64,000 nt of DNA, from assembly GCA_964187785.1 (NCBI GenBank), contig OZ076409.1, positions 72,976,001 through 73,040,000 on the forward strand, written 5' to 3'. This DNA comes from Amphiscolops sp. MND2022. Lineage: Eukaryota. The notes beneath the pieces were generated by a model that was not told the DNA's origin, ran no database searches, and saw only the letters and a program-made list of their open reading frames with translations. A program made the translations under genes and the position numbers. This document shows positions 1-64,000 of the stretch, piece by piece. How positions within the stretch are numbered: position 1 is the stretch's first letter; each line of letters opens with the position of its first letter.

Positions 1-140
1 CCAAACTACGGCCCTTACCTTCCCGAGCTACGCAGTATAAAGATTGCATATTGGTTCCGACATTTTGATAGAGTTATATCTTGGTAATCTGTCTGGATAC
101 GCAGAAAAACCAGCACGTGCTTTTTTTACCAAGTTGCTTA

Positions 141-225
141 CAACGACATTTATTTTATATCAACGCCCCCATCTTTATCAACGCCCCCCGTCCGTGGGCA
201 TGCCGAGGCATGCCCTTCGACGACG
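141..225. other. Conserved core (representative copy): CAACG direct repeats followed by the 20-bp palindrome GGGCATGCC-GA-GGCATGCCC (196-215)
   Basis: CAACG occurs at 141, 161 and 179. The palindrome has perfect 9-bp arms and is flanked by CGTC...GACG. It is the only long element essentially invariant in all 47 units. Confidence 0.95.
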
Positions 226-692
226 CGCACCAAAATTTTCACCGAGCGCGTTAGCCTGGGTGGCCGGAAATTTTTTTTTCAGCAAAATCTTTGCCATTGG
301 GGGAGGGGCCCCGGATGGCCAGTAGTTCGGCTTGGCTACCTGCAAATTCAGGTACAAAAAAACACGATCTCAAAATTGGCCCGTCAGAATTCGCTCATTT
401 TTTGCATGCGGCCCTAGAATCAATATATAAGAACAAAGTCCTGCTGACGTTTTGCCGAAAAAACATTTTTTGTTGACCAAAAATAACATTTTTCATGCCA
501 AAATTACCGTTTTTTCACATTTTTCAACTTTGAGAGCTCATATCTCGTTCCCAGGTGCCCGGAGCGGTTCGCACGTGAACTGCAATATTGCTCAACGTTG
601 TTAACGGAGTGCGTGGACAAATTTTGGTCCAAATTGGACTTAATCTCGGGGAGATATAAACGGATTTTTGGGGGTTTCCGGGGTAAATTTTT

Positions 693-840
693 TAACGGTC
701 CAGCTTATCTTTGCCATTTTTTCGAAAATGTACTCGCCTAAAGGCCTCCCCCTGGCCGAATTTCCTCCCAGCAAAACCATTTGGCCCTAAATACGGAGTT
801 TCAGCGTTCTAGCATTTCCGGGCGAAAAGTTGTGGGACTT
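693..840 (+). repeat. Central conserved ~150-bp block of standard units (representative copy)
   Basis: TAACGGTCCAGCTTATCTTTGCCATTTTTTCGAAAATG...CCTAAAGGCCTCCCC...CCATTTGGCCCTAAATACGGAGTTTCAGCGTT...AAAAGTTGTGGGACTT is near-identical in most standard units. Only its 3' part is present in the units at ~20.8, 22.0, 58.1 and 62.0 kb, and it is absent from unit 9189-10489. Confidence 0.9.
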
Positions 841-1229
841 AGAAAAAATTCAAAATTTTTCAAAAATTTTTTTTTCGTTTTCCGGCCCCCCAATGAAGGG
901 GAACGACCCCCCAACTAGGATTTTTGGTGAATCCATGTGAAAGGGTCTTGTTTAGTGAAGAAAAATGCCGTTTAGAGCGACTTTTTATCTTAACTTGACG
1001 TTGACTTATGCCGTTTCGAATTTGATATTAGTATGTGTTGAGCATGTGAAAAGTTGAATATTTCAGTTGTTCTTTCGTGTTAGCCATTGAGATACAAGCT
1101 GTAGTGATCAAAATGTGATTTTTCGCAGTTTCGTGGTGCTTTTGGTGTATTTTGATTCTTTTGATAAAAAAGTTGTTCTTTATATATTGACAATTTTGGT
1201 GTATTGATTCAAATGAACATGAAACAGTT

Positions 1230-1272
1230 GAGTACATTTCATCTCCCTCTTGAGGGAGATGAGAATGTACTC
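1230..1272. other. Type-1 bulged hairpin (representative copy), ~240-265 bp upstream of the core in every standard unit
   Basis: GAGTACATT(C/T)-CATCTCCC-loop-GGGAGATG-A-GAATGTACTC: about 10-bp outer stem, one extra base in the 3' arm, 8-10-bp inner stem and a variable loop. It is usually preceded by AAACAGTT. Confidence 0.92.
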
Positions 1273-4200
1273 GCTAAAGTCCTAGTACTATGGCCCATTT
1301 TTGTTTTTTTCAGACGCAGATACTGCCAACGGATACTTTTTGCTGGTGCAACTTTCCTGTGCACAATGTCTTTAGAAGCTAGAAAACTCTATGTCTCTAG
1401 CTTACTTCTCCTACAAATTCGTCACCGACGTCAACGCCACACACTCTCACTAACGCCCACCGTCTGTGGGCATGCCGAGGCATGCCCTTCGACGACGTAT
1501 GCCAAATAGCGCCACAGGGCGCCCAATTTTGTCTAGGTGCCGGGATTTCTATTCGTTCGAGTAAGTGGCGCGTGTGGGTAGGGCCCCTGGCGCGCTCTTG
1601 TGTTTCGGGTTTTCCTACTCCTAAACCGCGTTCAGATTTTCGGGATCTCGTAAACTAGCCATACGATTTGGCTGAAATTTGGCACACGTACCCCCCTCGG
1701 CACGGTGAAGATGATTCCCTACTGACGTTTTGCCCGCTAAACATTTTTTGTTGACCAAAATAACGGTTTTTGGTGGAAAATTTTCAACTTTTTTTAAATT
1801 TCATCTTATATCTCGCCCCAGGTTTACGCTAGCGCTTCAAAACCTTGCTGACGAAACTTCGCAAACTGTCTCAGGAATGCGGTGTGAAATTTTCAGCTCA
1901 ATCGAACTTAAACTCGGGGAGATATAGCGTTTTTCCGGAGCGGGGGGGTTTCATTTTTCTAACGGTTCAGCTTATCTTTGCCATTTTTTCGAAAATGTAC
2001 TCGCCTAAAGGCCTCCCCTGGCCGGTTTTACTCCCAAAAAAACCATTTGGCCCAAAATACGGAGTTTCAGCGTTCTAGCATTCCGGGGCGAAAAGTTGTG
2101 GGACTTAGTAAATTTCAAAAATTTTCAAAAATTTTTTTTTCGTTATTTGGGCCCCCAAAGTGGGGGAAAAGACCCCCCAACCAGTAATTTGAGTGAATTC
2201 ATGTGGAAAGGCCATGTTTAGCGGAGAAAAATGCCGTTTAGATCGTCTTTTTATTTTAACCTGTTGTTGACTTATGTTGTTTTGAAGGTGATGTTTGGAT
2301 GTGTGAAGCATGTGAAAATGTAATTTTTTGTGTCTTTATCTCTTCTAAAAGCCATTGAGATGCAATCTGTTTTGCTCAAAACGTAATTCAATGCAATTTG
2401 GCAGTCAATGAACACAATTTGGTGTCTTTTGACATATTTTTCTGTTGATATAATAAAAAATTTTGTGTCTTTATTCATATTTTTTAAATGAAATAACTTG
2501 AAACAGTTGAGTACATTCCATCCCCCCTTCCGGGGGAGATGGAAATGTACTCGCTAAAAGCCGCGAACAAGAGCCCATACCTTCCTGCGCTACGCAGTAT
2601 AAAGATTGCATGTTGGTTCCGACTTTTTGGTAGTGTTATATCTTGGTAATTTGACTGAATATGGAGAAAAATCAGCACGTGCTCTTTTATAGCAAGTTGC
2701 TGACAACGACAATTTTTTTTTATCAACGCCCCCATATTTATCAACGCCCCCCGTCCGTGGGCATGCCGAGGCATGCCCTTCGACGACGTGCACCAAGATA
2801 TACCCCAAGCGCGTTAGCCTAGGTGCCGGGATTTCTATTCGTTCGAGTATGTGGCGCGTGTGGGTAGGGCCCCTGGCGCGCTCTTTTATTTCGGGTACAC
2901 CTACTCCAAATTCACGATGTGATTTCGACGATCTCGTAAACTAGCCACACGATTTGGCTGAAATTTGGCACACGTACCCCCCTCGGCACGGTGAAGATGA
3001 TTTTCTACTGACGTTTTTCCCGCTAAACATTTTTTGTTGACCAAAATAACGGTTTTTGGGGTAAAATTTTCAACTTTTTTTAAATTTCATCTTATATCTC
3101 GCCACGGGTACACGCTAGCGCTTCCAAACCTTGCTGACGAAAGTTTGCAAACTGTCTCAGGAATGCTGTGTGAAATTTTCAGCTCAATCGGACTTAAACT
3201 CGAGGAGATATAGCGTTTTTCCGGAGCGGGGGGGTTTCATTTTTCTAACGGTCCAGCTTATCTTTGCCATTTTTTCGAAAATGCACTCGCCTAAAGGCCT
3301 CCCCTGGCCGGTTTTACTCCCAAAAAAACCATTTGGCCCTAAATACGGAGTTTCAGCGTTCTAGCATTCTCGGGCGAAAAGTTGTGGGACTTAGAAAATT
3401 TCAAAAATTTTCAAAAAATTTTTTTTTGTTATTTGGGCCCCCAAAGTGGGGGAAAGGACCCCCCAACCATTAATTTGAGTGAATGCATGTGCAAAGCCCT
3501 TGTATAGAGGAGAAAAATGCCGTTTAGAACGTCTTTTTATCTTTACTCAACGTTGACTTATGACGTTTTGAAGGTGACCGTTAGATATGGAAAATTGATG
3601 TTTTGAGTATTTATCTCATCTGAAAGCCATTGAGATACAACATGTTTTGCTCAAAACGGGTTTCATTGCAGTTTCGCTGTCTATTAACACCCTTTGGTGA
3701 CTTTTGACATATTTTTGCTTTTATATAAAACCAATTTTTTGTGCATTTTTTCTTTTTTTTTCATCTAATATCTTGAAACAGTTGAGTACATTCCATCTCC
3801 CTTCCCGGGGGAGATGAGAATGTACTCGCTAAAAGCCAAGAACTACGGCCAATACCTTCCCGAGCTATGCACTACAAATATTGCATATGCATGCAGACCT
3901 TTTGATACATTTTTATCTTTGTAGATTGACTGGAAAAACCGAAAACTCTGTCCTGATTATACAAAGTTTCCTCACAACGACACATGTTTACGTCAACGCC
4001 CCATAGTTCTTATCAACGCCCCCCGTCCGTGGGCATGCCGAGGCATGCCCTTCGACGACGTGCACCAAAATATATTCGAGCGCGGTAGCCGCTAGGTGGC
4101 CGTGTCTTTTCGACGTGCTTTTGCATTGAGGAGTGGGTAGGGCCCCGCGACGACCTAGAAGAATTGGATGCTCACCGAAACGTGCAGAATTCTACGAGAT

Positions 4201-7200
4201 CTCATAGTTTGAGCCATACGATTTTTCTGAAATTTGGCATGTGGCCTGGAATTGGTGAGTAGGTAAAACGTGTAGGAGGTAATTTTTCCCAAATTCCATT
4301 GTGAGAGGAGATATGGGCAAATAACGGTCCCAAAAATGGCAAAATTGCACTTTTTTCAACTTTGTCAGCCCATATCTCGTTCCCAGGTGCCCGGAGCGGG
4401 ACGCGTTAAGCTGATTATAAACTCTAGGGTGTTGAGGCGGTACGGTGAACTTGGGCCCGTTCCGATCGGACTTGTAGTCTTGGAGAAATAACGGTATTTT
4501 TGGGGAACCTTTTCTAACGGTCCAGCTTATCTTTGCCATTTTTTCGAAAATGTACTCGCCTAAAGGCCTCCCCCTGGCCGAATTTACTCCCAGCAAAACC
4601 ATTTGGCCCTAAATACGGAGTTTCAGCGTTCCAGCATTCCCGGGCGAAAAGTTGTGGGACTTGGAAAATTTTCAAAAATTTTCAAAAAATTTTTTTTTCG
4701 TTTTCCGGGCCCCCAATGAAGGGGAAACGACCCCCCAACCAGTATTTTGAGTGAATTCATGTGGAAAGCCCTTGTTTTGACGAGAAAAATACCGTTTAGA
4801 ACATCTTTTTATCTTGACTCAACGTTGACTTATGACGTTTTGAATGTGATGTAAGGATGTAGGAGGCATGTGATAAGTTGATGTTTTGAGTCTTTATCTC
4901 ATATGAAAGCGGTTGAGATGCAAGCTGTCCTGCTCAAAACGTCTTTCGTTGTAATTTTCCAGTGCACCAATACCCTTTGGTGTCATATAAACATACTTTT
5001 TGTCGATATATTAACAATTTTAATGTATTTATTCCAATTTTTATTATCTTATAACTCAAAACAGTTGAGTACATTTCATCTCCCTTTCGGGGGAGATGAG
5101 AATGTACTCGCTAAAGACCTAGCGCCATGACCAAAAGTTTGAAACCCACGTTTTTTATCTTCTTACAGACTTGTTTTTGTATTTTTTCGGAATTTTTTAA
5201 AAATTAATATACTTGAAATACATTACTTGACTTTACTACTACAACCCACCTCCAACGACAACGCCCCCTGCTTGCATCAACGCCCACCGTCCGTGGGCAT
5301 GCCGAGGCATGCCCTTCGACGACGTATGCCAAATGCCCAGTGCCACGCAGTCATTATCGCTAGGTGGCCGTGTCTTTTCGACGTGCTTTTGCATCGAGGA
5401 GTGGGTAGGGCCCCGCGACGACCTAGAAGAATTGGATGCTCACCGAAACGTGCAGAATTCTACGAGATCTCATAGTTTGAGCCATACGATTTTTCTGAAA
5501 TTTGGCATGTGGCCTGGAATTGGTGAGTAGGTAAAACGTGTAGGAGGTGATTTTTCCCAAATTCCACTGTGAGACGAGATATGGGCAAATAACGGTCCCA
5601 AAAATGGCAAAAATGCACTTTTTTCAACTTTGTCAGCCCATATCTCGTTCCCAGGTGCCCGGAGCGGGACGCGTTAAGCTGATTATAAACTCTAGGGTGT
5701 TGAGGCTGTACGGGGAAGTCAGGCCCGTTCCGATCGGACTTGTAGTCTTGGAGAAATAACGGTATTTTTGGGGAACCTTTTCTAACGGTCCAGCTTATCT
5801 TTGCCATTTTTTCGAAAATGTACTCGCCTAAAGGCCTCCCCCTGGCCGAATTTACTCCCAGCAAAACCATTTGGCCCTAAATACGGAGTTTCAGCGTTCC
5901 AGCATTCCCGGGCGAAAAGTTGTGGGACTTGGAAAATTTTCAAAAATTTTCAAAAAAATTTTTTTCGTTTTCCGGGCCCCCAATGAAGGGGAAACGACCC
6001 CCCAACCAGTATTTTGAGTGAATTCATGTGGAAAGCCCTTGTTTTGACGAGAAAAATACCGTTTAGAACATCTTTTTATCTTGACTCAACGTTGACTTAT
6101 GACGTTTTGAATGTGATGTAAGGATGTAGGAGGCATGTGATAAGTTGATGTTTTGAGTCTTTATCTCATATGAAAGCGGTTGAGATGCAAGCTGTCCTGC
6201 TCAAAACGTCTTTCGTTGTAATTTTCCAGTGCACCAATACCCTTTGGTGTCATATAAACATACTTTTTGTCGATATATTAACAATTTTAATGTATTTATT
6301 CCAATTTTTATTATCTTATAACTCAAAACAGTTGAGTACATTTCATCTCCCTTTCGGGGGAGATGAGAATGTACTCGCTAAAGACCTAGCGCCATGACCA
6401 AAAGTTTGAAACCCACGTTTTTTATCTTCTTACAGACTTGTTTTTGTATTTTTTCGGATTTTTTTAAAAATTAATATACTTGAAATACATTACTTGACTT
6501 TACTACTACAATCCACCTCCAACGACAACGCCCCCCTGCTTGCATCAACGCCCACCGTCCGTGGGCATGCCGAGGCATGCCCTTCGACGACGTATGCCAA
6601 ATGCCCAGTGCCACGCAGTCATTATCGCTAGGTGCCGGGATTTCTATTCGATAAAGTATGTGGCGCGTGTGGGTAGGGTCCCTGGCGCGCTCTTGGGTAT
6701 GGTGTTCACCAGCTAGGAAATAGGGGTCGATTTTTCGGGATCTCCTAAACTAGCCACACGATTTGGCTGAAATTTGGCACACGTACCCCCCTCGGCACGG
6801 TGAAGATGATTTCCTACTGACGTTTTTCCCGCAAAATTTTTTTTGTTGTCCAAAATAACGGTTTTTGGGGTAAATTTTTGAACTTTTTTTAAATTTCATC
6901 TTATATCTCGCCACGGGTTTACGCTAGCGCTTCCAAACCCTGCTAAAGAAAGCTTGCAAACTGTCTCAGGAATGCGGTGTGAAATTTTCAGCTCAATCGG
7001 ACTCAAACTCAGGGAGATATAGCGTTTTTCCGGAGCGGGGGGGTTTCATTTTTCTAACGGTCCAGCTTATCTTAGCCATTTTTTCGAAAATGCACTCGCC
7101 TAAAGGCCTCCCCTGGCCGGTTTTATTCCCAGCAAAACCATTTGGCCCTAAATACGGAGTTTCAGCGTTCCAGCATTCCCGGGCGAAAAGTTGTGGGACT

Positions 7201-10200
7201 TAGAAAATTTCAAAAATTTTCAAAAAATTTTTTTTCCGTTATTTGGGCCCCCAAAGTGGGGGAAAAGACCCCCCAACCAGTAAAGCAAGTGAATGCATGT
7301 GCAAAGCCCTTGTTTAGAGGAGAAAAATGCCGTTTAGAACGTCTTTTTATCTTGGCTCAACGTTGACTTATGACGTTTTGAACGTGATGTTTGGAGGTGT
7401 AAAGCACGTGAATAGTAAACGTTATGAGTATTTATCTGATCTGAAAGCCATTGAGATGCAATATGGTTTGCTCAAAACGTAATTCATATCAGTTTGGTAG
7501 TCAATCAACACCCTTTGTTGTCGTTTGACATACTTTTCTGTTGTTATAATAAAAAATTTTGTGTATTTATTCATTTTTTTCTCATCAAATAACTTGAAAC
7601 AGTTGAGTACATTCCATCCCCCCCTTCCGGGGGAGATGAGAATGTACTCGCAAAAAGCCCCGAACTACGGCCCTTACCTTCCCGAGCTACGCAGTATAAG
7701 GATTACATATTGGTTCCGACATTTTCATAGAGTTAAATCTTGGTAATCTGTCTGGATATGCAGAAAAATCAGCACGTGCCTTTTAATACCAAGTTGCTTA
7801 CAACGACAATTATTTTTTATCAACGCCCCCATACTTATCAACGCCCCCCGTCCGTGGGCATGCCGAGGCATGCCCTTCGACGACGTGCACCAAGATATGC
7901 GTTAACGCGTTAGCCTAGGTGCCGGTGTTTTTTTACACAATGGGGGAAGTTGCGCGGTTGGGGAGGGTCCCTGACGCGCTCCCGGGATTTCGGATTTTTT
8001 AACCTTTACGTACCCATCAAAAATTTTGGGATCTCGAAAACTAGCCGTACGATTTGACTGAAATTTGGCACACGTACCCCCCTCGGCACGGTGAAGATGA
8101 TTCCCTACTGACGTTTTGCTCGCTAAACATTTTTTGTTGACCAAAATAACGGTTTTTGGTGGAAAATTTTCAACTTTTTTTAAATTTCATCTTATATCTC
8201 GCCACGGGTACACGCTAGCGCTTCGAAACCTTGCTGACGAAACCTTGCAAACTGTCTCAGGAATGCTGTGTGAAATTTTCAGCTCAATCGGACTTAAACT
8301 CGAGGAGATATAGCGTTTTTCCGGAGCGGGGGGGTTTCATTTTTCTAACGGTCCAGCTTATCTTTGCCATTTTTTCGAAAATGCACTCGCCTAAAGGCCT
8401 CCCCTGGCCGGTTTTACTCCCAGCAAAACCATTTGGCCCTAAATACGGAGTTTCAGCGTTCCAGCATTCCCGGGCGAAAAGTTGTGGGACTTAGAAAATT
8501 TCAAAAATTTTCAAAAATTTTTTTTTTCGTTATTTGGGCCCCCAAAGTGGGGGAAAAGACCCCCCAACCAGTGAAGCAAGTGAATGCATGTGCAAAGCCC
8601 TTGTTTAGAGGAGAAAAATGCCGTTTAGAACGTCTTTTTATCTTGGCTCAACGTTGACTTTTGTCGTTTTGAAGGTGACCGTTAGATACGGAAAATTGAT
8701 GTTTTGAGTGTTTATCCCATCTGAAAGCCATTGAGATACAACATGTTTTGCTCAAAACGTGTTTCATTGCAGTTTCGCTGTCCATTAACACCCTTTGGTG
8801 TCTTTTGACGTAATTTTCTTTTCTATAATAACAATTTCTTTGTGTATTTATTCATTTTTTTCTCATCAAATAACTTGAAACAGTTGAGTACATTCCATCT
8901 CCCTTCCCGGGGGAGATGAGAATGTACTCGCTAAAGGTCAGGAACTACGGTCTATATCTTCCACAACACAAAAGAGATTGCAAATTGTTTCAGTTTGTCG
9001 CAGAAAACTTCTTTTTGCACTCTGTGACTCGACAAAGTGAACGTTTCTTACTTACTTTGAATCTCACCATACCACAACTCATCTCTAACGTCAACGCCCC
9101 CCACACACATCAACGCCCCCCGTCCGTGGGCATGCCGAGGCATGCCCTTCGACGACGTATAGCAAAATATATTCGAACGCGGTAGCGGCTAGGTGGCCAC
9201 GACCATGGTTTCTTGCGTATCTTGTCGAATCCTTTGTCGTTGCCGGCCGGGGAGGGACCCGTTTGCCGGCGTGTGTAGTGTGGGGCCCCCATACCCAAAA
9301 AGTGGTATTTTTTTCAGAGATCTCAAAATCGGCCCGTCAGAATTGCCTGAAATTTGGCATGAGGCTCCCAATTGGGGAAAAAATAAGAAGTGTAGGAGGC
9401 GACTTGTTCGGGTAAATATTGTATGTTGACTTTTGGCCAAAATAGTGTTCCCCCCCAACATGGGCAAAATCACATGAGGTGTAAAAATATGATCACAACT
9501 TTTGAACCTTTGGATTTAGGGGTACGGTCGTGGACCACATTAAGCAAGAGCTTTGGTGAGCGGGTAGGATAGATGGGTTTTGATCCCAGTACCTTCAACC
9601 ACTTTTGAGAAATTAACGTTTCAAACAAACATCCGGGAGGTATATGTAGCCCCTGAAGGCAGGTTTTTCGCCATTTTCAATGTGAAGGAGTGGGTTTAGC
9701 GCAACGTGTGTGGGGTGCTTTTTTGTTGCCCGTGTGCGGAGCGTTGTATAGAGGTGCTGGTTGTTGAAATTGGAAAAGTTGGTAAAAAGTTATACCTATA
9801 CCCCCCCTACTGTCTCTGCCATTCAATTTTTTTTTCAACTTCAGGCCTCCCAAAGGTGAGAAACTTCCACACAACTAGTATTGCAAGTGAATGCATGTGG
9901 AAAGTACTCGGATAGACGAGAAAAATGAGCTATAGAACGACTCTGTAGCTTAACTTGACGTTGACTTATGACATTTTGAGTGTGAGCTTGCTATGTGAGA
10001 AAAAAATTCAAAATTGAAAATCAAAGCTAAGTCTCATCCAAAACTCATCGAAATACGTTCAATCCATCCCAAAGCGGATTAATTCCAGATATACAGTGCA
10101 GCAACACTATTCAAGACCATTTGACACAATTTTACTAGTTTTGACATTGTATTATTCATCCGAGAGCACAAAACAGTTGGGTACATTCCATCTCCCTTTC

Positions 10201-13200
10201 GGGGGAGATGAGAATGTACCCGCTAAATGACACGCACCATGGCCTAATTTTTACCTTTATGCGACGTTTTCTAGGCTTTCGCGCAAGCCCACTAATATTT
10301 ACACTGGTTTCTTTCTCTTTCACTCCAAACTTTCCGTCCGTACTAACCACCTTACACACCACCAGCTCAACGACACATCTGTAACGTCAACGCCACATAC
10401 TTGCATCAACGCCCACCGTCCGTGGGCATGCCGAGGCATGCCCTTCGACGACGTATGCCCGTTGTCACAACAGGGCGCCCCTACATTCTCTAGGTGGCCG
10501 GAAATTTTTTTTTCATCAAAATCTTTGCCATTGGGGGAGGGGCCCCGGATGGCCAGTAGTTCGGCTTGGCTACCTGCAAAATCAGGTACAAAAAAACACG
10601 ATCTCAAAATTGGCCCGTCAGAATTCGCTCATTTTTTGCATGCGGCCCTAGAATCAATATATAAGAACAAAGTCCTGCTGACGTTTTGCCCAAAAAACAT
10701 TTTTTGTTGACCAAAAATAACATTTTTCATGCCAAAATGACCGTTTTTTCACATTTTTCAACTTTGAGAGCTCATATCTTGTTCCCAGGTGCCCGGAGCG
10801 GTTCGCACGTGAACTGCAATATTGCTCAGCGTTGTTAGCGGAGTGCGTGGACAAATTTTGGTCCAAATCGGACTTAAACTCGGGGAGATATAAACGGATT
10901 TTTGGGGGTTTCCGGGGTAAATTTTTTAACGGTCCAGCTTATCTTTGCCATTTTTTCGAAAATGTACTCGCCTAAAGGCCTCCCCCTGGCCGAATTTCCT
11001 CCCAGCAAAACCATTTGGCCCTAAAAACGGAGTTTCAGCGTTCTAGCATTTCCGGGCCAAAAATTTGTGGGACTTAGAAAAAATTCAAAATTTTTCAAAA
11101 TTTTTTTTTTCGTTTTCCGGCCCCCCAATGAAGGGGAACGACCCCCCAACTAGGATTTTTGGTGAATCCATGCAAAAAGGTCTTGTTTAGTGGAGAAAAA
11201 TGCCGTTTAGAGCGACTTTTTATCTTAACTTGACGTTGACTTATGTCGTTTTGAATTTGATATTAGTATGTGTTGAGCATGTGAAAAGTTGAATATTTCA
11301 GTTGTTCTTTCGTGTTAGCCATTGAGATACAAGCTGTAGTGATCAAATTGTGATTTTTTGCAGTTTCGTGGTGCTTTTGGTGTATTTTGATTCATTTGAT
11401 AAAAAAGTTGTTCTTTATATATTGACAATTTTGGTGTATTGATTCAAATGAACATGAAACAGTTGAGTACATTTCATCTCCCTCTTGGGGGAGATGAGAA
11501 TGTACTCGCTAAAGTCCTAGTACTATGGCCCATTTTTGTTTTTATCAGACGCAGATACTGCCAACGGATACATTTTGTTGGTGCAACTTTCCTGTGCACA
11601 ATGTCTTTAGAAGCTAGAAAACTCTATGTCTCTAGCTTACTTCTCCTACAAATTCGTCACCGACGTCAACGCCACACACTCTCACTAACGCCCACCGTCT
11701 GTGGGCATGCCGAGGCATGCCCTTCGACGACGTATGCCAAATAGCGCCACAGGGCGCCCAATTTTGTCTAGGTGCCGGTGTTTTTTTACACAATGGGGGA
11801 AGTTGCGCGGTTGGGGAGTGTCCCTGACGCGCTCCCGGGATTTCGGATTTTTTAACCTTTACGTACCCATCAAAAATTTTGGGATCTCGAAAACTAGCCG
11901 TACGATTTGGCTGAAATTTGGCACACGTACCCCCCTCGGCACGGTGAAGATGATTCCCTACTGACGTTTTGCTCGCTAAACATTTTTTGTTGACCAAAAT
12001 AACGGTTTTTGGGGTAAAATTTTCAACTTTTTTTAAATTTTATCTTATATCTCGCCACGGGTTTACGCTAGCGCTTCCAAACCTTGCTGACGAAACCTTG
12101 CAAACTGTCTCAGGAATGCGGTGTGAAATTTTCAGCTCAATCGGACTCAAACTCGGGGAGATATAGCGTTTTTCCGGAGCGGGGGGGTTTCATTTTTCTA
12201 ACGGTCCAGCTTATCTTTGCCATTTTTTCGAAAATGCACTCGCCTAAAGGCCTCCCCTGGCCGGTTTTATTCCCAGCAAAACCATTTGGCCCTAAATACG
12301 GAGTTTCAGCGTTCCAGCATTTCCGGGCGAAAAGTTGTGGGACTTAGAAAATTTCAAAAATTTTCAAAAAATTTTTTTTCCGTTATTTGGGCCCCCAAAG
12401 TGGGGGAAAAGACCCCCCAACCAGTAAAGCAAGTGAATGCATGTGCAAAGCCCTTGTTTGGACGAGAAAAATTCCGTTTAGAACGTCTTTTTATCTTGGC
12501 TCAACGTTGACTTATGACGTTTTGAAGGTGATGTTTGGAGGTGTAAAGCAAGTGAATAGTAAACGTTATGAGTATTTATCTGATCTGAAAGCCATTGAGA
12601 TGCAATATGGTTTGCTCAAAACGTAATTCATTGCAGTTTGGCAATCAATCAACACCCTTTGTTGTCGTTTGACATACTTTTTTGTTGTTATAATAAAAAA
12701 TTTTGTGTATTTATTCATTTTTTTCTCATCAAATAACTTGGAACAGTTGAGTACATTCCATCCCCCCCTTCCGGGGGAGATGAGAATGTACTCGCAAAAA
12801 GCACCGAACTACGGCCCTTACCTTCCCGAGCTACGCAGTATAAGGATTACATATTGGTTCCGACATTTTCATAGAGTTATATCTTGGTAATCTGTCTGGA
12901 TATGCCGAAAAATCAGCACGTGCCTTTTAATACCAAGTTGCTCACAACGACAATTATTTTATATCAACGCCCCCATATTTATCAACGCCCCCCGTCCGTG
13001 GGCATGCCGAGGCATGCCCTTCGACGACCCGCACCAAAATATGCGTTAGCGCGGTAGCTGCTAGGTGGCCGTGTCTTTTCGACGTGCTTTTGCATTGAGG
13101 AGTGGGTAGGGCCCCGCGACGACCTAGAAGAATTGGATGCTCACCGAAACGTGCAGAATTCTACGAGATCTCATAGTTTGAGCCATACGATTTTTCTGAA

Positions 13201-16200
13201 ATTTGGCATGTGGCCTGGAATTGGTGAGTAGGTAAAACGTGTAGAAGGTAATTTTTCCCAAATTCCACTGTGAGAGGAGATATGGGCAAATAACGGACCC
13301 AAAAATGGGGAAAATGCACTTTTTTCAAGTTTGTCAGCCAATATCTCATTTCCAGGTGCCCGTAGCGTTCCGCACGTGGACATCAAAATTGCTCAGCGCT
13401 GTTGGAGGAGTGCGTGGACAAATTTTGGTTCAAATCGGACTGAAACTTGGCGAGAAATTAACGGTTTTTTGGGCGTTTCCGGGGTAAATTTTTTAACGGT
13501 CCAGCTTATCTTTGCCATTTTTTCGAAAATGTACATGCCTAAAGGCCTCCCCCTGGCCGAATTTACTCCCAGCAAACCCATTTGGCCCTAAATACGGAGT
13601 TTCAGCGTTCCAGCATTCCGGGGCGGAAAGTTGTGGGACTTTGAAAAATTTCAAAATTTTTCAAAATTTTTTTTTCCGTTTTCCGGGCCCCCCAATGAAG
13701 GGGAACGACACCCCAACCAGTATTTTGAGTAAATTCATGAGGAAAGCCCATGTTTAGAGGAGAAAAATGCCGTTTAGAACATCTTTTTATCCTAAATTGA
13801 TGTTGACTTATGATCTTTTGAGTAGCGTATAACACGTGATCACAGTAGTGAAAATCCTAATTTTCAATAATTTTCAAACAATAACGCATGAAAAGAACCT
13901 GGAAAAGGTTCCGATGGGTCAGTTGGGATGTCTGAAGCATGTGTACATTCCCGTAGTGTATAGCGGAGGTATTTGGGACTTATTAGAAATTGTGATAAAT
14001 TTTATACAAGTCTTTGTTTCTCTTAGAATCTTATGCCGTTGAGTACATTCCATCTCCCTTTCAGGGGAGATGTGAATGTACGTTTGCCAAATGCCTTGTA
14101 ACGTTCACAATTTTGATGGATTCAAATCGTTCAACAAGTGTGATTTGCGTTTGCCGAACCACTGCGACAAAATATCCTAAATCTATAGCGAGATTGTATG
14201 GTTTTTGTCTTTAGTGTTTCGTCTTGTGTAGCCGACTTCCACAACCAAATATCAACGCCCGCCGTCCGTAGGCATGCCGAGGCATGCCTTTCGACGACGT
14301 ATGCCAAATACCCAATGCCACGCTGTCATTATCGCTAGGTGCCGGGATTTCTATTCGATAAAGTATGTGGCGCGTGTGGGTAGGGTCCCTGGCGCGCTCT
14401 TGGGTATGGTGTTCACCAGCTAGGAAATAGGGGTCGATTTTTCGGGATCTCCTAAACTAGCCACACGATTTGGCTGAAATTTGGCACACGTACCCCCCTC
14501 GGCACGGTGAAGATGATTTCCTACTGACGTTTTTCCCGCAAAATTTTTTTTGTTGTCCAAAATAACGGTTTTTGGGGTAAAATTTTGAATTTTTTTTAAA
14601 TTTCATCTTATATCTCGCCACGGGTTTACGCTAGCGCTTCAAAACCCTGCTAAAGAAAGCTTGCAAACTGTCTCAGGAATGCGGTGTGAAATTTTCAGCT
14701 CAATCGGACTTAAACTCAGGGAGATATAGCGTTTTTCCGGAGCGGGGGGGTTTCATTTTTATAACGGTCCAGCTTATCTTAGCCATTTTTTCGAAAATGT
14801 ACTCGCCTAAAGACCTCCCCTGGCCGGTTTTATTCCCAGCAAAACCATTTGGCCCTAAATACGGAGTTTCAGCGTTCCAGCATTCCCGGGCGAAAAGTTG
14901 TGGGACTTAGAAAAATTCAAAAATTTTCAAAAATTTTTTTTTCGGTTTTCCGCCCTCCCCCCCCCGAGGGGAAAAGACCCCCCAACCAGTAATTTGAGTG
15001 AATTCATGTGGAAAGGCCATGTTTAGAGGAGAAAAATCCCGTTTAAATCGTCTTTTTATCTTTATTCAACGTTGACTTATGACGTTTTGAAGGTGATGTT
15101 TGGAAGGTGTGAAGCACGTGAAAAGTAAACGTTATGAGTATTTATCTGATCTGAAAGCCATTGAGATGCAACCTGTTTTGCTCAAAACGTAATTCATATC
15201 AGTTTGGTAGTCAATCAACACCCTTTGTTGTCGTTTGACATACTTTTTTGTTGATATAAGAAAAAATTTCGTGTATTTATTCATTTTTTTCTCATCAAAT
15301 AACTTGAAACAGTTGAGTACATTCCATCCCCCCTTCACGGGGGAGATGAGAATGTACTCGCAAAAAGCCCCGAACTACGGCCCTTACCTTCCTGAGCTAC
15401 GCAGTATAAAGATTGCATATTGGTTCCGACATTTTGATAGAGTTATATCTTGGTAATCTGTCTGGGTATGCAGAAAAACCAGCACGTGCTTTTTTATACC
15501 AAGTTGCTCACAACGACATTTATTTTATATCAACGCCCCCATATTTATCAACGCCCCCCGTCCGTGGGCATGCCGAGGCATGCCCTTCGACGACGTATAC
15601 CAAGATATGTTCGAGCGCGTTAGCCTAGGTGCCGGGATTTCTATTCGATAAAGTATGTGGCGCGTGTGGGTAGGGTCCCTGGCGCGCTCTTGGGTATGGT
15701 GTTCACCAGCTAGGAAATAGGGGTCGATTTTTCGGGATCTCCTAAACTAGCCACACGAATTGGCTGAAATTTGGCACACGTACCCCCATCGGCACAGTGA
15801 AGATGATTTCCTACTGACGTTTTTCCCGCAAAATTTTTTTTGTTGTCCAAAATAACGGTTTTTGGGGTAAAATTTTGAATTTTTTTTTAAATTTCATCTT
15901 ATATCTCGCCACGGGTTTACGCTAGCGCTTCAAAACCCTGCTAAAGAAAGCTTGCAAACTGTCTCAGGAATGCGGTGTGAAATTTTCAGCTCAATCGAAC
16001 TCAAACTCAGGGAGATATAGCGTTTTTCCGGAGCGGGGGGGTTTCATTTTTCTAACGGTCCAGCTTATCTTTGCCATTTTTTCAAAAATGCACTCGCCTA
16101 AAGGCCTCCCCTGGCCGGTTTTATTCCCAGCAAAATCATTTGGCCCTAAATACGGAGTTTCAGCGTTCCAGCATTCCCGGGCGAAAAGTTGTGGGACTTA

Positions 16201-19200
16201 GAAAAATTTCAAAAATTTTCGAAAATTTTTTTTCCGTTTTCCGGCCCCTCCCCCGAGGGGAAAAGACCCCCCAACCAGTAATATGAGTGAATTTATGTGG
16301 AAAGGCCATGTTTAGACGAAAAAATTGCCGTTTAGAACGTCTTTCTATCTCAACCTGACATTGACTTATGAAGCTTTAAAGGTGATGTTTGGACGTGTGA
16401 AGCATGTAAAAAAAGGAATTTTTTTGATTTTATTTCATCAGAAAGTCATTGAATCACACGCTGTGAAGCCCAGAGCGTGATTTCTAATAGTTTGGTATCG
16501 TTTAAACGCATTTTGGTGTCTTTTTACTCTGTTTAAAAAACTTTTCTCCTGAAAATTAATAAATTTTGATTACTTTTCTTACTTTCCATTAATTTTTTTT
16601 TCTTATATTTTTACTTGAAACAGTTGAGTACATTCCATCTCCCTTCCCGGGGGAGATGAGAATGTACTCGCAAAAAGCCGCGAACTACGGCCCATACCTT
16701 CCCGAGATACGCAGTATAAAGATAACATAATGGTCCAGACATTTTAATGGAGTTGTATCTTGGTAATATGTCTGGATTTGCAGAAAAATCAGCACGTGCC
16801 ATTTTATACCAAGTTGCTCGCAACGACAATTAATTTAAATCAACGCCCCCCACAAAAATCAACGCCCCCCGTCCGTGGGCATGCCGAGGCATGCCCTTCG
16901 ACGACGTGCACCAAAATATGCCCCGAGCGCGTTAGCAGCTAGGTGCCGGGATAACTATTCGTTCGAGTATGTGGCGCGTGTGGGTAGGGCCCCTGGCGCG
17001 CTCTTTTATTTCGGGTACACCTACTCCAAATTCACGATGTGATTTCGACGATCTCGTAAACTAGCCACACGATTTGGCTGAAATTTGGCACACGTACCCC
17101 CCTCGGCACGGTGAAGATGATTCCCTACTGACGTTTTGCCCGCTAAACATTTTTTGTTGACCAAAATAACGGTTTTTGGGGGAAAATTTTGAACTTTTTT
17201 TAAATTTCGTCTCATATCTCGCCACGGGTTTACGCTAGCGCTTCAAAACCTTGCTAACGAAAGTTTGCAAACTGTCTCAGGAATGCGGTGTGAAAATTTC
17301 AGCCCAATCGGACTTAAACTCGAGGAGATATAGCGTTTTTCCGGAGCGGGGGGGTTTCATTTTTCTAACGGTCCAGCTTATCTTTGCCATTTTTTCGAAA
17401 ATGTACTCGCCTAAAGGCCTCCCCTGGCCGGTTTTAATCCCAGCAAAACCATTTGGCCCTAAATACGGAGTTTCAGCGTTCCAGCATTCCCGGGCGAAAA
17501 GTTGTGGGACTTAGAAAATTTCAAAAATTTTCAAAAAATTTTTTTCCGTTATTTGGGCCCCCAAAGTGGGGCAAAAGACCCCCCAACCAGTAAAGCAAGT
17601 GAATGCATGTGGAAAGCCCTTGTTTAGACGAGAAAAATGGCGTTTAGAACGTTTTTTTATCGTAACTTGACATTGACTTTTGTCGTTTTGAAGGTGACCG
17701 TTAGATACGGAAAATTGATGTTTTGAGTGTTTATCCCATCTGAAAGCCATTGAGATACAACATGTTTTGCTCAAAACGTGTTTCATTGCAGTTTCGCTGT
17801 CCATTAACACCCTTTGGTGTCTTTTGACGTAATTTTCTTTTCTATAATAACAATTTCTTTGTGTATTTATTCATTTTTTTCTCATCAAATAACTTGAAAC
17901 AGTTGAGTACATTCCATCTCCCTTCCCGGGGGAGATGAGAATGTACTCGCTAAAGGTCAGGAACTACGGTCTATATCTTCCACAACACAAAAGAGATTGC
18001 AAATTGTTTCAGTTTGTCGCAGAAAACTTCTTTTTGCACTCTGTGACTCGACAAAGTGAACGTTTCTTACTTACTTTGAATCTCACCATACCACAACTCA
18101 TCTCTAACGTCAACGCCCCCCACACACATCAACGCCCCCCGTCCGTGGGCATGCCGAGGCATGCCCTTCGACGACGTATAGCAAAATATATTCGAACGCG
18201 GTAGCCGCTAGGTGCCGGGATTTTCTATTCGACAAGTTTGCGCGCCTTGGGGAGGGTCCCTTTGCGCGCTTTAAGATCCAGGTGTTTCCAACTCCTAAAC
18301 GGGCATGTGATTTCGACGATCTCCTAAACTAGCCATACGATTTGGCTGAAATTTGGCACACGTACCCCCCTCGGCACGGTGAAGATGATTCCCTACTGAC
18401 GTTTTTCCCGCTAAACATTTTTTGTTGACCAAAATAACGGTTTTTGGGGTAAAATTTTGAACTTTTTTTAAATTTCATCCTATATCTCGCCACGGGTACA
18501 CGCTAGCGCTTCCAAACCTTGCTGACGAAAGTTTGCAAACTGTCTCAGGAATGCGGTGTGAAATTTTCAGCTCAATCGGACTCAAACTCGGGGAGATATA
18601 GCGTTTTTCCGGAGCGGGGGGGTTTCATTTTTCTAACGGTCCAGCTTATCTTTGCCATTTTTTCAAAAATGCACTCGCCTAAAGGCCTCCCCTGGCCGGT
18701 TTTATTCCCAACAAAACCATTTGGCCCTAAATACGGAGTTTCAGCGTTCAAGCATTCCTGGGCGAAAAGTTGTGGGACTTAGAAAAGTTCAAAAATTTTC
18801 AAATAATTTTTTTCCGTTATTTGGGCCCCCAAAGTGGGGGAAAAGACCCCCCAACCAGTAAGGCAAGTGAATGCATGTGCAAAGCCCTTGTTTAGACGAG
18901 AAAAATGCCGTTTAGAACGTCTTTTTATCTTAACTTGACATTGACTTTTGTCGTTTTGAAGGTGACCGTTAGATACGGAAAATTGATGTTTTGAGTATTT
19001 ATCCCATCTGAAAGCCATTGAGATACAACATGTTTTGTTCAAAACGTGTTTCATTGCAGTTTCGCTGTCCATTATCACCCTTTGGTGTCTTTTCACGTAA
19101 TTTTCGTTTCTATAATAACAATTTTTTTGTGTATTTATTCATTTTTTTCTCATCAAATAACTTGAAACAGTTGAGTACATTCCATCTCCCTTCCCGGGGG

Positions 19201-22200
19201 AGATGAGAATGTACTCGCTAAAGGTCAGGAACTACGGTCTATATCTTCCACAACACAAAAGGGATTGCAAATGGTTTCAGTTTGTCGCAGAAAACTTCTT
19301 TTTGCCCTCTGTGACTCGACAAAATGAACGTTTCTTACTTACTTTGAAACTCAGCATACCACAACTCATCTCTAACGTCAGCGCCCCCCTACTTGCATCA
19401 ACGCCCACCGTCCGTGGGCATGCCGAGGCATGCCCTTCGACGACGTATACCAAGATATACCTGGAGCGCGGTAGCAGCTAGGTGCCGGGATTTCTATTCG
19501 ATAAAGTATGTGGCGCGCCTTGGGTAGGGTCCCTTGCGCGCTCTTGGGTATGGTGTTCACCAGCTAGGAAATAGGGGTCGATTTTTCGGGATCTCCTAAA
19601 CTAGCCACACGATTTGGCTGAAATTTGGCACACGTACTCCCCTCGGCACGGTGGAGATGATTTCCTACTGACGTTTTTCCCGCAAAATTTTTTTTGTTGT
19701 CCAAAATAACGGTTTTTGGGGTAAAATTTTGAATTTTTTTTAAATTTTATCTTATATCTCGCCACGGGTTTACGCTAGCGCTTCAAAACCCTGCTAAAGA
19801 AAGCTTGCAAACTGTCTCAGGAATGCGGTGTGAAATTTTCAGCTCAATCGGACTCAAACTCAGGGAGATATAGCGTTTTTCCGGAGCGGGGGCGTTTCAT
19901 TTTTCTAACGGTCCAGCTTATCTTAGCCATTTTTTCGAAAATGTACTCGCCTAAAGACCTCCCCTGGCCGGTTTTATTCCCAGCAAAACCATTTGGCCCT
20001 GAATACGGAGTTTCAGCGTTCCAGCATTCCCGGGCGAAAAGTTGTGGGACTTAGAAAATTTCAAAAATTTTCAAAAAAATTTTTTTCCGTTTTCCGCCCT
20101 CCCCCCCTAGGGGAAAAGACCCCCCAACCAGTAATTTGAGTGAATTCATGTGGAAAGGCCATGTTTAGAGGAGAAAAATCCCGTTTAAATTGTCTTTTTA
20201 TCTTTATTCAACGTTGACTTATGACGTTTTGAAGGTGATGTTTGGAGGTGTGAAGCACGTGAAAAGTAAACGTTATGAGTATTTATCTGATCTGAAAGCC
20301 ATTGAGATGCAACCTGTTTTGCTCAAAACGTAATTCATATCAGTTTGGTAGTCAATCAACACCCTTTGTTGTCATTTGACATCTTTTTTTGTTGATATAA
20401 GAAAAAATTTCGTGTATTTATTCATTTTTTTCTCATCAAATAACTTGAAACAGTTGAGTACATTCCATCCCCCCTTCACGGGGGAGATGAGAATGTACTC
20501 GCAAAAAGCCCCGAACTACGGCCCTTACCTTCCTGAGCTACGCAGTATAAAGATTGCATATTGGTTCCGACATTTTGATAGAGTTATATCTTGGTAATCT
20601 GTCTGGGTATGCAGAAAAACCAGCACGTGCTTTTTTATACCAAGTTGCTCACAACGACATTTATTTTATATCAACGCCCCCATATTTATCAACGCCCCCC
20701 GTCCGTGGGCATGCCGAGGCATGCCCTTCGACGACGTATACCAAGATATGTTCGAGCGCGTTAGCCTAGGTGCCGGTGTTTTCTTCACTTTTGAGGAAGT
20801 TGCGCGTGTGGGTAGGGCCCCTGGCGCGCTCCGTTGTCCCTGTGTTTACATCTTAGAAAATTTGAGTAAAAAAATGGGATCTCGAAAACTGGCCACACGA
20901 TTTGGCTGAAATTTTGCATACGGCTCCCTATGACAGTTGTAAGAACTAATCCCTAGTGGCGTTTTGCCCGGAAAATTTTTTTTGTTGACTTATTCACATT
21001 TTTAGGGTCAAAAAATGGCGTTTTTTTGAAAAATTTTTTTTTCAGAGACAATTACTCGAAACTGGTGCACCCAGCGCAGTAACGCCTAGCTGATTTATTG
21101 TTGGGCATTTCATGAGGAGTCCGTATACAAATTTTCGTCCAAATCGGATAAAAAATGATTGAGAAATAACTGAAAATTTGAGGAATTTTTTGGGAAATTT
21201 TCGAAAACCCAGTCTATCTCTGCCGTTTTTTGCCCAGATTTTTTTTGAGACACTCTCCTAAAGACCTCCCCTGGCCGGTTTTCCTCCCAGCAAAACCATT
21301 TGGCCCTAAATACGAAGTTTCAGCGTTCTAGCATTCCCGGGCGAAAAGTTGTGGGACTTAGAAGAATTTTTTGGAAACGCAAAATTTGTAAAGTCAACTT
21401 CAGGCCTCCCAAAGTCAAGGAACTTCCACACAACTAGTATTGCAAGTGAATGCATGTGGAAAGTACTCGGATAGACGAGAAAAATGAGCTATAGAAAGAC
21501 TCTGTAGCTCAACCTGACGTTGACTTATGATGTTTTGAATGTGTGCTTGCTAAGGGGTCCGAAACTGAAAATTTTTAAAGAAAATTAATATCGTCAAAAA
21601 TTCATCGGAATGCCTGCAATATACAGTAGAGCGTGTTCAATTGTAGCTGATTAATGCATCAACGCCGTTCAAGGTCTTTTAACTCAGTTTCAAAATTTTG
21701 TACACTGTATTATTCATCCGAGAGCACAAAACAGTTGAGTACATTCCATCTCCCCTCCGTGGGAGATGAGAATGTACTCGCTAAAGTCCAGGTGCTACAG
21801 CCCATATTTGTTTTTTTGCGGCGCTATTTATGCTAGTGCGCACACGTATTAACTTTTTACCTGATTTTACTTTTGTCAGTACTTTTACTTTGACTTGACA
21901 TATACTGAACATTATGTCCTTCTATCATACACATGACTAACGTCAACGCCCCATCCTTGCTTCAACGCCCACCGTCCGTGGGCATGCCGAGGCATGCCCT
22001 TCGACGACGTATGCCAAAGATATTCCCGAGCGCGTTAGCCTAGGTGGCCGGAAATTTTTTTTTCAGCAAAATCTTTGCCATTGGGGGAGGGGCCCCGGAT
22101 GGCCAGTAGTACGGTATAGCTTCCTACCAAATCCAGATGGAAAAAACGTGATTTTGGAAACTAGCCGTCAGAATTTGCTCAAATTTTGCATACGGCTTCC

Positions 22201-25200
22201 TATGACAATCCTAAGAACTAATCCCTACTGGCATTTTGCCCAAAAAACGCAAAAAGTTGGTCAAAATCTTAGTTTTTTGGTCAAAAAATGGCGTTTTTTC
22301 GAAAAAAAATTTTTTCAGAGACAATTACTCGTAACTGGTTCACCCAGCGCAAAAACGCCTAGCTGATTTATTGTTGGGCACTTCATGAGGAGTGCGTATA
22401 CAAATTTTCGTCCAGATCGGAAAAAAAATGACTAAGTATTAGCCGGAATTCGGACGCATTTTTTCGCAAATTTTTGAAAACCTAGTCTATCTCTGCCGTT
22501 TTTTGCCCAGATTTTTTTCCAGGTCCTCTCCTAAAGGCCTCCCCTGGCCGGTTTACTTCCCAGAAAAACCATTTGGCCCTAAATACGGAGTTTCAGCGTT
22601 CTAGCATTCCCGGGCGAAAAGATGTGGGACTTAAAAAAAATTCAAAATTTTTCAAAAAAATTTTTTTTCGTTTTCCGTCCCCCCAATGAAGGGGAACGAC
22701 CCCCCAACGAGGATTTTTGGTGAATTCACGTGGAAAGGCCTTGTTTTGTGGAGAAAATTGCCGTTTAGAGCGACTTTTTATCTTAACTTGACGTTGACCT
22801 CTGTCGTTTTGAATTTGATATTAGTATGTGTTGAGCATGTGAAAAGTTGATGATTTCAGTTGTTCTCTCGTGTTCAAGCCATTGAGATACAAGCGGTAGT
22901 GATCAAAATGTGATTTATCGCAATTTGGTGGTGCTTTTGGTGTATTTTGATTCTTTTAAATAAAAAGTTGTTCTTTATATATTTGGTGTATTGATACAAA
23001 TGAACAAGAAACAGTTGAGTACATTTCATCTCCCCCCTTGTGGGGGAGATGAGGATGTACCCGCTAAATGACACGCACAATGGCCCAATTTTATTTTTAT
23101 GCGACGTTCTCTAGGCTTTTGCGCAAGCCCACTAAAATTTAGACTGGTTTCCTTTTCTTTTACTCCAAAATTTTCCGTACTAACCACCTTACGCACCACC
23201 AGCTCAACGTAACATCTGTAACGTCAACGCCACACACTCTCACTAACGCCCACCGTCCGTGGGCATGCCGAGGCATGCCCTTCGACGACGTATGCCAAAT
23301 AGCGCCACAGGGCGCAAACTTGTCCGCTAGGTGGCCGTGTCTTTTCGACGTGCTTTTGCATTGAGGAGTGGGTAGGGCCCCGCGACGACCTAGAAGAATT
23401 GGATGCTCACCGAAACGTGCAGAATTCTACGAGATCTCATAGTTTGAGCCATACGATTTTTCTGAAATTTGGCATGTGGCCTGGAATTGGTGAGTAGGTA
23501 AAACGTGTAGAAGGTAATTTTTCCCAAATTCCACTGTGAGAGGAGATATGGGCAAATAACGGACCCAAAAATGGCAAAAATGCACATTTTTCAACTTTGT
23601 CAGCCAATATCTCTTTTCCAGGTGCCCGTAGCGTTCCGCACGTGGACATCAATATTGCTCAGCGCTGTTGGAGGAGTGCGTGGACAAATTTTGGTTTAAA
23701 TCGGACTAAAACTTGACGAGAAATTAACGGTTTTTTGGGCGTTTCCGGGGTAAATTTTTTAACGGTCCAGCTTATCTTTGCCATTTTTTCGAAAATGTAC
23801 ATGCCTAAAGGCCTCCCCCTGGCCGAATTTACTCCCAGCAAACCCATTTGGCCCTAAATACGGAGTTTCAGCGTTCCAGCATTCCGGGGCGGAAAGTTGT
23901 GGGACTTGGAAAAATTTCAAAATTTTTTCAAAAATTTTTTTTCCCGTTTTCCGGGCCCCCAATGAAGGGGAACGACCCCCCAACCAGTATTTTGAGTGAA
24001 TTCATGTGGAAAGCCCATGTTTGGAGGAGAAAAATGCCGTTTAGCACATCTTTTTATCTTAACTTGACATTGACTTATGACGTTTTGAATGTGATGTTAG
24101 GATATATGAAGCATGTTAAAAGTTGAAGTTTTGAGTCTTTATCTCATCGGAAAACCATTGAGATACAAGCAGTTTTGCTAAAAACGATTTTCATTGTAGG
24201 TTAGCAGAGTATTAGTACACTTTGATGTCATTTGAGTATATTTTTCTTCTATATAATAACTGTTTTTATGTATTTATTCCAATTTATCTCATCTTTTAAC
24301 ATCAAGCAGTTGAGTACATTTCATCTCCCTTTCGGGGGAGATGAGAATGTACTCGCTAAAAACCTAATGCTATGGCGCCAATGTTTGGATGGGAAGTTTT
24401 CTATGCTTTGAAAAAAGTTATTTTTAATTACTTGATTTTTTAAAACAATAATTAACATGAAGTACATTACTTGCTCCTACTACTACCACCATACATCTCT
24501 AACGTCAACGCCCCCTGCTTGCATCAACGCCCCATCGTCCGTGGGCATGCCGAGGCATGCCCTTCGACGACGTATGCCAAATGCCCAGTGCCACGCAGTC
24601 TTTCCCCGCTAGGTGCCGGGATTTTCTATTCGACAAGTTTGCGCGCCTTGGGGAGGGTCCCTTTGCGCGCTTTAAGATCCAGGTGTTTCCAACTCCTAAA
24701 CGGGCATGTGATTTCGACGATCTCCTAAACTAGCCATACGATTTGGCTGAAATTTGGCACACGTACCCCCCTCGGCACGGTGAAGATGATTCCCTACAGA
24801 CGTTTTTCGCGCTAAACATTTTTTGTTGACCAAAATAACGGTTTTTGGGGTAAAATTTTCAACTTTTTTTAAATTTCATCTTATATCTCGCCACGGGTAC
24901 ACGCTAGCGCTTCAAAACCTTGCTGACGAAAGCTTGCAAACTGTCTCAGGAATGCGGTGTGAAATTTTCAGCTCAATCAGACTTGAACTCAGGGAGATAT
25001 AGCGTTTTTCCGGAGCGGGGGGGTTTCATTTTTCTAACGGTCCAGCTTATCTTTGCCATTTTTTCGAAAATGTACTCGCCTAAAGGCCTCCCCTGGCCAA
25101 ATTTACTCCCAGCAAAACCATTTGGCCCTAAATACGGAGTTTCAGCGTTCCAGCATTCCCGGGCGAAAAGTTGTGGGACTTAGAAAAATTTCAAAATTTT

Positions 25201-28200
25201 TCAAATTTTTTTTTCCGTTTTCCGCCCTCCCCCCCGAGGGGAAAGACCAACCAACCAGTAATTTGAGTGAATGCGTGTGGAAAGCCCTTGTTTAGAGGAG
25301 AAAAATGCCGTTTAGAACGTCTTTTTATCTTGGGTCAACGTTGACTTATGACGTTTTGAAGGTGATGTTTGGAGGTGTGAAGCACGTGAAAAGTAAACGT
25401 TATGAGTATTTATCTGATCTGAAAGCCATTGAGATGCAACCTGTTTTGCTCAAAACGTAATTCATTGCAGTTTGGCAATCAATCAACACCCTTTGTTGTC
25501 GTTTGACATACTTTTTTGTTGTTATAATAAAAAATTTTGTGTATTTTTTCATTTTTTTCTCATCAAATAACTTGAAACAGTTGAGTACATTCCATCCCCC
25601 CTTCCGGGGGAGATGAGAATGTACTCGCAAAAAGCACCGAACTACGGCCCTTACCTTCCCGAGCTACGCAGTATAAGGATTACATATTGGTTCCGACATT
25701 TTCATAGAGTTATATCTTGGTAATCTGTCTGGATTTGCCGAAAAATCAGCACGTGCCTTTTAATACCAAGTTGCTCACAACGACAATTCTTTTATATCAA
25801 CGCCCCCATATTTATCAACGCCCCCCGTCCGTGGGCATGCCGAGGCATGCCCTTCGACGACCCGCACCAAAATATGCGTTAGCGCGGTAGCGGCTAGGTG
25901 CCGGGATTTTCTATTCGTTCGAGGAAGTGGCGCGTGTGGGTAGGGCCCCTGGCGCGCTCCTGTGTTTTCGGTTTTCCTACTCCAAATTCACACCCCAGTT
26001 ATCTCCGATCTCGTAAACTAGCCATACGATTTGGCTGAAATTTGGCACACGTACCCCCCTCGGCACGGTGAAGATGATTCCCTACTGACGTTTTGCCCGC
26101 TAAACATTTTTTGTTGACCAAAATAACGGTTTTTGGTGGAAAATTTTTGATTTTTTTTTAAATTTCATCTTATATCTCGCCACGGGTTTACGCTAGCGCT
26201 TCAAAACCTTGCTGACGAAAGTTTGCAAACTGTCTCAGGAAAACGGTGTGAAATTTTCAGCTCAATCGGACTCAAACTCGGGGAGATATAGCGTTTTTCC
26301 GGAGCGGGGGGGTTTCATTTTTCTAACGGTCCAGCTTATCTTTGCCATTTTTTCGAAAATGCACTCGCCTAAAGGCCTCCCCTGGCCGGTTTTATTCCCA
26401 GCAAAACCATTTGGCCCTAAATACGGAGTTTCAGCGTTCCAGCATTCCCGGGCGAAAAGTTGTGGGACTTAGAAAAGTTCAAAAATTTTCAAAAAATTTT
26501 TTTCCGTTATTTAGGCCCCCAAAGTGGGGGAAAAGACCCCCCAACCAGTAAAGCAAGTGAATGCATGTGCAAAGCCCTTGTTTAGAGGAGAAAAATGCCG
26601 TTTAGAACGTCTTTTTATCTTGGCTCAACGTTGACTTATGACGTTTTGAAGGTGATGATTGGAGGTGTAAAGCACGTGAATAGTAAACGTTATGAGTATA
26701 CATCTGATCTGAAAGCCATTGAGATGCAATATGGTTTGCTCAAAACGTAATTCATGGCAGTTTGGCAATCAATCAACACCCTTTGTTGTCGTTTGACATA
26801 CTTTTTTGTTGTTATAATAAAAAATTTTGTGTATTTATTCATTTTTTTCACATCAAATAACTTGAAACAGTTGAGTACATTCCATCCCCCCCTTCCGGGG
26901 GAGATGAGAATGTACTCGCAAAAAGCACCGAACTACGGCCCTTACCTTCCCGAGCTACGCAGTATAAGGATTACATATTGGTTCCGACATTTTCATAGAG
27001 TTAAATCTTGGTAATCTGTCTGGATATGCCGAAAAATCAGCACGTGCCTTTTAATACCAAGTTGCTTACAACGACAATTATTTTATATCAACGCCCCCAT
27101 ATTTATCAACGCCCCCCGTCCGTGGGCATGCCGAGGCATGCCCTTCGACGACGTATACCAAAATATGTTCGAGCGCGTTAGCCTAGGTGCCGGTGTTTTT
27201 TTACACAAAGGGGGATGTTGCGCGTGTGGGGAGGGTCCCTGACGCGCTCCCGGGATTTCGGATTTTTTAACCTTTACGTACCCATCAAAAATTTTGGGAT
27301 CTCGAAAACTAGCCGTACGATTTGGCTGAAATTTGGCACACGTACCCCCCTCGGCACGGTGAAGATGATTCCCTACTGACGTTTTGCTCGCTAAACATTT
27401 TTTGTTGACCAAAATAACGGTTTTTGGGGTAAAAATTTCAACTTTTTTTAAATTTCATCTTATATCTCGCCACGGGTACACGCTAGCGCTTCCAAACCTT
27501 GCTGACGAAACCTTGCAAACTGTCTCAGGAATGCTGTGTGAAATTTTCAGCTCAATTGGACTCAAACTCGAGGAGATATAGCGTTTTTCCGGAGCGGGGG
27601 GGTTTCATTTTTCTAACGGTCCAGCTTATCTTTGCCATTTTTTCGAAAATGCACTCGCCTAAAGGCCTCCCCTGGCCGGTTTTATTCCCAGCAAAACCAT
27701 TTGGCCCTAAATACGGAGTTTCAGCGTTCCAGCATTCCCGGGCGAAAAGTTGTGGGACTTAGAAAAGTTCAAAAATTTTCAAAAATTTTTTTTTCCGTTT
27801 TCCGCCCTCACCCCCTAGGGGAAAAGACCCCCCAACCAGTAATTTGAGTGAATTCATGTGGAAAGGCCATGTTTAGAGGAGAAAAATGCCGTTTAGAACG
27901 TCTTTTTATCTTGGCTCAACGTTGACTTATGACGTTTTGAAGGTGATGTTTGGAGGTGTAAAGCACGTGAATAGTAAACGTTATGAGTATTTATCTGATC
28001 TGAAAGCCATTGAGATGCAATATGGTTTGCTCAAAACGTAATTCATTGCAGTTTGGCAATCAATCAACACCCTTTGTTGTCGTTTGACATACTTTTTTGT
28101 TGTTATAATAAAAAATTTTGTGTATTTATTCATTTTTTTCTCATCAAATAACTTGAAACAGTTGAGTACATTCCATCGCCCCCTTCCGGGGGAGATGAGA

Positions 28201-31200
28201 ATGTACTCGCAAAAAGCACCGAACTACGGCCCTTACCTCCCCGAGCTACGCAGTATAGGGATTACATATTGGTTCCGACATTTTTATAGAGTTAAATCTT
28301 GGTAATCTGTCTGGATATGCCGAAAAATCAGCACGTGCCTTTTAATACCAAGTTGCTCACAACGACAATTATTTTATATCAACGCCCCCATATTTATCAA
28401 CGCCCCCCGTCCGTGGGCATGCCGAGGCATGCCCTTCGACGACCCGCACCAAAATATGCGTTAGCGCGGTAGCTGCTAGGTGCCGGTGTTTTTTACACAA
28501 TGGGGGAAGTTGCGCGGTTGGGGAGGGTCCCTGACGCGCTTCCGTGAGATCAGGTTTTTCAACTAGTGAAATCGACAAAGAAAATTGGGATCTCGTAAAC
28601 TAGCCATACGATTTGGCTGAAATTTGGCACACGTGCCCCCCTCGGCACGGTGAAGATGATTCCCTACTGACGTTTTGCTCGCTAAACATTTTTTGTTGAC
28701 CAAAATAACGGTTTTTGGGGTAAAATTTCCAACTTTTTTTGAATTTCATCTTATATCTCGCCACGGGTACACGCTAGCGCTTTCAAACCTTGCTAACGAA
28801 AGTTTGCAAACTGTCTCAGGAATGCTGTGTGAAATTTTCAGCTCATTCGGACTCAAACTCGAGGAGATATAGCGTTTTTCCGGAGCGGGGGGGTTTCATT
28901 TTTCTAACGGTCCAGCTTATCTTTGCCATTTTTTCAAAAATGTACTCGTCTAAAGGCCTCCCCTGGCCGGTTTTACTCCCAGCAAAACCATTTGGCCCTA
29001 AATACGGAGTTTCAGCGTTCCAGCATTCCCGGGCGAAAAGTTGTGGGACTTAGAAAATTTCAAAAATTTTCAAAAATTTTTTTTCCGTTATTTGGGCCCC
29101 CAAAGTGGGGGAAAAGACCCCCCAACCAGTAAAGCAAGTGAATGCATGTGCAAAGCCCTTGTTTGGACGAGAAAAATGCCGTTTAGAACGTCTTTTTATC
29201 TTGGCTCAACGTTGACTTATGACGTTTTGAAGGTGATGTTTGGAGGTGTAAAGCACGTGAATAGTAAACGTTATGAGTATTTATCTGATCTGAAAGCCAT
29301 TGAGATGCAATATGGTTTGCTCAAAACGTAATTCATTGCAGTTTGGCAATCAATCAACACCCTTTGTTGTCGTTTGATATACTTTTTTTTTGTTATAATT
29401 AAAAGTTTTGTGTATTTATTCATTTTTTTCTCATCAAATAACTTGGAACAGTTGAGTACATTCCATCCCCCCTTCCGGGGGAGATGAGAATGTACTCGCA
29501 AAAAGCACCGAACTACGGCCCTTACCTTCCCGAGCTACGCAGTATAAGGATTACATATTGGTTCCGACATTTTCATAGAGTTATATCTTGGTAATCTGTC
29601 TGGATATGCCGAAAAATCAGCACGTGCCTTTTAATACCAAGTTGCTCACAACGACAATTATTTTATATCAACGCCCCCATATTTATCAACGCCCCCCGTC
29701 CGTGGGCATGCCGAGGCATGCCCTTCGACGACCCGCACCAAAATATGCGTTAGCGCGGTAGCCGCTAGGTGCCGGTGTCTTTTTACACAATGGGGGAAGT
29801 TGCGCGGTTGGGGAGGGTCCCTGACGCGCTTCCGTGAGATCAGGTTTTTCAACTAGTGAAATCGACAAAGAAAATTGAGATCTCGTAAACTAGCCATACG
29901 ATTTGGCTGAAATTTGGCACACGTACCCCCCTCGGCACGGTGAAGATGATTTCCTACTGACGTTTTTCCCGCTAAACATTTTTTGTTGACCAAAATAACG
30001 GTTTTTGGGGTAAAATTTTCAACTTTTTTTAAATTTCATCTTATATCTCGCCACGGGTTTACGCTAGCGCTTCGAAATCTTGCTGACGAAACCTTGCAAA
30101 CTGTCTCAGGAATGCGGTGTGAAATTTTCAGCTCAATCGGACTCAAACTCGGGGAGATATAGCGTTTTTCCGGAGCGGGGGGGTTTCATTTTTCTAACGG
30201 TCCAGCTTATCTTTGCCATTTTTTCGAAAATGCACTCGCCTAAAGGCCTCCCCTGGCCAGTTTTATTCCCAGCAAAACCATTTGGCCCTAAATACGGAGT
30301 TTCAGCGTTCCAGCATTCCCGGGCGAAAAGTTGTGGGACTTAGAAAATTTCAAAAATGTTCAAAAAATTTTTTTTTCGTTATTTGGGCCCCCAAAGTGGG
30401 GGAAAAGACCCCCCAACCAGTAAAGCAAGTGAATGCATGTGCAAAGCCCTTGTTTAGAGGAGAAAAATGCCGTTTAGAACGTCTTTTTATCTTGGCTCAA
30501 AGTTGACTTATGACGTTTTGAAGGTGATGTTTGGAGGTGTAAAGCACGTGAATAGTAAACGTTATGAGTATTTATCTGATCTGAAAGCCATTGAGATGCA
30601 ATATGGTTTGCTCAAAACGTAATTCATTGCAGTTTGGCAATCAATCAACACCCTTTGTTGTCGTTTGACATACTTTTTTGTTGTTATAATGAAAAATTTT
30701 GTGTATTTATTCATTTTTTTCTCTTCAAATAGCTTGAAACAGTTGAGTACATTCCATCCCCCCCTTCCGGGGGAGATGAGAATGTACTCGCAAAAAGCAC
30801 CGAACTACGGCCCTTACCTTCCCGAGCTACGCAGTATAAGGATTACATATTGGTTCGGACATTTTCATAGAGTTAAATCTTGGTAATCTGTCTGGATATG
30901 CAGAAAAATCAGCACGTGCCTTTCAATACCAAGTTGCTTACAACGACAATTATTTTATATCAACGCCCCCATATTTATCAACGCCCCCCGTCCGTGGGCA
31001 TGCCGAGGCATGCCCTTCGACGACGTATACCAAGATATACATAAGCGCGGTAGCCGCTAGGTGCCGGTGTATTTTTACACAAAGGGGGATGTTGCGCGTG
31101 TGGGGAGGGTCCCTGACGCGCTTCCGTGGTTTCGGGTCTTCTAACCTATGATAGCGTGACACCTGACTTCGATCTCGTAAACTAGCCGTACGATTTGGCT

Positions 31201-34026
31201 GAAATTTGGCACACGTACCCCCCTCGGCACGGTGAAGATGATTTCCTACTGACGTTTTTCCCGCTAAACATTTTTTGTTGACCAAAATAACGGTTTTTGG
31301 GGTAAAATTTCGAACTTTTTTTAAATTTCATCTCATATCTCGCCACGGGTTTACGCTAGCGCTTCAAAACCTTGCTGACGAAAGCTTGCAAACTGTCTCA
31401 GGAATGCTGTGTGAAATTTTCAGCTCAATCGGACTTAAACTCGGGGAGATATAGCGTTTTTCCGGAGCGGGGGGGTTTCATTTTTCTAACGGTCCAGCTT
31501 ATCTTTGCCATTTTTTCGAAAATGCACTCGCCTAAAGGCCTCCCCTGGCCGGTTTTATTCCCAGCAAAACCATTTGGCCCTAAATACGGAGTTTCAGCGT
31601 TCCAGCATTCCCGGGCGAAAAGTTGTGGGACTTAGAAAAGTTCAAAAATTTTCAAAAAAAAATTTTTCCGTTATTTGGGCCCTCAAAGTGGGGGAAAAGA
31701 CCCCCCAACCAGTAAAGCAAGTGAATGCATGTGGAAAGCCCTTGTTTAGACGAGAAAAATGCCGTTTAGAACGTCTTTTTATCTTAACTTGACATTGACT
31801 TTTGTCGTTTTGAAGGTGACCGTTAGATACGGAAAATTGATGTTTTGAGTATTTATCCCATCTGAAAGCCATTGAGATACAACATGTTTTGCTCAAAACG
31901 TGTTTCATTGCAGTTTCGCTGTCCATTATCACCCTTTGGTGTCTTTTCACGTAATTTTCGTTTCTATAATAACAATTTTTTTGTGTATTTATTCATTTTT
32001 TTCTCATCAAATAACTTGAAACAGTTGAGTACATTCCATCTCCCTTCCCGGGGGAGATGAGAATGTACTCGCTAAAGGTCAGGAACTACGGTCTATATCT
32101 TCCACAACACAAAAGGGATTGCAAATGGTTTCAGTTGGTCGCAGAAAACTTCTTTTTGCCCTCTGTGACTCGACAAAATGAACGTTTCTTACTTACTTTG
32201 AAACTCAGCATACCACAACTCATCTCTAACGTCAGCGCCCCCCTACTTGCATCAACGCCCACCGTCCGTGGGCATGCCGAGGCATGCCCTTCGACGACGT
32301 ATACCAAGATATACCTGGAGCGCGGTAGCCGCTAGGTGCCCGGATTTCTATTCATTAAAGTATGTTGCGCGTGTGGGTAGGGCCCCGTGGCGCGCTCTTG
32401 TGTCCCTGTTCTCATAACTGCAATTTCCGGCAGCATTCTGAGCGATTTTCTAAACTATCCATACGATTCGGCTAAAATTTGGCATGTGAGTTCCTATGAC
32501 AGTTCTAAGAAACATTTCCTACTGGCGTTTTGCCCGGAAAATTTTTTTTGTTGACTTATAACGGTTTTTTTGGCCAAAAAATGCGATTTTTTCAAAAAAT
32601 TTTTTTTTCGGAGCCCATATCTTTTTTCAGGGTGACCGGAGCGGGACGCGTTAAACTGATTATAAACTCTACGGTTCATGGGCTTTACGGAGAACCTAGG
32701 CTCGTTTCGATCGGACAAATAGTCTTGGAGATATAACGGCATTTTTTGGGAATTTTTTGGAAATTTTTCTAACGGTCCAGCTTATCTTTGCCATTTTTTC
32801 GAAAATGTACTCGCCTAAAGGCCTCCCCTGGCCGGTTTTAATCCCAGCAAAACCATTTGGCCCTAAATACGGAGTTTCAGCGTTCCAGCATTCCCGGGCG
32901 AAAAGTTGTGGGACTTAGAAAAATTTCAAAATTTTTCAAAAAAAATTTTTCCGTTTTCCGCACTCCCCCCCGAGGGGAAAAGACCCCCCAACCAGTAATT
33001 TGAGTGAATTCATGTGGAAAGGCCATGTTTAGAGAAGAAAAATGCCGTTTAGATCGTCTTTTTATTTTAACCTGTCGTTGACTTATGTTGTTTTGAAGGT
33101 GATGTTTGGATGTGTGAAGCATGTGAAAAGGTAATTTATTGTGTCTTTAGCTCTTCTAAAAGTCATTGAGATACACGGTGTGTGACTCAGAACGTGTTTA
33201 ATTCTAATTTAGCAATGCATCAACACTTTTTTGTGTCTTTTGACTCTGTTTTAAAAAATTTTTCCGACTAAAATCAAAAATTATTTATAATTATTCACAT
33301 TTTTTTTCTGATCTCATGACTCCAAACAGTTGAGTACATTCCATCTCCCTTCACGGGGGAGATGAGAATGTACTCTTTAGAGACCAGGTACTACAGTACT
33401 TACCTTCCCCGAGCAACGCCCCATAAAAATTGCGTTTTGATCCAGATATTTTGACATAATTTTATCTTTGTAATTTGACTGGAAATGAAGAAAATGCCGC
33501 ACGTGCTCTTTTATATCAAGTATCTTAACAACGCCATCTCTTTTACGTCAACGCCCCATAGTTCACATCAACGCCCACCGTCCGTGGGCATGCCGAGGCA
33601 TGCCCTTCGACGACGTATACCAAGATATACTTCGAGCGCGTTAGCCTAGGTGGCGGGGGGCTGTCCCCAATAGAATATAGTGAGGTAGGGTAGGGTTCCC
33701 TACCGAACATTCAGTACTGAAAGACTCTTGTAGTATGAAAATTTTTCGATGTTTTGAGACCGATTTCGGATTCCACCCGTCAGAAGTTTATGATTTTTTG
33801 GCCCCCACCCAGATTTTGGGCACTGATCGCCCCCCACCAGGTTCCATACCCGTGGTTTCGTTGTGACGGGTACACGAGCGACCGTTAGGGGTCAATCAGG
33901 GGGTAAAATTTATGAAAGTGTGAATAACTTTTCCCCCCGTCGTTTTAGCAGGTCCGGTCACTAGTAAAGGTTTGTTGGGCATCATGCAGTGGGTACGGGG
34001 GGCCAAACAAAAATTTTCTATCATGC

Positions 34027-35220
34027 ACCGTTACGGACTTGGCCCCCCGCCCAAACCGCTATTTTACCGGAAATTGCACTTTTTGAACGGGAAGGAGTCG
34101 TCTGAGCGCGGAGTCGTTTGGTAATGTTTTGTAGAGCATCTGAAGACGTGGTGGGGGACATGTAGTTTGCCGACCCCAGTTTACCCCTCGGACGGGAAAT
34201 GACCGTTATGTTAGTTTTAAAATTGCCCCCCGTCAACTTTAACCGCTATTTCTGGTGTGAAGGAGTCGGAACAGCGTGTCGGGTGCTATATATCAAAAGT
34301 AGCTTTAAACAAGGACCTATCAGAAACATGTGGTTTGGGACCCTTTGAACGGACCCGTTAGCCGGAAATAGGGTGACCGCCGCCTTTTTTTGGTGTTAAA
34401 ACCGTAAAACGGGCATTAAAGTGAAATTATCTCGTGAACGCGTGGAGCAATCGTGTCCATCACTCCTACAAGGTTTCATACCCATGACATGGTGTCTTCA
34501 GGGGGGCAAACAGATCAGCGCTATCTATCACCGTTACGGACTTTGCCCCCCAGCCTAACCGCTATATTACCGGAAACTGCCCTTTTTGACCGGCAAGGAG
34601 TCGTCTGAGAGTGGAGTCGTTAAGTAATGTTTTGTAGAGCATCTAGAGACGTGTTGGGGGACATGTAGTTTGCCGACCCCTGTTTACCCCTCGGACGGGA
34701 AATGACCGTTATGTTAGTTTTAAAATTGCCCCCCGTCAACTTTAACCGCTATTTCTGGTGTGAAGGAGTCGGAATAGCGTGTCGGGTGCTACATATCAAA
34801 AGTAGCTTTAAACAAGGACCTATCAGAAACATGTGGTTTGGGACCCTTGGAACGGACCCGTTAGCCGGAAATAGGGTGACCGCCCCCTTTTTCTGCGGTT
34901 AAAATTGTAAAACGGGCATTGAAGTGGAATTATCTTGGAAACGCGTGGAGCTATAGTGTCCTTCACTACTACAAGGTTTCATACTCAAGATACGGTGCCT
35001 TCAGGGGGGAAAACAGATTACCGCTATATATCACCGTTACGGACTTGGCCCCCCAGCCTAACCGCTATGTTACCGGAAATGTCATTTTTTGAGCCAAAAG
35101 GGTTAGTCCCAGCGTGGGAACGTCAGGTAACTTTATGTAGAACTCAATGAGACGAGTTGGGGGATATGGTTTCAGTCACCCCCCGTTGACCCGTTAGACC
35201 GGAAACGACCGTTATGTAGT
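34027..35220 (+). repeat. Internal 503-bp tandem subrepeat (2 full copies plus a partial third) inside the longest unit
   Basis: ACCGTTACGGACTT(G/T)GCCCCCC starts at 34027, 34530 and 35033, and the sequence between these starts aligns by eye. Single homologous copies lie at ~36845-37321 and ~42425-42900. Confidence 0.9.
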
Positions 35221-35865
35221 GAAAAGTGTAATTTTTATACTTTTTGAAGGCCATTTAGGGCAGGAAGTATCGGTAATATGTCTTTGGACAGTATACAATG
35301 AAAGTTTTGGTGTGAAACAAGCAATCTGAAATATCCGTTATTATGATTCGGAAGTCACACTAACAGCGAAAATGACCGTTATGTAGTGAAAATTTTTTTC
35401 ACATTTTTTTTGCTTTCGATAGGTCCTTCAAGCCAAGAAGTAGCTGTATTAGGTCTTTGGCCACTTTATGATGATTGTGGTGTTGTGAGATGACCGTACG
35501 AACTTGACCTTTATAATGCCCCTGAAGTTGCTGCGGCACGAGAAATTTCAGAAAGTTTGTCTTTTCTGTGTTTTGTTGGAATAAACATTTAATTTCATTA
35601 AACCAATGTGCATTCAGGGTGTTTAGAAAGCTTCAAGAAAAGAATTTAATAGGAAACATGGCGGTGAGAAATAACAAATTGCCACGTAAATCCAACCCCC
35701 GTTGGGGAATAAATGTAATAAATTGTTTTGGAAGTGCCAATCGACGTGTATTTGCGGATCATAGCCACGGTATTGTCTATTCGTGTTTCTTTTTGAAGAC
35801 TTTGAACATTTTCACTTTATCAGCTTGAGGTTTTAACTCTATATGCATAATGACCGTTACAATAT

Positions 35866-35908
35866 GATAGCCCTCAAGTTGACCTTGTGTCAACTTGAAA
35901 GGGCTATC
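35866..35908. other. Type-2 hairpin
   Basis: GATAGCCCT-CAAGTTGAC-CTTGT-GTCAACTTG-AA-AGGGCTATC. This unit has no type-1 hairpin. Confidence 0.88.
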
Positions 35909-37960
35909 CTTTCACAACTGCGCAGCAACAGTGTGATTGAGTGATTTAGTTATTATCCAAGGCCAATTTGAACTTCAACAAGATTTTAACCACAATATTT
36001 AAAACTATTCATATGATTCTTTCAAAAGGGTAAATATTTAACTAATATTTGACAAAAAAACTCCAACCTTTAATTTGTGGACCGAATAGTAGGAAAACCA
36101 TGTTTCTTAACGTTGTTGGATGAAATTCAAAATGATGCTTTTAAAAGAATAACAATTCTTGACACTATATATTTTTTCTATTTTCCAATAAACTATTTTT
36201 CCAAAAGTCTATTTTTCCAATAAACATTGTTGATTGATGCCCATTCATAGTGACTGGAAAGTTTTACCAACTGTGGTGTTTTTTTTAATCAGAGGTGAAA
36301 CCGCTCCTTACCGTCGCATAATGTAATTCAAGCCGACGCCCACATGCCAACATCAACGCCCACCGTCCGTAGGCATGCCGAGGCATGCCTTTCGACGACG
36401 TATGCCAAATCACGCCCCTGCGAGGTCACTAAAGCGGTAGCGGCTAGGTGCGGGGGGGTAACCCCAACAAAGATATTGGAGGATTCGGGTAGGGTCCTGA
36501 ATCCGATCTTAGTACCGCCAGCTATCAGTAGAAAATTTCCCTCAAAAACCGGGATCTCGGGAACTAACCGTAGGATTTGAAAGTTGGAGCGGCCCCCACC
36601 AGATTTTCCCGAATAGATCGCCCCCCACCGGGCTCCATACCCCGGAAAATTTTTTTTTGGCCACACGGGCGACAGTTAGGGGGTCATTTTAGGGGTAAAA
36701 TTCATATTGGTCCATATAACTTTTTTCCTGTTGGTTTAAAAGTTTGGGAACCCTTCTAAAGGTTTTTCGACCATGTTGCAAGGGCTCCGGAGGTGCAAAC
36801 CAAATTTTTCTATCTTGAAGCTATCTCCAAGTACCCCCCCGCTCAAACCGTTATTTTTCCGGAAACGCAGGTTTTTGACCCGGAAGGAGTCGTCTGAGCG
36901 CGGGGTCGTTAGGTGATGTTTTGGGGACGGCCTTGAGACAAAGTGGGGGACAAGTAGTTTGCCAACCTCAATTTACCCCCCGGACGGGAAATGACCGTTA
37001 TATGAGCGTGAAAAATGCCCCCCTCCACGTTTTACCGCTATTTCCGGTGTGAAGGTGTGGGAGTAGCGCGTCGGGTGCCATATATCAAAAGTAGGTTTAG
37101 ACAAGGATCTATCAAAAACATGTGGTTTGGGACCCCCTGACCCAACCCGTTAGCGGGAAATGGGGCTTCCGCCTCCTTTTTTTTCGGTTAAAAACGGAAA
37201 ATGGGCATTGAGGGGTAAATATCTCGTGAACGCGTGGAGCTACGGTGTCCTTCACTACTACAAGGTTTCATACCCATGATATGGTGCCTTCAGGGGGGCA
37301 AACAGATTTCCGCTATCTATCACCGTTACGGACTTGGCCCCCCAGCCTAACCGCTAAGTGACCGGAAATGTCACTTTTTGAGCCCAAAGGGTCGGTCCCA
37401 GCCAGGGAACGTTAGATAACTTTTTGTAGTACTCATTGAGACGAGTTGGGGGACATAGTTTCAGTCACCCCCCGTTACCCCTTGTGACCGGAAATGACCG
37501 TTATGTGGGTAAAATTGGGATTTTTGTACTTTTTGAAGGGCAATTAGGTGCGGAAGGAGTGGTAATAGGTGCTTGGACACTATATGATGGAATGGAGGAC
37601 GTGAGGCGAACATTCAGACATAACCGTTATGTTGACCCTAAAGTCCCCCTGGTACCGTAAACGACCGGAAATGGTCAAATTTTGTGTCTATTGGGTACAA
37701 ATGTTTGGTATTTTGTAAATAAAAGTATCTATTAGGTGTTTCGACGGTCTGCAGTAGTGAACATAGTCATGAAACCTTGTCGGGGGGTAACGGTATATAG
37801 CACCGGAAGTCCAAAACGTTAGAGACGGGATAGGTTTTTTCGTTTTAAAATGTCTTTCGGCGTACTTTTGTCAACTAATATGGAATATTTTTTAAAATTA
37901 AAGTTTTTCCATATAGTTTCAGAGACTCCCAAACCTCAAACAACATAACCGTTACCTTAT

Positions 37961-38004
37961 GATAGCCTTTCAAGTTGGCCTGGTGTCAACTTGGAATGGC
38001 TATC
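37961..38004. other. Type-2 hairpin
   Basis: GATAGCCTTTCAAGTTGGC-CTGGT-GTCAACTTGGAATGGCTATC. Confidence 0.85.
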
Positions 38005-40097
38005 CTTCAAAAATCGTTGATCAAGTGTGTTTTTGGGTATGTTTGAATCATTTTAGAATCAATTAGAGCTTCAAGAAATGTTTGCCAACGACAAAAACTA
38101 TGTCGTGATGATTCCGTTATTAGAGTAATAGTTAACAAAATATTGATTAATTTGATTTTTTACATTTCAAAAGTGTCCTAAAAGCCAGAAAACCTCTTTA
38201 CCAAACAAATGGTATTGATTGGATTGTATATAACAGGTAATAAAAGTTCAAATTGATTATTACGTTTTATTATGTAAGCTGAAACGTCATATTATAGTTT
38301 AATTAACGTCAACGCCACATACTTTACACCAACGCCCACCGTCTGTGGGCATGCCGAGGCATGCCCTTCGACGACGTATACCAAATACATTTCATATCTA
38401 CACCCACCCGCGGTAGCAGCTAGGTGGAGGTTATTTTATAATAATTAAAGTGTTTTTTTCCGGAGTTTGTGGCTTTGGAAAAAACAAAAGGCGAGAAATT
38501 GGGCACTCCGGGCTGAACCGTATACACTCAAAATTCGCCCAATATTTATACGATCTCGAAACCCAGCCGTACGATTTGGCTGAAAATTTGCATGCGGCTA
38601 AAAAATCAGATTCTAAGAACTATTTCCTGCTGACATTTTTTTGAAATTTTTGTGTACGTTTCCCCCCCGCCCCCTAAAGGGGTCAATTTTCCCCAATTTT
38701 GCACTTATGAGTCAAATTCTCAAAACTGGTGGATCTGAGCGTATTCGCAGCGGAGACAACTTTTAACGAGCGCTCTTCAGTAGACCTTTTTGACTTTTTA
38801 CTTTGGTGGTAGGTTCACCCCCCAAGGAGGAAATGGCTTTTTTGTGACTTCCGGTCGAGACTTTTTTCACCCAAAAAATAGAAATAAGCCAGTTTTGAGC
38901 AGGAAGGAGTGGATTTGAAGTGTCTGTACCCTTCTAAAAATTTGTTGGGCTTGTAGCGATATATCTCATACCAAGTCTGGTTTTCACCCCCAAACCCCCC
39001 TTGGGACCAAAATTCACCCAAACTTTTTTACCTCTGTTTGTAGTTTTTTTTGCAAATTGTCGTCATTTCCATGGGTAAAGAGTTGAATTAGGGGCTCCTA
39101 ATAGGGTACCAATGTTCAAGTACACTTGCAGTGCAACTGAGTGACCCTTGTTGGGCCTCTCGTGTGCTCGGCAAGGACCGGAAGTGGTGTAAACCCCCCT
39201 TTTTTGACGTTTGTTGACCTTGAGTCTCGCGCTTAGATGACGTTTATGTCGCGCAAGTCCTACAAACCAGTATTCGGATGACACGCTAGCCAACTAGAGA
39301 GCAATACGGGAAACCATAACATACCGGAAGTAACCCTCCGTGACCGGAAGTTGTCATTTTTGGCCGGAAATGGTCCAAAACCTAGCGTAAAAGCAGTTTT
39401 TCTTTGCTTTTAAAGTCAACTTATTACAATTTTCAATCTGCGCGAGCTTGTCCTAAGGTTCGTTCTGTTGCCAGTGCACACTTTAACAAATATACATCTG
39501 TAAAATTTTCGCTATAATATCGTCGGAGAGAGAAATAACGGGTTTATGGGACTTTTTTCAAAAACGATAGTCTGTATCTGTCTTTTTTACCCAACGTTTT
39601 TCAACAGTAGAACCACAGGGGTTAGTCTCTGCCCAAATATATGCCTAACAAAACCAGTTCACCCATTGGTTGCAATTTGAGCGTTCTAGCTTTGCCAGGT
39701 CACAAGTTATGAGACTTGAAAAGTTTCCAAAATTTTTTCCGAAAATTTGTTTCTAAACTTCATGTCTCCCAAAGTTAAGAATCTTCCGCACAACTAGGAT
39801 TGCAAGTGAATGCATGTGGTAGAACCTTTAAATGGAGAGAAAATATCCGTATAGAACGTCTCTTTATCGTATTTTGACGTCGAGAGATGTTGCTTTGAAT
39901 GCCAGCTTGATAAGACGTCGAGTAGTAACAGTGTGTAAATGGAACATATGTCTCAACAAATACTCATCGGAATACATGCGATGAAACCCAATTACCCTCA
40001 ATTTCAGTTGCCTAGTACAACAACGTCTTCCAAGGAACTTTTAATCTTTTTGAGAAGTGTTGAAGTCATCATTAAATTCAGTTAGCAAGAAACAATT

Positions 40098-40142
40098 GAG
40101 TACATTCTCATCTCTCCCCATCGGGTGAGATGAGAATGTTCT
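40098..40142. other. Divergent type-1 hairpin in long unit 38420-40610
   Basis: GAGTACATTCTCATCTCTCCCATCGGGTGAGATGAGAATGTTCT. Confidence 0.8.
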
Positions 40143-40328
40143 TGCTAAAAGCCAGGTACTACTGCCCAATTTTGTTTTATTGCGACGCATTCGGTGCTTT
40201 AGCACATAGATACTTTTATTCCGTCTCACGTTTTGTTTACACTCTGATTTGTTGTTATAAATTTCTCGTCATTACTTTACATAAACTAACTACAATCGTG
40301 AACTTCAACGTCATAGCCAAATTCATTT

Positions 40329-40382
40329 AGACGCCCACCTTTCCGTGGGTATGCCGAGGTATGCCTTTCGAAGACGTATGTC
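40329..40382. other. Degenerate extra core, 198 bp upstream of an intact core
   Basis: ACGCCCACCTTTCCGT-GGGTATGCCGAGGTATGCCT-TTCGAAGACGTATG. It is not followed by CTAGGTG. Confidence 0.85.
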
Positions 40383-41651
40383 AAAACGCAAATGCGATAA
40401 AAAAAGGTGCTGATATTCGGAAACAGTGACAAACAAATTGACTATTTGATATTTGGTAGGTTTTTATATGGAACTTACACATCACTGACATTTCAAAACA
40501 TTCCAGCTGACGGCCACATACAAACATCAACGCCCACCGTCCGTGGGCATGCCGAGGCATGCCCTTCGACGACGTATGGCAAATACCTTCATCGACGCCT
40601 CCACATTCCCCTAGGTGGTTGGGGCGGTCCCCAGAACGCACAAGGAGGCGCGGGGAGGGTCCTGCGCCGACGTAGAATAATTTCATAAAATACTAGTATC
40701 CTACATGGGTGTTTTAGAAGCGATTTTGGAATCTAACCGTACGATTTGGATAATTTTTTGCATGCGGCCATAACTCGAAATTCTAAGAACTTTTTCCTAC
40801 TGTCATTTTCCCCGCAAATTGTTTTTTGTTGACTTATGGCCGAAAAACCGGAAATAACGTCCTTTTTAGACGTTATATCCGAAGTGTTGTCATAACTTTT
40901 TTCCAGGGCATGCTAGCGTTCTTGTTCACTTTTACACTTAGTTGCAGCATCTCAAAATACAACTGGTGGAAAATTTTGGTTGCATTCGGATCACCCCCCA
41001 CCGAGATAGAAGGGTTCCCCCCTCCAGTTTTTTCCCCCAAAATTGCGAAAATACCAATTTTGAGCATGAAGCCGTGGATTTAGCGAATCCTCACCCCCCT
41101 GATGTTTTGTCGGACGTATTAGGGCTAATCTGATTACATGTGTGGTTTTCACCCCCAACCCCCCCCTTGGACCGGAAATGACACTTTTTTGTGTTTTTTG
41201 GCAGAATTTAGCCTTTTTCATTATTAGGCAGTCGTTTTAGGGACTCCTAGCAGGATATTGAAATTGAAATACAACCTGATCACAACCCAGTGACAACATG
41301 TTGGCCACTTGGAGGTATCATCATGACCGGAAGTGGGGTCAACCCCCCTTTTTGTGACCGCTTTTTGACCTTGTGCACCAAAATGCCAACATCTTGAGGC
41401 CTAATGAGGCATTCAAATCTGTACAAAGATAAAATGTTAGACAACCGAAGTCCCGCAAGATCTTCAGCATATACCGGAAGTTACCCCCCATGACCGGAAG
41501 TTACCCAATGTGACCGGAAATGGTCCAAAAATTAATGTAAAGTTGAATTTTTCTCTATTTCAAGACCACTTCATTGAACATTTTCAATCTCAAAACTAGC
41601 GTACTGGCTTGTTTTGCTGAATTTATGGAAATTGATGAGCTCTATCGCACC

Positions 41652-41696
41652 CGATAGCCTTCGAAGTTGACCTTGCGTCAACTTTGGAGGCTATCG
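41652..41696. other. Type-2 hairpin
   Basis: CGATAGCCTTCGAAGTTGAC-CTTGC-GTCAACTTTGGAGGCTATCG. Confidence 0.85.
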
Positions 41697-43559
41697 ATAA
41701 AGAAAAATGAACAACAAAGTACATTGTTGCTCTCGTTTTTTTCCCGTTGTTTTTCCTCAAACATTCTTGAGACATATACATGGCTGTTAGTTGAAATCAA
41801 TATTTAGCCCATGTTATAGCTGGAGCAGCGAAGCGTTACACAGACTAGTGTGGTTTTGAAATCACACTATTTAAATTGACAACTGACCGTCTTAGTCAAC
41901 TCCACACATTCATACCAACGCCCACCGTCTGTGGGCATGCCGAGGCATGCCCTTCGACGACGTATGACGAATCCATTCCAACGACACCCGCAGTCCTCAG
42001 CTAGGTGGTCGGGGTTTTCTCCCCACCTTTATTTGCGAGCGCGGGAGACGGGTCCTGTCGCGAGCCTTAGATACCAAAAATAGCCTATCCGCGACCGGGT
42101 CAAAAAAATGCGATCTCGAAAACTAGCCGTACGATTCGGCTGAAATTTGGCACACGGCTTCCTATAACAGTTCTAAGAAACATTTACTACTGACGTTTTG
42201 CTGGCAAAAATCGAAAAGTGGGTCAAAATAACGGTTTTTGGGGTAAAAAGTAGCGTTTTTTTGAAAATTTTGCATTTCACAGCCAATTACTCGGAAATGG
42301 TCGATCCAGCGCAGTAACGCCTTGCTGATTTATTGTTGGGCACGTCAAGAAGCGTACGTACACAAATTTTGGTCCATATCGGACTGAAACTTGGGGAGAT
42401 ATTAACGGTAGTTTGGGGGTTTCAAACCGCTATTTTACCGGAAATTGCACTTTTTGACCGGGAAGGAGTTGTCTGAGTGCGGGGTCGTCTGGTAATGTTT
42501 TGTAGAGCATCTGGGGACGTAGTGGGGGACATGTAATTTAATGACCCCGGTTAACCCCTCGGACGGGAAATGACCGTTATGTGGGTTTTAAATGTGGCCC
42601 CCGCCAATTTTCCCCGTTATTTCCGGTGTGAAGGATTGGTAGTAGCGCGTCGGGTGCCTTATATCAAAAGTACGTTTAGACAAGGACCTATTGGAAACAT
42701 GTGGTTTGGGACCCTTTGAACGGACCCGTTAGCCGCTAATGGGGTGACTGCCTCCTTTTTTTGGGGGTAAAACCGTAAAACGGGCATTGAAGTGAAATTA
42801 ACTCGTGAACGCGTGGAGCTATCGTGTCCTTCACTACTACAAGGTTTCATACCCATGATATGGTGCCTTCAGGGGGGCGAACAGATTTCCGCTATCTATC
42901 ACCGTTACGGACTTGGCCCCCCAGCCTAACCGCTATGTGACCGGAAATGTCACTTTTTGAGCCCAAAGTGTCGGTCCCAGCGTGGCAACGTTAGGTAACC
43001 TATTGTAGTACACATTGAGACGAGTTGGGGGATTTAGTTTCAGTCACACCCTGTTGGCCCGTTAGGTCGGAAATGACCGTTATGTAGTGAAAAATGGGAT
43101 TTTTATAGTTTTTGAAGGCCATTTCGGGCAGGAAGGAGGGGTAATATGACTTTGGACACCATATGATGGAAGACGTGAAGTGTGACCAGCATTCCGGATT
43201 AACCGTTATGATGACCCGGAAGTCCCCCTGGCCCCGGAAATGACCAAAAAAATGTAACATTTTGTGTTTTTTGATTAAAAATGTTTGTTATTTAACCGAA
43301 TAAAGTACATGTTAGGTGTTTCAATTTCTTCCAGAGGTGAATATAGTCCAATTACATGGTGGGGGGTAACGGTATATTGCCCCGGAAGTCCAACCCGTTG
43401 GGTCTGAGTATGTTTTTCGGGTTTTAAAATGTGTCAAAACGTACTTTTGTGTAATAAATCTCTATTGTAGGCTAATAAGGACCATTTTTGAAGAGTTTAA
43501 ATTTTTTCATAGTAGTTTGTGGAACACCAAAAACTTAAATAACATAACCGTTATAATTT

Positions 43560-43603
43560 GATAGCCTTTCAAGTTGGCCTTGTGTCAACTTGGAAAGGCT
43601 ATC
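43560..43603. other. Type-2 hairpin
   Basis: GATAGCCTTTC-AAGTTGGC-CTTGT-GTCAACTT-G-GAAAGGCTATC: 11-bp outer stem, one extra base in the 3' arm, 8-bp inner stem. Confidence 0.88.
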
Positions 43604-44016
43604 CTTCAAGACTCATGCAACAAAGAAGTTTTTGGGTACATTTGTAATGCTTTAGTGTCAATTAGAGTATCAACAAGAGTATACCAAGCACTAAAACTAT
43701 GTCTAGTTTTCGTTATTAGGATATTAGTTTCCTGAATATTTGTCGGAAATGCTTTTTTAAATCTCTTTTAATGTGGTCTAAATACTCTGAAAACACTTTA
43801 TCGAACCAATTTTCTTGGATGAACCTTAGTAACAATACTAAAAATCGTAGACAACCTTGCTTCGTTTAAATATTTGAAGCTGAAACCGCACCTTACCGTT
43901 GCTCAAACTTCAACCCGACGCCCCATAGCATACATCAACGCACATCGTCTGTGGGCATGCCGAGGCATGCCCTTCGACGACGTATGCCAAATACCTTTAA
44001 CCCGACGCCCGCAGTC

Positions 44017-47000
44017 CTGGGTGCCGGGATTTCCATTCGATAAGGAATTCTGCGCGTGTGGGTAGGGCCCCTGGCGCGCTCCTGTGTTTTCGGTTTTCCT
44101 ACTCCTAAATAGACCCCCTGAATTCCGGGATCTCCTAAACTATCCATACGATTTGGCTGAAATTTGGCACACGTACCCCCCTCGGCACGGTGAAGATGAT
44201 TTCCTACTGACGTTTTTCCCGCTAAACATTTTTTGTTGACCAAAATAACGGTTTTTGGGGTAAAATTTTGAACTTTTTTTAAATTTCATCTTATATCTCG
44301 CCACGGGTACACGCTAGCGCTTCCAAACTTTGCTGACGAAAGTTTGCAAACTGTCTCAGGAATGCTGTGTGAAATTTTCAGCTCAATCGGACTTAAACTC
44401 GAGGAGATATAGCGTTTTCCCGGAGCGGGGGGGTTTCAATTTTCTAACGGTCCAGCTTATCTTTGCCATTTTTTCGAAAATGCACTCGCCTAAAGGCCTC
44501 CCCTGGCCAGTTTTATTCCCAACAAAACCATTTGGCCCTAAATACGGAGTTTCAGCGTTCCAGCATTCCCGGGCGAAAAGTTGTGGGACTTAGAAAAGTT
44601 CAAAAATTTTCAAAAAAAATTTTTTCCGTTATTTGGGCCCTCAAAGTGGGGGAAAAGACCCCCCAACCAGTAAAGCAAGTGAATGCATGTGGAAAGCCCT
44701 TGTTTAGACGAGAAAAATGCCGTCTAGAACGTCTTTTTATCTTAACTTGACATTGACTTTTGTCGTTTTGAAGGTGACCGTTAGATACGGAAAATTGATG
44801 TTTTGAGTATTTATCCCATCTGAAAGCCATTGAGATACAACATGTTTTGCTCAAAACGTGTTTCATTGCAGTTTTGCTGTCCATTATCACCCTTTGGTGT
44901 CTTTTCACGTAATTTTCGTTTCTATAATAACAATTTTTTTGTGTATTTATTCATTTTATTCTCATCAAATAACTTGAAACAGTTGAGTACATTCCATCTC
45001 CCTTCCCGGGGGAGATGAGAATGTACTCGCTAAAGGTCAGGAACTACGGTCTATATCTTCCACAACACAAATGGGATTGCAAATGGTTTCTGTTTGTCGC
45101 AGAAAACTTCTTTTTGCCCTCTGTGACTCGACAAAATGAACGTTTCTTACTTACTTTGAAACTCAGCATACCACAACTCATCTCTAACGTCAGCGCCCCC
45201 CTACTTGCATCAACGCCCACCGTCCGTGGGCATGCCGAGGCATGCCCTTCGACGACGTATACCAAGATATACCTGGAGCGCGGTAGCCGCTAGGTGGCCG
45301 TGTCTTTTCGACGTGCTTTTGCATCGAGGAGTGGGTAGGGCCCCGCGACGACCTAGAAGAATTGGATGCTCACCGAAACGTGCAGAATTCTACGAGATCT
45401 CATAGTTTGAGCCATACGATTTTTCTGAAATTTGGCATGTGGCCTGGAATTGGTGAGTAGGTAAAACGTGTAGAAGGTAATTTTTCCCAAATTCCACTGT
45501 GAGAGGAGATATGGGCAAATAACGGACCCAAAAATGGCAAAAATGCACATTTTTCAACTTTGTCAGCCAATATCTCTTTTCCAGGTGCCCGTAGCGTTCC
45601 GCACGTGGACATCAATATTGCTCAGCGCTGTTGGAGGAGTGCGTGGACAAATTTTGGTTTAAATCGGACTAAAACTTGACGAGAAATTAACGGTTTTTTG
45701 GGCGTTTCCGGGGTAAATTTTTTAACGGTCCAGCTTATCTTTGCCATTTTTTCGAAAATGTACATGCCTAAAGGCCTCCCCCTGGCCGAATTTACTCCCA
45801 GCAAACCCATTTGGCCCTAAATACGGAGTTTCAGCGTTCCAGCATTCCGGGGCGGAAAGTTGTGGGACTTGAAAAAATTTCAAAATTTTTTCAAAAATTT
45901 TTTTTCCCGTTTTCCGGGCCCCCAATGAAGGGGAACGACCCCCCAACCAGTATTTTGAGTGAATTCATGTGGAAAGCCCATGTTTGGAGGAGAAAAATGC
46001 CGTTTAGCACATCTTTTTATCTTAACTTGACATTGACTTATGACGTTTTGAATGTGATGTTAGGATATATGAAGCATGTTAAAAGTTGAAGTTTTGAGTC
46101 TTTATCTCATCGGAAAACCATTGAGATACAAGCAGTTTTGCTAAAAACGATTTTCATTGTAGGTTAGCAGAGTATTAGTACACTTTGATGTCATTTGAGT
46201 ATATTTTTCTTCTATATAATAACTGTTTTTATGTATTTATTCCAATTTATCTCATCTTTTAACATCAAGCAGTTGAGTACATTTCATCTCCCTTTCGGGG
46301 GAGATGAGAATGTACTCGCTAAAAACCTAATGCTATGGCGCCAATGTTTGGATGGGAAGTTTTCTATGCTTTGAAAAAAGTTATTTTTAATTACTTGATT
46401 TTTTAAAACAATAATTAACATGAAGTACATTACTTGCTCCTACTACTACCACCATACATCTCTAACGTCAACGCCCCCTGCTTGCATCAACGCCCCATCG
46501 TCCGTGGGCATGCCGAGGCATGCCCTTCGACGACGTATGCCAAATGCCCAGTGCCACGCAGTCTTTTCCCGCTAGGTGGCCGTGTCTTTTCGACGTGCTT
46601 TTGCATTGAGGAGTGGGTAGGGCCCCGCGACGACCTAGAAGAATTGGATGCTCACCGAAACGTGCAGAATTCTACGAGATCTCATAGTTTGAGCCATACG
46701 ATTTTTCTGAAATTTGGCATGTGGCCTGGAATTGGTGAGTAGGTAAAACGTGTAGGAGGTGATTTTTCCCAAATTCCACTGTGAGACGAGATATGGGCAA
46801 ATAACGGTCCCAAAAATGGCAAAAATGCACTTTTTTCAACTTTGTCAGCCCATATCTCTTTTCCAGGTGCCCGTAGCGTTCCGCACGTGGACATCAATAT
46901 TGCTCAGCGCTGTCGGAGGAGTGCGTGGACAAATTTTGGTTTAAATCGGACTTAAACTTGACGAGAAATTAACGGTTTTTTGGGCGTTTCCGGGGTAAAT

Positions 47001-50000
47001 TTTTTAACGGTCCAGCTTATCTTTGCCATTTTTTCGAAACTGTACATGCCTAAAGGCCTCCCCCTGGCCGAATTTACTCCCAGCAAACCCATTTGGCCCT
47101 AAATACGGAGTTTCAGCGTTCCAGCATTCCGGGGCGGAAAGTTGTGGGACTTGGAAAAATTTCAAAATTTTTTCAAAAAATTTTTTTCCCGTTTTCCGGG
47201 CCCCCAATGAAGGGGAACGACCCCCCAACCAGTATTTTGAGTGAATTCATGTGGAACGCCCATGTTTGGCGGTGAAAAATGCCGTTTAGAACATCTTTTT
47301 ATCTTAACTTGACATTGACTTATGACGTTTTGAATGTGATGTTAGGATATATGAAGCATGTTAAAAGTTGAAGTTTTGAGTCTTTATCTCATCGGAAAAC
47401 CATTGAGATACAAGCATTTTTGCTAAAAACGATTTTCATTGTAGGTTAGCAGAGTATTAGTACACTTTGATGTCATTTGAGTATTTTTTTCTTCTATATA
47501 ATAACTGTTTTTATGTATTTATTCCAATTTATCTCATCTTTTAACATCAAGCAGTTGAGTACATTTCATCTCCCTTTCGGGGGAGATGAGAATGTACTCG
47601 CTAAAAACTTAATGCTATGGCGCCAATGTTTGGATGGGAAGTTTTCTATGCTTTGAAAAAAGTTATTTTTAATTACTTGATTTTTTAAAACAATAATTAA
47701 CATGAAGTACATTACTTGCTCCTACTACTACCACCATACATCTCTAACGTCAACGCCCCCTGCTTGCATCAACGCCCCATCGTCCGTGGGCATGCCGAGG
47801 CATGCCCTTCGACGACGTATGCCAAATGCCCAGTGCCACGCAGTCTTTCCCCGCTAGGTGGCCGTGTCTTTTCGACGTGCTTTTGCATTGAGGAGTGGGT
47901 AGGGCCCCGCGACGACCTAGAAGAATTGGATGCTCACCGAAACGTGCAGAATTCTACGAGATCTCATAGTTTGAGCCATACGATTTTTCTGAAATTTGGC
48001 ATGTGGCCTGGAATTGGTGAGTAGGTAAAACGTGTAGAAGGTAATTTTTCCCAAATTCCACTGTGAGACGAGATATGGGCAAATAACGGTCCCAAAAATG
48101 GCAAAAATGCACTTTTTTCAACTTTGTCAGCCCATATCTCGTTCCCAGGTGCCCGGAGCGGGACGCGTTAAGCTGATTATAAACTCTAGGGTGTTGAGGC
48201 TGTACGGGGAAGTCAGGCCCGTTCCGATCGGACTTGTAGTCTTGGAGAAATAACGGTATTTTTGGGGAACCTTTTCTAACGGTCCAGCTTATCTTTGCCA
48301 TTTTTTCGAAAATGTACTCGCCTAAAGGCCTCCCCCTGGCCGAATTTACTCCCAGCAAAACCATTTGGCCCTAAATACGGAGTTTCAGCGTTCCAGCATT
48401 CCCGGGCGAAAAGTTGTGGGACTTAGAAAAATTTCAAAAATTTTCAAAAATTTTTTTCCGTTTTCCGCCCTCCCCCCCCGAGGGGAAAAGACCCCCCAAC
48501 CAGTAATTTGAGTGAATGCATGTCAAAAGCCCTTGTTTTGACGAGAAAAATACCGTTTAGAACATCTTTTTATCTTGACTCAACGTTGACTTATGACGTT
48601 TTGAATGTGATGTAAGGATGTACGAGGCATGTGATAAGTTGATGTTTTGAGACTTTATCTCATATGAAAGCGGTTGAGATGCAAGCTGTCCTGCTCAAAA
48701 CGTCTTTCGTTATAATTTTCCAGTGCACCAATACCCTTTGGTGTCATATAAACATACTTTTTGTCGATATATTAACAATTTTAATGTATTTATTCCAATT
48801 TTTATTATCTTATAACTCAAAACAGTTGAGTACATTTCATCTCCCTTTCGGGGGAGATGAGAATGTACTCGCTAAAGACCTAGCGCCATGACCAAAAGTT
48901 TGAAACCCACGTTTTTTATCTTCTTACAGACTTGTTTTTGTATTTTTTCGGAATTTTTTAAAAATTAATATACTTGAAATACATTACTTGACTTTACTAC
49001 TACAATCCACCTTCAACGTCAACGCCCCCCTGCTTGCATCAACGCCCACCGTCCGTGGGCATGCCGAGGCATGCCCTTCGACGACGTATGCCAAATGCCC
49101 AGTGCCACGCAGTCATTATCGCTAGGTGGCCGTGTCTTTTCGACGTGCTTTTGCATTGAGGAGTGGGTAGGGCCCCGCGACGACCTAGAAGAATTGGATG
49201 CTCACCGAAACGTGCAGAATTCTACGAGATCTCATAGTTTGAGCCATACGATTTTTCTGAAATTTGGCATGTGGCCTGGAATTGGTGAGTAGGTAAAACG
49301 TGTAGAAGGTAATTTTTCCCAAATTCTACTGTGAGAGGAGATATGGGCAAATAACGGACCCAAAAATGGCAAAAATGCACATTTTTCAACTTTGTCAGCC
49401 AATATCTCTTTTCCAGGTGCCCGTAGCGTTCCGCACGTGGACATCAATATTGCTCAGCGCTGTCGAAGGAGTGCGTGGACAAATTTTGGTATAAATCGGA
49501 CTTAAACTTGACGAGAAATTAACGATTTTTTGGGCGTTTCCGGAGTAAATTTTTTAACGGTCCAGCTTATCTTTGCCATTTTTTCGAAAATGTACATGCC
49601 TAAAGGCCTCCCCCTGGCCGAATTTACTCCCAGCAAACCCATTTGGCCCTAAATACGGAGTTTCAGCGTTCCAGCATTCCGGGGCGGAAAGTTGTGGGAC
49701 TTGGAAAAATTTCAAAATTTTTTCAAAAATTTTTTTTCCCGTTTTCCGGGCCCCCAATGAAGGGGAACGACCCCCCAACCAGTATTTTGAGTGAATTCAT
49801 GTGGAAAGCCCATGTTTGGAGGAGAAAAATGCCGTTTAGCACATCTTTTTATCTTAACTTGACATTGACTTATGACGTTTTGAATGTGATGTTAGGATAT
49901 ATGAAGCATGTTAAAAGTTGAAGTTTTGAGTCTTTATCTCATCGGAAAACCATTGAGATACAAGCAGTTTTGCTAAAAACGATTTTCATTGTAGGTTAGC

Positions 50001-53000
50001 AGAGTATTAGTACACTTTGATGTCATTTGAGTATATTTTTCTTCTATATAATAACTGTTTTTATGTATTTATTCCAATTTATCTCATCTTTTAACATCAA
50101 GCAGTTGAGTACATTTCATCTCCCTTTCGGGGGAGATGAGAATGTACTCGCTAAAAACCTAATGCTATGGCGCCAATGTTTGGATGGGAAGTTTTCTATG
50201 CTTTGAAAAAAGTTATTTTTAATTACTTGATTTTTTAAAACAATAATTAACATGAAGTACATTACTTGCTCCTACTACTACCACCATACATCTCTAACGT
50301 CAACGCCCCCTGCTTGCATCAACGCCCCATCGTCCGTGGGCATGCCGAGGCATGCCCTTCGACGACGTATGCCAAATGCCCAGTGCCACGCAGTCTTTTC
50401 CCGCTAGGTGGCCGTGTCTTTTCGACGTGCTTTTGCATCGAGGAGTGGGTAGGGCCCCGCGACGACCTAGAAGAATTGGATGCTCACCGAAACGTGCAGA
50501 ATTCTACGAGATCTCATAGTTTGAGCCATACGATTTTTCTGAAATTTGGCATGTGGCCTGGAATTGGTGAGTAGGTAAAACGTGTAGGAGGTAATTTTTC
50601 CCAAATTCCATTGTGAGAGGAGATATGGGCAAATAACGGTCCCAAAAATGGCAAAATTGCACTTTTTTCAACTTTGTCAGCCCATATCTCGTTCCCAGGT
50701 GCCCGGAGCGGGACGCGTTAAGCTGATTATAAACTCTAGGGTGTTGAGGCGGTACGGTGAACTTGGGCCCGTTCCGATCGGACTTGTAGTCTTGGAGAAA
50801 TAACGGTATTTTTGGGAATTTTTTTCTAACGGTCCAGCTTATCTTTGCCATTTTTTCGAAAATGTACTCGCCTAAAGGCCTCCCCCTGGCCGAATTTACT
50901 CCCAGCAAAACCATTTGGCCCTAAATACGGAGTTTCAGCGTTCCAGCATTCCGGGGCGGAAAGTTGTGGGACTTGGAAAAATTTCAAAATTTTTTCAAAA
51001 AATTTTTTTCCCGTTTTCCGGGCCCCCAATGAAGGGGAACGACCCCCCGACCAGTATTTTGAGTGAATTCATGTGGAACGCCCATGTTTGGAGGAGAAAA
51101 ATGCCGTTTAGCACATCTTTTTATCTTAACTTGACATTGACTTATTTCGTTTTGAATGTGATGTTAGGATATATGAAGCATGTTAAAAGTTGAAGTTTTG
51201 AGTCTTTATCTCATCGGAAAACCATTGAGATACAAGCAGTTTTGCTAAAAACGATTTTCATTGTAGGTTAGCAGAGTATTAGTACACTTTGATGTCATTT
51301 GAGTATTTTTTTCTTCTATATAATAACTGTTTTTATGTATTTATTCCAATTTATCTCATCTTTTAACATCAAGCAGTTGAGTACATTTCATCTCCCTTTC
51401 GGGGGAGATGAGAATGTACTCGCTAAAAAACTAATGCTTTGGCGCCAATGTTTGGATGGGAAGTTTTCTATGCTTTGAAAAAAGTTATTTTTAATTACTT
51501 GATTTTTTAAAACAATAATTAACATGAAGTACATTACTTGCTCCTACTACTACCACCATACATCTCTAACGTCAACGCCCCCTGCTTGCATCAACGCCCC
51601 ATCGTCCGTGGGCATGCCGAGGCATGCCCTTCGACGACGTATGCCAAATGCCCAATGCCACGCAGTCTTTCCCCGCTAGGTGCCGGGATTTCCATTCGAT
51701 AAGGAATTCTGCGCGTGTGGGTAGGGCCCCTGGCGCGCTCCTGTGTTTTCGGTTTTCCTACTCCTAAATAGGCCCCCTGAATTCCGGGATCTCCTAAACT
51801 ATCCATACGATTTGGCTGAAATTTGGCACACGTACCCCCCTCGGCACGGTGAAGATGATTCCTTACTGACGTTTTGCCCGCTAAACATTTTTTGTTGACC
51901 AAAATAACGGTTTTTGGTGGAAAATTTTCAACTTTTTTTAAATTTCATCTTATATCTCGCCACGGGTCAACGCTAGCGCTTCCAAACCTTGCTAACGAAA
52001 GTTTGCAAACTGTCTCAGGAATGCTGTGTGAAAATTTCAGCTCAATCGGACCTGAACTCGAGAAGATATAGCGTTTTTCCGGAGCGGGGGGGTTTCATTT
52101 TTCTAACGGTCCAGCTTATCTTTGCCATTTTTTCGAAAATGCACTCGCCTAAAGGCCTCCCCTGGCCGGTTTTATTCCCAGCAAAACCATTTGGCCCTAA
52201 ATACGAAGTTTCAGCGTTCCAGCATTCCCGGGCGAAAAGTTGTGGGACTTAGAAAATTTCAAAAAATTTCAAAAAAATTTTTTTCCGTTATTTGGGCCCC
52301 CAAAGTGGGGGAAAAGACCCCCCAACCAGAAAAGCAAGTGAATGCATGTGCCAAGCCCTTGTTTAGAGGAGAAAAATGCCGTTTAGAACGTCTTTTTATC
52401 TTGGCTCAACGTTGACTTATGACGTTTTGAAGGTGATGTTTGGAGGTGTAAAGCAAGTGAATAGTAAACGTTATGAGTATTTATCTGATCTGAAAGCCAT
52501 TGAGATGCAATATGGTTTGCTCAAAACGTAATTCATTGCAGTTTGGCAATCAATCAACACCCTTTGTTGTCGTTTGACATACTTTTTTGTTGTTATAATA
52601 AAAAATTTTGTGTATTTATTCATTTTTTTCTCATCAAATAACTTGAAACAGTTGAGTACATTCCATCCCCCCCTTCCGGGGGAGATGAGAATGTACTCGC
52701 AAAAAGCACCGAACTACGGCCCTTACCTTCCTGAGCTACGCAGTATAAAGATTGCATATTGGTTCCGACATTTTGATAGAGTTAAATCTTGGTAATCTGT
52801 CTGGGTATGCAGAAAAACCAGCACGTGCTTTTTTATACCAAGTTGCTTACAACGACAATTATTTTATATCAACGCCCCCATATTTATCAACGCCCCCCGT
52901 CCGTGGGCATGCCGAGGCATGCCCTTCGACGACGTATACCAAGATATGTTCGAGCGCGTTAGCCTAGGTGCCCGGATTTCTATTCATTAAAGTATGTTGC

Positions 53001-56000
53001 GCGTGTGGGTAGGGCCCCGTGGCGCGCTCTTGTGTCCCTGTTCTCATAACTGCAATTTCCGGCAGCATTCTGAGCGATTTTCTAAACTATCCATACGATT
53101 CGGCTGAAATTTGGCATGTGAGTTCCTATGACAGTTCTAAGAAACATTTCCTACTGGCGTTTTGCCCGGAAAATTTTTTTTGTTGACTTATAACGGTTTT
53201 TTTGGCCAAAAAATGCAATTTTTTCAAAAAAATTTTTTTTCGGAGCCCATATCTTTTTTCAGGGTGCCCGGAGCGGGACGCGTTAAACTGATTATAAACT
53301 CTACGGTTCATGGGCTTTACGGAGAACCTAGGCTCGTTTCGATCGGACAAATAGTCTTGGAGATATAACGGCATTTTTCGGGAATTTTTTGGAAATTTTT
53401 CTAACGGTCCAGCTTATCTTTGCCATTTTTTCGAAAATGTACTCGCCTAAAGGCCTCCCCTGGCCGGTTTTAATCCCAGCAAAACCATTTGGCCCTAAAT
53501 ACGGAGTTTCAGCGTTCCAGCATTCCCGGGCGAAAAGTTGTGGGACTTAGAAAAATTTCAAAATTTTTCAAAAAATTTTTTTTCCGTTTTCCGCCCTCCC
53601 CCCCGAGTGGAAAAGACCCCCCAACCAGTAGTTTGAGTGAATTCATGTGGAAAGGCCATGTTTAGAGGAGAAAAATGCCGTTTAGATCGTCTTTTCATTT
53701 TAACATGTCGTTGACTTATGTTTTTTTGAAGGTGATGTTTGGATGTGTGAAGCTTGTGAAAAGGTAATATATTGTTTCTTTAGCTCTTCTAAAAGTCATT
53801 GAGATACACGGTGTGTGACTCAGAACGTGTTTAATTCTAATTTAGCAATGCATCAACACTTTTTTGTGTCTTTTGACTCTGTTTTAAAAAATTTTTCCGA
53901 CTAAAATCAAAAATTATTTATAATTATTCACATTTTTTTTCTGATCTCATGACTCGAAACAGTTGAGTACATTCCATCTCCCTTCACGGGGGAGATGAGA
54001 ATGTACTCTTTAGAGACAAGGTACTACAGTACTTACCTTCCCCGAGCAACGCCCCATAAAAATTGCGTTTTGATCCAGATATTTTGACATAATTTTATCT
54101 TTGTAATTTGACTGGAAATGAAGAAAATGCCGCACGTGCTCTTTTATATCAAGTATCTTAACAACGCCATCTCTTTTACGTCAACGCCCCATAGTTCACA
54201 TCAACGCCCACCGTCCGTGGGCATGCCGAGGCATGCCCTTCGACGACGTATACCAAGATATACTCCCGAGCGCGGTAGCCGCTAGGTGCCGGGATTTCTA
54301 TTCGATAAAGTATGTGGCGCGCCTTGGGTAGGGTCCCTTGCGCGCTCTTGGGTATGGTGTTCACCAGCTAGGAAACAGGGGTCGATTTTTCGGGATCTCC
54401 TAAACTAGCCACACGATTTGGCTGAAATTTGGCACACGTACCCCCCTCGGCACGGTGAAGATGATTTCCTACTGACGTTTTTCCCGCAAAATTTTTTTTG
54501 TTGTCCAAAATAACGGTTTTTGGGGTAAAATTTTGAATTTTTTTTAAATTTTATCTTATATCTCGCCACGGGTTTACGCTAGCGCTTCAAAACCCTGCTA
54601 AAGAAAGCTTGCAAACTGTCTCAGGAATGCGGTGTGAAATTTTCAGCTCAATCGGACTCAAACTCAGGGAGATATAGCGTTTTTCCGGAGCGGGGGGTTT
54701 CATTTTTCTAACGGTCCAGCTTATCTTAGCCATTTTTTCGAAAATGTACTCGCCTAAAGACCTCCCCTGGCCGGTTTTATTCCCAGCAAAACCATTTGGC
54801 CCTAAATACGGAGTTTCAGCGTTCCAGCATTCCCGGGCGAAAAGTTGTGGGACTTAGAAAATTTCAAAAATTTTCAAAATTTTTTTTTTCGGTTTTCCGC
54901 CCTCCCCCCCGAGGGGAAAAGACCCCCCAACCAGTAATTTGAGTGAATTCATGTGGAAAGGCCATGTTTAGAGGAGAAAAATCCCGTTTAGATCGTCTTT
55001 TTATCTTTATTCAACGTTGACTTATGACGCTTTGAAGGTGATGTTTGGAGGTGTGAAGCACGTGAAAAGTAAACGTTATGAGTATTTATCTGATCTGAAA
55101 GCCATTGAGATGCAACCTGTTTTGCTCAAAACGTAATTCATATCAGTTTGGTAGTCAATCAACACCCTTTGTTGTCATTTGACATCTTTTTTTTGTTGAT
55201 ATAAGAAAAAATTTCGTGTATTTATTCATTTTTTTCTCATCAAATAACTTGAAACAGTTGAGTACATTCCATCCCCCCTTCACGGGGGAGATGAGAATGT
55301 ACTCGCAAAAAGCCCCAAACTACGGCCCTTACCTTCCTGAGCTACGCAGTATAAAGATTGCATATTGGTTTCGACATTTTGATAGAGTTATATCTTGGTA
55401 ATCTGTCTGGATATGCAGAAAAACCAGCACGTGCTTTTTTATACCAAGTTGCTCACAACGACAATTATTTTATATCAACGCCCCCATATTTATCAACGCC
55501 CCCCGTCCGTGGGCATGCCGAGGCATGCCCTTCGACGACGTGCACCAAGATATGTTCGAGCGCGTTAGCCTAGGTGCCGGTGTATTTTTACACAAAGGGG
55601 GATGTTGCGCGTGTGGGGAGGGTCCCTGACGCGCTTCCGTGGTTTCGGGTCTTCTAACCTATGATAGCGTGACACCTGACTTCGATCTCGTAAACTAGCC
55701 GTACGATTTGGCTGAAATTTGGCACACGTACCCCCCTCGGCCCGGTGAAGATGATTTCCTACTGACGTTTTTCCCGCTAAACATTTTTTGTTGACCAAAA
55801 TAACGGTTTTTGGGGTAAAATTTTGATTTTTTTTTAAATTTCATCTTATATCTCGCCACGGGTTTACGCTAGCGCTTCCAAACCTTGCTGACGAAACCTT
55901 GCAAACTGTCTCAGGAATGCGGTGTGAAATTTTCAGCTCAATCGGACCCAAACTCGGGGAGAAATAGCGTTTTTCCGGAGCGGGGGGGTTTCATTTTTCT

Positions 56001-59000
56001 AACGGTCAGGCTTATCTTTGCCATTTTTTCGAAAATGCACTCGCCTAAAGGCCTCTCCTGGCCGGTTTTATTCCCAACAAAACCATTTGGCCCTAAATAC
56101 GGAGTTTCAGCGTTCCAGCATTCCCGGGCGAAAAGTTGTGGGACTTAGAAAAGTTCAAAAATTTTCAAAAAAATTTTTTTCCGTTATTTGGGCCCTCAAA
56201 GTGGGGGAAAAGACCCCCCAACCAGTAAAGCAAGTGAATGCATGTGGAAAGCCCTTGTTTAGACGAGAAAAATGCCGTTTAGAACGTCTTTTTATCTTAA
56301 CTTGACATTGACTTTTGTCGTTTCGAAGGTGACCGTTAGATACGGAAAATTGATGTTTTGAGTATTTATCCCATCTGAAAGCCATTGAGATACAACATGT
56401 TTTGCTCAAAACGTGTTTCATTGCAGTTTCGCTGTCCATTATCACCCTTTGGTGTCTTTTCACGTAATTTTCGTTTCTATAATAACAATTTTTTTGTGTA
56501 TTTATTCATTTTTTTCTCATCAAATAACTTGAAACAGTTGAGTACATTCCATCTCCCTTCCCGGGGGAGATGAGAATGTACTCGCTAAAGGTCAGGAACT
56601 ACGGTCTATATCTTCCACAACACAAAAGGGATTGCAAATGGTTTCAGTTTGTCGCAGAAAACTTCTTTTTGCCCTCTGTGACTCGACAAAATGAACGTTT
56701 CTTACTTACTTTGAAACTCAGCATACCACAACTCTTTTCAACGTCAGCGCCCCCCTACTTGCATCAACGCCCACCGTCCGTGGGCATGCCGAGGCATGCC
56801 CTTCGACGACGTATACCAAGATATACCTGGAGCGCGGTAGCCGCTAGGTGCCGGTGTTTTTTTACACAATGGGGGAAGTTGCGCGGTTGGGGAGGGTCCC
56901 TGACGCGCTTCCGTGGTATCGGGTCTTTCAACCGATGAAAACGACATAAAAAATTGGGATCTCGTAAACTAGCCATACGATTTGGCTGAAATTTGGCACA
57001 CGTACCCCCCTCGGCACGGTGAAGATGATTCCCTACTGACGTTTTTCCCGCTAAACATTTTTTGTTGCCCAAAATAACGGTTTTTGGGGTAAAATTTTCA
57101 ACTTTTTTTAAATTTCATCTTATATCTCGCCACGGGTACACGCTAGCGCTTCCAAACCTTGCTGACGAAAGTTTGCAAACTGTCTCAGGATTGCTGTGTG
57201 AAATTTTCAGCTCAAACGGACTTAAACTCGAGGAGATATAGCGTTTTTCCGGAGCGGGGGGGTTTCATTTTTCTAACGGTCCAGCTTATCTTAGCCATTT
57301 TTTCGAAAATGTAATCGCCTAAAGGCCTCCCCTGGCCGGTTTTACTCCCAGCAAAACCATTTGGCCCTAAATACGGAGTTTCAGCGTTCCAGCATTCCCG
57401 GGCGAAAAGTTGTGGGACTTAGAAAATTTCAAAAATTTTCAAAAAAATTTTTTCCGTTATTTGGGCCCCCAAAGTGGGGGAAAAGACCCCCCAACCATTA
57501 AAGCAAGTGAATGCATGTGCAAAGCCCTTGTTTGGACGAGAAAAATGCCGTTTAGAACGTCTTTTTATCTTTACTCAACGTTGACTTATGACGTTTTGAA
57601 GGTGATGTAAAGAGGTGTGAAGCACGTGAAAAGTAAACGTTATGAGTATTTATTTGATCTGAAAGCCATTCAGATGCAATCTGATTTGCCCAAAACGTAA
57701 TTCATGGCAGTTTGGCAATCAATCAACACCCTTTGTTGTCGTTTGACATACTTTTTTGTTGTTATAATAAAAAATTTTGTGTATTTATTCATTTTTTTCT
57801 CATCAAATAACTTGAAACAGTTGAGTACATTCCATCCCCCCCTTCCGGGGGAGATGAGAATGTACTCGCAAAAAGCACCGAACTACGGCCCTTACCTCCC
57901 CGAGCTACGCAGTATAGGGATTACATATTGGTTCCGACATTTTCATAGAGTTATATCTTGGTAATCTGTCTGGATATGCAGAAAAATCAGCACGTGCCTT
58001 TTAATACCAAGTTGCTCACAACGACAATTATTTTATATCAACGCCCCCATATTCATCAACGCCCCCGTCCGTGGGCATGCCGAGGCATGCCCTTCGACGA
58101 CGTATACCAAGATATGCGTTAACGCGTTAGCCTAGGTGGCCGGAAATTTTTTTTTCATCAAAATCTTTGCCATTGGGGGAGGGGCCCCGGATGGCCAGTA
58201 GTACGGGATAGCTTCCTACCAAATCCAGATGGAAAAAACGTGATTTCGGAAACTAGCCGTCAGAATTTGCTCAAATTTTGCATACGGCTTCCTATGACAA
58301 TCCTAAGAACTAATCCCTACTGGCATTTTGCCCAAAAAACGCAAAAAGTTGGTCAAAATCTTAGTTTTTTGGTCAAAAAATGGCAATTTTTCGAAAAAAA
58401 TTTTTTTCAGAGACAATTACTCGTAACTGGTTCACCCAGCGCAAAAACGCCTAGCTGATTTATTGTTGGGCACTTCATGAGGAGTGCGTATACAAATTTT
58501 TGTCCAGATCGGAAAAAAAATGACTAAGTATTAGCCGGAATTCGGACGCATTTTTTCGCAAATTTTTGAAAACCTAGTCTATCTCTGCCGTTTTTTGCCC
58601 AGATTTTTTTCCAGGTCCTCTCCTAAAGGCCTCCCCTGGCCGGTTTACTTCCCAGAAAAACCAATTGGCCCTCAATACGGAGTTTCAGCGTTCTAGAATT
58701 CCCGGGCGAAAATATGTGGGACTTAGAAAAAATTCAAAATTTTTCAAAAATTTTTTTTTTCGTTTTCCGGCCCCCCAATGAAGGGGAACGACCCCCCCAA
58801 CGAGGATTTTTGGTGAATTCACGTGGAAAGGCCTTGTTTTGTGGAGCAAATTGCCGTTTAGAGCAACTTTTTATCTTAACTTGACGTTGACCTCTGTCGT
58901 TTTGAATTTGATATTAGTATGTGTTGAGCATGTGAAAATTTGATGATTTCAGTTGTTCTCTCGTGTTCAAGCCATTGAGATACAAGCGGTAGTGATCAAA

Positions 59001-62000
59001 ATGTGATTTATCGCAATTTGATGGTGCTTTTGGTGTATTTTGATTCTTTTAAATAAAAAGTTGTTCTTTATATATTTGGTGTATTGATTCAAATGAATAA
59101 GAAACAGTTGAGTACATTTCATCTCCCCCCTTGTGGGGGAGATGAGGATGTACCCGCTAAATGACACGCACAATGGCCTAATTTTATTTTTATGCGACAT
59201 TTTCTAGGCTTTTGCGCAAGCCCACTAAAATTTAGACTGGTTTCCTTTTCTTTTACTCCAAAATTTTCCGTACTAACCACGTTACGCACCACCAGCTCAA
59301 CGTAACATCTGTAACGTCAACGCCACACACTCTCACTAACGCCCACCGTCCGTGGGCATGCCGAGGCATGCCCTTCGACGACGTATGCCAAATAGCGCCA
59401 CAGGGCGCAAACATTCCCGCTAGGTGCCGGGATTTTCTATTCGACAAGTTTGCGCGCCTTGGGGAGGGTCCCTTTGCGCGCTTTAAGATCCAGGTGTTTC
59501 CAACTCCTAAACGGGCATGTGATTTCGACGATCTCCTAAACTAGCCATACGATTTGGCTGAAATTTGGCACACGTACCCCCCTCGGCACGGTGAAGATGA
59601 TTTCCTACTGACGTTTTTCCCGCTAAACATTTTTTGTTGACCAAAATAACGGTTTTTGGGGTAAAATTTTCAACTTTTTTTAAATTTCATCTTATATCTT
59701 GCCACGGGTACACGCTAGCGCTTCCAAACCTTGCTGACGAAAGTTTGCAAACTGTCTCAGGAATGCTGTGTGAAATTTTCAGCTCAATCGGACTCAAACT
59801 CGAGGAGATATAGCGTTTTTCCGGAGCGGGGGGGTTTCATTTTTCTAACGGTCCAGCTTATCTTTGCCATTTTTTCGAAAATGCACTCCCCTAAAGGCCT
59901 CCCCTGGCCGGTTTTATTCCCAGCAAAACCATTTGGCCCTAAATACGGAGTTTCAGCGTTCCAGCATTCCCGGGCGAAAAGTTGTGGGACTTAGAAAAGT
60001 TCAAAAATTTTCAAAAAAAATTTTTTCCGTTATTTGGGCCCTCAAAGTGGGGGAAAAGACCCCCCAACCAGTAAAGCAAGTGAATGCATGTGGAAAGCCC
60101 TTGTTTAGACGAGAAAAATGCCGTTTAGAACGTCTTTTTATCTTAAGTTGACATTGACTTTTGTCGTTTTGAAGGTGACCGTTAGATACGGAAAATTGAT
60201 GTTTTGAGTATTTATCCCATCTGAAAGCCATTGAGATACAACATGTTTTGCTCAAAACGTGTTTCATTGCAGTTTCGCTGTCCATTATCACCCTTTGGTG
60301 TCTTTTCACGTAATTTTCGTTTTTATAATAACAATTTTTTTGTGTATTTATTCATTTTTTTCTCATCAAATAACTTGAAACAGTTGAGTACATTCCATCT
60401 CCCTTCCCGGGGGAGATGAGAATGTACTCGCTAAAGGTCAGGAACTACGGTCTATATCTTCCACAACACAAAAGGGATTGCAAATGGTTTCAGTTTGTCG
60501 CAGAAAACTTCTTTTGGCCCTCTGTGACTCGACAAAATGAACGTTTCTTACTTACTTTGAAACTCAGCATACCACAACTCATCTCTAACGTCAGCGCCCC
60601 CCTACTTGCATCAACGCCCACCGTCCGTGGGCATGCCGAGGCATGCCCTTCGACGACGTATGCCCAAGATATACCTGGAGCGCGGTAGCCGCTAGGTGGC
60701 CGTGTCTTTTCGACGTGCTTTTGCATCGAGGAGTGGGTAGGGCCCCGCGACGACCTAGAAGAATTGGATGCTCACCGAAACGTGCAGAATTCTACGAGAT
60801 CTCATAGTTTGAGCCATACGATTTTTCTGAAATTTGGCATGTGGCCTGGAATTGGTGAGTAGGTAAAACGTGTAGGAGGTAATTTTTCCCAAATTCCATT
60901 GTGAGAGGAGATATGGGCAAATAACGGTCCCAAAAATGGCAAAATTGCACTTTTTTCAACTTTGTCAGCCCATATCTCGTTCCCAGGTGCCCGGAGCGGG
61001 ACGCGTTAAGCTGATTATAAACTCTAGGGTGTTGAGGCTGTACGGGGAAGTCAGGCCCGTTCCGATCGGACTTGTAGTCTTGGAGAAATAACGGTATTTT
61101 TGGGGAACCTTTTCTAACAGTCCAGCTTATCTTTGCCATTTTTTCGAAAATGTACTCGCCTAAAGGCCTCCCCCTGGCCGAATTTACTCCCAGCAAAACC
61201 ATTTGGCCCTAAATACGGAGTTTCAGCGTTCCAGCATTCCCGGGCGAAAAGTTGTGGGACTTAGAAAAATTTCAAAAATTTTCAAAAAATTTTTTTTCCG
61301 TTTTCCGCCCTCCCCCCCGAGGGGAAAATACCCCCCAACCAGTAATTTGAGTGAATGCATGTCAAAAGCCCTTGTTTTGACGAGAAAAATACCGTTTAGA
61401 ACATCTTTTTATCTTGACTCAACGTTGACTTATGACGTTTTGAATGTGATGTAAGGATGTAGGAGGCATGTGATAAGTTGATGTTTTGAGACTTTATCTC
61501 ATATGAAAGCGGTTGAGATGCAAGCTGTCCTGCTCAAAACGTCTTTCGTTATAATTTTCCAGTGCACCAATACCCTTTGGTGTCATATAAACATACTTTT
61601 TGTCGATATATTAACAATTTTAATGTATTTATTCCAATTTTTATTATCTTATAACTCAAAACAGTTGAGTACATTTCATCTCCCTTTCGGGGGAGATGAG
61701 AATGTACTCGCTAAAGACCTAGCGCCATGACCAAAAGTTTGAAACCCACGTTTTTTATCTTCTTACAGACTTGTTTTTGTATTTTTTCGGAATTTTTTAA
61801 AAATTAATATACTTGAAATACATTACTTGACTTTACTACTACAATCCACCTTCAACGTCAACGCCCCCCTGCTTGCATCAACGCCCACCGTCCGTGGGCA
61901 TGCCGAGGCATGCCCTTCGACGACGTATGCCAAATGCCCAGTGCCACGCAGTCATTATCGCTAGGTGCCGGGATTTTCTATTCGTTTGGGGAAGATGCGC

Positions 62001-64000
62001 GCTGTTGGGGAGGGTCCCGGGCGCGCTCAGGTGTTTGTGGTTTTCCAACTTTGGAATCAGCACCCGCTGGGAACGATCTCGAGAACTATCCATACGATTT
62101 GGCTGAAATTTTGCATGTGGCTCCCAATGGACATTGTAAGAACAAATCCCTACTGGCGTTTTGCTGGGAAAAATCAAAATGTTGGTCAAAAATGCGATTT
62201 TCCGACGAAATTTTTGACTTTTTTTACTTTGACAGTCAAAATCTCGCCACAGGGTTACGCTAGCTACCCTAAACCTCCCCAATTATAATTTGCAAACTGT
62301 CTCAGGAATGCGGTGTGAAATTTTCAGGTCAATCGGACTTAAACTCAGCGACTTAGAGCGATTTTTTAGGTGCATTTTTTGACATTTTTTGCAATTGCCG
62401 ATTTATCTCTGCCGTTTTTTGCCCAGATTTTTTTTGAGACCCTCTCCTAAAGACCTCCCCTGGCCGGTTTACTTCCCAGCAAAACCATTTGGCCCTAAAT
62501 ACGAAGTTTCAGCGTTCTAGCAATCCCGGGCGAAAAGTTATGGGACTTAGAAAATTTTTTCGAAAACGCAAAATGTGTAAAGTCAACTTCAGGCCTTCCA
62601 AAGTCAAGGAACTTCCACACAACTAGTATTGCAAGTGAATGCATGTGGAAAGTACTCGAATAGACGAGGAAAATGAGCTATAGAATGTCTCTGTATCTTA
62701 ACTTGACGTTGACTTATGGTGTTTTGAATGTGGGCTTCCTGAGGGGTCTGAAAAGCAAAAATTAAAAATGGAAACTAAGTCTTATTGAAAACTCACTAGA
62801 TTCCGTGCAATCGACCCCAGAACGTGCTCAATTGTAGTTTCCTAATCTATCAACGCCATTCAAGGTCTTCTGACTAATGTTGAAAAAATTGATACCGTAT
62901 TATTCATCCGAGAGCACGAAACAGTTGAGTACATTCCATCTCCCTTTCGGGGGAGATGAGAATGTACTCGCTAAAGTCCAGGTACTACAGCCCATATTTG
63001 TTTTTATGCGGCGCTCTTTAAACTAGTGTGTAGACGTATTAATCTTTTAACTGAATTTTCTTTTGTCTACACTTTGAGTTTGACTTGACATACACTGAAC
63101 GTTTTGTCCTTACAACATACACATTACTAACGTCAACGCCCCATCCTTGCATCAACGCCCACCGTCCGTGGGCATGCCGAGGCATGCCCTTCGACGACGT
63201 ATACCAAGATATACATAAGCGCGGTAGCCGCTAGGTGCCGGGATTTCTATTCGATAAAGTATGTGGCGCGCCTTGGGTAGGGTCCCTTGCGCGCTCTTGG
63301 GTATGGTGTTCACCAGCTAGGAAACAGGGGTCGATTTTTCGGGATCTCCTAAACTAGCCACACGATTTGGCTGAAATTTGGCACACGTACCCCCCTCGGC
63401 ACGGTGAAGATGATTCCCTACTGACGTTTTGCTCGCTAAACATTTTTTGTTGACCAAAATAACGGTTTTTGGGGTAAAATTTTCAACTTTTTTTAAATTT
63501 CATCTTATATCTCGCCACGGGTTTACGCTAGCGCTTCCAAATCTTGCTGACGAAACCTTGCAAACTGTCTCAGGAATGCGGTGTGAAATTTTCAGCTCAA
63601 TCGGACTTAAACTCAGGGAGATATAGCGTTTTTCCGGAGCGGGGGGGTTTCATTTTTCTAACGGTCCAGCTTATCTTAGCCATTTTTTCGAAAATGTACT
63701 CGCCTAAAGACCTCCCCTGGCCGGTTTTATTCCCAGCAAAACCATTTGGCCCTAAATACGGAGTTTCAGCGTTCCAGCATTCCCGGGCGAAAAGTTGTGG
63801 GACTTAGAAAATTTCAAAAATTTTCAAAATTTTTTTTTTCGGTTTTCCGCCCTCCCCCCCGAGGGGAAAAGACCCCCCAACCAGTAATTTGAGTGAATTC
63901 ATGTGGAAAGGCCATGTTTAGAGGAGAAAAATCCCGTTTAAATCGTCTTTTTATCTTTATTCAACGTTGACTTATGACGTTTTGAAGGTGATGTTTGGAG
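44017..64000 (+). repeat. Right block of standard-length units (15 core-to-core intervals of 1267-1314 bp)
   Basis: Same box order and mostly the same unit types as the left block, in a different order. Confidence 0.95.

What the first reader, a model, noticed from the sequence alone, without database searches (positions are those of the whole stretch)
1488..1540. The unit boundary lies 40-55 bp downstream of the palindrome, not at it
Seen: the variable segment between the core and CTAGGTG co-varies with the module upstream of the core and not with what follows. TATGCCAAATAGCGCCACAGGGCGCCCAATTTTGT follows the same upstream module at 1468 and 11703, then continues GTGCCGGGAT or GTGCCGGTGT. TATGCCAAATGCCCAGTGCCACGCAGTCATTATCG (5295, 6563, 49057, 61896) continues as either GTGGCCGTG or GTGCCGGGA. 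CT(A/G)GGTG is kept even in the five long units (33646, 36444, 38420, 40611, 42001). Inference: this 7-mer is the crossover, nick or insertion site. A subterminal palindrome followed by CTAG recalls Helitron 3' ends (hairpin plus CTRR), although the spacing is longer and the next unit does not start with TC.
Basis: partly seen in the sequence, partly recalled or inferred. Interest (0 to 1): 0.7.

Follow-up and report, generated by a model that had tools for sequence, protein, structure and literature searches.

The report
Self-stacking, shuffled mobile-element array
This stretch is a chain of about 46 related, non-coding, hairpin-bearing DNA units of many subfamilies joined end to end in nearly random order at one short fixed site, which suggests mobile elements that insert only at each other's ends, like cassettes, rather than an ordinary satellite.

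Summary
Confirmed and sharpened. All 47 CT(A/G)GGTG sites lie 39-53 bp after the palindrome (3.8 expected by chance). Linkage is lowest at that site (r -0.03, lowest of 780 cut points) but 0.54 across the invariant core; a unit's two ends, 1.28 kb apart, are linked (r 0.81), and nothing is linked to the next unit. None of 24 near-identical unit pairs shares its next neighbour, so single units move. A homologous junction in a metagenome contig (L059) reads CGAGGTG, so only (R)GGTG is invariant. 86 other RGGTG sites inside units are not junctions, so the target is the element end in context. Both ends carry hairpins kept by compensatory changes. Best reading: non-autonomous elements copied as monomers (probably circles) and inserted site-specifically at one another's ends by a single-strand (HUH-type) transposase; a Crypton-like tyrosine recombinase is the main rival. 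It is not a canonical Helitron: no 5' TC, hairpin too far from the end, no asymmetric inverted repeats. No autonomous partner, solo copy, array end or host genome was available, so enzyme and exact nick are inferred. No description found in ten literature searches.

The parts
1..64000 (+). Head-to-tail array, all one orientation: 46 complete units (41 of 1268-1318 bp, five of 1390-2798 bp) plus partial units at both window ends; the array runs off both ends
   Evidence: no reverse-strand junction preceded by a core
1533..1539 (+). Unit junction CT(A/G)GGTG (example; 47 in the window); strand exchange inferred within GGTG, 1536-1539; one copy per junction
1498..1532 (+). Variable subfamily-specific end segment (29-43 nt) of the upstream unit; linked to its own unit's left end, not to the next unit
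1468..1497 (+). Right-end core: 20-nt palindrome (1468-1487) and constant tail; outer pair changes G-C to A-T on both sides in 2 of 47 units and in L059
1432..1467 (+). Two short AACGCC direct repeats before the palindrome (iteron-like, possible protein-binding sites; inferred)
   Evidence: sequence, alignment A1
1567..1596 (+). Left-end stem-loop 35-65 nt after the junction: conserved GGG(T/G)AGGG(T/C)CC core with unrelated but complementary arms in different subfamilies
   Evidence: motif in 44 of 48 strict, 46 of 48 loose; own arms -7.6 vs swapped -5.9 kcal/mol, 13 types, p 0.002; weak in the 10-unit GCCGTG subfamily
1230..1270 (+). Long internal hairpin (41-44 nt), 252-275 bp before the junction in standard units; type A here, an unrelated type B in four long units
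   Evidence: 43 of 46 units by pattern, the other three as variants; compensatory change in unit 9189 and L059
1533..2818 (+). One complete standard unit (1286 bp, junction to junction); non-coding
33646..44016 (+). Block of five adjacent long, divergent units sharing the same ends; three carry internal ~500-bp repeats
   Evidence: adjacency P 3e-5 if order were random (post hoc)
40346..40610 (+). Decayed internal junction (core with 4 changes at 40346, AGGTG at 40405) followed by a ~205-bp mini-unit with an intact right end; makes unit 38420 a fused pair

Best explanation
The units are non-autonomous mobile elements of one family with many subfamilies. Shown: each unit runs from one (R)GGTG to the next, moves as a single whole unit, keeps one orientation, leaves one shared copy of the site per junction, and carries hairpins at both ends that are kept by compensatory changes. 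Inferred: a transposase supplied in trans, most likely an HUH (rolling-circle, single-strand) enzyme of the Helitron/Replitron kind, binds the right-end palindrome with its direct repeats and the left-end stem-loop, nicks within GGTG, releases a monomer circle whose joint rebuilds the site, and integrates it at the same site in an existing junction. Each insertion makes two new usable junctions, so the array grows as a random-order stack of cassettes. Homologous patch exchange between units then mixes their middles.
For: Linkage minimum at the 7-mer, not in the long invariant core; r2 across the junction 0.03-0.04 vs null 0.026; own left and right ends linked, r 0.81, next unit r 0.02. 0 of 24 near-identical pairs share the next unit, none of 24 shares the previous unit at 95%; closest relative lies a median 13.5 units away vs 15 at random. 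134 RGGTG on the + strand, 47 at junctions, one at the decayed junction, 86 unused: the target is the end in context. Within-unit linkage is U-shaped, 0.235 to 0.126 back to 0.17-0.21, as on a circular map. Hairpins under compensatory change at both ends suit an enzyme acting on single strands (PMC10288648, section 9). CTRG at the 3' side in 47 of 47; a decayed inner end followed by an intact outer end at 40346-40610 resembles end bypass or multiple termini of Helitrons (PMC4778049, PMC5148889, passages). Same anatomy in L059, about 70% identical.
Against: No transposase, circle, solo copy, empty site or array end was seen. No 5' TC, no ATIR longer than 7 bp (control also 7), no close 3' hairpin; L059 lacks CT. 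The U-shaped linkage is also what two-breakpoint gene conversion inside units gives, so it does not prove circles. Order is not fully random: neighbours are slightly more alike (p 0.023, lag 1 only; same left type 15 of 46 vs 8.0, p 0.004) and the five long units are adjacent. Pairing between a unit's own two ends is weak (p 0.007 over 14 types, best partner in 3 of 14; p 0.08 and 0.30 by folding). Known HUH elements have only short target preferences, not strict self-targeting.
Confidence: 0.5

Rival explanations
1. Same whole-unit cassette behaviour, but by a tyrosine recombinase (Crypton-like or integron-like): units are excised as circles and re-integrated by crossover in the 4-7 bp (R)GGTG core.
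For: One shared 4-7 bp direct repeat per junction, fixed orientation, no duplication; fungal and oomycete Cryptons have 4-6 bp terminal direct repeats and a proposed circle (PMC3212892, passages). Integron attC sites are folded single strands conserved only at the crossover (recalled).
Against: No inverted 11-13 bp binding arms flank the site; the flanks vary freely. Animal Cryptons showed no terminal repeats in that paper. The compensatory hairpins lie 35-65 nt away from the crossover.
Confidence: 0.25
2. A host-maintained functional array (telomeric, centromeric or programmed-rearrangement cassettes) shuffled by a domesticated site-specific enzyme, or a site-specific retroelement-like insertion system.
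For: Unit length stays within 1268-1318 bp in 41 units although pairwise identity falls to 44%; Helitrons cap chromosome ends in Paramecium, with mosaic satellites in random order (PMC13085455, section 14) and pile up subtelomerically in Hydractinia (10.1101/2024.11.21.624632, abstract and part 1).
Against: No telomeric repeat runs, no poly(A) tails or 5' truncation series, no Rfam or tRNA hit; the long units break the length rule.
Confidence: 0.12
3. An ordinary large satellite (perhaps derived from a HINE) shuffled by unequal crossover and gene conversion, the 7-mer being a mere conserved spot.
For: Patchy mosaics inside units show homologous exchange; slight neighbour similarity; one adjacent pair is 99% identical.
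Against: Homology-driven exchange should break linkage in the longest identical stretches, not at a 4-7 bp site between variable flanks, and should copy blocks of several units (0 of 24). A HINE-like span from the long hairpin to the AATGTACTC repeat would cross the junction, where linkage is nil.
Confidence: 0.08
4. Assembly or library artefact: separate circles or fragments joined in silico or by ligation.
For: Only one assembly was seen; the one run laid did not cover the junction.
Against: Graph mis-joins fall in long shared stretches, not 7 bp; ligation at CTAG would give both orientations and would cut the 173 CTAG sites of the window, of which 45 are junctions; an independent contig shows the same junction anatomy.
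Confidence: 0.04

Closest known systems
Replitrons (HUH Rep transposons; Replitron-N1, about 910 bp; PMC10288648, passages and section 9 part 1)
   Same: Short direct repeat at both termini, palindrome within about 50 bp of the right end, fixed orientation at the target, non-autonomous copies near 1 kb; Replitron-1 inserts after RG, and the junction here can be read CT-RG|GTG.
   Different: Described as dispersed copies in algae, plants and protists, not stacked; the repeat differs (TAAAGG); no fuzzy ends or variable duplications here; no Rep gene seen.
Canonical Helitrons, HLE1 (PMC4778049, PMC5876387, PMC11417382, passages)
   Same: CTRR-like 3' side, subterminal palindrome, no target duplication, circles with head-to-tail joints, tandem arrays, end bypass.
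   Different: No 5' TC, hairpin 39-53 nt from the end instead of 10-12, CGAG in L059; here unlike subfamilies alternate one unit at a time, whereas rolling-circle tandems repeat one element.
Helitron2 / Helentron / HINE, HLE2 (PMC3627910, PMC5148889, PMC7492417, PMC11417382, passages)
   Same: Hairpins at both ends, compensatory changes, non-autonomous units with internal repeats, self-insertion and doubled termini.
   Different: [quoted passage not shown]
Cryptons (tyrosine-recombinase DNA transposons; PMC3212892, passages)
   Same: 4-6 bp direct repeat at both ends, no TIR, proposed circular intermediate.
   Different: No recombinase seen; mixed cassette arrays are not described in the passages read; animal Cryptons had no terminal repeats.
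Bacterial integron cassette arrays (recalled; only search listings seen)
   Same: One folded site per cassette, same orientation, conservation only at a short crossover, order shuffled unit by unit.
   Different: Here the units are homologous, non-coding and apparently eukaryotic; no integrase, attI or R''/R' inverted pair shown.

Membership tests
Helitron HLE1 | 3' CTRR terminus | tested here: inconclusive
   CTRG in 47 of 47 window junctions, but CGAG in L059 and the cut site is not mapped
Helitron HLE1 | 5' TC terminus | tested here: not met
   units start (G)GTG followed by C or G
Helitron HLE1 | hairpin 10-12 nt from the 3' end | tested here: not met
   constant palindrome 39-53 nt away; 9 of 47 have a -3 kcal/mol hairpin within 30 nt
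Helitron HLE1 | insertion between A and T; RepHel partner | not testable with these tools
   no genome, solo copy or empty site
HLE2 / Helentron / HINE | [quoted passage not shown] | tested here: not met
   longest exact inverted match between left 25 nt and right 123 nt: max 7, control max 7, 46 units
HLE2 / Helentron / HINE | hairpins near both ends | tested here: met
   (left stem begins about 35 nt in, not at the terminus)
HLE2 / Helentron / HINE | T|T insertion site | tested here: not met
   junctions read CTRGGTG; array ends not seen
Replitron | short direct repeat at or near both termini | tested here: met
   each unit is bounded by (CT)RGGTG, shared with the neighbour
Replitron | palindrome in the right terminal ~50 bp | tested here: met
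   ends 39-53 nt before the junction; which end is 'right' is assumed
Replitron | Replitron Rep transposase (autonomous partner) | not testable with these tools
   window is non-coding; no flanking partner found
Crypton | 4-6 bp terminal direct repeats, no TIR | tested here: met
Crypton | tyrosine recombinase partner | not testable with these tools
   no coding element available
Classical satellite under concerted evolution | neighbours most alike, higher-order blocks, exchange in homologous stretches | tested here: not met
   closest relative adjacent in 5 of 41; 0 of 24 shared dimers; linkage break at the 7-mer

The most novel reading that the evidence does not exclude
A so far undescribed class of eukaryotic self-targeting mobile elements that build integron-like cassette arrays: a structure-guided enzyme recognises a composite site (palindrome, variable 29-43 nt arm, GGTG, downstream stem-loop) found only at element junctions and inserts circular monomers there with base-pair precision, giving the family a self-renewing safe haven and possibly a chromosomal role.
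Probability: 0.2. Interest if true: 0.85.

Novelty: new variant of a known kind. Interest (0 to 1): 0.62.

Why it matters
Strict target specificity among eukaryotic DNA transposons is rare, and known cases aim at host repeats (telomeres, small-RNA genes). An element that targets its own junction would be a different survival strategy and a route to large tandem arrays that concerted evolution does not explain; such arrays would be mislabelled as satellite. The ends defined here (core, GGTG, left stem-loop) are enough to fish out the autonomous partner from a full assembly, which would tell whether an HUH enzyme or a tyrosine recombinase performs precise, orientation-fixed integration at a structured site, of interest for genome-engineering tools.

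Tried and rejected
No genome of the window is held, so solo copies and array ends were not examined. Pattern scans: full core in metagenomes 0; 18-mer palindrome 77 matches in 76 loci, only L059 homologous; viral contigs 5, 2, 0, 18 and 0 matches, none homologous beyond the motif; bacterial and archaeal genomes 0 and 0; phages none. One public run (X1) held 11% of words (no RNA holder listed); 11 short contigs were laid at 80% likeness, none crossed the junction, so it says nothing on ends. Rfam: 0 at gathering over 64 kb, 4 sub-threshold hits in 1-8000; no tRNA. ORFs: longest 136 aa; 11 ORFs picked from the 84 and 38 listed had no Pfam hit at the curated cut-off. Considered and rejected: a HINE running from the long hairpin to the AATGTACTC repeat of the next unit (would cross the unlinked junction; the repeat is absent from 20766, 22040, 58132 and L059); cut-and-paste transposons with a shared CTAG duplication (no TIR, one orientation); telomere targeting (no repeat runs); restriction-ligation artefact. 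Pairing between a unit's own two ends gave mixed results and is kept as a hint only. Extra neighbour similarity was not concentrated at the ends, so no sign of homology-guided targeting. Earlier-scan look-ups gave nothing on this family. Four window motifs were found in no relevant paper. PMC4836490 (Helitron tandem insertions in Drosophila) and the plant centromeric Helitron paper were not readable here; Repbase and Dfam could not be searched; no supplements were read, and those of PMC10288648 and PMC4778049 may show comparable termini or abutting copies.

Full report
What is there. The whole window is one tandem array. CT(A/G)GGTG occurs 47 times on the + strand, each time 39-53 bp after the end of a 20-nt palindrome; 3.8 are expected by chance. 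This gives 46 complete units, 41 of 1268-1318 bp and five adjacent long ones at 33646-44016, all in one orientation. The array is non-coding: longest ORF 136 aa, no Pfam hit at cut-off in 11 ORFs tested, no Rfam family or tRNA. G+C is 43% and CpG is not depleted (o/e 1.02). The host is unknown; a eukaryote is inferred from the size and nature of the array and from zero matches in two scans of prokaryotic genomes. No genome was held.

The boundary. I aligned the 41 standard units (pairwise identity 44-99.8%). Distance matrices of 60-column bins show the first and last bin of the same unit correlated at r 0.81, while the last bin against the first bin of the next unit gives 0.02 (39 neighbour pairs). 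Sliding a cut point through two-unit rows, the lowest of 780 values (-0.03) falls on the 7-mer, and the 38-column invariant core gives 0.54. Short-range dips of 0.045-0.09 exist inside units too, but bins on either side of them stay linked at long range. For 399 biallelic sites r2 across the junction is 0.029-0.039 against a null of 0.026. Of 43 junction pairs with the same upstream and different downstream sequence, 26 diverge at the first base after the 7-mer and the rest within 2-10 more; of 51 with the same downstream, 44 diverge within 0-3 bases before it and 2 inside it.

Narrowing the site. One of 77 metagenome matches to the palindrome, L059, is a true homologue: about 70% identical in blocks, with the long hairpin, core, variable arm and left stem-loop in the same order, and the junction CGAGGTG. 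A decayed junction inside unit 38420 keeps AGGTG at 40405. Across 14 aligned junctions only GGTG is invariant. The two CTGG variants follow unique upstream units, while the same downstream types elsewhere have CTAG, which places the exchange after the purine (two cases only). The motif alone is not the target: of 134 RGGTG on the + strand, 86 lie inside units away from any core.

Single units move. Twenty-five unit pairs are at least 95% identical; in none of 24 testable pairs is the next unit also shared, nor the previous one (maximum 94%). The closest relative is adjacent for 5 of 41 units and lies a median 13.5 units away, against 15 for random pairs. Order is not wholly random: neighbours are slightly more alike at lag 1 (0.723 vs 0.688, p 0.023), not at lags 2-4; the left-end type repeats in 15 of 46 adjacencies against 8.0 (p 0.004); and the long units are contiguous (P 3e-5, post hoc). 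Occasional dimer insertion, local copying or an older core block could explain this; I could not decide. Inside units, linkage falls from 0.235 to 0.126 at 500-600 columns and rises again to 0.17-0.21. That is a circular map, but patch conversion with two breakpoints inside a unit gives the same shape, and patchy mosaics are visible, so it is suggestive only.

Anatomy. Right end: two AACGCC repeats, the palindrome (outer pair G-C in 45, A-T in 2 of 47 and in L059), a constant tail, a 29-43 nt variable arm, then the junction. Left end: a GGG(T/G)AGGG(T/C)CC motif 41-46 nt in (44 of 48 strict), flanked by arms that differ entirely between subfamilies yet pair (own arms -7.6 vs swapped -5.9 kcal/mol, 13 types, p 0.002); the 10-unit GCCGTG subfamily forms it poorly and unit 38420 lacks it. 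A 41-44 nt hairpin lies 252-275 bp before the junction in standard units, replaced by an unrelated one in four long units. A unit's first bases pair slightly better with its own variable arm than with others (p 0.007 over 14 types, best partner in only 3; not significant by folding).

Mechanism. Shown: whole monomers, fixed orientation, one shared site per junction, context-dependent target, hairpins under compensatory change. Inferred: mobilisation in trans through a monomer circle whose joint rebuilds the site, and insertion at an existing junction. Hairpins at the ends, orientation-specific insertion and no duplication are general for HUH transposons (PMC10288648, section 9; PMC5876387, passages); circles and end bypass are shown for Helraiser (PMC4778049, passages); doubled termini after self-insertion are proposed for Fusarium Helitrons (PMC5148889, passages). 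I give the HUH reading 0.5, a Crypton- or integron-like tyrosine recombinase 0.25, a host-run array or retroelement-like system 0.12, plain satellite dynamics 0.08, artefact 0.04.

Comparison. It works like a rolling-circle non-autonomous element but fails membership of HLE1 (no 5' TC, hairpin too distant) and HLE2 (no inverted repeat over 7 bp, no T|T; criteria from PMC3627910 and PMC11417382, passages). It meets the DNA criteria of Replitrons and of fungal/oomycete Cryptons (PMC3212892, passages), both of which are defined by an enzyme I could not see. Tandem Helitron arrays, telomere-capping Helitrons with random-order mosaic satellites (PMC13085455, passages and section 14) and subtelomeric Helitron blocks (10.1101/2024.11.21.624632, first of four parts) are known; a stack of unlike subfamilies joined one by one at a fixed non-host site was not found in ten searches of the held library, which lacks most subscription papers and all of Repbase. 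An internal motif about 125 nt into most units reminded me of non-autonomous Helitron-type elements of invertebrates; that is recall and was not tested.

Verdict. Real, precisely bounded, conserved in a second source, and not explained by ordinary satellite evolution. New variant of a known kind; interest 0.62. The most novel reading left open, a eukaryotic integron-like self-targeting system, has probability 0.2 and would merit 0.85.

Noticed in passing
window 40346-40610: Decayed core and AGGTG followed by a ~205-bp mini-unit with a faint left-end motif near 40455 and an intact right end; the longest end-to-end complementarity in the array (7 bp) is between the start of unit 38420 and this outer end.
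   Followed up: partly
window 256-33645 and 44017-63230: 41 units keep a length of 1268-1318 bp although identity falls to 44%; a size constraint is possible but unexplained.
   Followed up: no
window 727-743 and 1264-1279 (and most standard units): A 16-17 bp direct repeat (AATGTACTCGC(C)TAAAG) brackets the conserved middle of the unit, which forms a partly separate linkage block; the first copy is missing in some subfamilies and in L059.
   Followed up: partly
window 33646-38419 and 42001-44016: Three long units share an internal ~500-bp module, repeated about 2.4 times in 33646 (87% identity between copies); four long units use an unrelated long hairpin at the position of the usual one.
   Followed up: partly
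window 9189-10489: Standard-length unit only about 53% identical to its closest relative, with one ~100-column patch 94% identical to unit 20766 (likely conversion).
   Followed up: no
window 45290-51675: Five consecutive units with the same left-end type, yet 45290 is 99.8% identical to distant unit 23327 and 98.4% to its neighbour.
   Followed up: partly
whole window: No CpG depletion (o/e 1.02), unusual for an old methylated repeat array.
   Followed up: no
L059 1-1172: Metagenome contig with one homologous junction; the only relative found with flanking anatomy.
   Followed up: yes

Follow-up and report, generated by a model that had tools for sequence, protein, structure and literature searches.

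The window analysed here is a stretch of 64,000 nucleotides from Amphiscolops sp. MND2022 (GCA_964187785.1, OZ076409.1:72976001-73040000), which lies at 72.98-73.04 Mb on a 104-Mb contig of a 1.07-Gb assembly. The window is filled with short units on the plus strand, each starting with GTG(G/C) and ending with CT[A/G/T]G, and 47 junctions bound 46 complete units (Table 1). The array runs past both window edges (flanking loci L037-L040). The window units have no coding capacity, every ORF being shorter than 140 aa, and the scans of the 64-kb window for Rfam families and for tRNAs gave 0 matches each. The 3' core of the units was found in 2600 exact copies by a genome search, and the arrays cover at least 70.4-76.5 Mb of contig C1. 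Minus-strand matches in the core scan were echoes of its palindrome at wrong positions and were disregarded. In the family of the 2798-bp unit, the 5' 1.5 kb matched an autonomous element, a53, at 96%.

Table 1. Array units, element termini and internal hairpins in the window (positions counted from its first nucleotide)
Feature	Position	Strand	Basis or remark
46 complete head-to-tail non-autonomous Helitron-like elements	260..63234	+	junctions CTAG|GTG (45), CTGG|GTG (2)
Non-autonomous element, 2798 bp	33650..36447	+	junctions
Type-2 internal hairpin	35866..35908	+	motif search, folding
Non-autonomous element, 1976 bp	36448..38423	+	junctions
Type-2 internal hairpin	37961..38004	+	motif search, folding
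Non-autonomous element, 2191 bp	38424..40614	+	junctions; degenerate extra core near 40340
Type-1 hairpin variant inside the long unit 38424-40614	40098..40143	+	folding, unit survey
Non-autonomous element, 1390 bp	40615..42004	+	junctions
Type-2 internal hairpin, bulge-free	41653-41695; one extra pair extends the stem to 41652 (41652..41696)	+	
Non-autonomous element, 2016 bp, CTGG end	42005..44020	+	junctions
5' terminus: GTG(G/C) and conserved G-rich box 35-80 nt inside	42005..42070	+	putative nick/start end
Type-2 internal hairpin	43560..43603	+	motif search, folding
3' terminus: conserved palindromic core followed by a short GC-rich stretch and CT[A/G/T]G	43946..44020	+	putative terminator end
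Typical type-1 internal hairpin	44985..45028	+	in a 1273-bp unit, ~965 nt downstream of its 5' end

Each of the 46 complete window units contains exactly one internal hairpin, as the initial annotation had proposed. Type 1 was present in 42/46 and type 2 in 4/46, and units with both or neither numbered 0. The four type-2 sites that had been marked at 35866, 37961, 41652 and 43560 were all confirmed by position and by DNA folding against shuffles (-13 to -18 kcal/mol, z -5.4 to -8.1; 0/200 shuffles equal). The two types showed no sequence resemblance beyond that of symmetric shuffles, 16.7% of 2000 of which aligned as well in the one representative pair that was compared; a common origin of types 1 and 2 was considered and is undetectable, the alignment of this pair being at the symmetric-shuffle level. 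The assignment of type 2 to long units holds in part: in a fifth long unit (38424-40614) the hairpin, overlooked by the initial annotation, is a type-1 variant, and the host of the 41653 hairpin, which had been called long, measures only 1390 bp. Similarly, the bulge in the 3' arm was seen in other copies but is missing from the 41653 hairpin and from several type-1 variants, and is therefore optional.

The survey was extended to a catalogue of 285 junction-to-junction segments in 109 clusters, taken as a non-random sample from the window and the fetched loci. Exactly one type-1 or type-2 hairpin was present in 243 of the 267 non-coding segments, 3 had two and 21 had neither. The lengths and cores of the 3 two-hairpin segments point to missed junctions. 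Among the segments with neither type, 18/21 belong to a 1.03-1.15-kb class in which a third hairpin, located some 250-270 nt before the element end, forms the only conserved internal island; 2/21 are dimers of this class, and the last (3.07 kb) bears a fourth hairpin, which is known from one family only, in 3 identical copies. Classes 3 and 4, like part of the type-2 copies, escaped the strict hairpin finder and were recovered by alignment and window folding.

The hairpin classes number at least four, they are mutually unrelated, and types 1-3 are missing from coding elements. The suggestion of two specificity classes is thus not supported, also because the families n25 (type 1) and n15 (type 2) share a 1.3 kb 5' region. 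Types 1-3 were missing from 17/18 segments longer than 12 kb, and the remaining one combines an autonomous element with a short unit across a missed junction. In a motif-free test on family representatives, a hairpin of -12 kcal/mol or lower was present in the last kb of 25/26 non-autonomous and 0/15 autonomous families, and in 4/39 host windows. Strong hairpins were located 2.4-3.0 kb from the end in two autonomous families. Genome-wide, 2169 matches were obtained with one type-1 arm, 163 with one class-3 arm and 2016 with a type-2 pattern, to which some hairpins match on both strands.

The hairpins are internal, at about 250-1000 nt from the 3' end. Their identity between families was 0.89, versus 0.61-0.68 in the flanks, and in class 3 the corresponding values were 0.76 and 0.58-0.63. 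Each hairpin class persists across families whose flanks fail to align. The arms are conserved and the loops variable, the stem is ~19 bp without a lower stem, and all four classes fold well as RNA. The start of type 1 coincides exactly with the end of the homology to an autonomous element, a82, and no other segments of the unit are linked as closely as those flanking type 1 (AMI 0.93). From this linkage, a role of the hairpin as a crossover hot spot was rejected. Type 1 was also rejected as a free mini-element, as the two isolated matches that were checked lie in decayed copies of the same 5' module. The arms matched the 15 autonomous elements at about the shuffle level (13-15 of 19-20 letters), and targeting of autonomous elements by the arms was rejected for this reason.

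Counted in related families that are not independent, with structures derived from the same sequences, double changes were present in class 3 at 6/13 pairs (8 sequences; 0/500 shuffles equal) and in type 2 at 3/20 pairs (19 of 31 variants), two of which are outside the core stem, and in type 1 they were confined to the outermost positions 1-2 (44 variants). These counts are therefore suggestive only. Covariation was seen in class 3; types 1 and 2 are nearly invariant and vary too little to reveal it, and this near-invariance would fit sequence-specific binding equally well. Wobble pairs, counted under the same dependence, favoured the plus strand in type 2 (11 G-T versus 0 A-C) and in class 3 (7/8), and type 1 was strand-neutral (5 G-T versus 6 A-C). 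The tip loops of type 1 are purine-rich on the minus strand. GNA tip loops are present on the plus strand in class 3 (7/8) and in class 4; C-GNA-G loops are unusually stable in ssDNA.

The same arrays hold units of 12-20 kb encoding a protein of 2200-2600 aa, which has matches to Helitron Rep and Pif1 helicase (RepHel) and a C-terminal GIY-YIG. PF14214 and PF05970 scored above the cut-off in both proteins scanned, and the HUH and YxxxY motifs could be aligned over 14 sequences. The Y2_Tnp profile had no match in these two proteins, and the helicase is fused, unlike in the IS91 family. At the C-terminus of RepHel, SLX1 structure-specific nucleases were matched with an E of 1.5e-7. The product of a second ORF has a predicted RPA-like structure (pLDDT 82), for which the best Foldseek match had an E of 4.6e-5; as TM-scores were low, the assignment extends to the fold family and no further. 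With a 400-aa Rep query, the genome yielded 110 matches, many of them inside open frames of more than 2100 aa, and the matches were clustered at C1 70.5-76.5 Mb on the plus strand. The short units have the 3' core in common with the autonomous elements, along with 5' sequence over up to about 0.75-1.5 kb, and the type of 3' terminus listed in Table 1 also occurs in the latter. Since both termini are common to the non-autonomous copies and the RepHel elements of the same arrays, the units are almost certainly non-autonomous Helitron-like elements with the structure 5'-GTG...CTAG-3'.

The target was deduced from the ends of one type that lack a following GTG and from host-flanked 5' ends. T was present at +2 in 47/48 of these ends and C at +1 in 0/48. 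From the 38 of these 48 loci that were fetched, 18/38 had no detectable 5' end or core, being decayed or truncated. Among the clear host-flanked 5' ends from these and earlier loci (n=15, leaving out these 18 loci and four older ambiguous ends), CT[A/T/G]G preceded 14 and GTCC preceded 1, and T occupied position 2 of the tetranucleotide in 15/15 clear left flanks. The target rule is CT[A/T/G]G followed by [G/A/T]T, with the element 3' of the host tetranucleotide. This rule resembles that of IS91 and equals the element's own 3' end, and an element end followed by GT fulfils it. The 3' ends CTTG and CTCG were seen besides CTAG and CTGG. At one insertion in a tRNA-like repeat, 11/11 empty copies were continuous through the site, and two further loci (L096 and L118) have CTTG on the left and CTAG on the right, which excludes a duplication; no target-site duplication was thus present at these sites. 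A Crypton-like 6-bp repeat or 4-bp duplication was rejected because the left tetramer is not repeated on the right and the base at +1 is not constant.

Ends of one type adjoined another element in 1261 cases, versus 48 that did not. The standard units all differ from each other (175/175). Neighbouring units were uncorrelated (AMI -0.01 to 0.09, 124 pairs) and the modules within a unit were linked (AMI 0.40-0.93, 165 units), and therefore the arrays are not simple concatemers. Because 175/175 units differ and neighbours are uncorrelated, we rejected the idea that the order stems mainly from a satellite, concatemers or unequal crossing-over. We infer that the arrays grew as one copy after another inserted behind those already present. 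The ratio of 1261 to 48 may owe something to local amplification and to selection against insertions that disrupt genes. Tandem arrays of Helitrons are known and are usually put down to concatemers (PMC11934779, PMC12001565).

Clustering at 50% left 616 relatives of the Rep region. GIY-YIG was present at E<=0.001 in 14 of the 19 long relatives scanned, and DUF6570, the HLE2 marker, was missing from 19/19 of them and from our 2 proteins. The 42 DUF6570 matches in the genome included none at the places of the array clade, and Helitrons of HLE1-like and of DUF6570-bearing type are also dispersed in the genome. A quick unrooted tree with long branches, labelled HLE from Pfam rather than from curated references and leaving out 11 database relatives without the selection motif, separated 16 rows of the array clade from 7 HLE1-like and 6 HLE2-like rows of the same genome with an SH-aLRT of 100. 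Element ends were not recognised in either of two metagenome contigs with a ~30% identical protein (L129 and L130), and no relative was found in viral contigs. HELIANO reports unclassified Helitron clusters (PMC11417382), and the array clade may already have been seen there, without its ends. In the literature searched, which did not extend to Repbase, subscription journals and the HELIANO supplements, we found no description of the termini, the clade, or internal hairpins in non-autonomous Helitrons. We regard the feature as real and the elements as an apparently undescribed form of Helitron-like transposon, in which targeting is non-canonical and IS91-like and the internal hairpins, of at least four classes, are interchangeable.

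The initial annotation had read the hairpins as a structure-specific signal and compared them with HUH transposon ends and integron attC sites. A signal read by its structure, in an HUH setting, is supported, as an HUH RepHel mobilises the units, the hairpins are conserved islands and class 3 covaries. The analogy with attC and IS200/IS605 is not supported, because the hairpins are internal, missing from autonomous elements, and no crossover points. From their absence in the autonomous copies, it follows that they are not obligatory end signals of the transposase; they are not HUH end-recognition hairpins.

In the mechanism that we propose, RepHel would nick the 5' GTG end, peel the plus strand and terminate at the 3' CTAG, and the product would insert 3' of the tetranucleotide. 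Because every element end is itself a target site, each new copy would insert after an existing one, and shuffled arrays would form. Short elements would leave as ssDNA before the default lagging-strand priming, and this early release would favour families that gain any strong 42-48-nt hairpin upstream of the terminator. On the peeled plus strand, the hairpin would then work in cis as an ssDNA signal and might prime the second strand. That the hairpins are kept by selection on the element is very probable. The chances that they are read as ssDNA seem evenly balanced, and it is doubtful that they specifically serve priming. Our leading reading, which is tentative, is that the hairpin of the peeled strand acts in cis as an ssDNA signal, and that in short elements it most likely helps to prime the second strand. 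In the Helraiser work, the plus strand alone was moved, ds circles were needed, and ssDNA circles were inactive or not converted; its authors leave second-strand priming open and favour lagging-strand synthesis at the donor (PMC5876387). In rolling-circle plasmids, a single-strand origin serves the second-strand step (PMC5714925). The strand neutrality of type 1 with its purine-rich minus-strand tips, and the two autonomous families with strong hairpins at 2.4-3.0 kb from the end, speak against an ssDNA signal. Eukaryotic primase is not known to require a special signal, which counts against a role in priming.

We ranked the ssDNA cis-signal ahead of three other explanations. It is unlikely, by our assessment, that the hairpins act as RNA, in a short transcript from the autonomous 5' region (a possible promoter), as a small-RNA precursor, a stability element or an anti-silencing decoy. 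The location of type 1 at the end of the a82 homology, the retention of arm sequence with a varying loop, the plus-strand G-U pairs in type 2 and the good RNA folding of all four classes are compatible with such a role, but the stems of ~19 bp have no lower stem and are short for Drosha, the stem of a microRNA precursor being about 33 bp. GNA triloops are typical of DNA rather than RNA, the window has no Rfam match, and the arms resemble the 15 autonomous elements about as closely as shuffled sequences do, all of which argue against RNA.

A lower probability was given to the hairpins being ds dyad sites or cruciforms that are bound or cut by the element's SLX1-like GIY-YIG or by a host, e.g., centromeric, factor. 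Class 3 preserves pairing and not sequence, the autonomous copies of the same arrays have no such sites, and the type-1 flanks are the most linked (AMI 0.93) with no crossover point, although near-invariant arm sequences, the absence of strand preference in type 1, the SLX1 match of the RepHel C-terminus (E 1.5e-7) and the extent of the arrays over at least 70.4-76.5 Mb of C1 would be expected of duplex sites. Helitrons are associated with centromeres elsewhere (PMC13404089). The last explanation, that the hairpins are neutral fold-back scars of internal deletions kept symmetrical by self-templated repair, is improbable: each class is maintained across families with unalignable flanks, the autonomous sequences examined are not the source of the arms, and a hairpin was present in 25/26 families versus 4/39 host windows. 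Type 1 is located at a module junction and inverted repeats can self-correct, which favours scars, but the conserved mismatches and bulges are unexpected from self-repair.

Under the preferred reading as an ssDNA cis-signal, the hairpins bear on the step from ssDNA to an integration-competent ds circle, which the Helraiser work leaves open (PMC5876387). Four unrelated natural hairpins, restricted to non-autonomous copies, are ready material for swap and compensation tests, and intact transposases occur in the same genome as the hairpin-bearing copies. With an IS91-like target equal to the element's own end, repeated insertion becomes a second way, besides concatemers, of forming tandem arrays, and a Helitron with such targeting links eukaryotic with bacterial rolling-circle transposons. 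Finders that look for TC...CTRR or T|T would overlook such elements. A wider proposal, to which we give a rather low probability, is that a third widespread Helitron group (RepHel with SLX1-like GIY-YIG) retains IS91-style tetranucleotide targeting, inserts behind its own end and thereby builds multi-megabase, possibly centromeric, arrays, and that its non-autonomous parasites independently acquired a eukaryotic single-strand origin at least 4 times, turning the peeled ssDNA into an active ds circle.

The hairpins of attC and IS200/IS605 ends are bulged, of similar size, and flank the cleavage site; unlike these, the present ones are internal, have no fixed bulge and are missing from autonomous copies. 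The likeness to the single-strand origins of rolling-circle plasmids and phages concerns the proposed role alone, host priming of the displaced strand; those origins use bacterial priming enzymes (PMC5714925), and none is described for Helitrons in the literature searched. Replitrons are likewise eukaryotic HUH transposons whose left end inserts 3' of a short target, but have a Y1 Rep without helicase, terminal direct repeats and an RG target (PMC10288648), and the test of our elements for Replitron membership was negative.

Among Helitrons, HLE2 (Helentron, Helitron2, proto-Helentron and FoHeli) shares the RepHel, and the OTU domain is present in some database relatives; one Sphagnum HLE2 family holds a captured GIY-YIG, and FoHeli1/2 also use a longer target, TNAT (PMC11417382, PMC5148889). 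Unlike HLE2, the present elements have no DUF6570, no T|T insertion and a CTAG end, and short terminal inverted repeats of the HLE2 type were not seen when the ends were read by eye. HLE1 has TC...CTRR ends and A|T insertion, and HLE2 has T|T insertion (PMC11417382). As in HLE1 and Helraiser, there are a Y2 Rep with Pif1 helicase, an RPA-like second gene and a 3' palindrome followed by CTAG (PMC11417382, PMC4778049, PMC5876387). The palindrome and CTRR of HLE1 are present in the window as CTAG in 45 cases and CTGG in 2, and the absence of target duplication, the non-autonomous copies with both shared ends and the tandem arrays are also known from HLE1. In contrast to HLE1, the units start with GTG(G/C) and not TC, and the target is CT[A/T/G]G followed by [G/A/T]T and not A|T. 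The fused GIY-YIG, the separate Rep branch, the arrays of shuffled families and the extra internal hairpin limited to non-autonomous copies are further differences from HLE1.

Members of the IS91 family are on the 1.8 kb scale. IS91 is bacterial with a helicase-less Y2 TnpA, whereas the present elements are eukaryotic, with a fused Pif1, autonomous elements of 12-20 kb and megabase arrays. IS91 inserts beside CTTG or GTTC, and its far end is cleaved at CTCG (bioRxiv 10.1101/2025.01.24.634351). Like IS91, the elements described here use a tetranucleotide target with T at position 2 that is echoed at the far end, make no duplication and have subterminal palindromes.

The first 100 nt and the tail that follows the core, the conserved palindrome near the element 3' end, were exchanged among units at window positions 260-63234 that were otherwise alike, and 32 head types and 36 tail types were distinguished in 165 units. 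Because both ends are swapped among similar units, these data point to recombination within conserved blocks. At three loci, the ends were lengthened by 13-78 nt and reached a new CT[T/G]G, which is consistent with bypass of the terminator or with insertion just downstream of the end.

In the assembly (G000), the elements form multi-megabase arrays, mostly on one strand and with numerous intact copies of RepHel, the Rep-helicase protein of autonomous elements, inside them. These arrays are candidate centromeric or subtelomeric domains. Two arrays of opposite orientations meet at one locus. One solo element lies within a Gypsy-type LTR retrotransposon, whose coding region it disrupts, and an abundant tRNA-like repeat (661 candidates), which carries the CTAG target, has received one element insertion.

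Coordinates of the features (C, contigs; L, fetched loci)
Feature	Location	Strand
Array	C1 ~70.45-76.5 Mb
Further arrays	C2 102-104 Mb; C3 2.5-3.9 Mb; C1 3.5 and 38 Mb
Array meeting point	L004:5075-7441
Interrupted Gypsy-type element	L001:3816-5066
tRNA-like repeat	L095, L132-L142
Lengthened end	L021:6439-7585	-
Lengthened end	L075:773-786
Lengthened end	L123
220-aa ORF	L029:5163-5828	-
220-aa ORF	L050:3174-3830	+
C-terminal GIY-YIG	L041:1554-1900	-
Separate GIY-YIG ORF	L032:5989-6600
RPA-like ORF	L009:6258-7262	-

In one autonomous group, a 220-aa ORF separates the RPA-like gene from RepHel; a Pfam search of this ORF gave zero matches, and by eye its sequence may resemble SGNH. An RPA-like ORF of the array element family lies just past an array end, with no RepHel seen nearby. 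Two metagenome contigs (L129, L130) contain a distant RepHel+GIY-YIG element in which several ORFs are encoded by the opposite strand, and its element ends were looked for there and not found. GIY-YIG was split off as a separate ORF at one locus, and at another the C-terminal GIY-YIG, with an apparently intact motif, has SLX1 as its nearest solved relatives.
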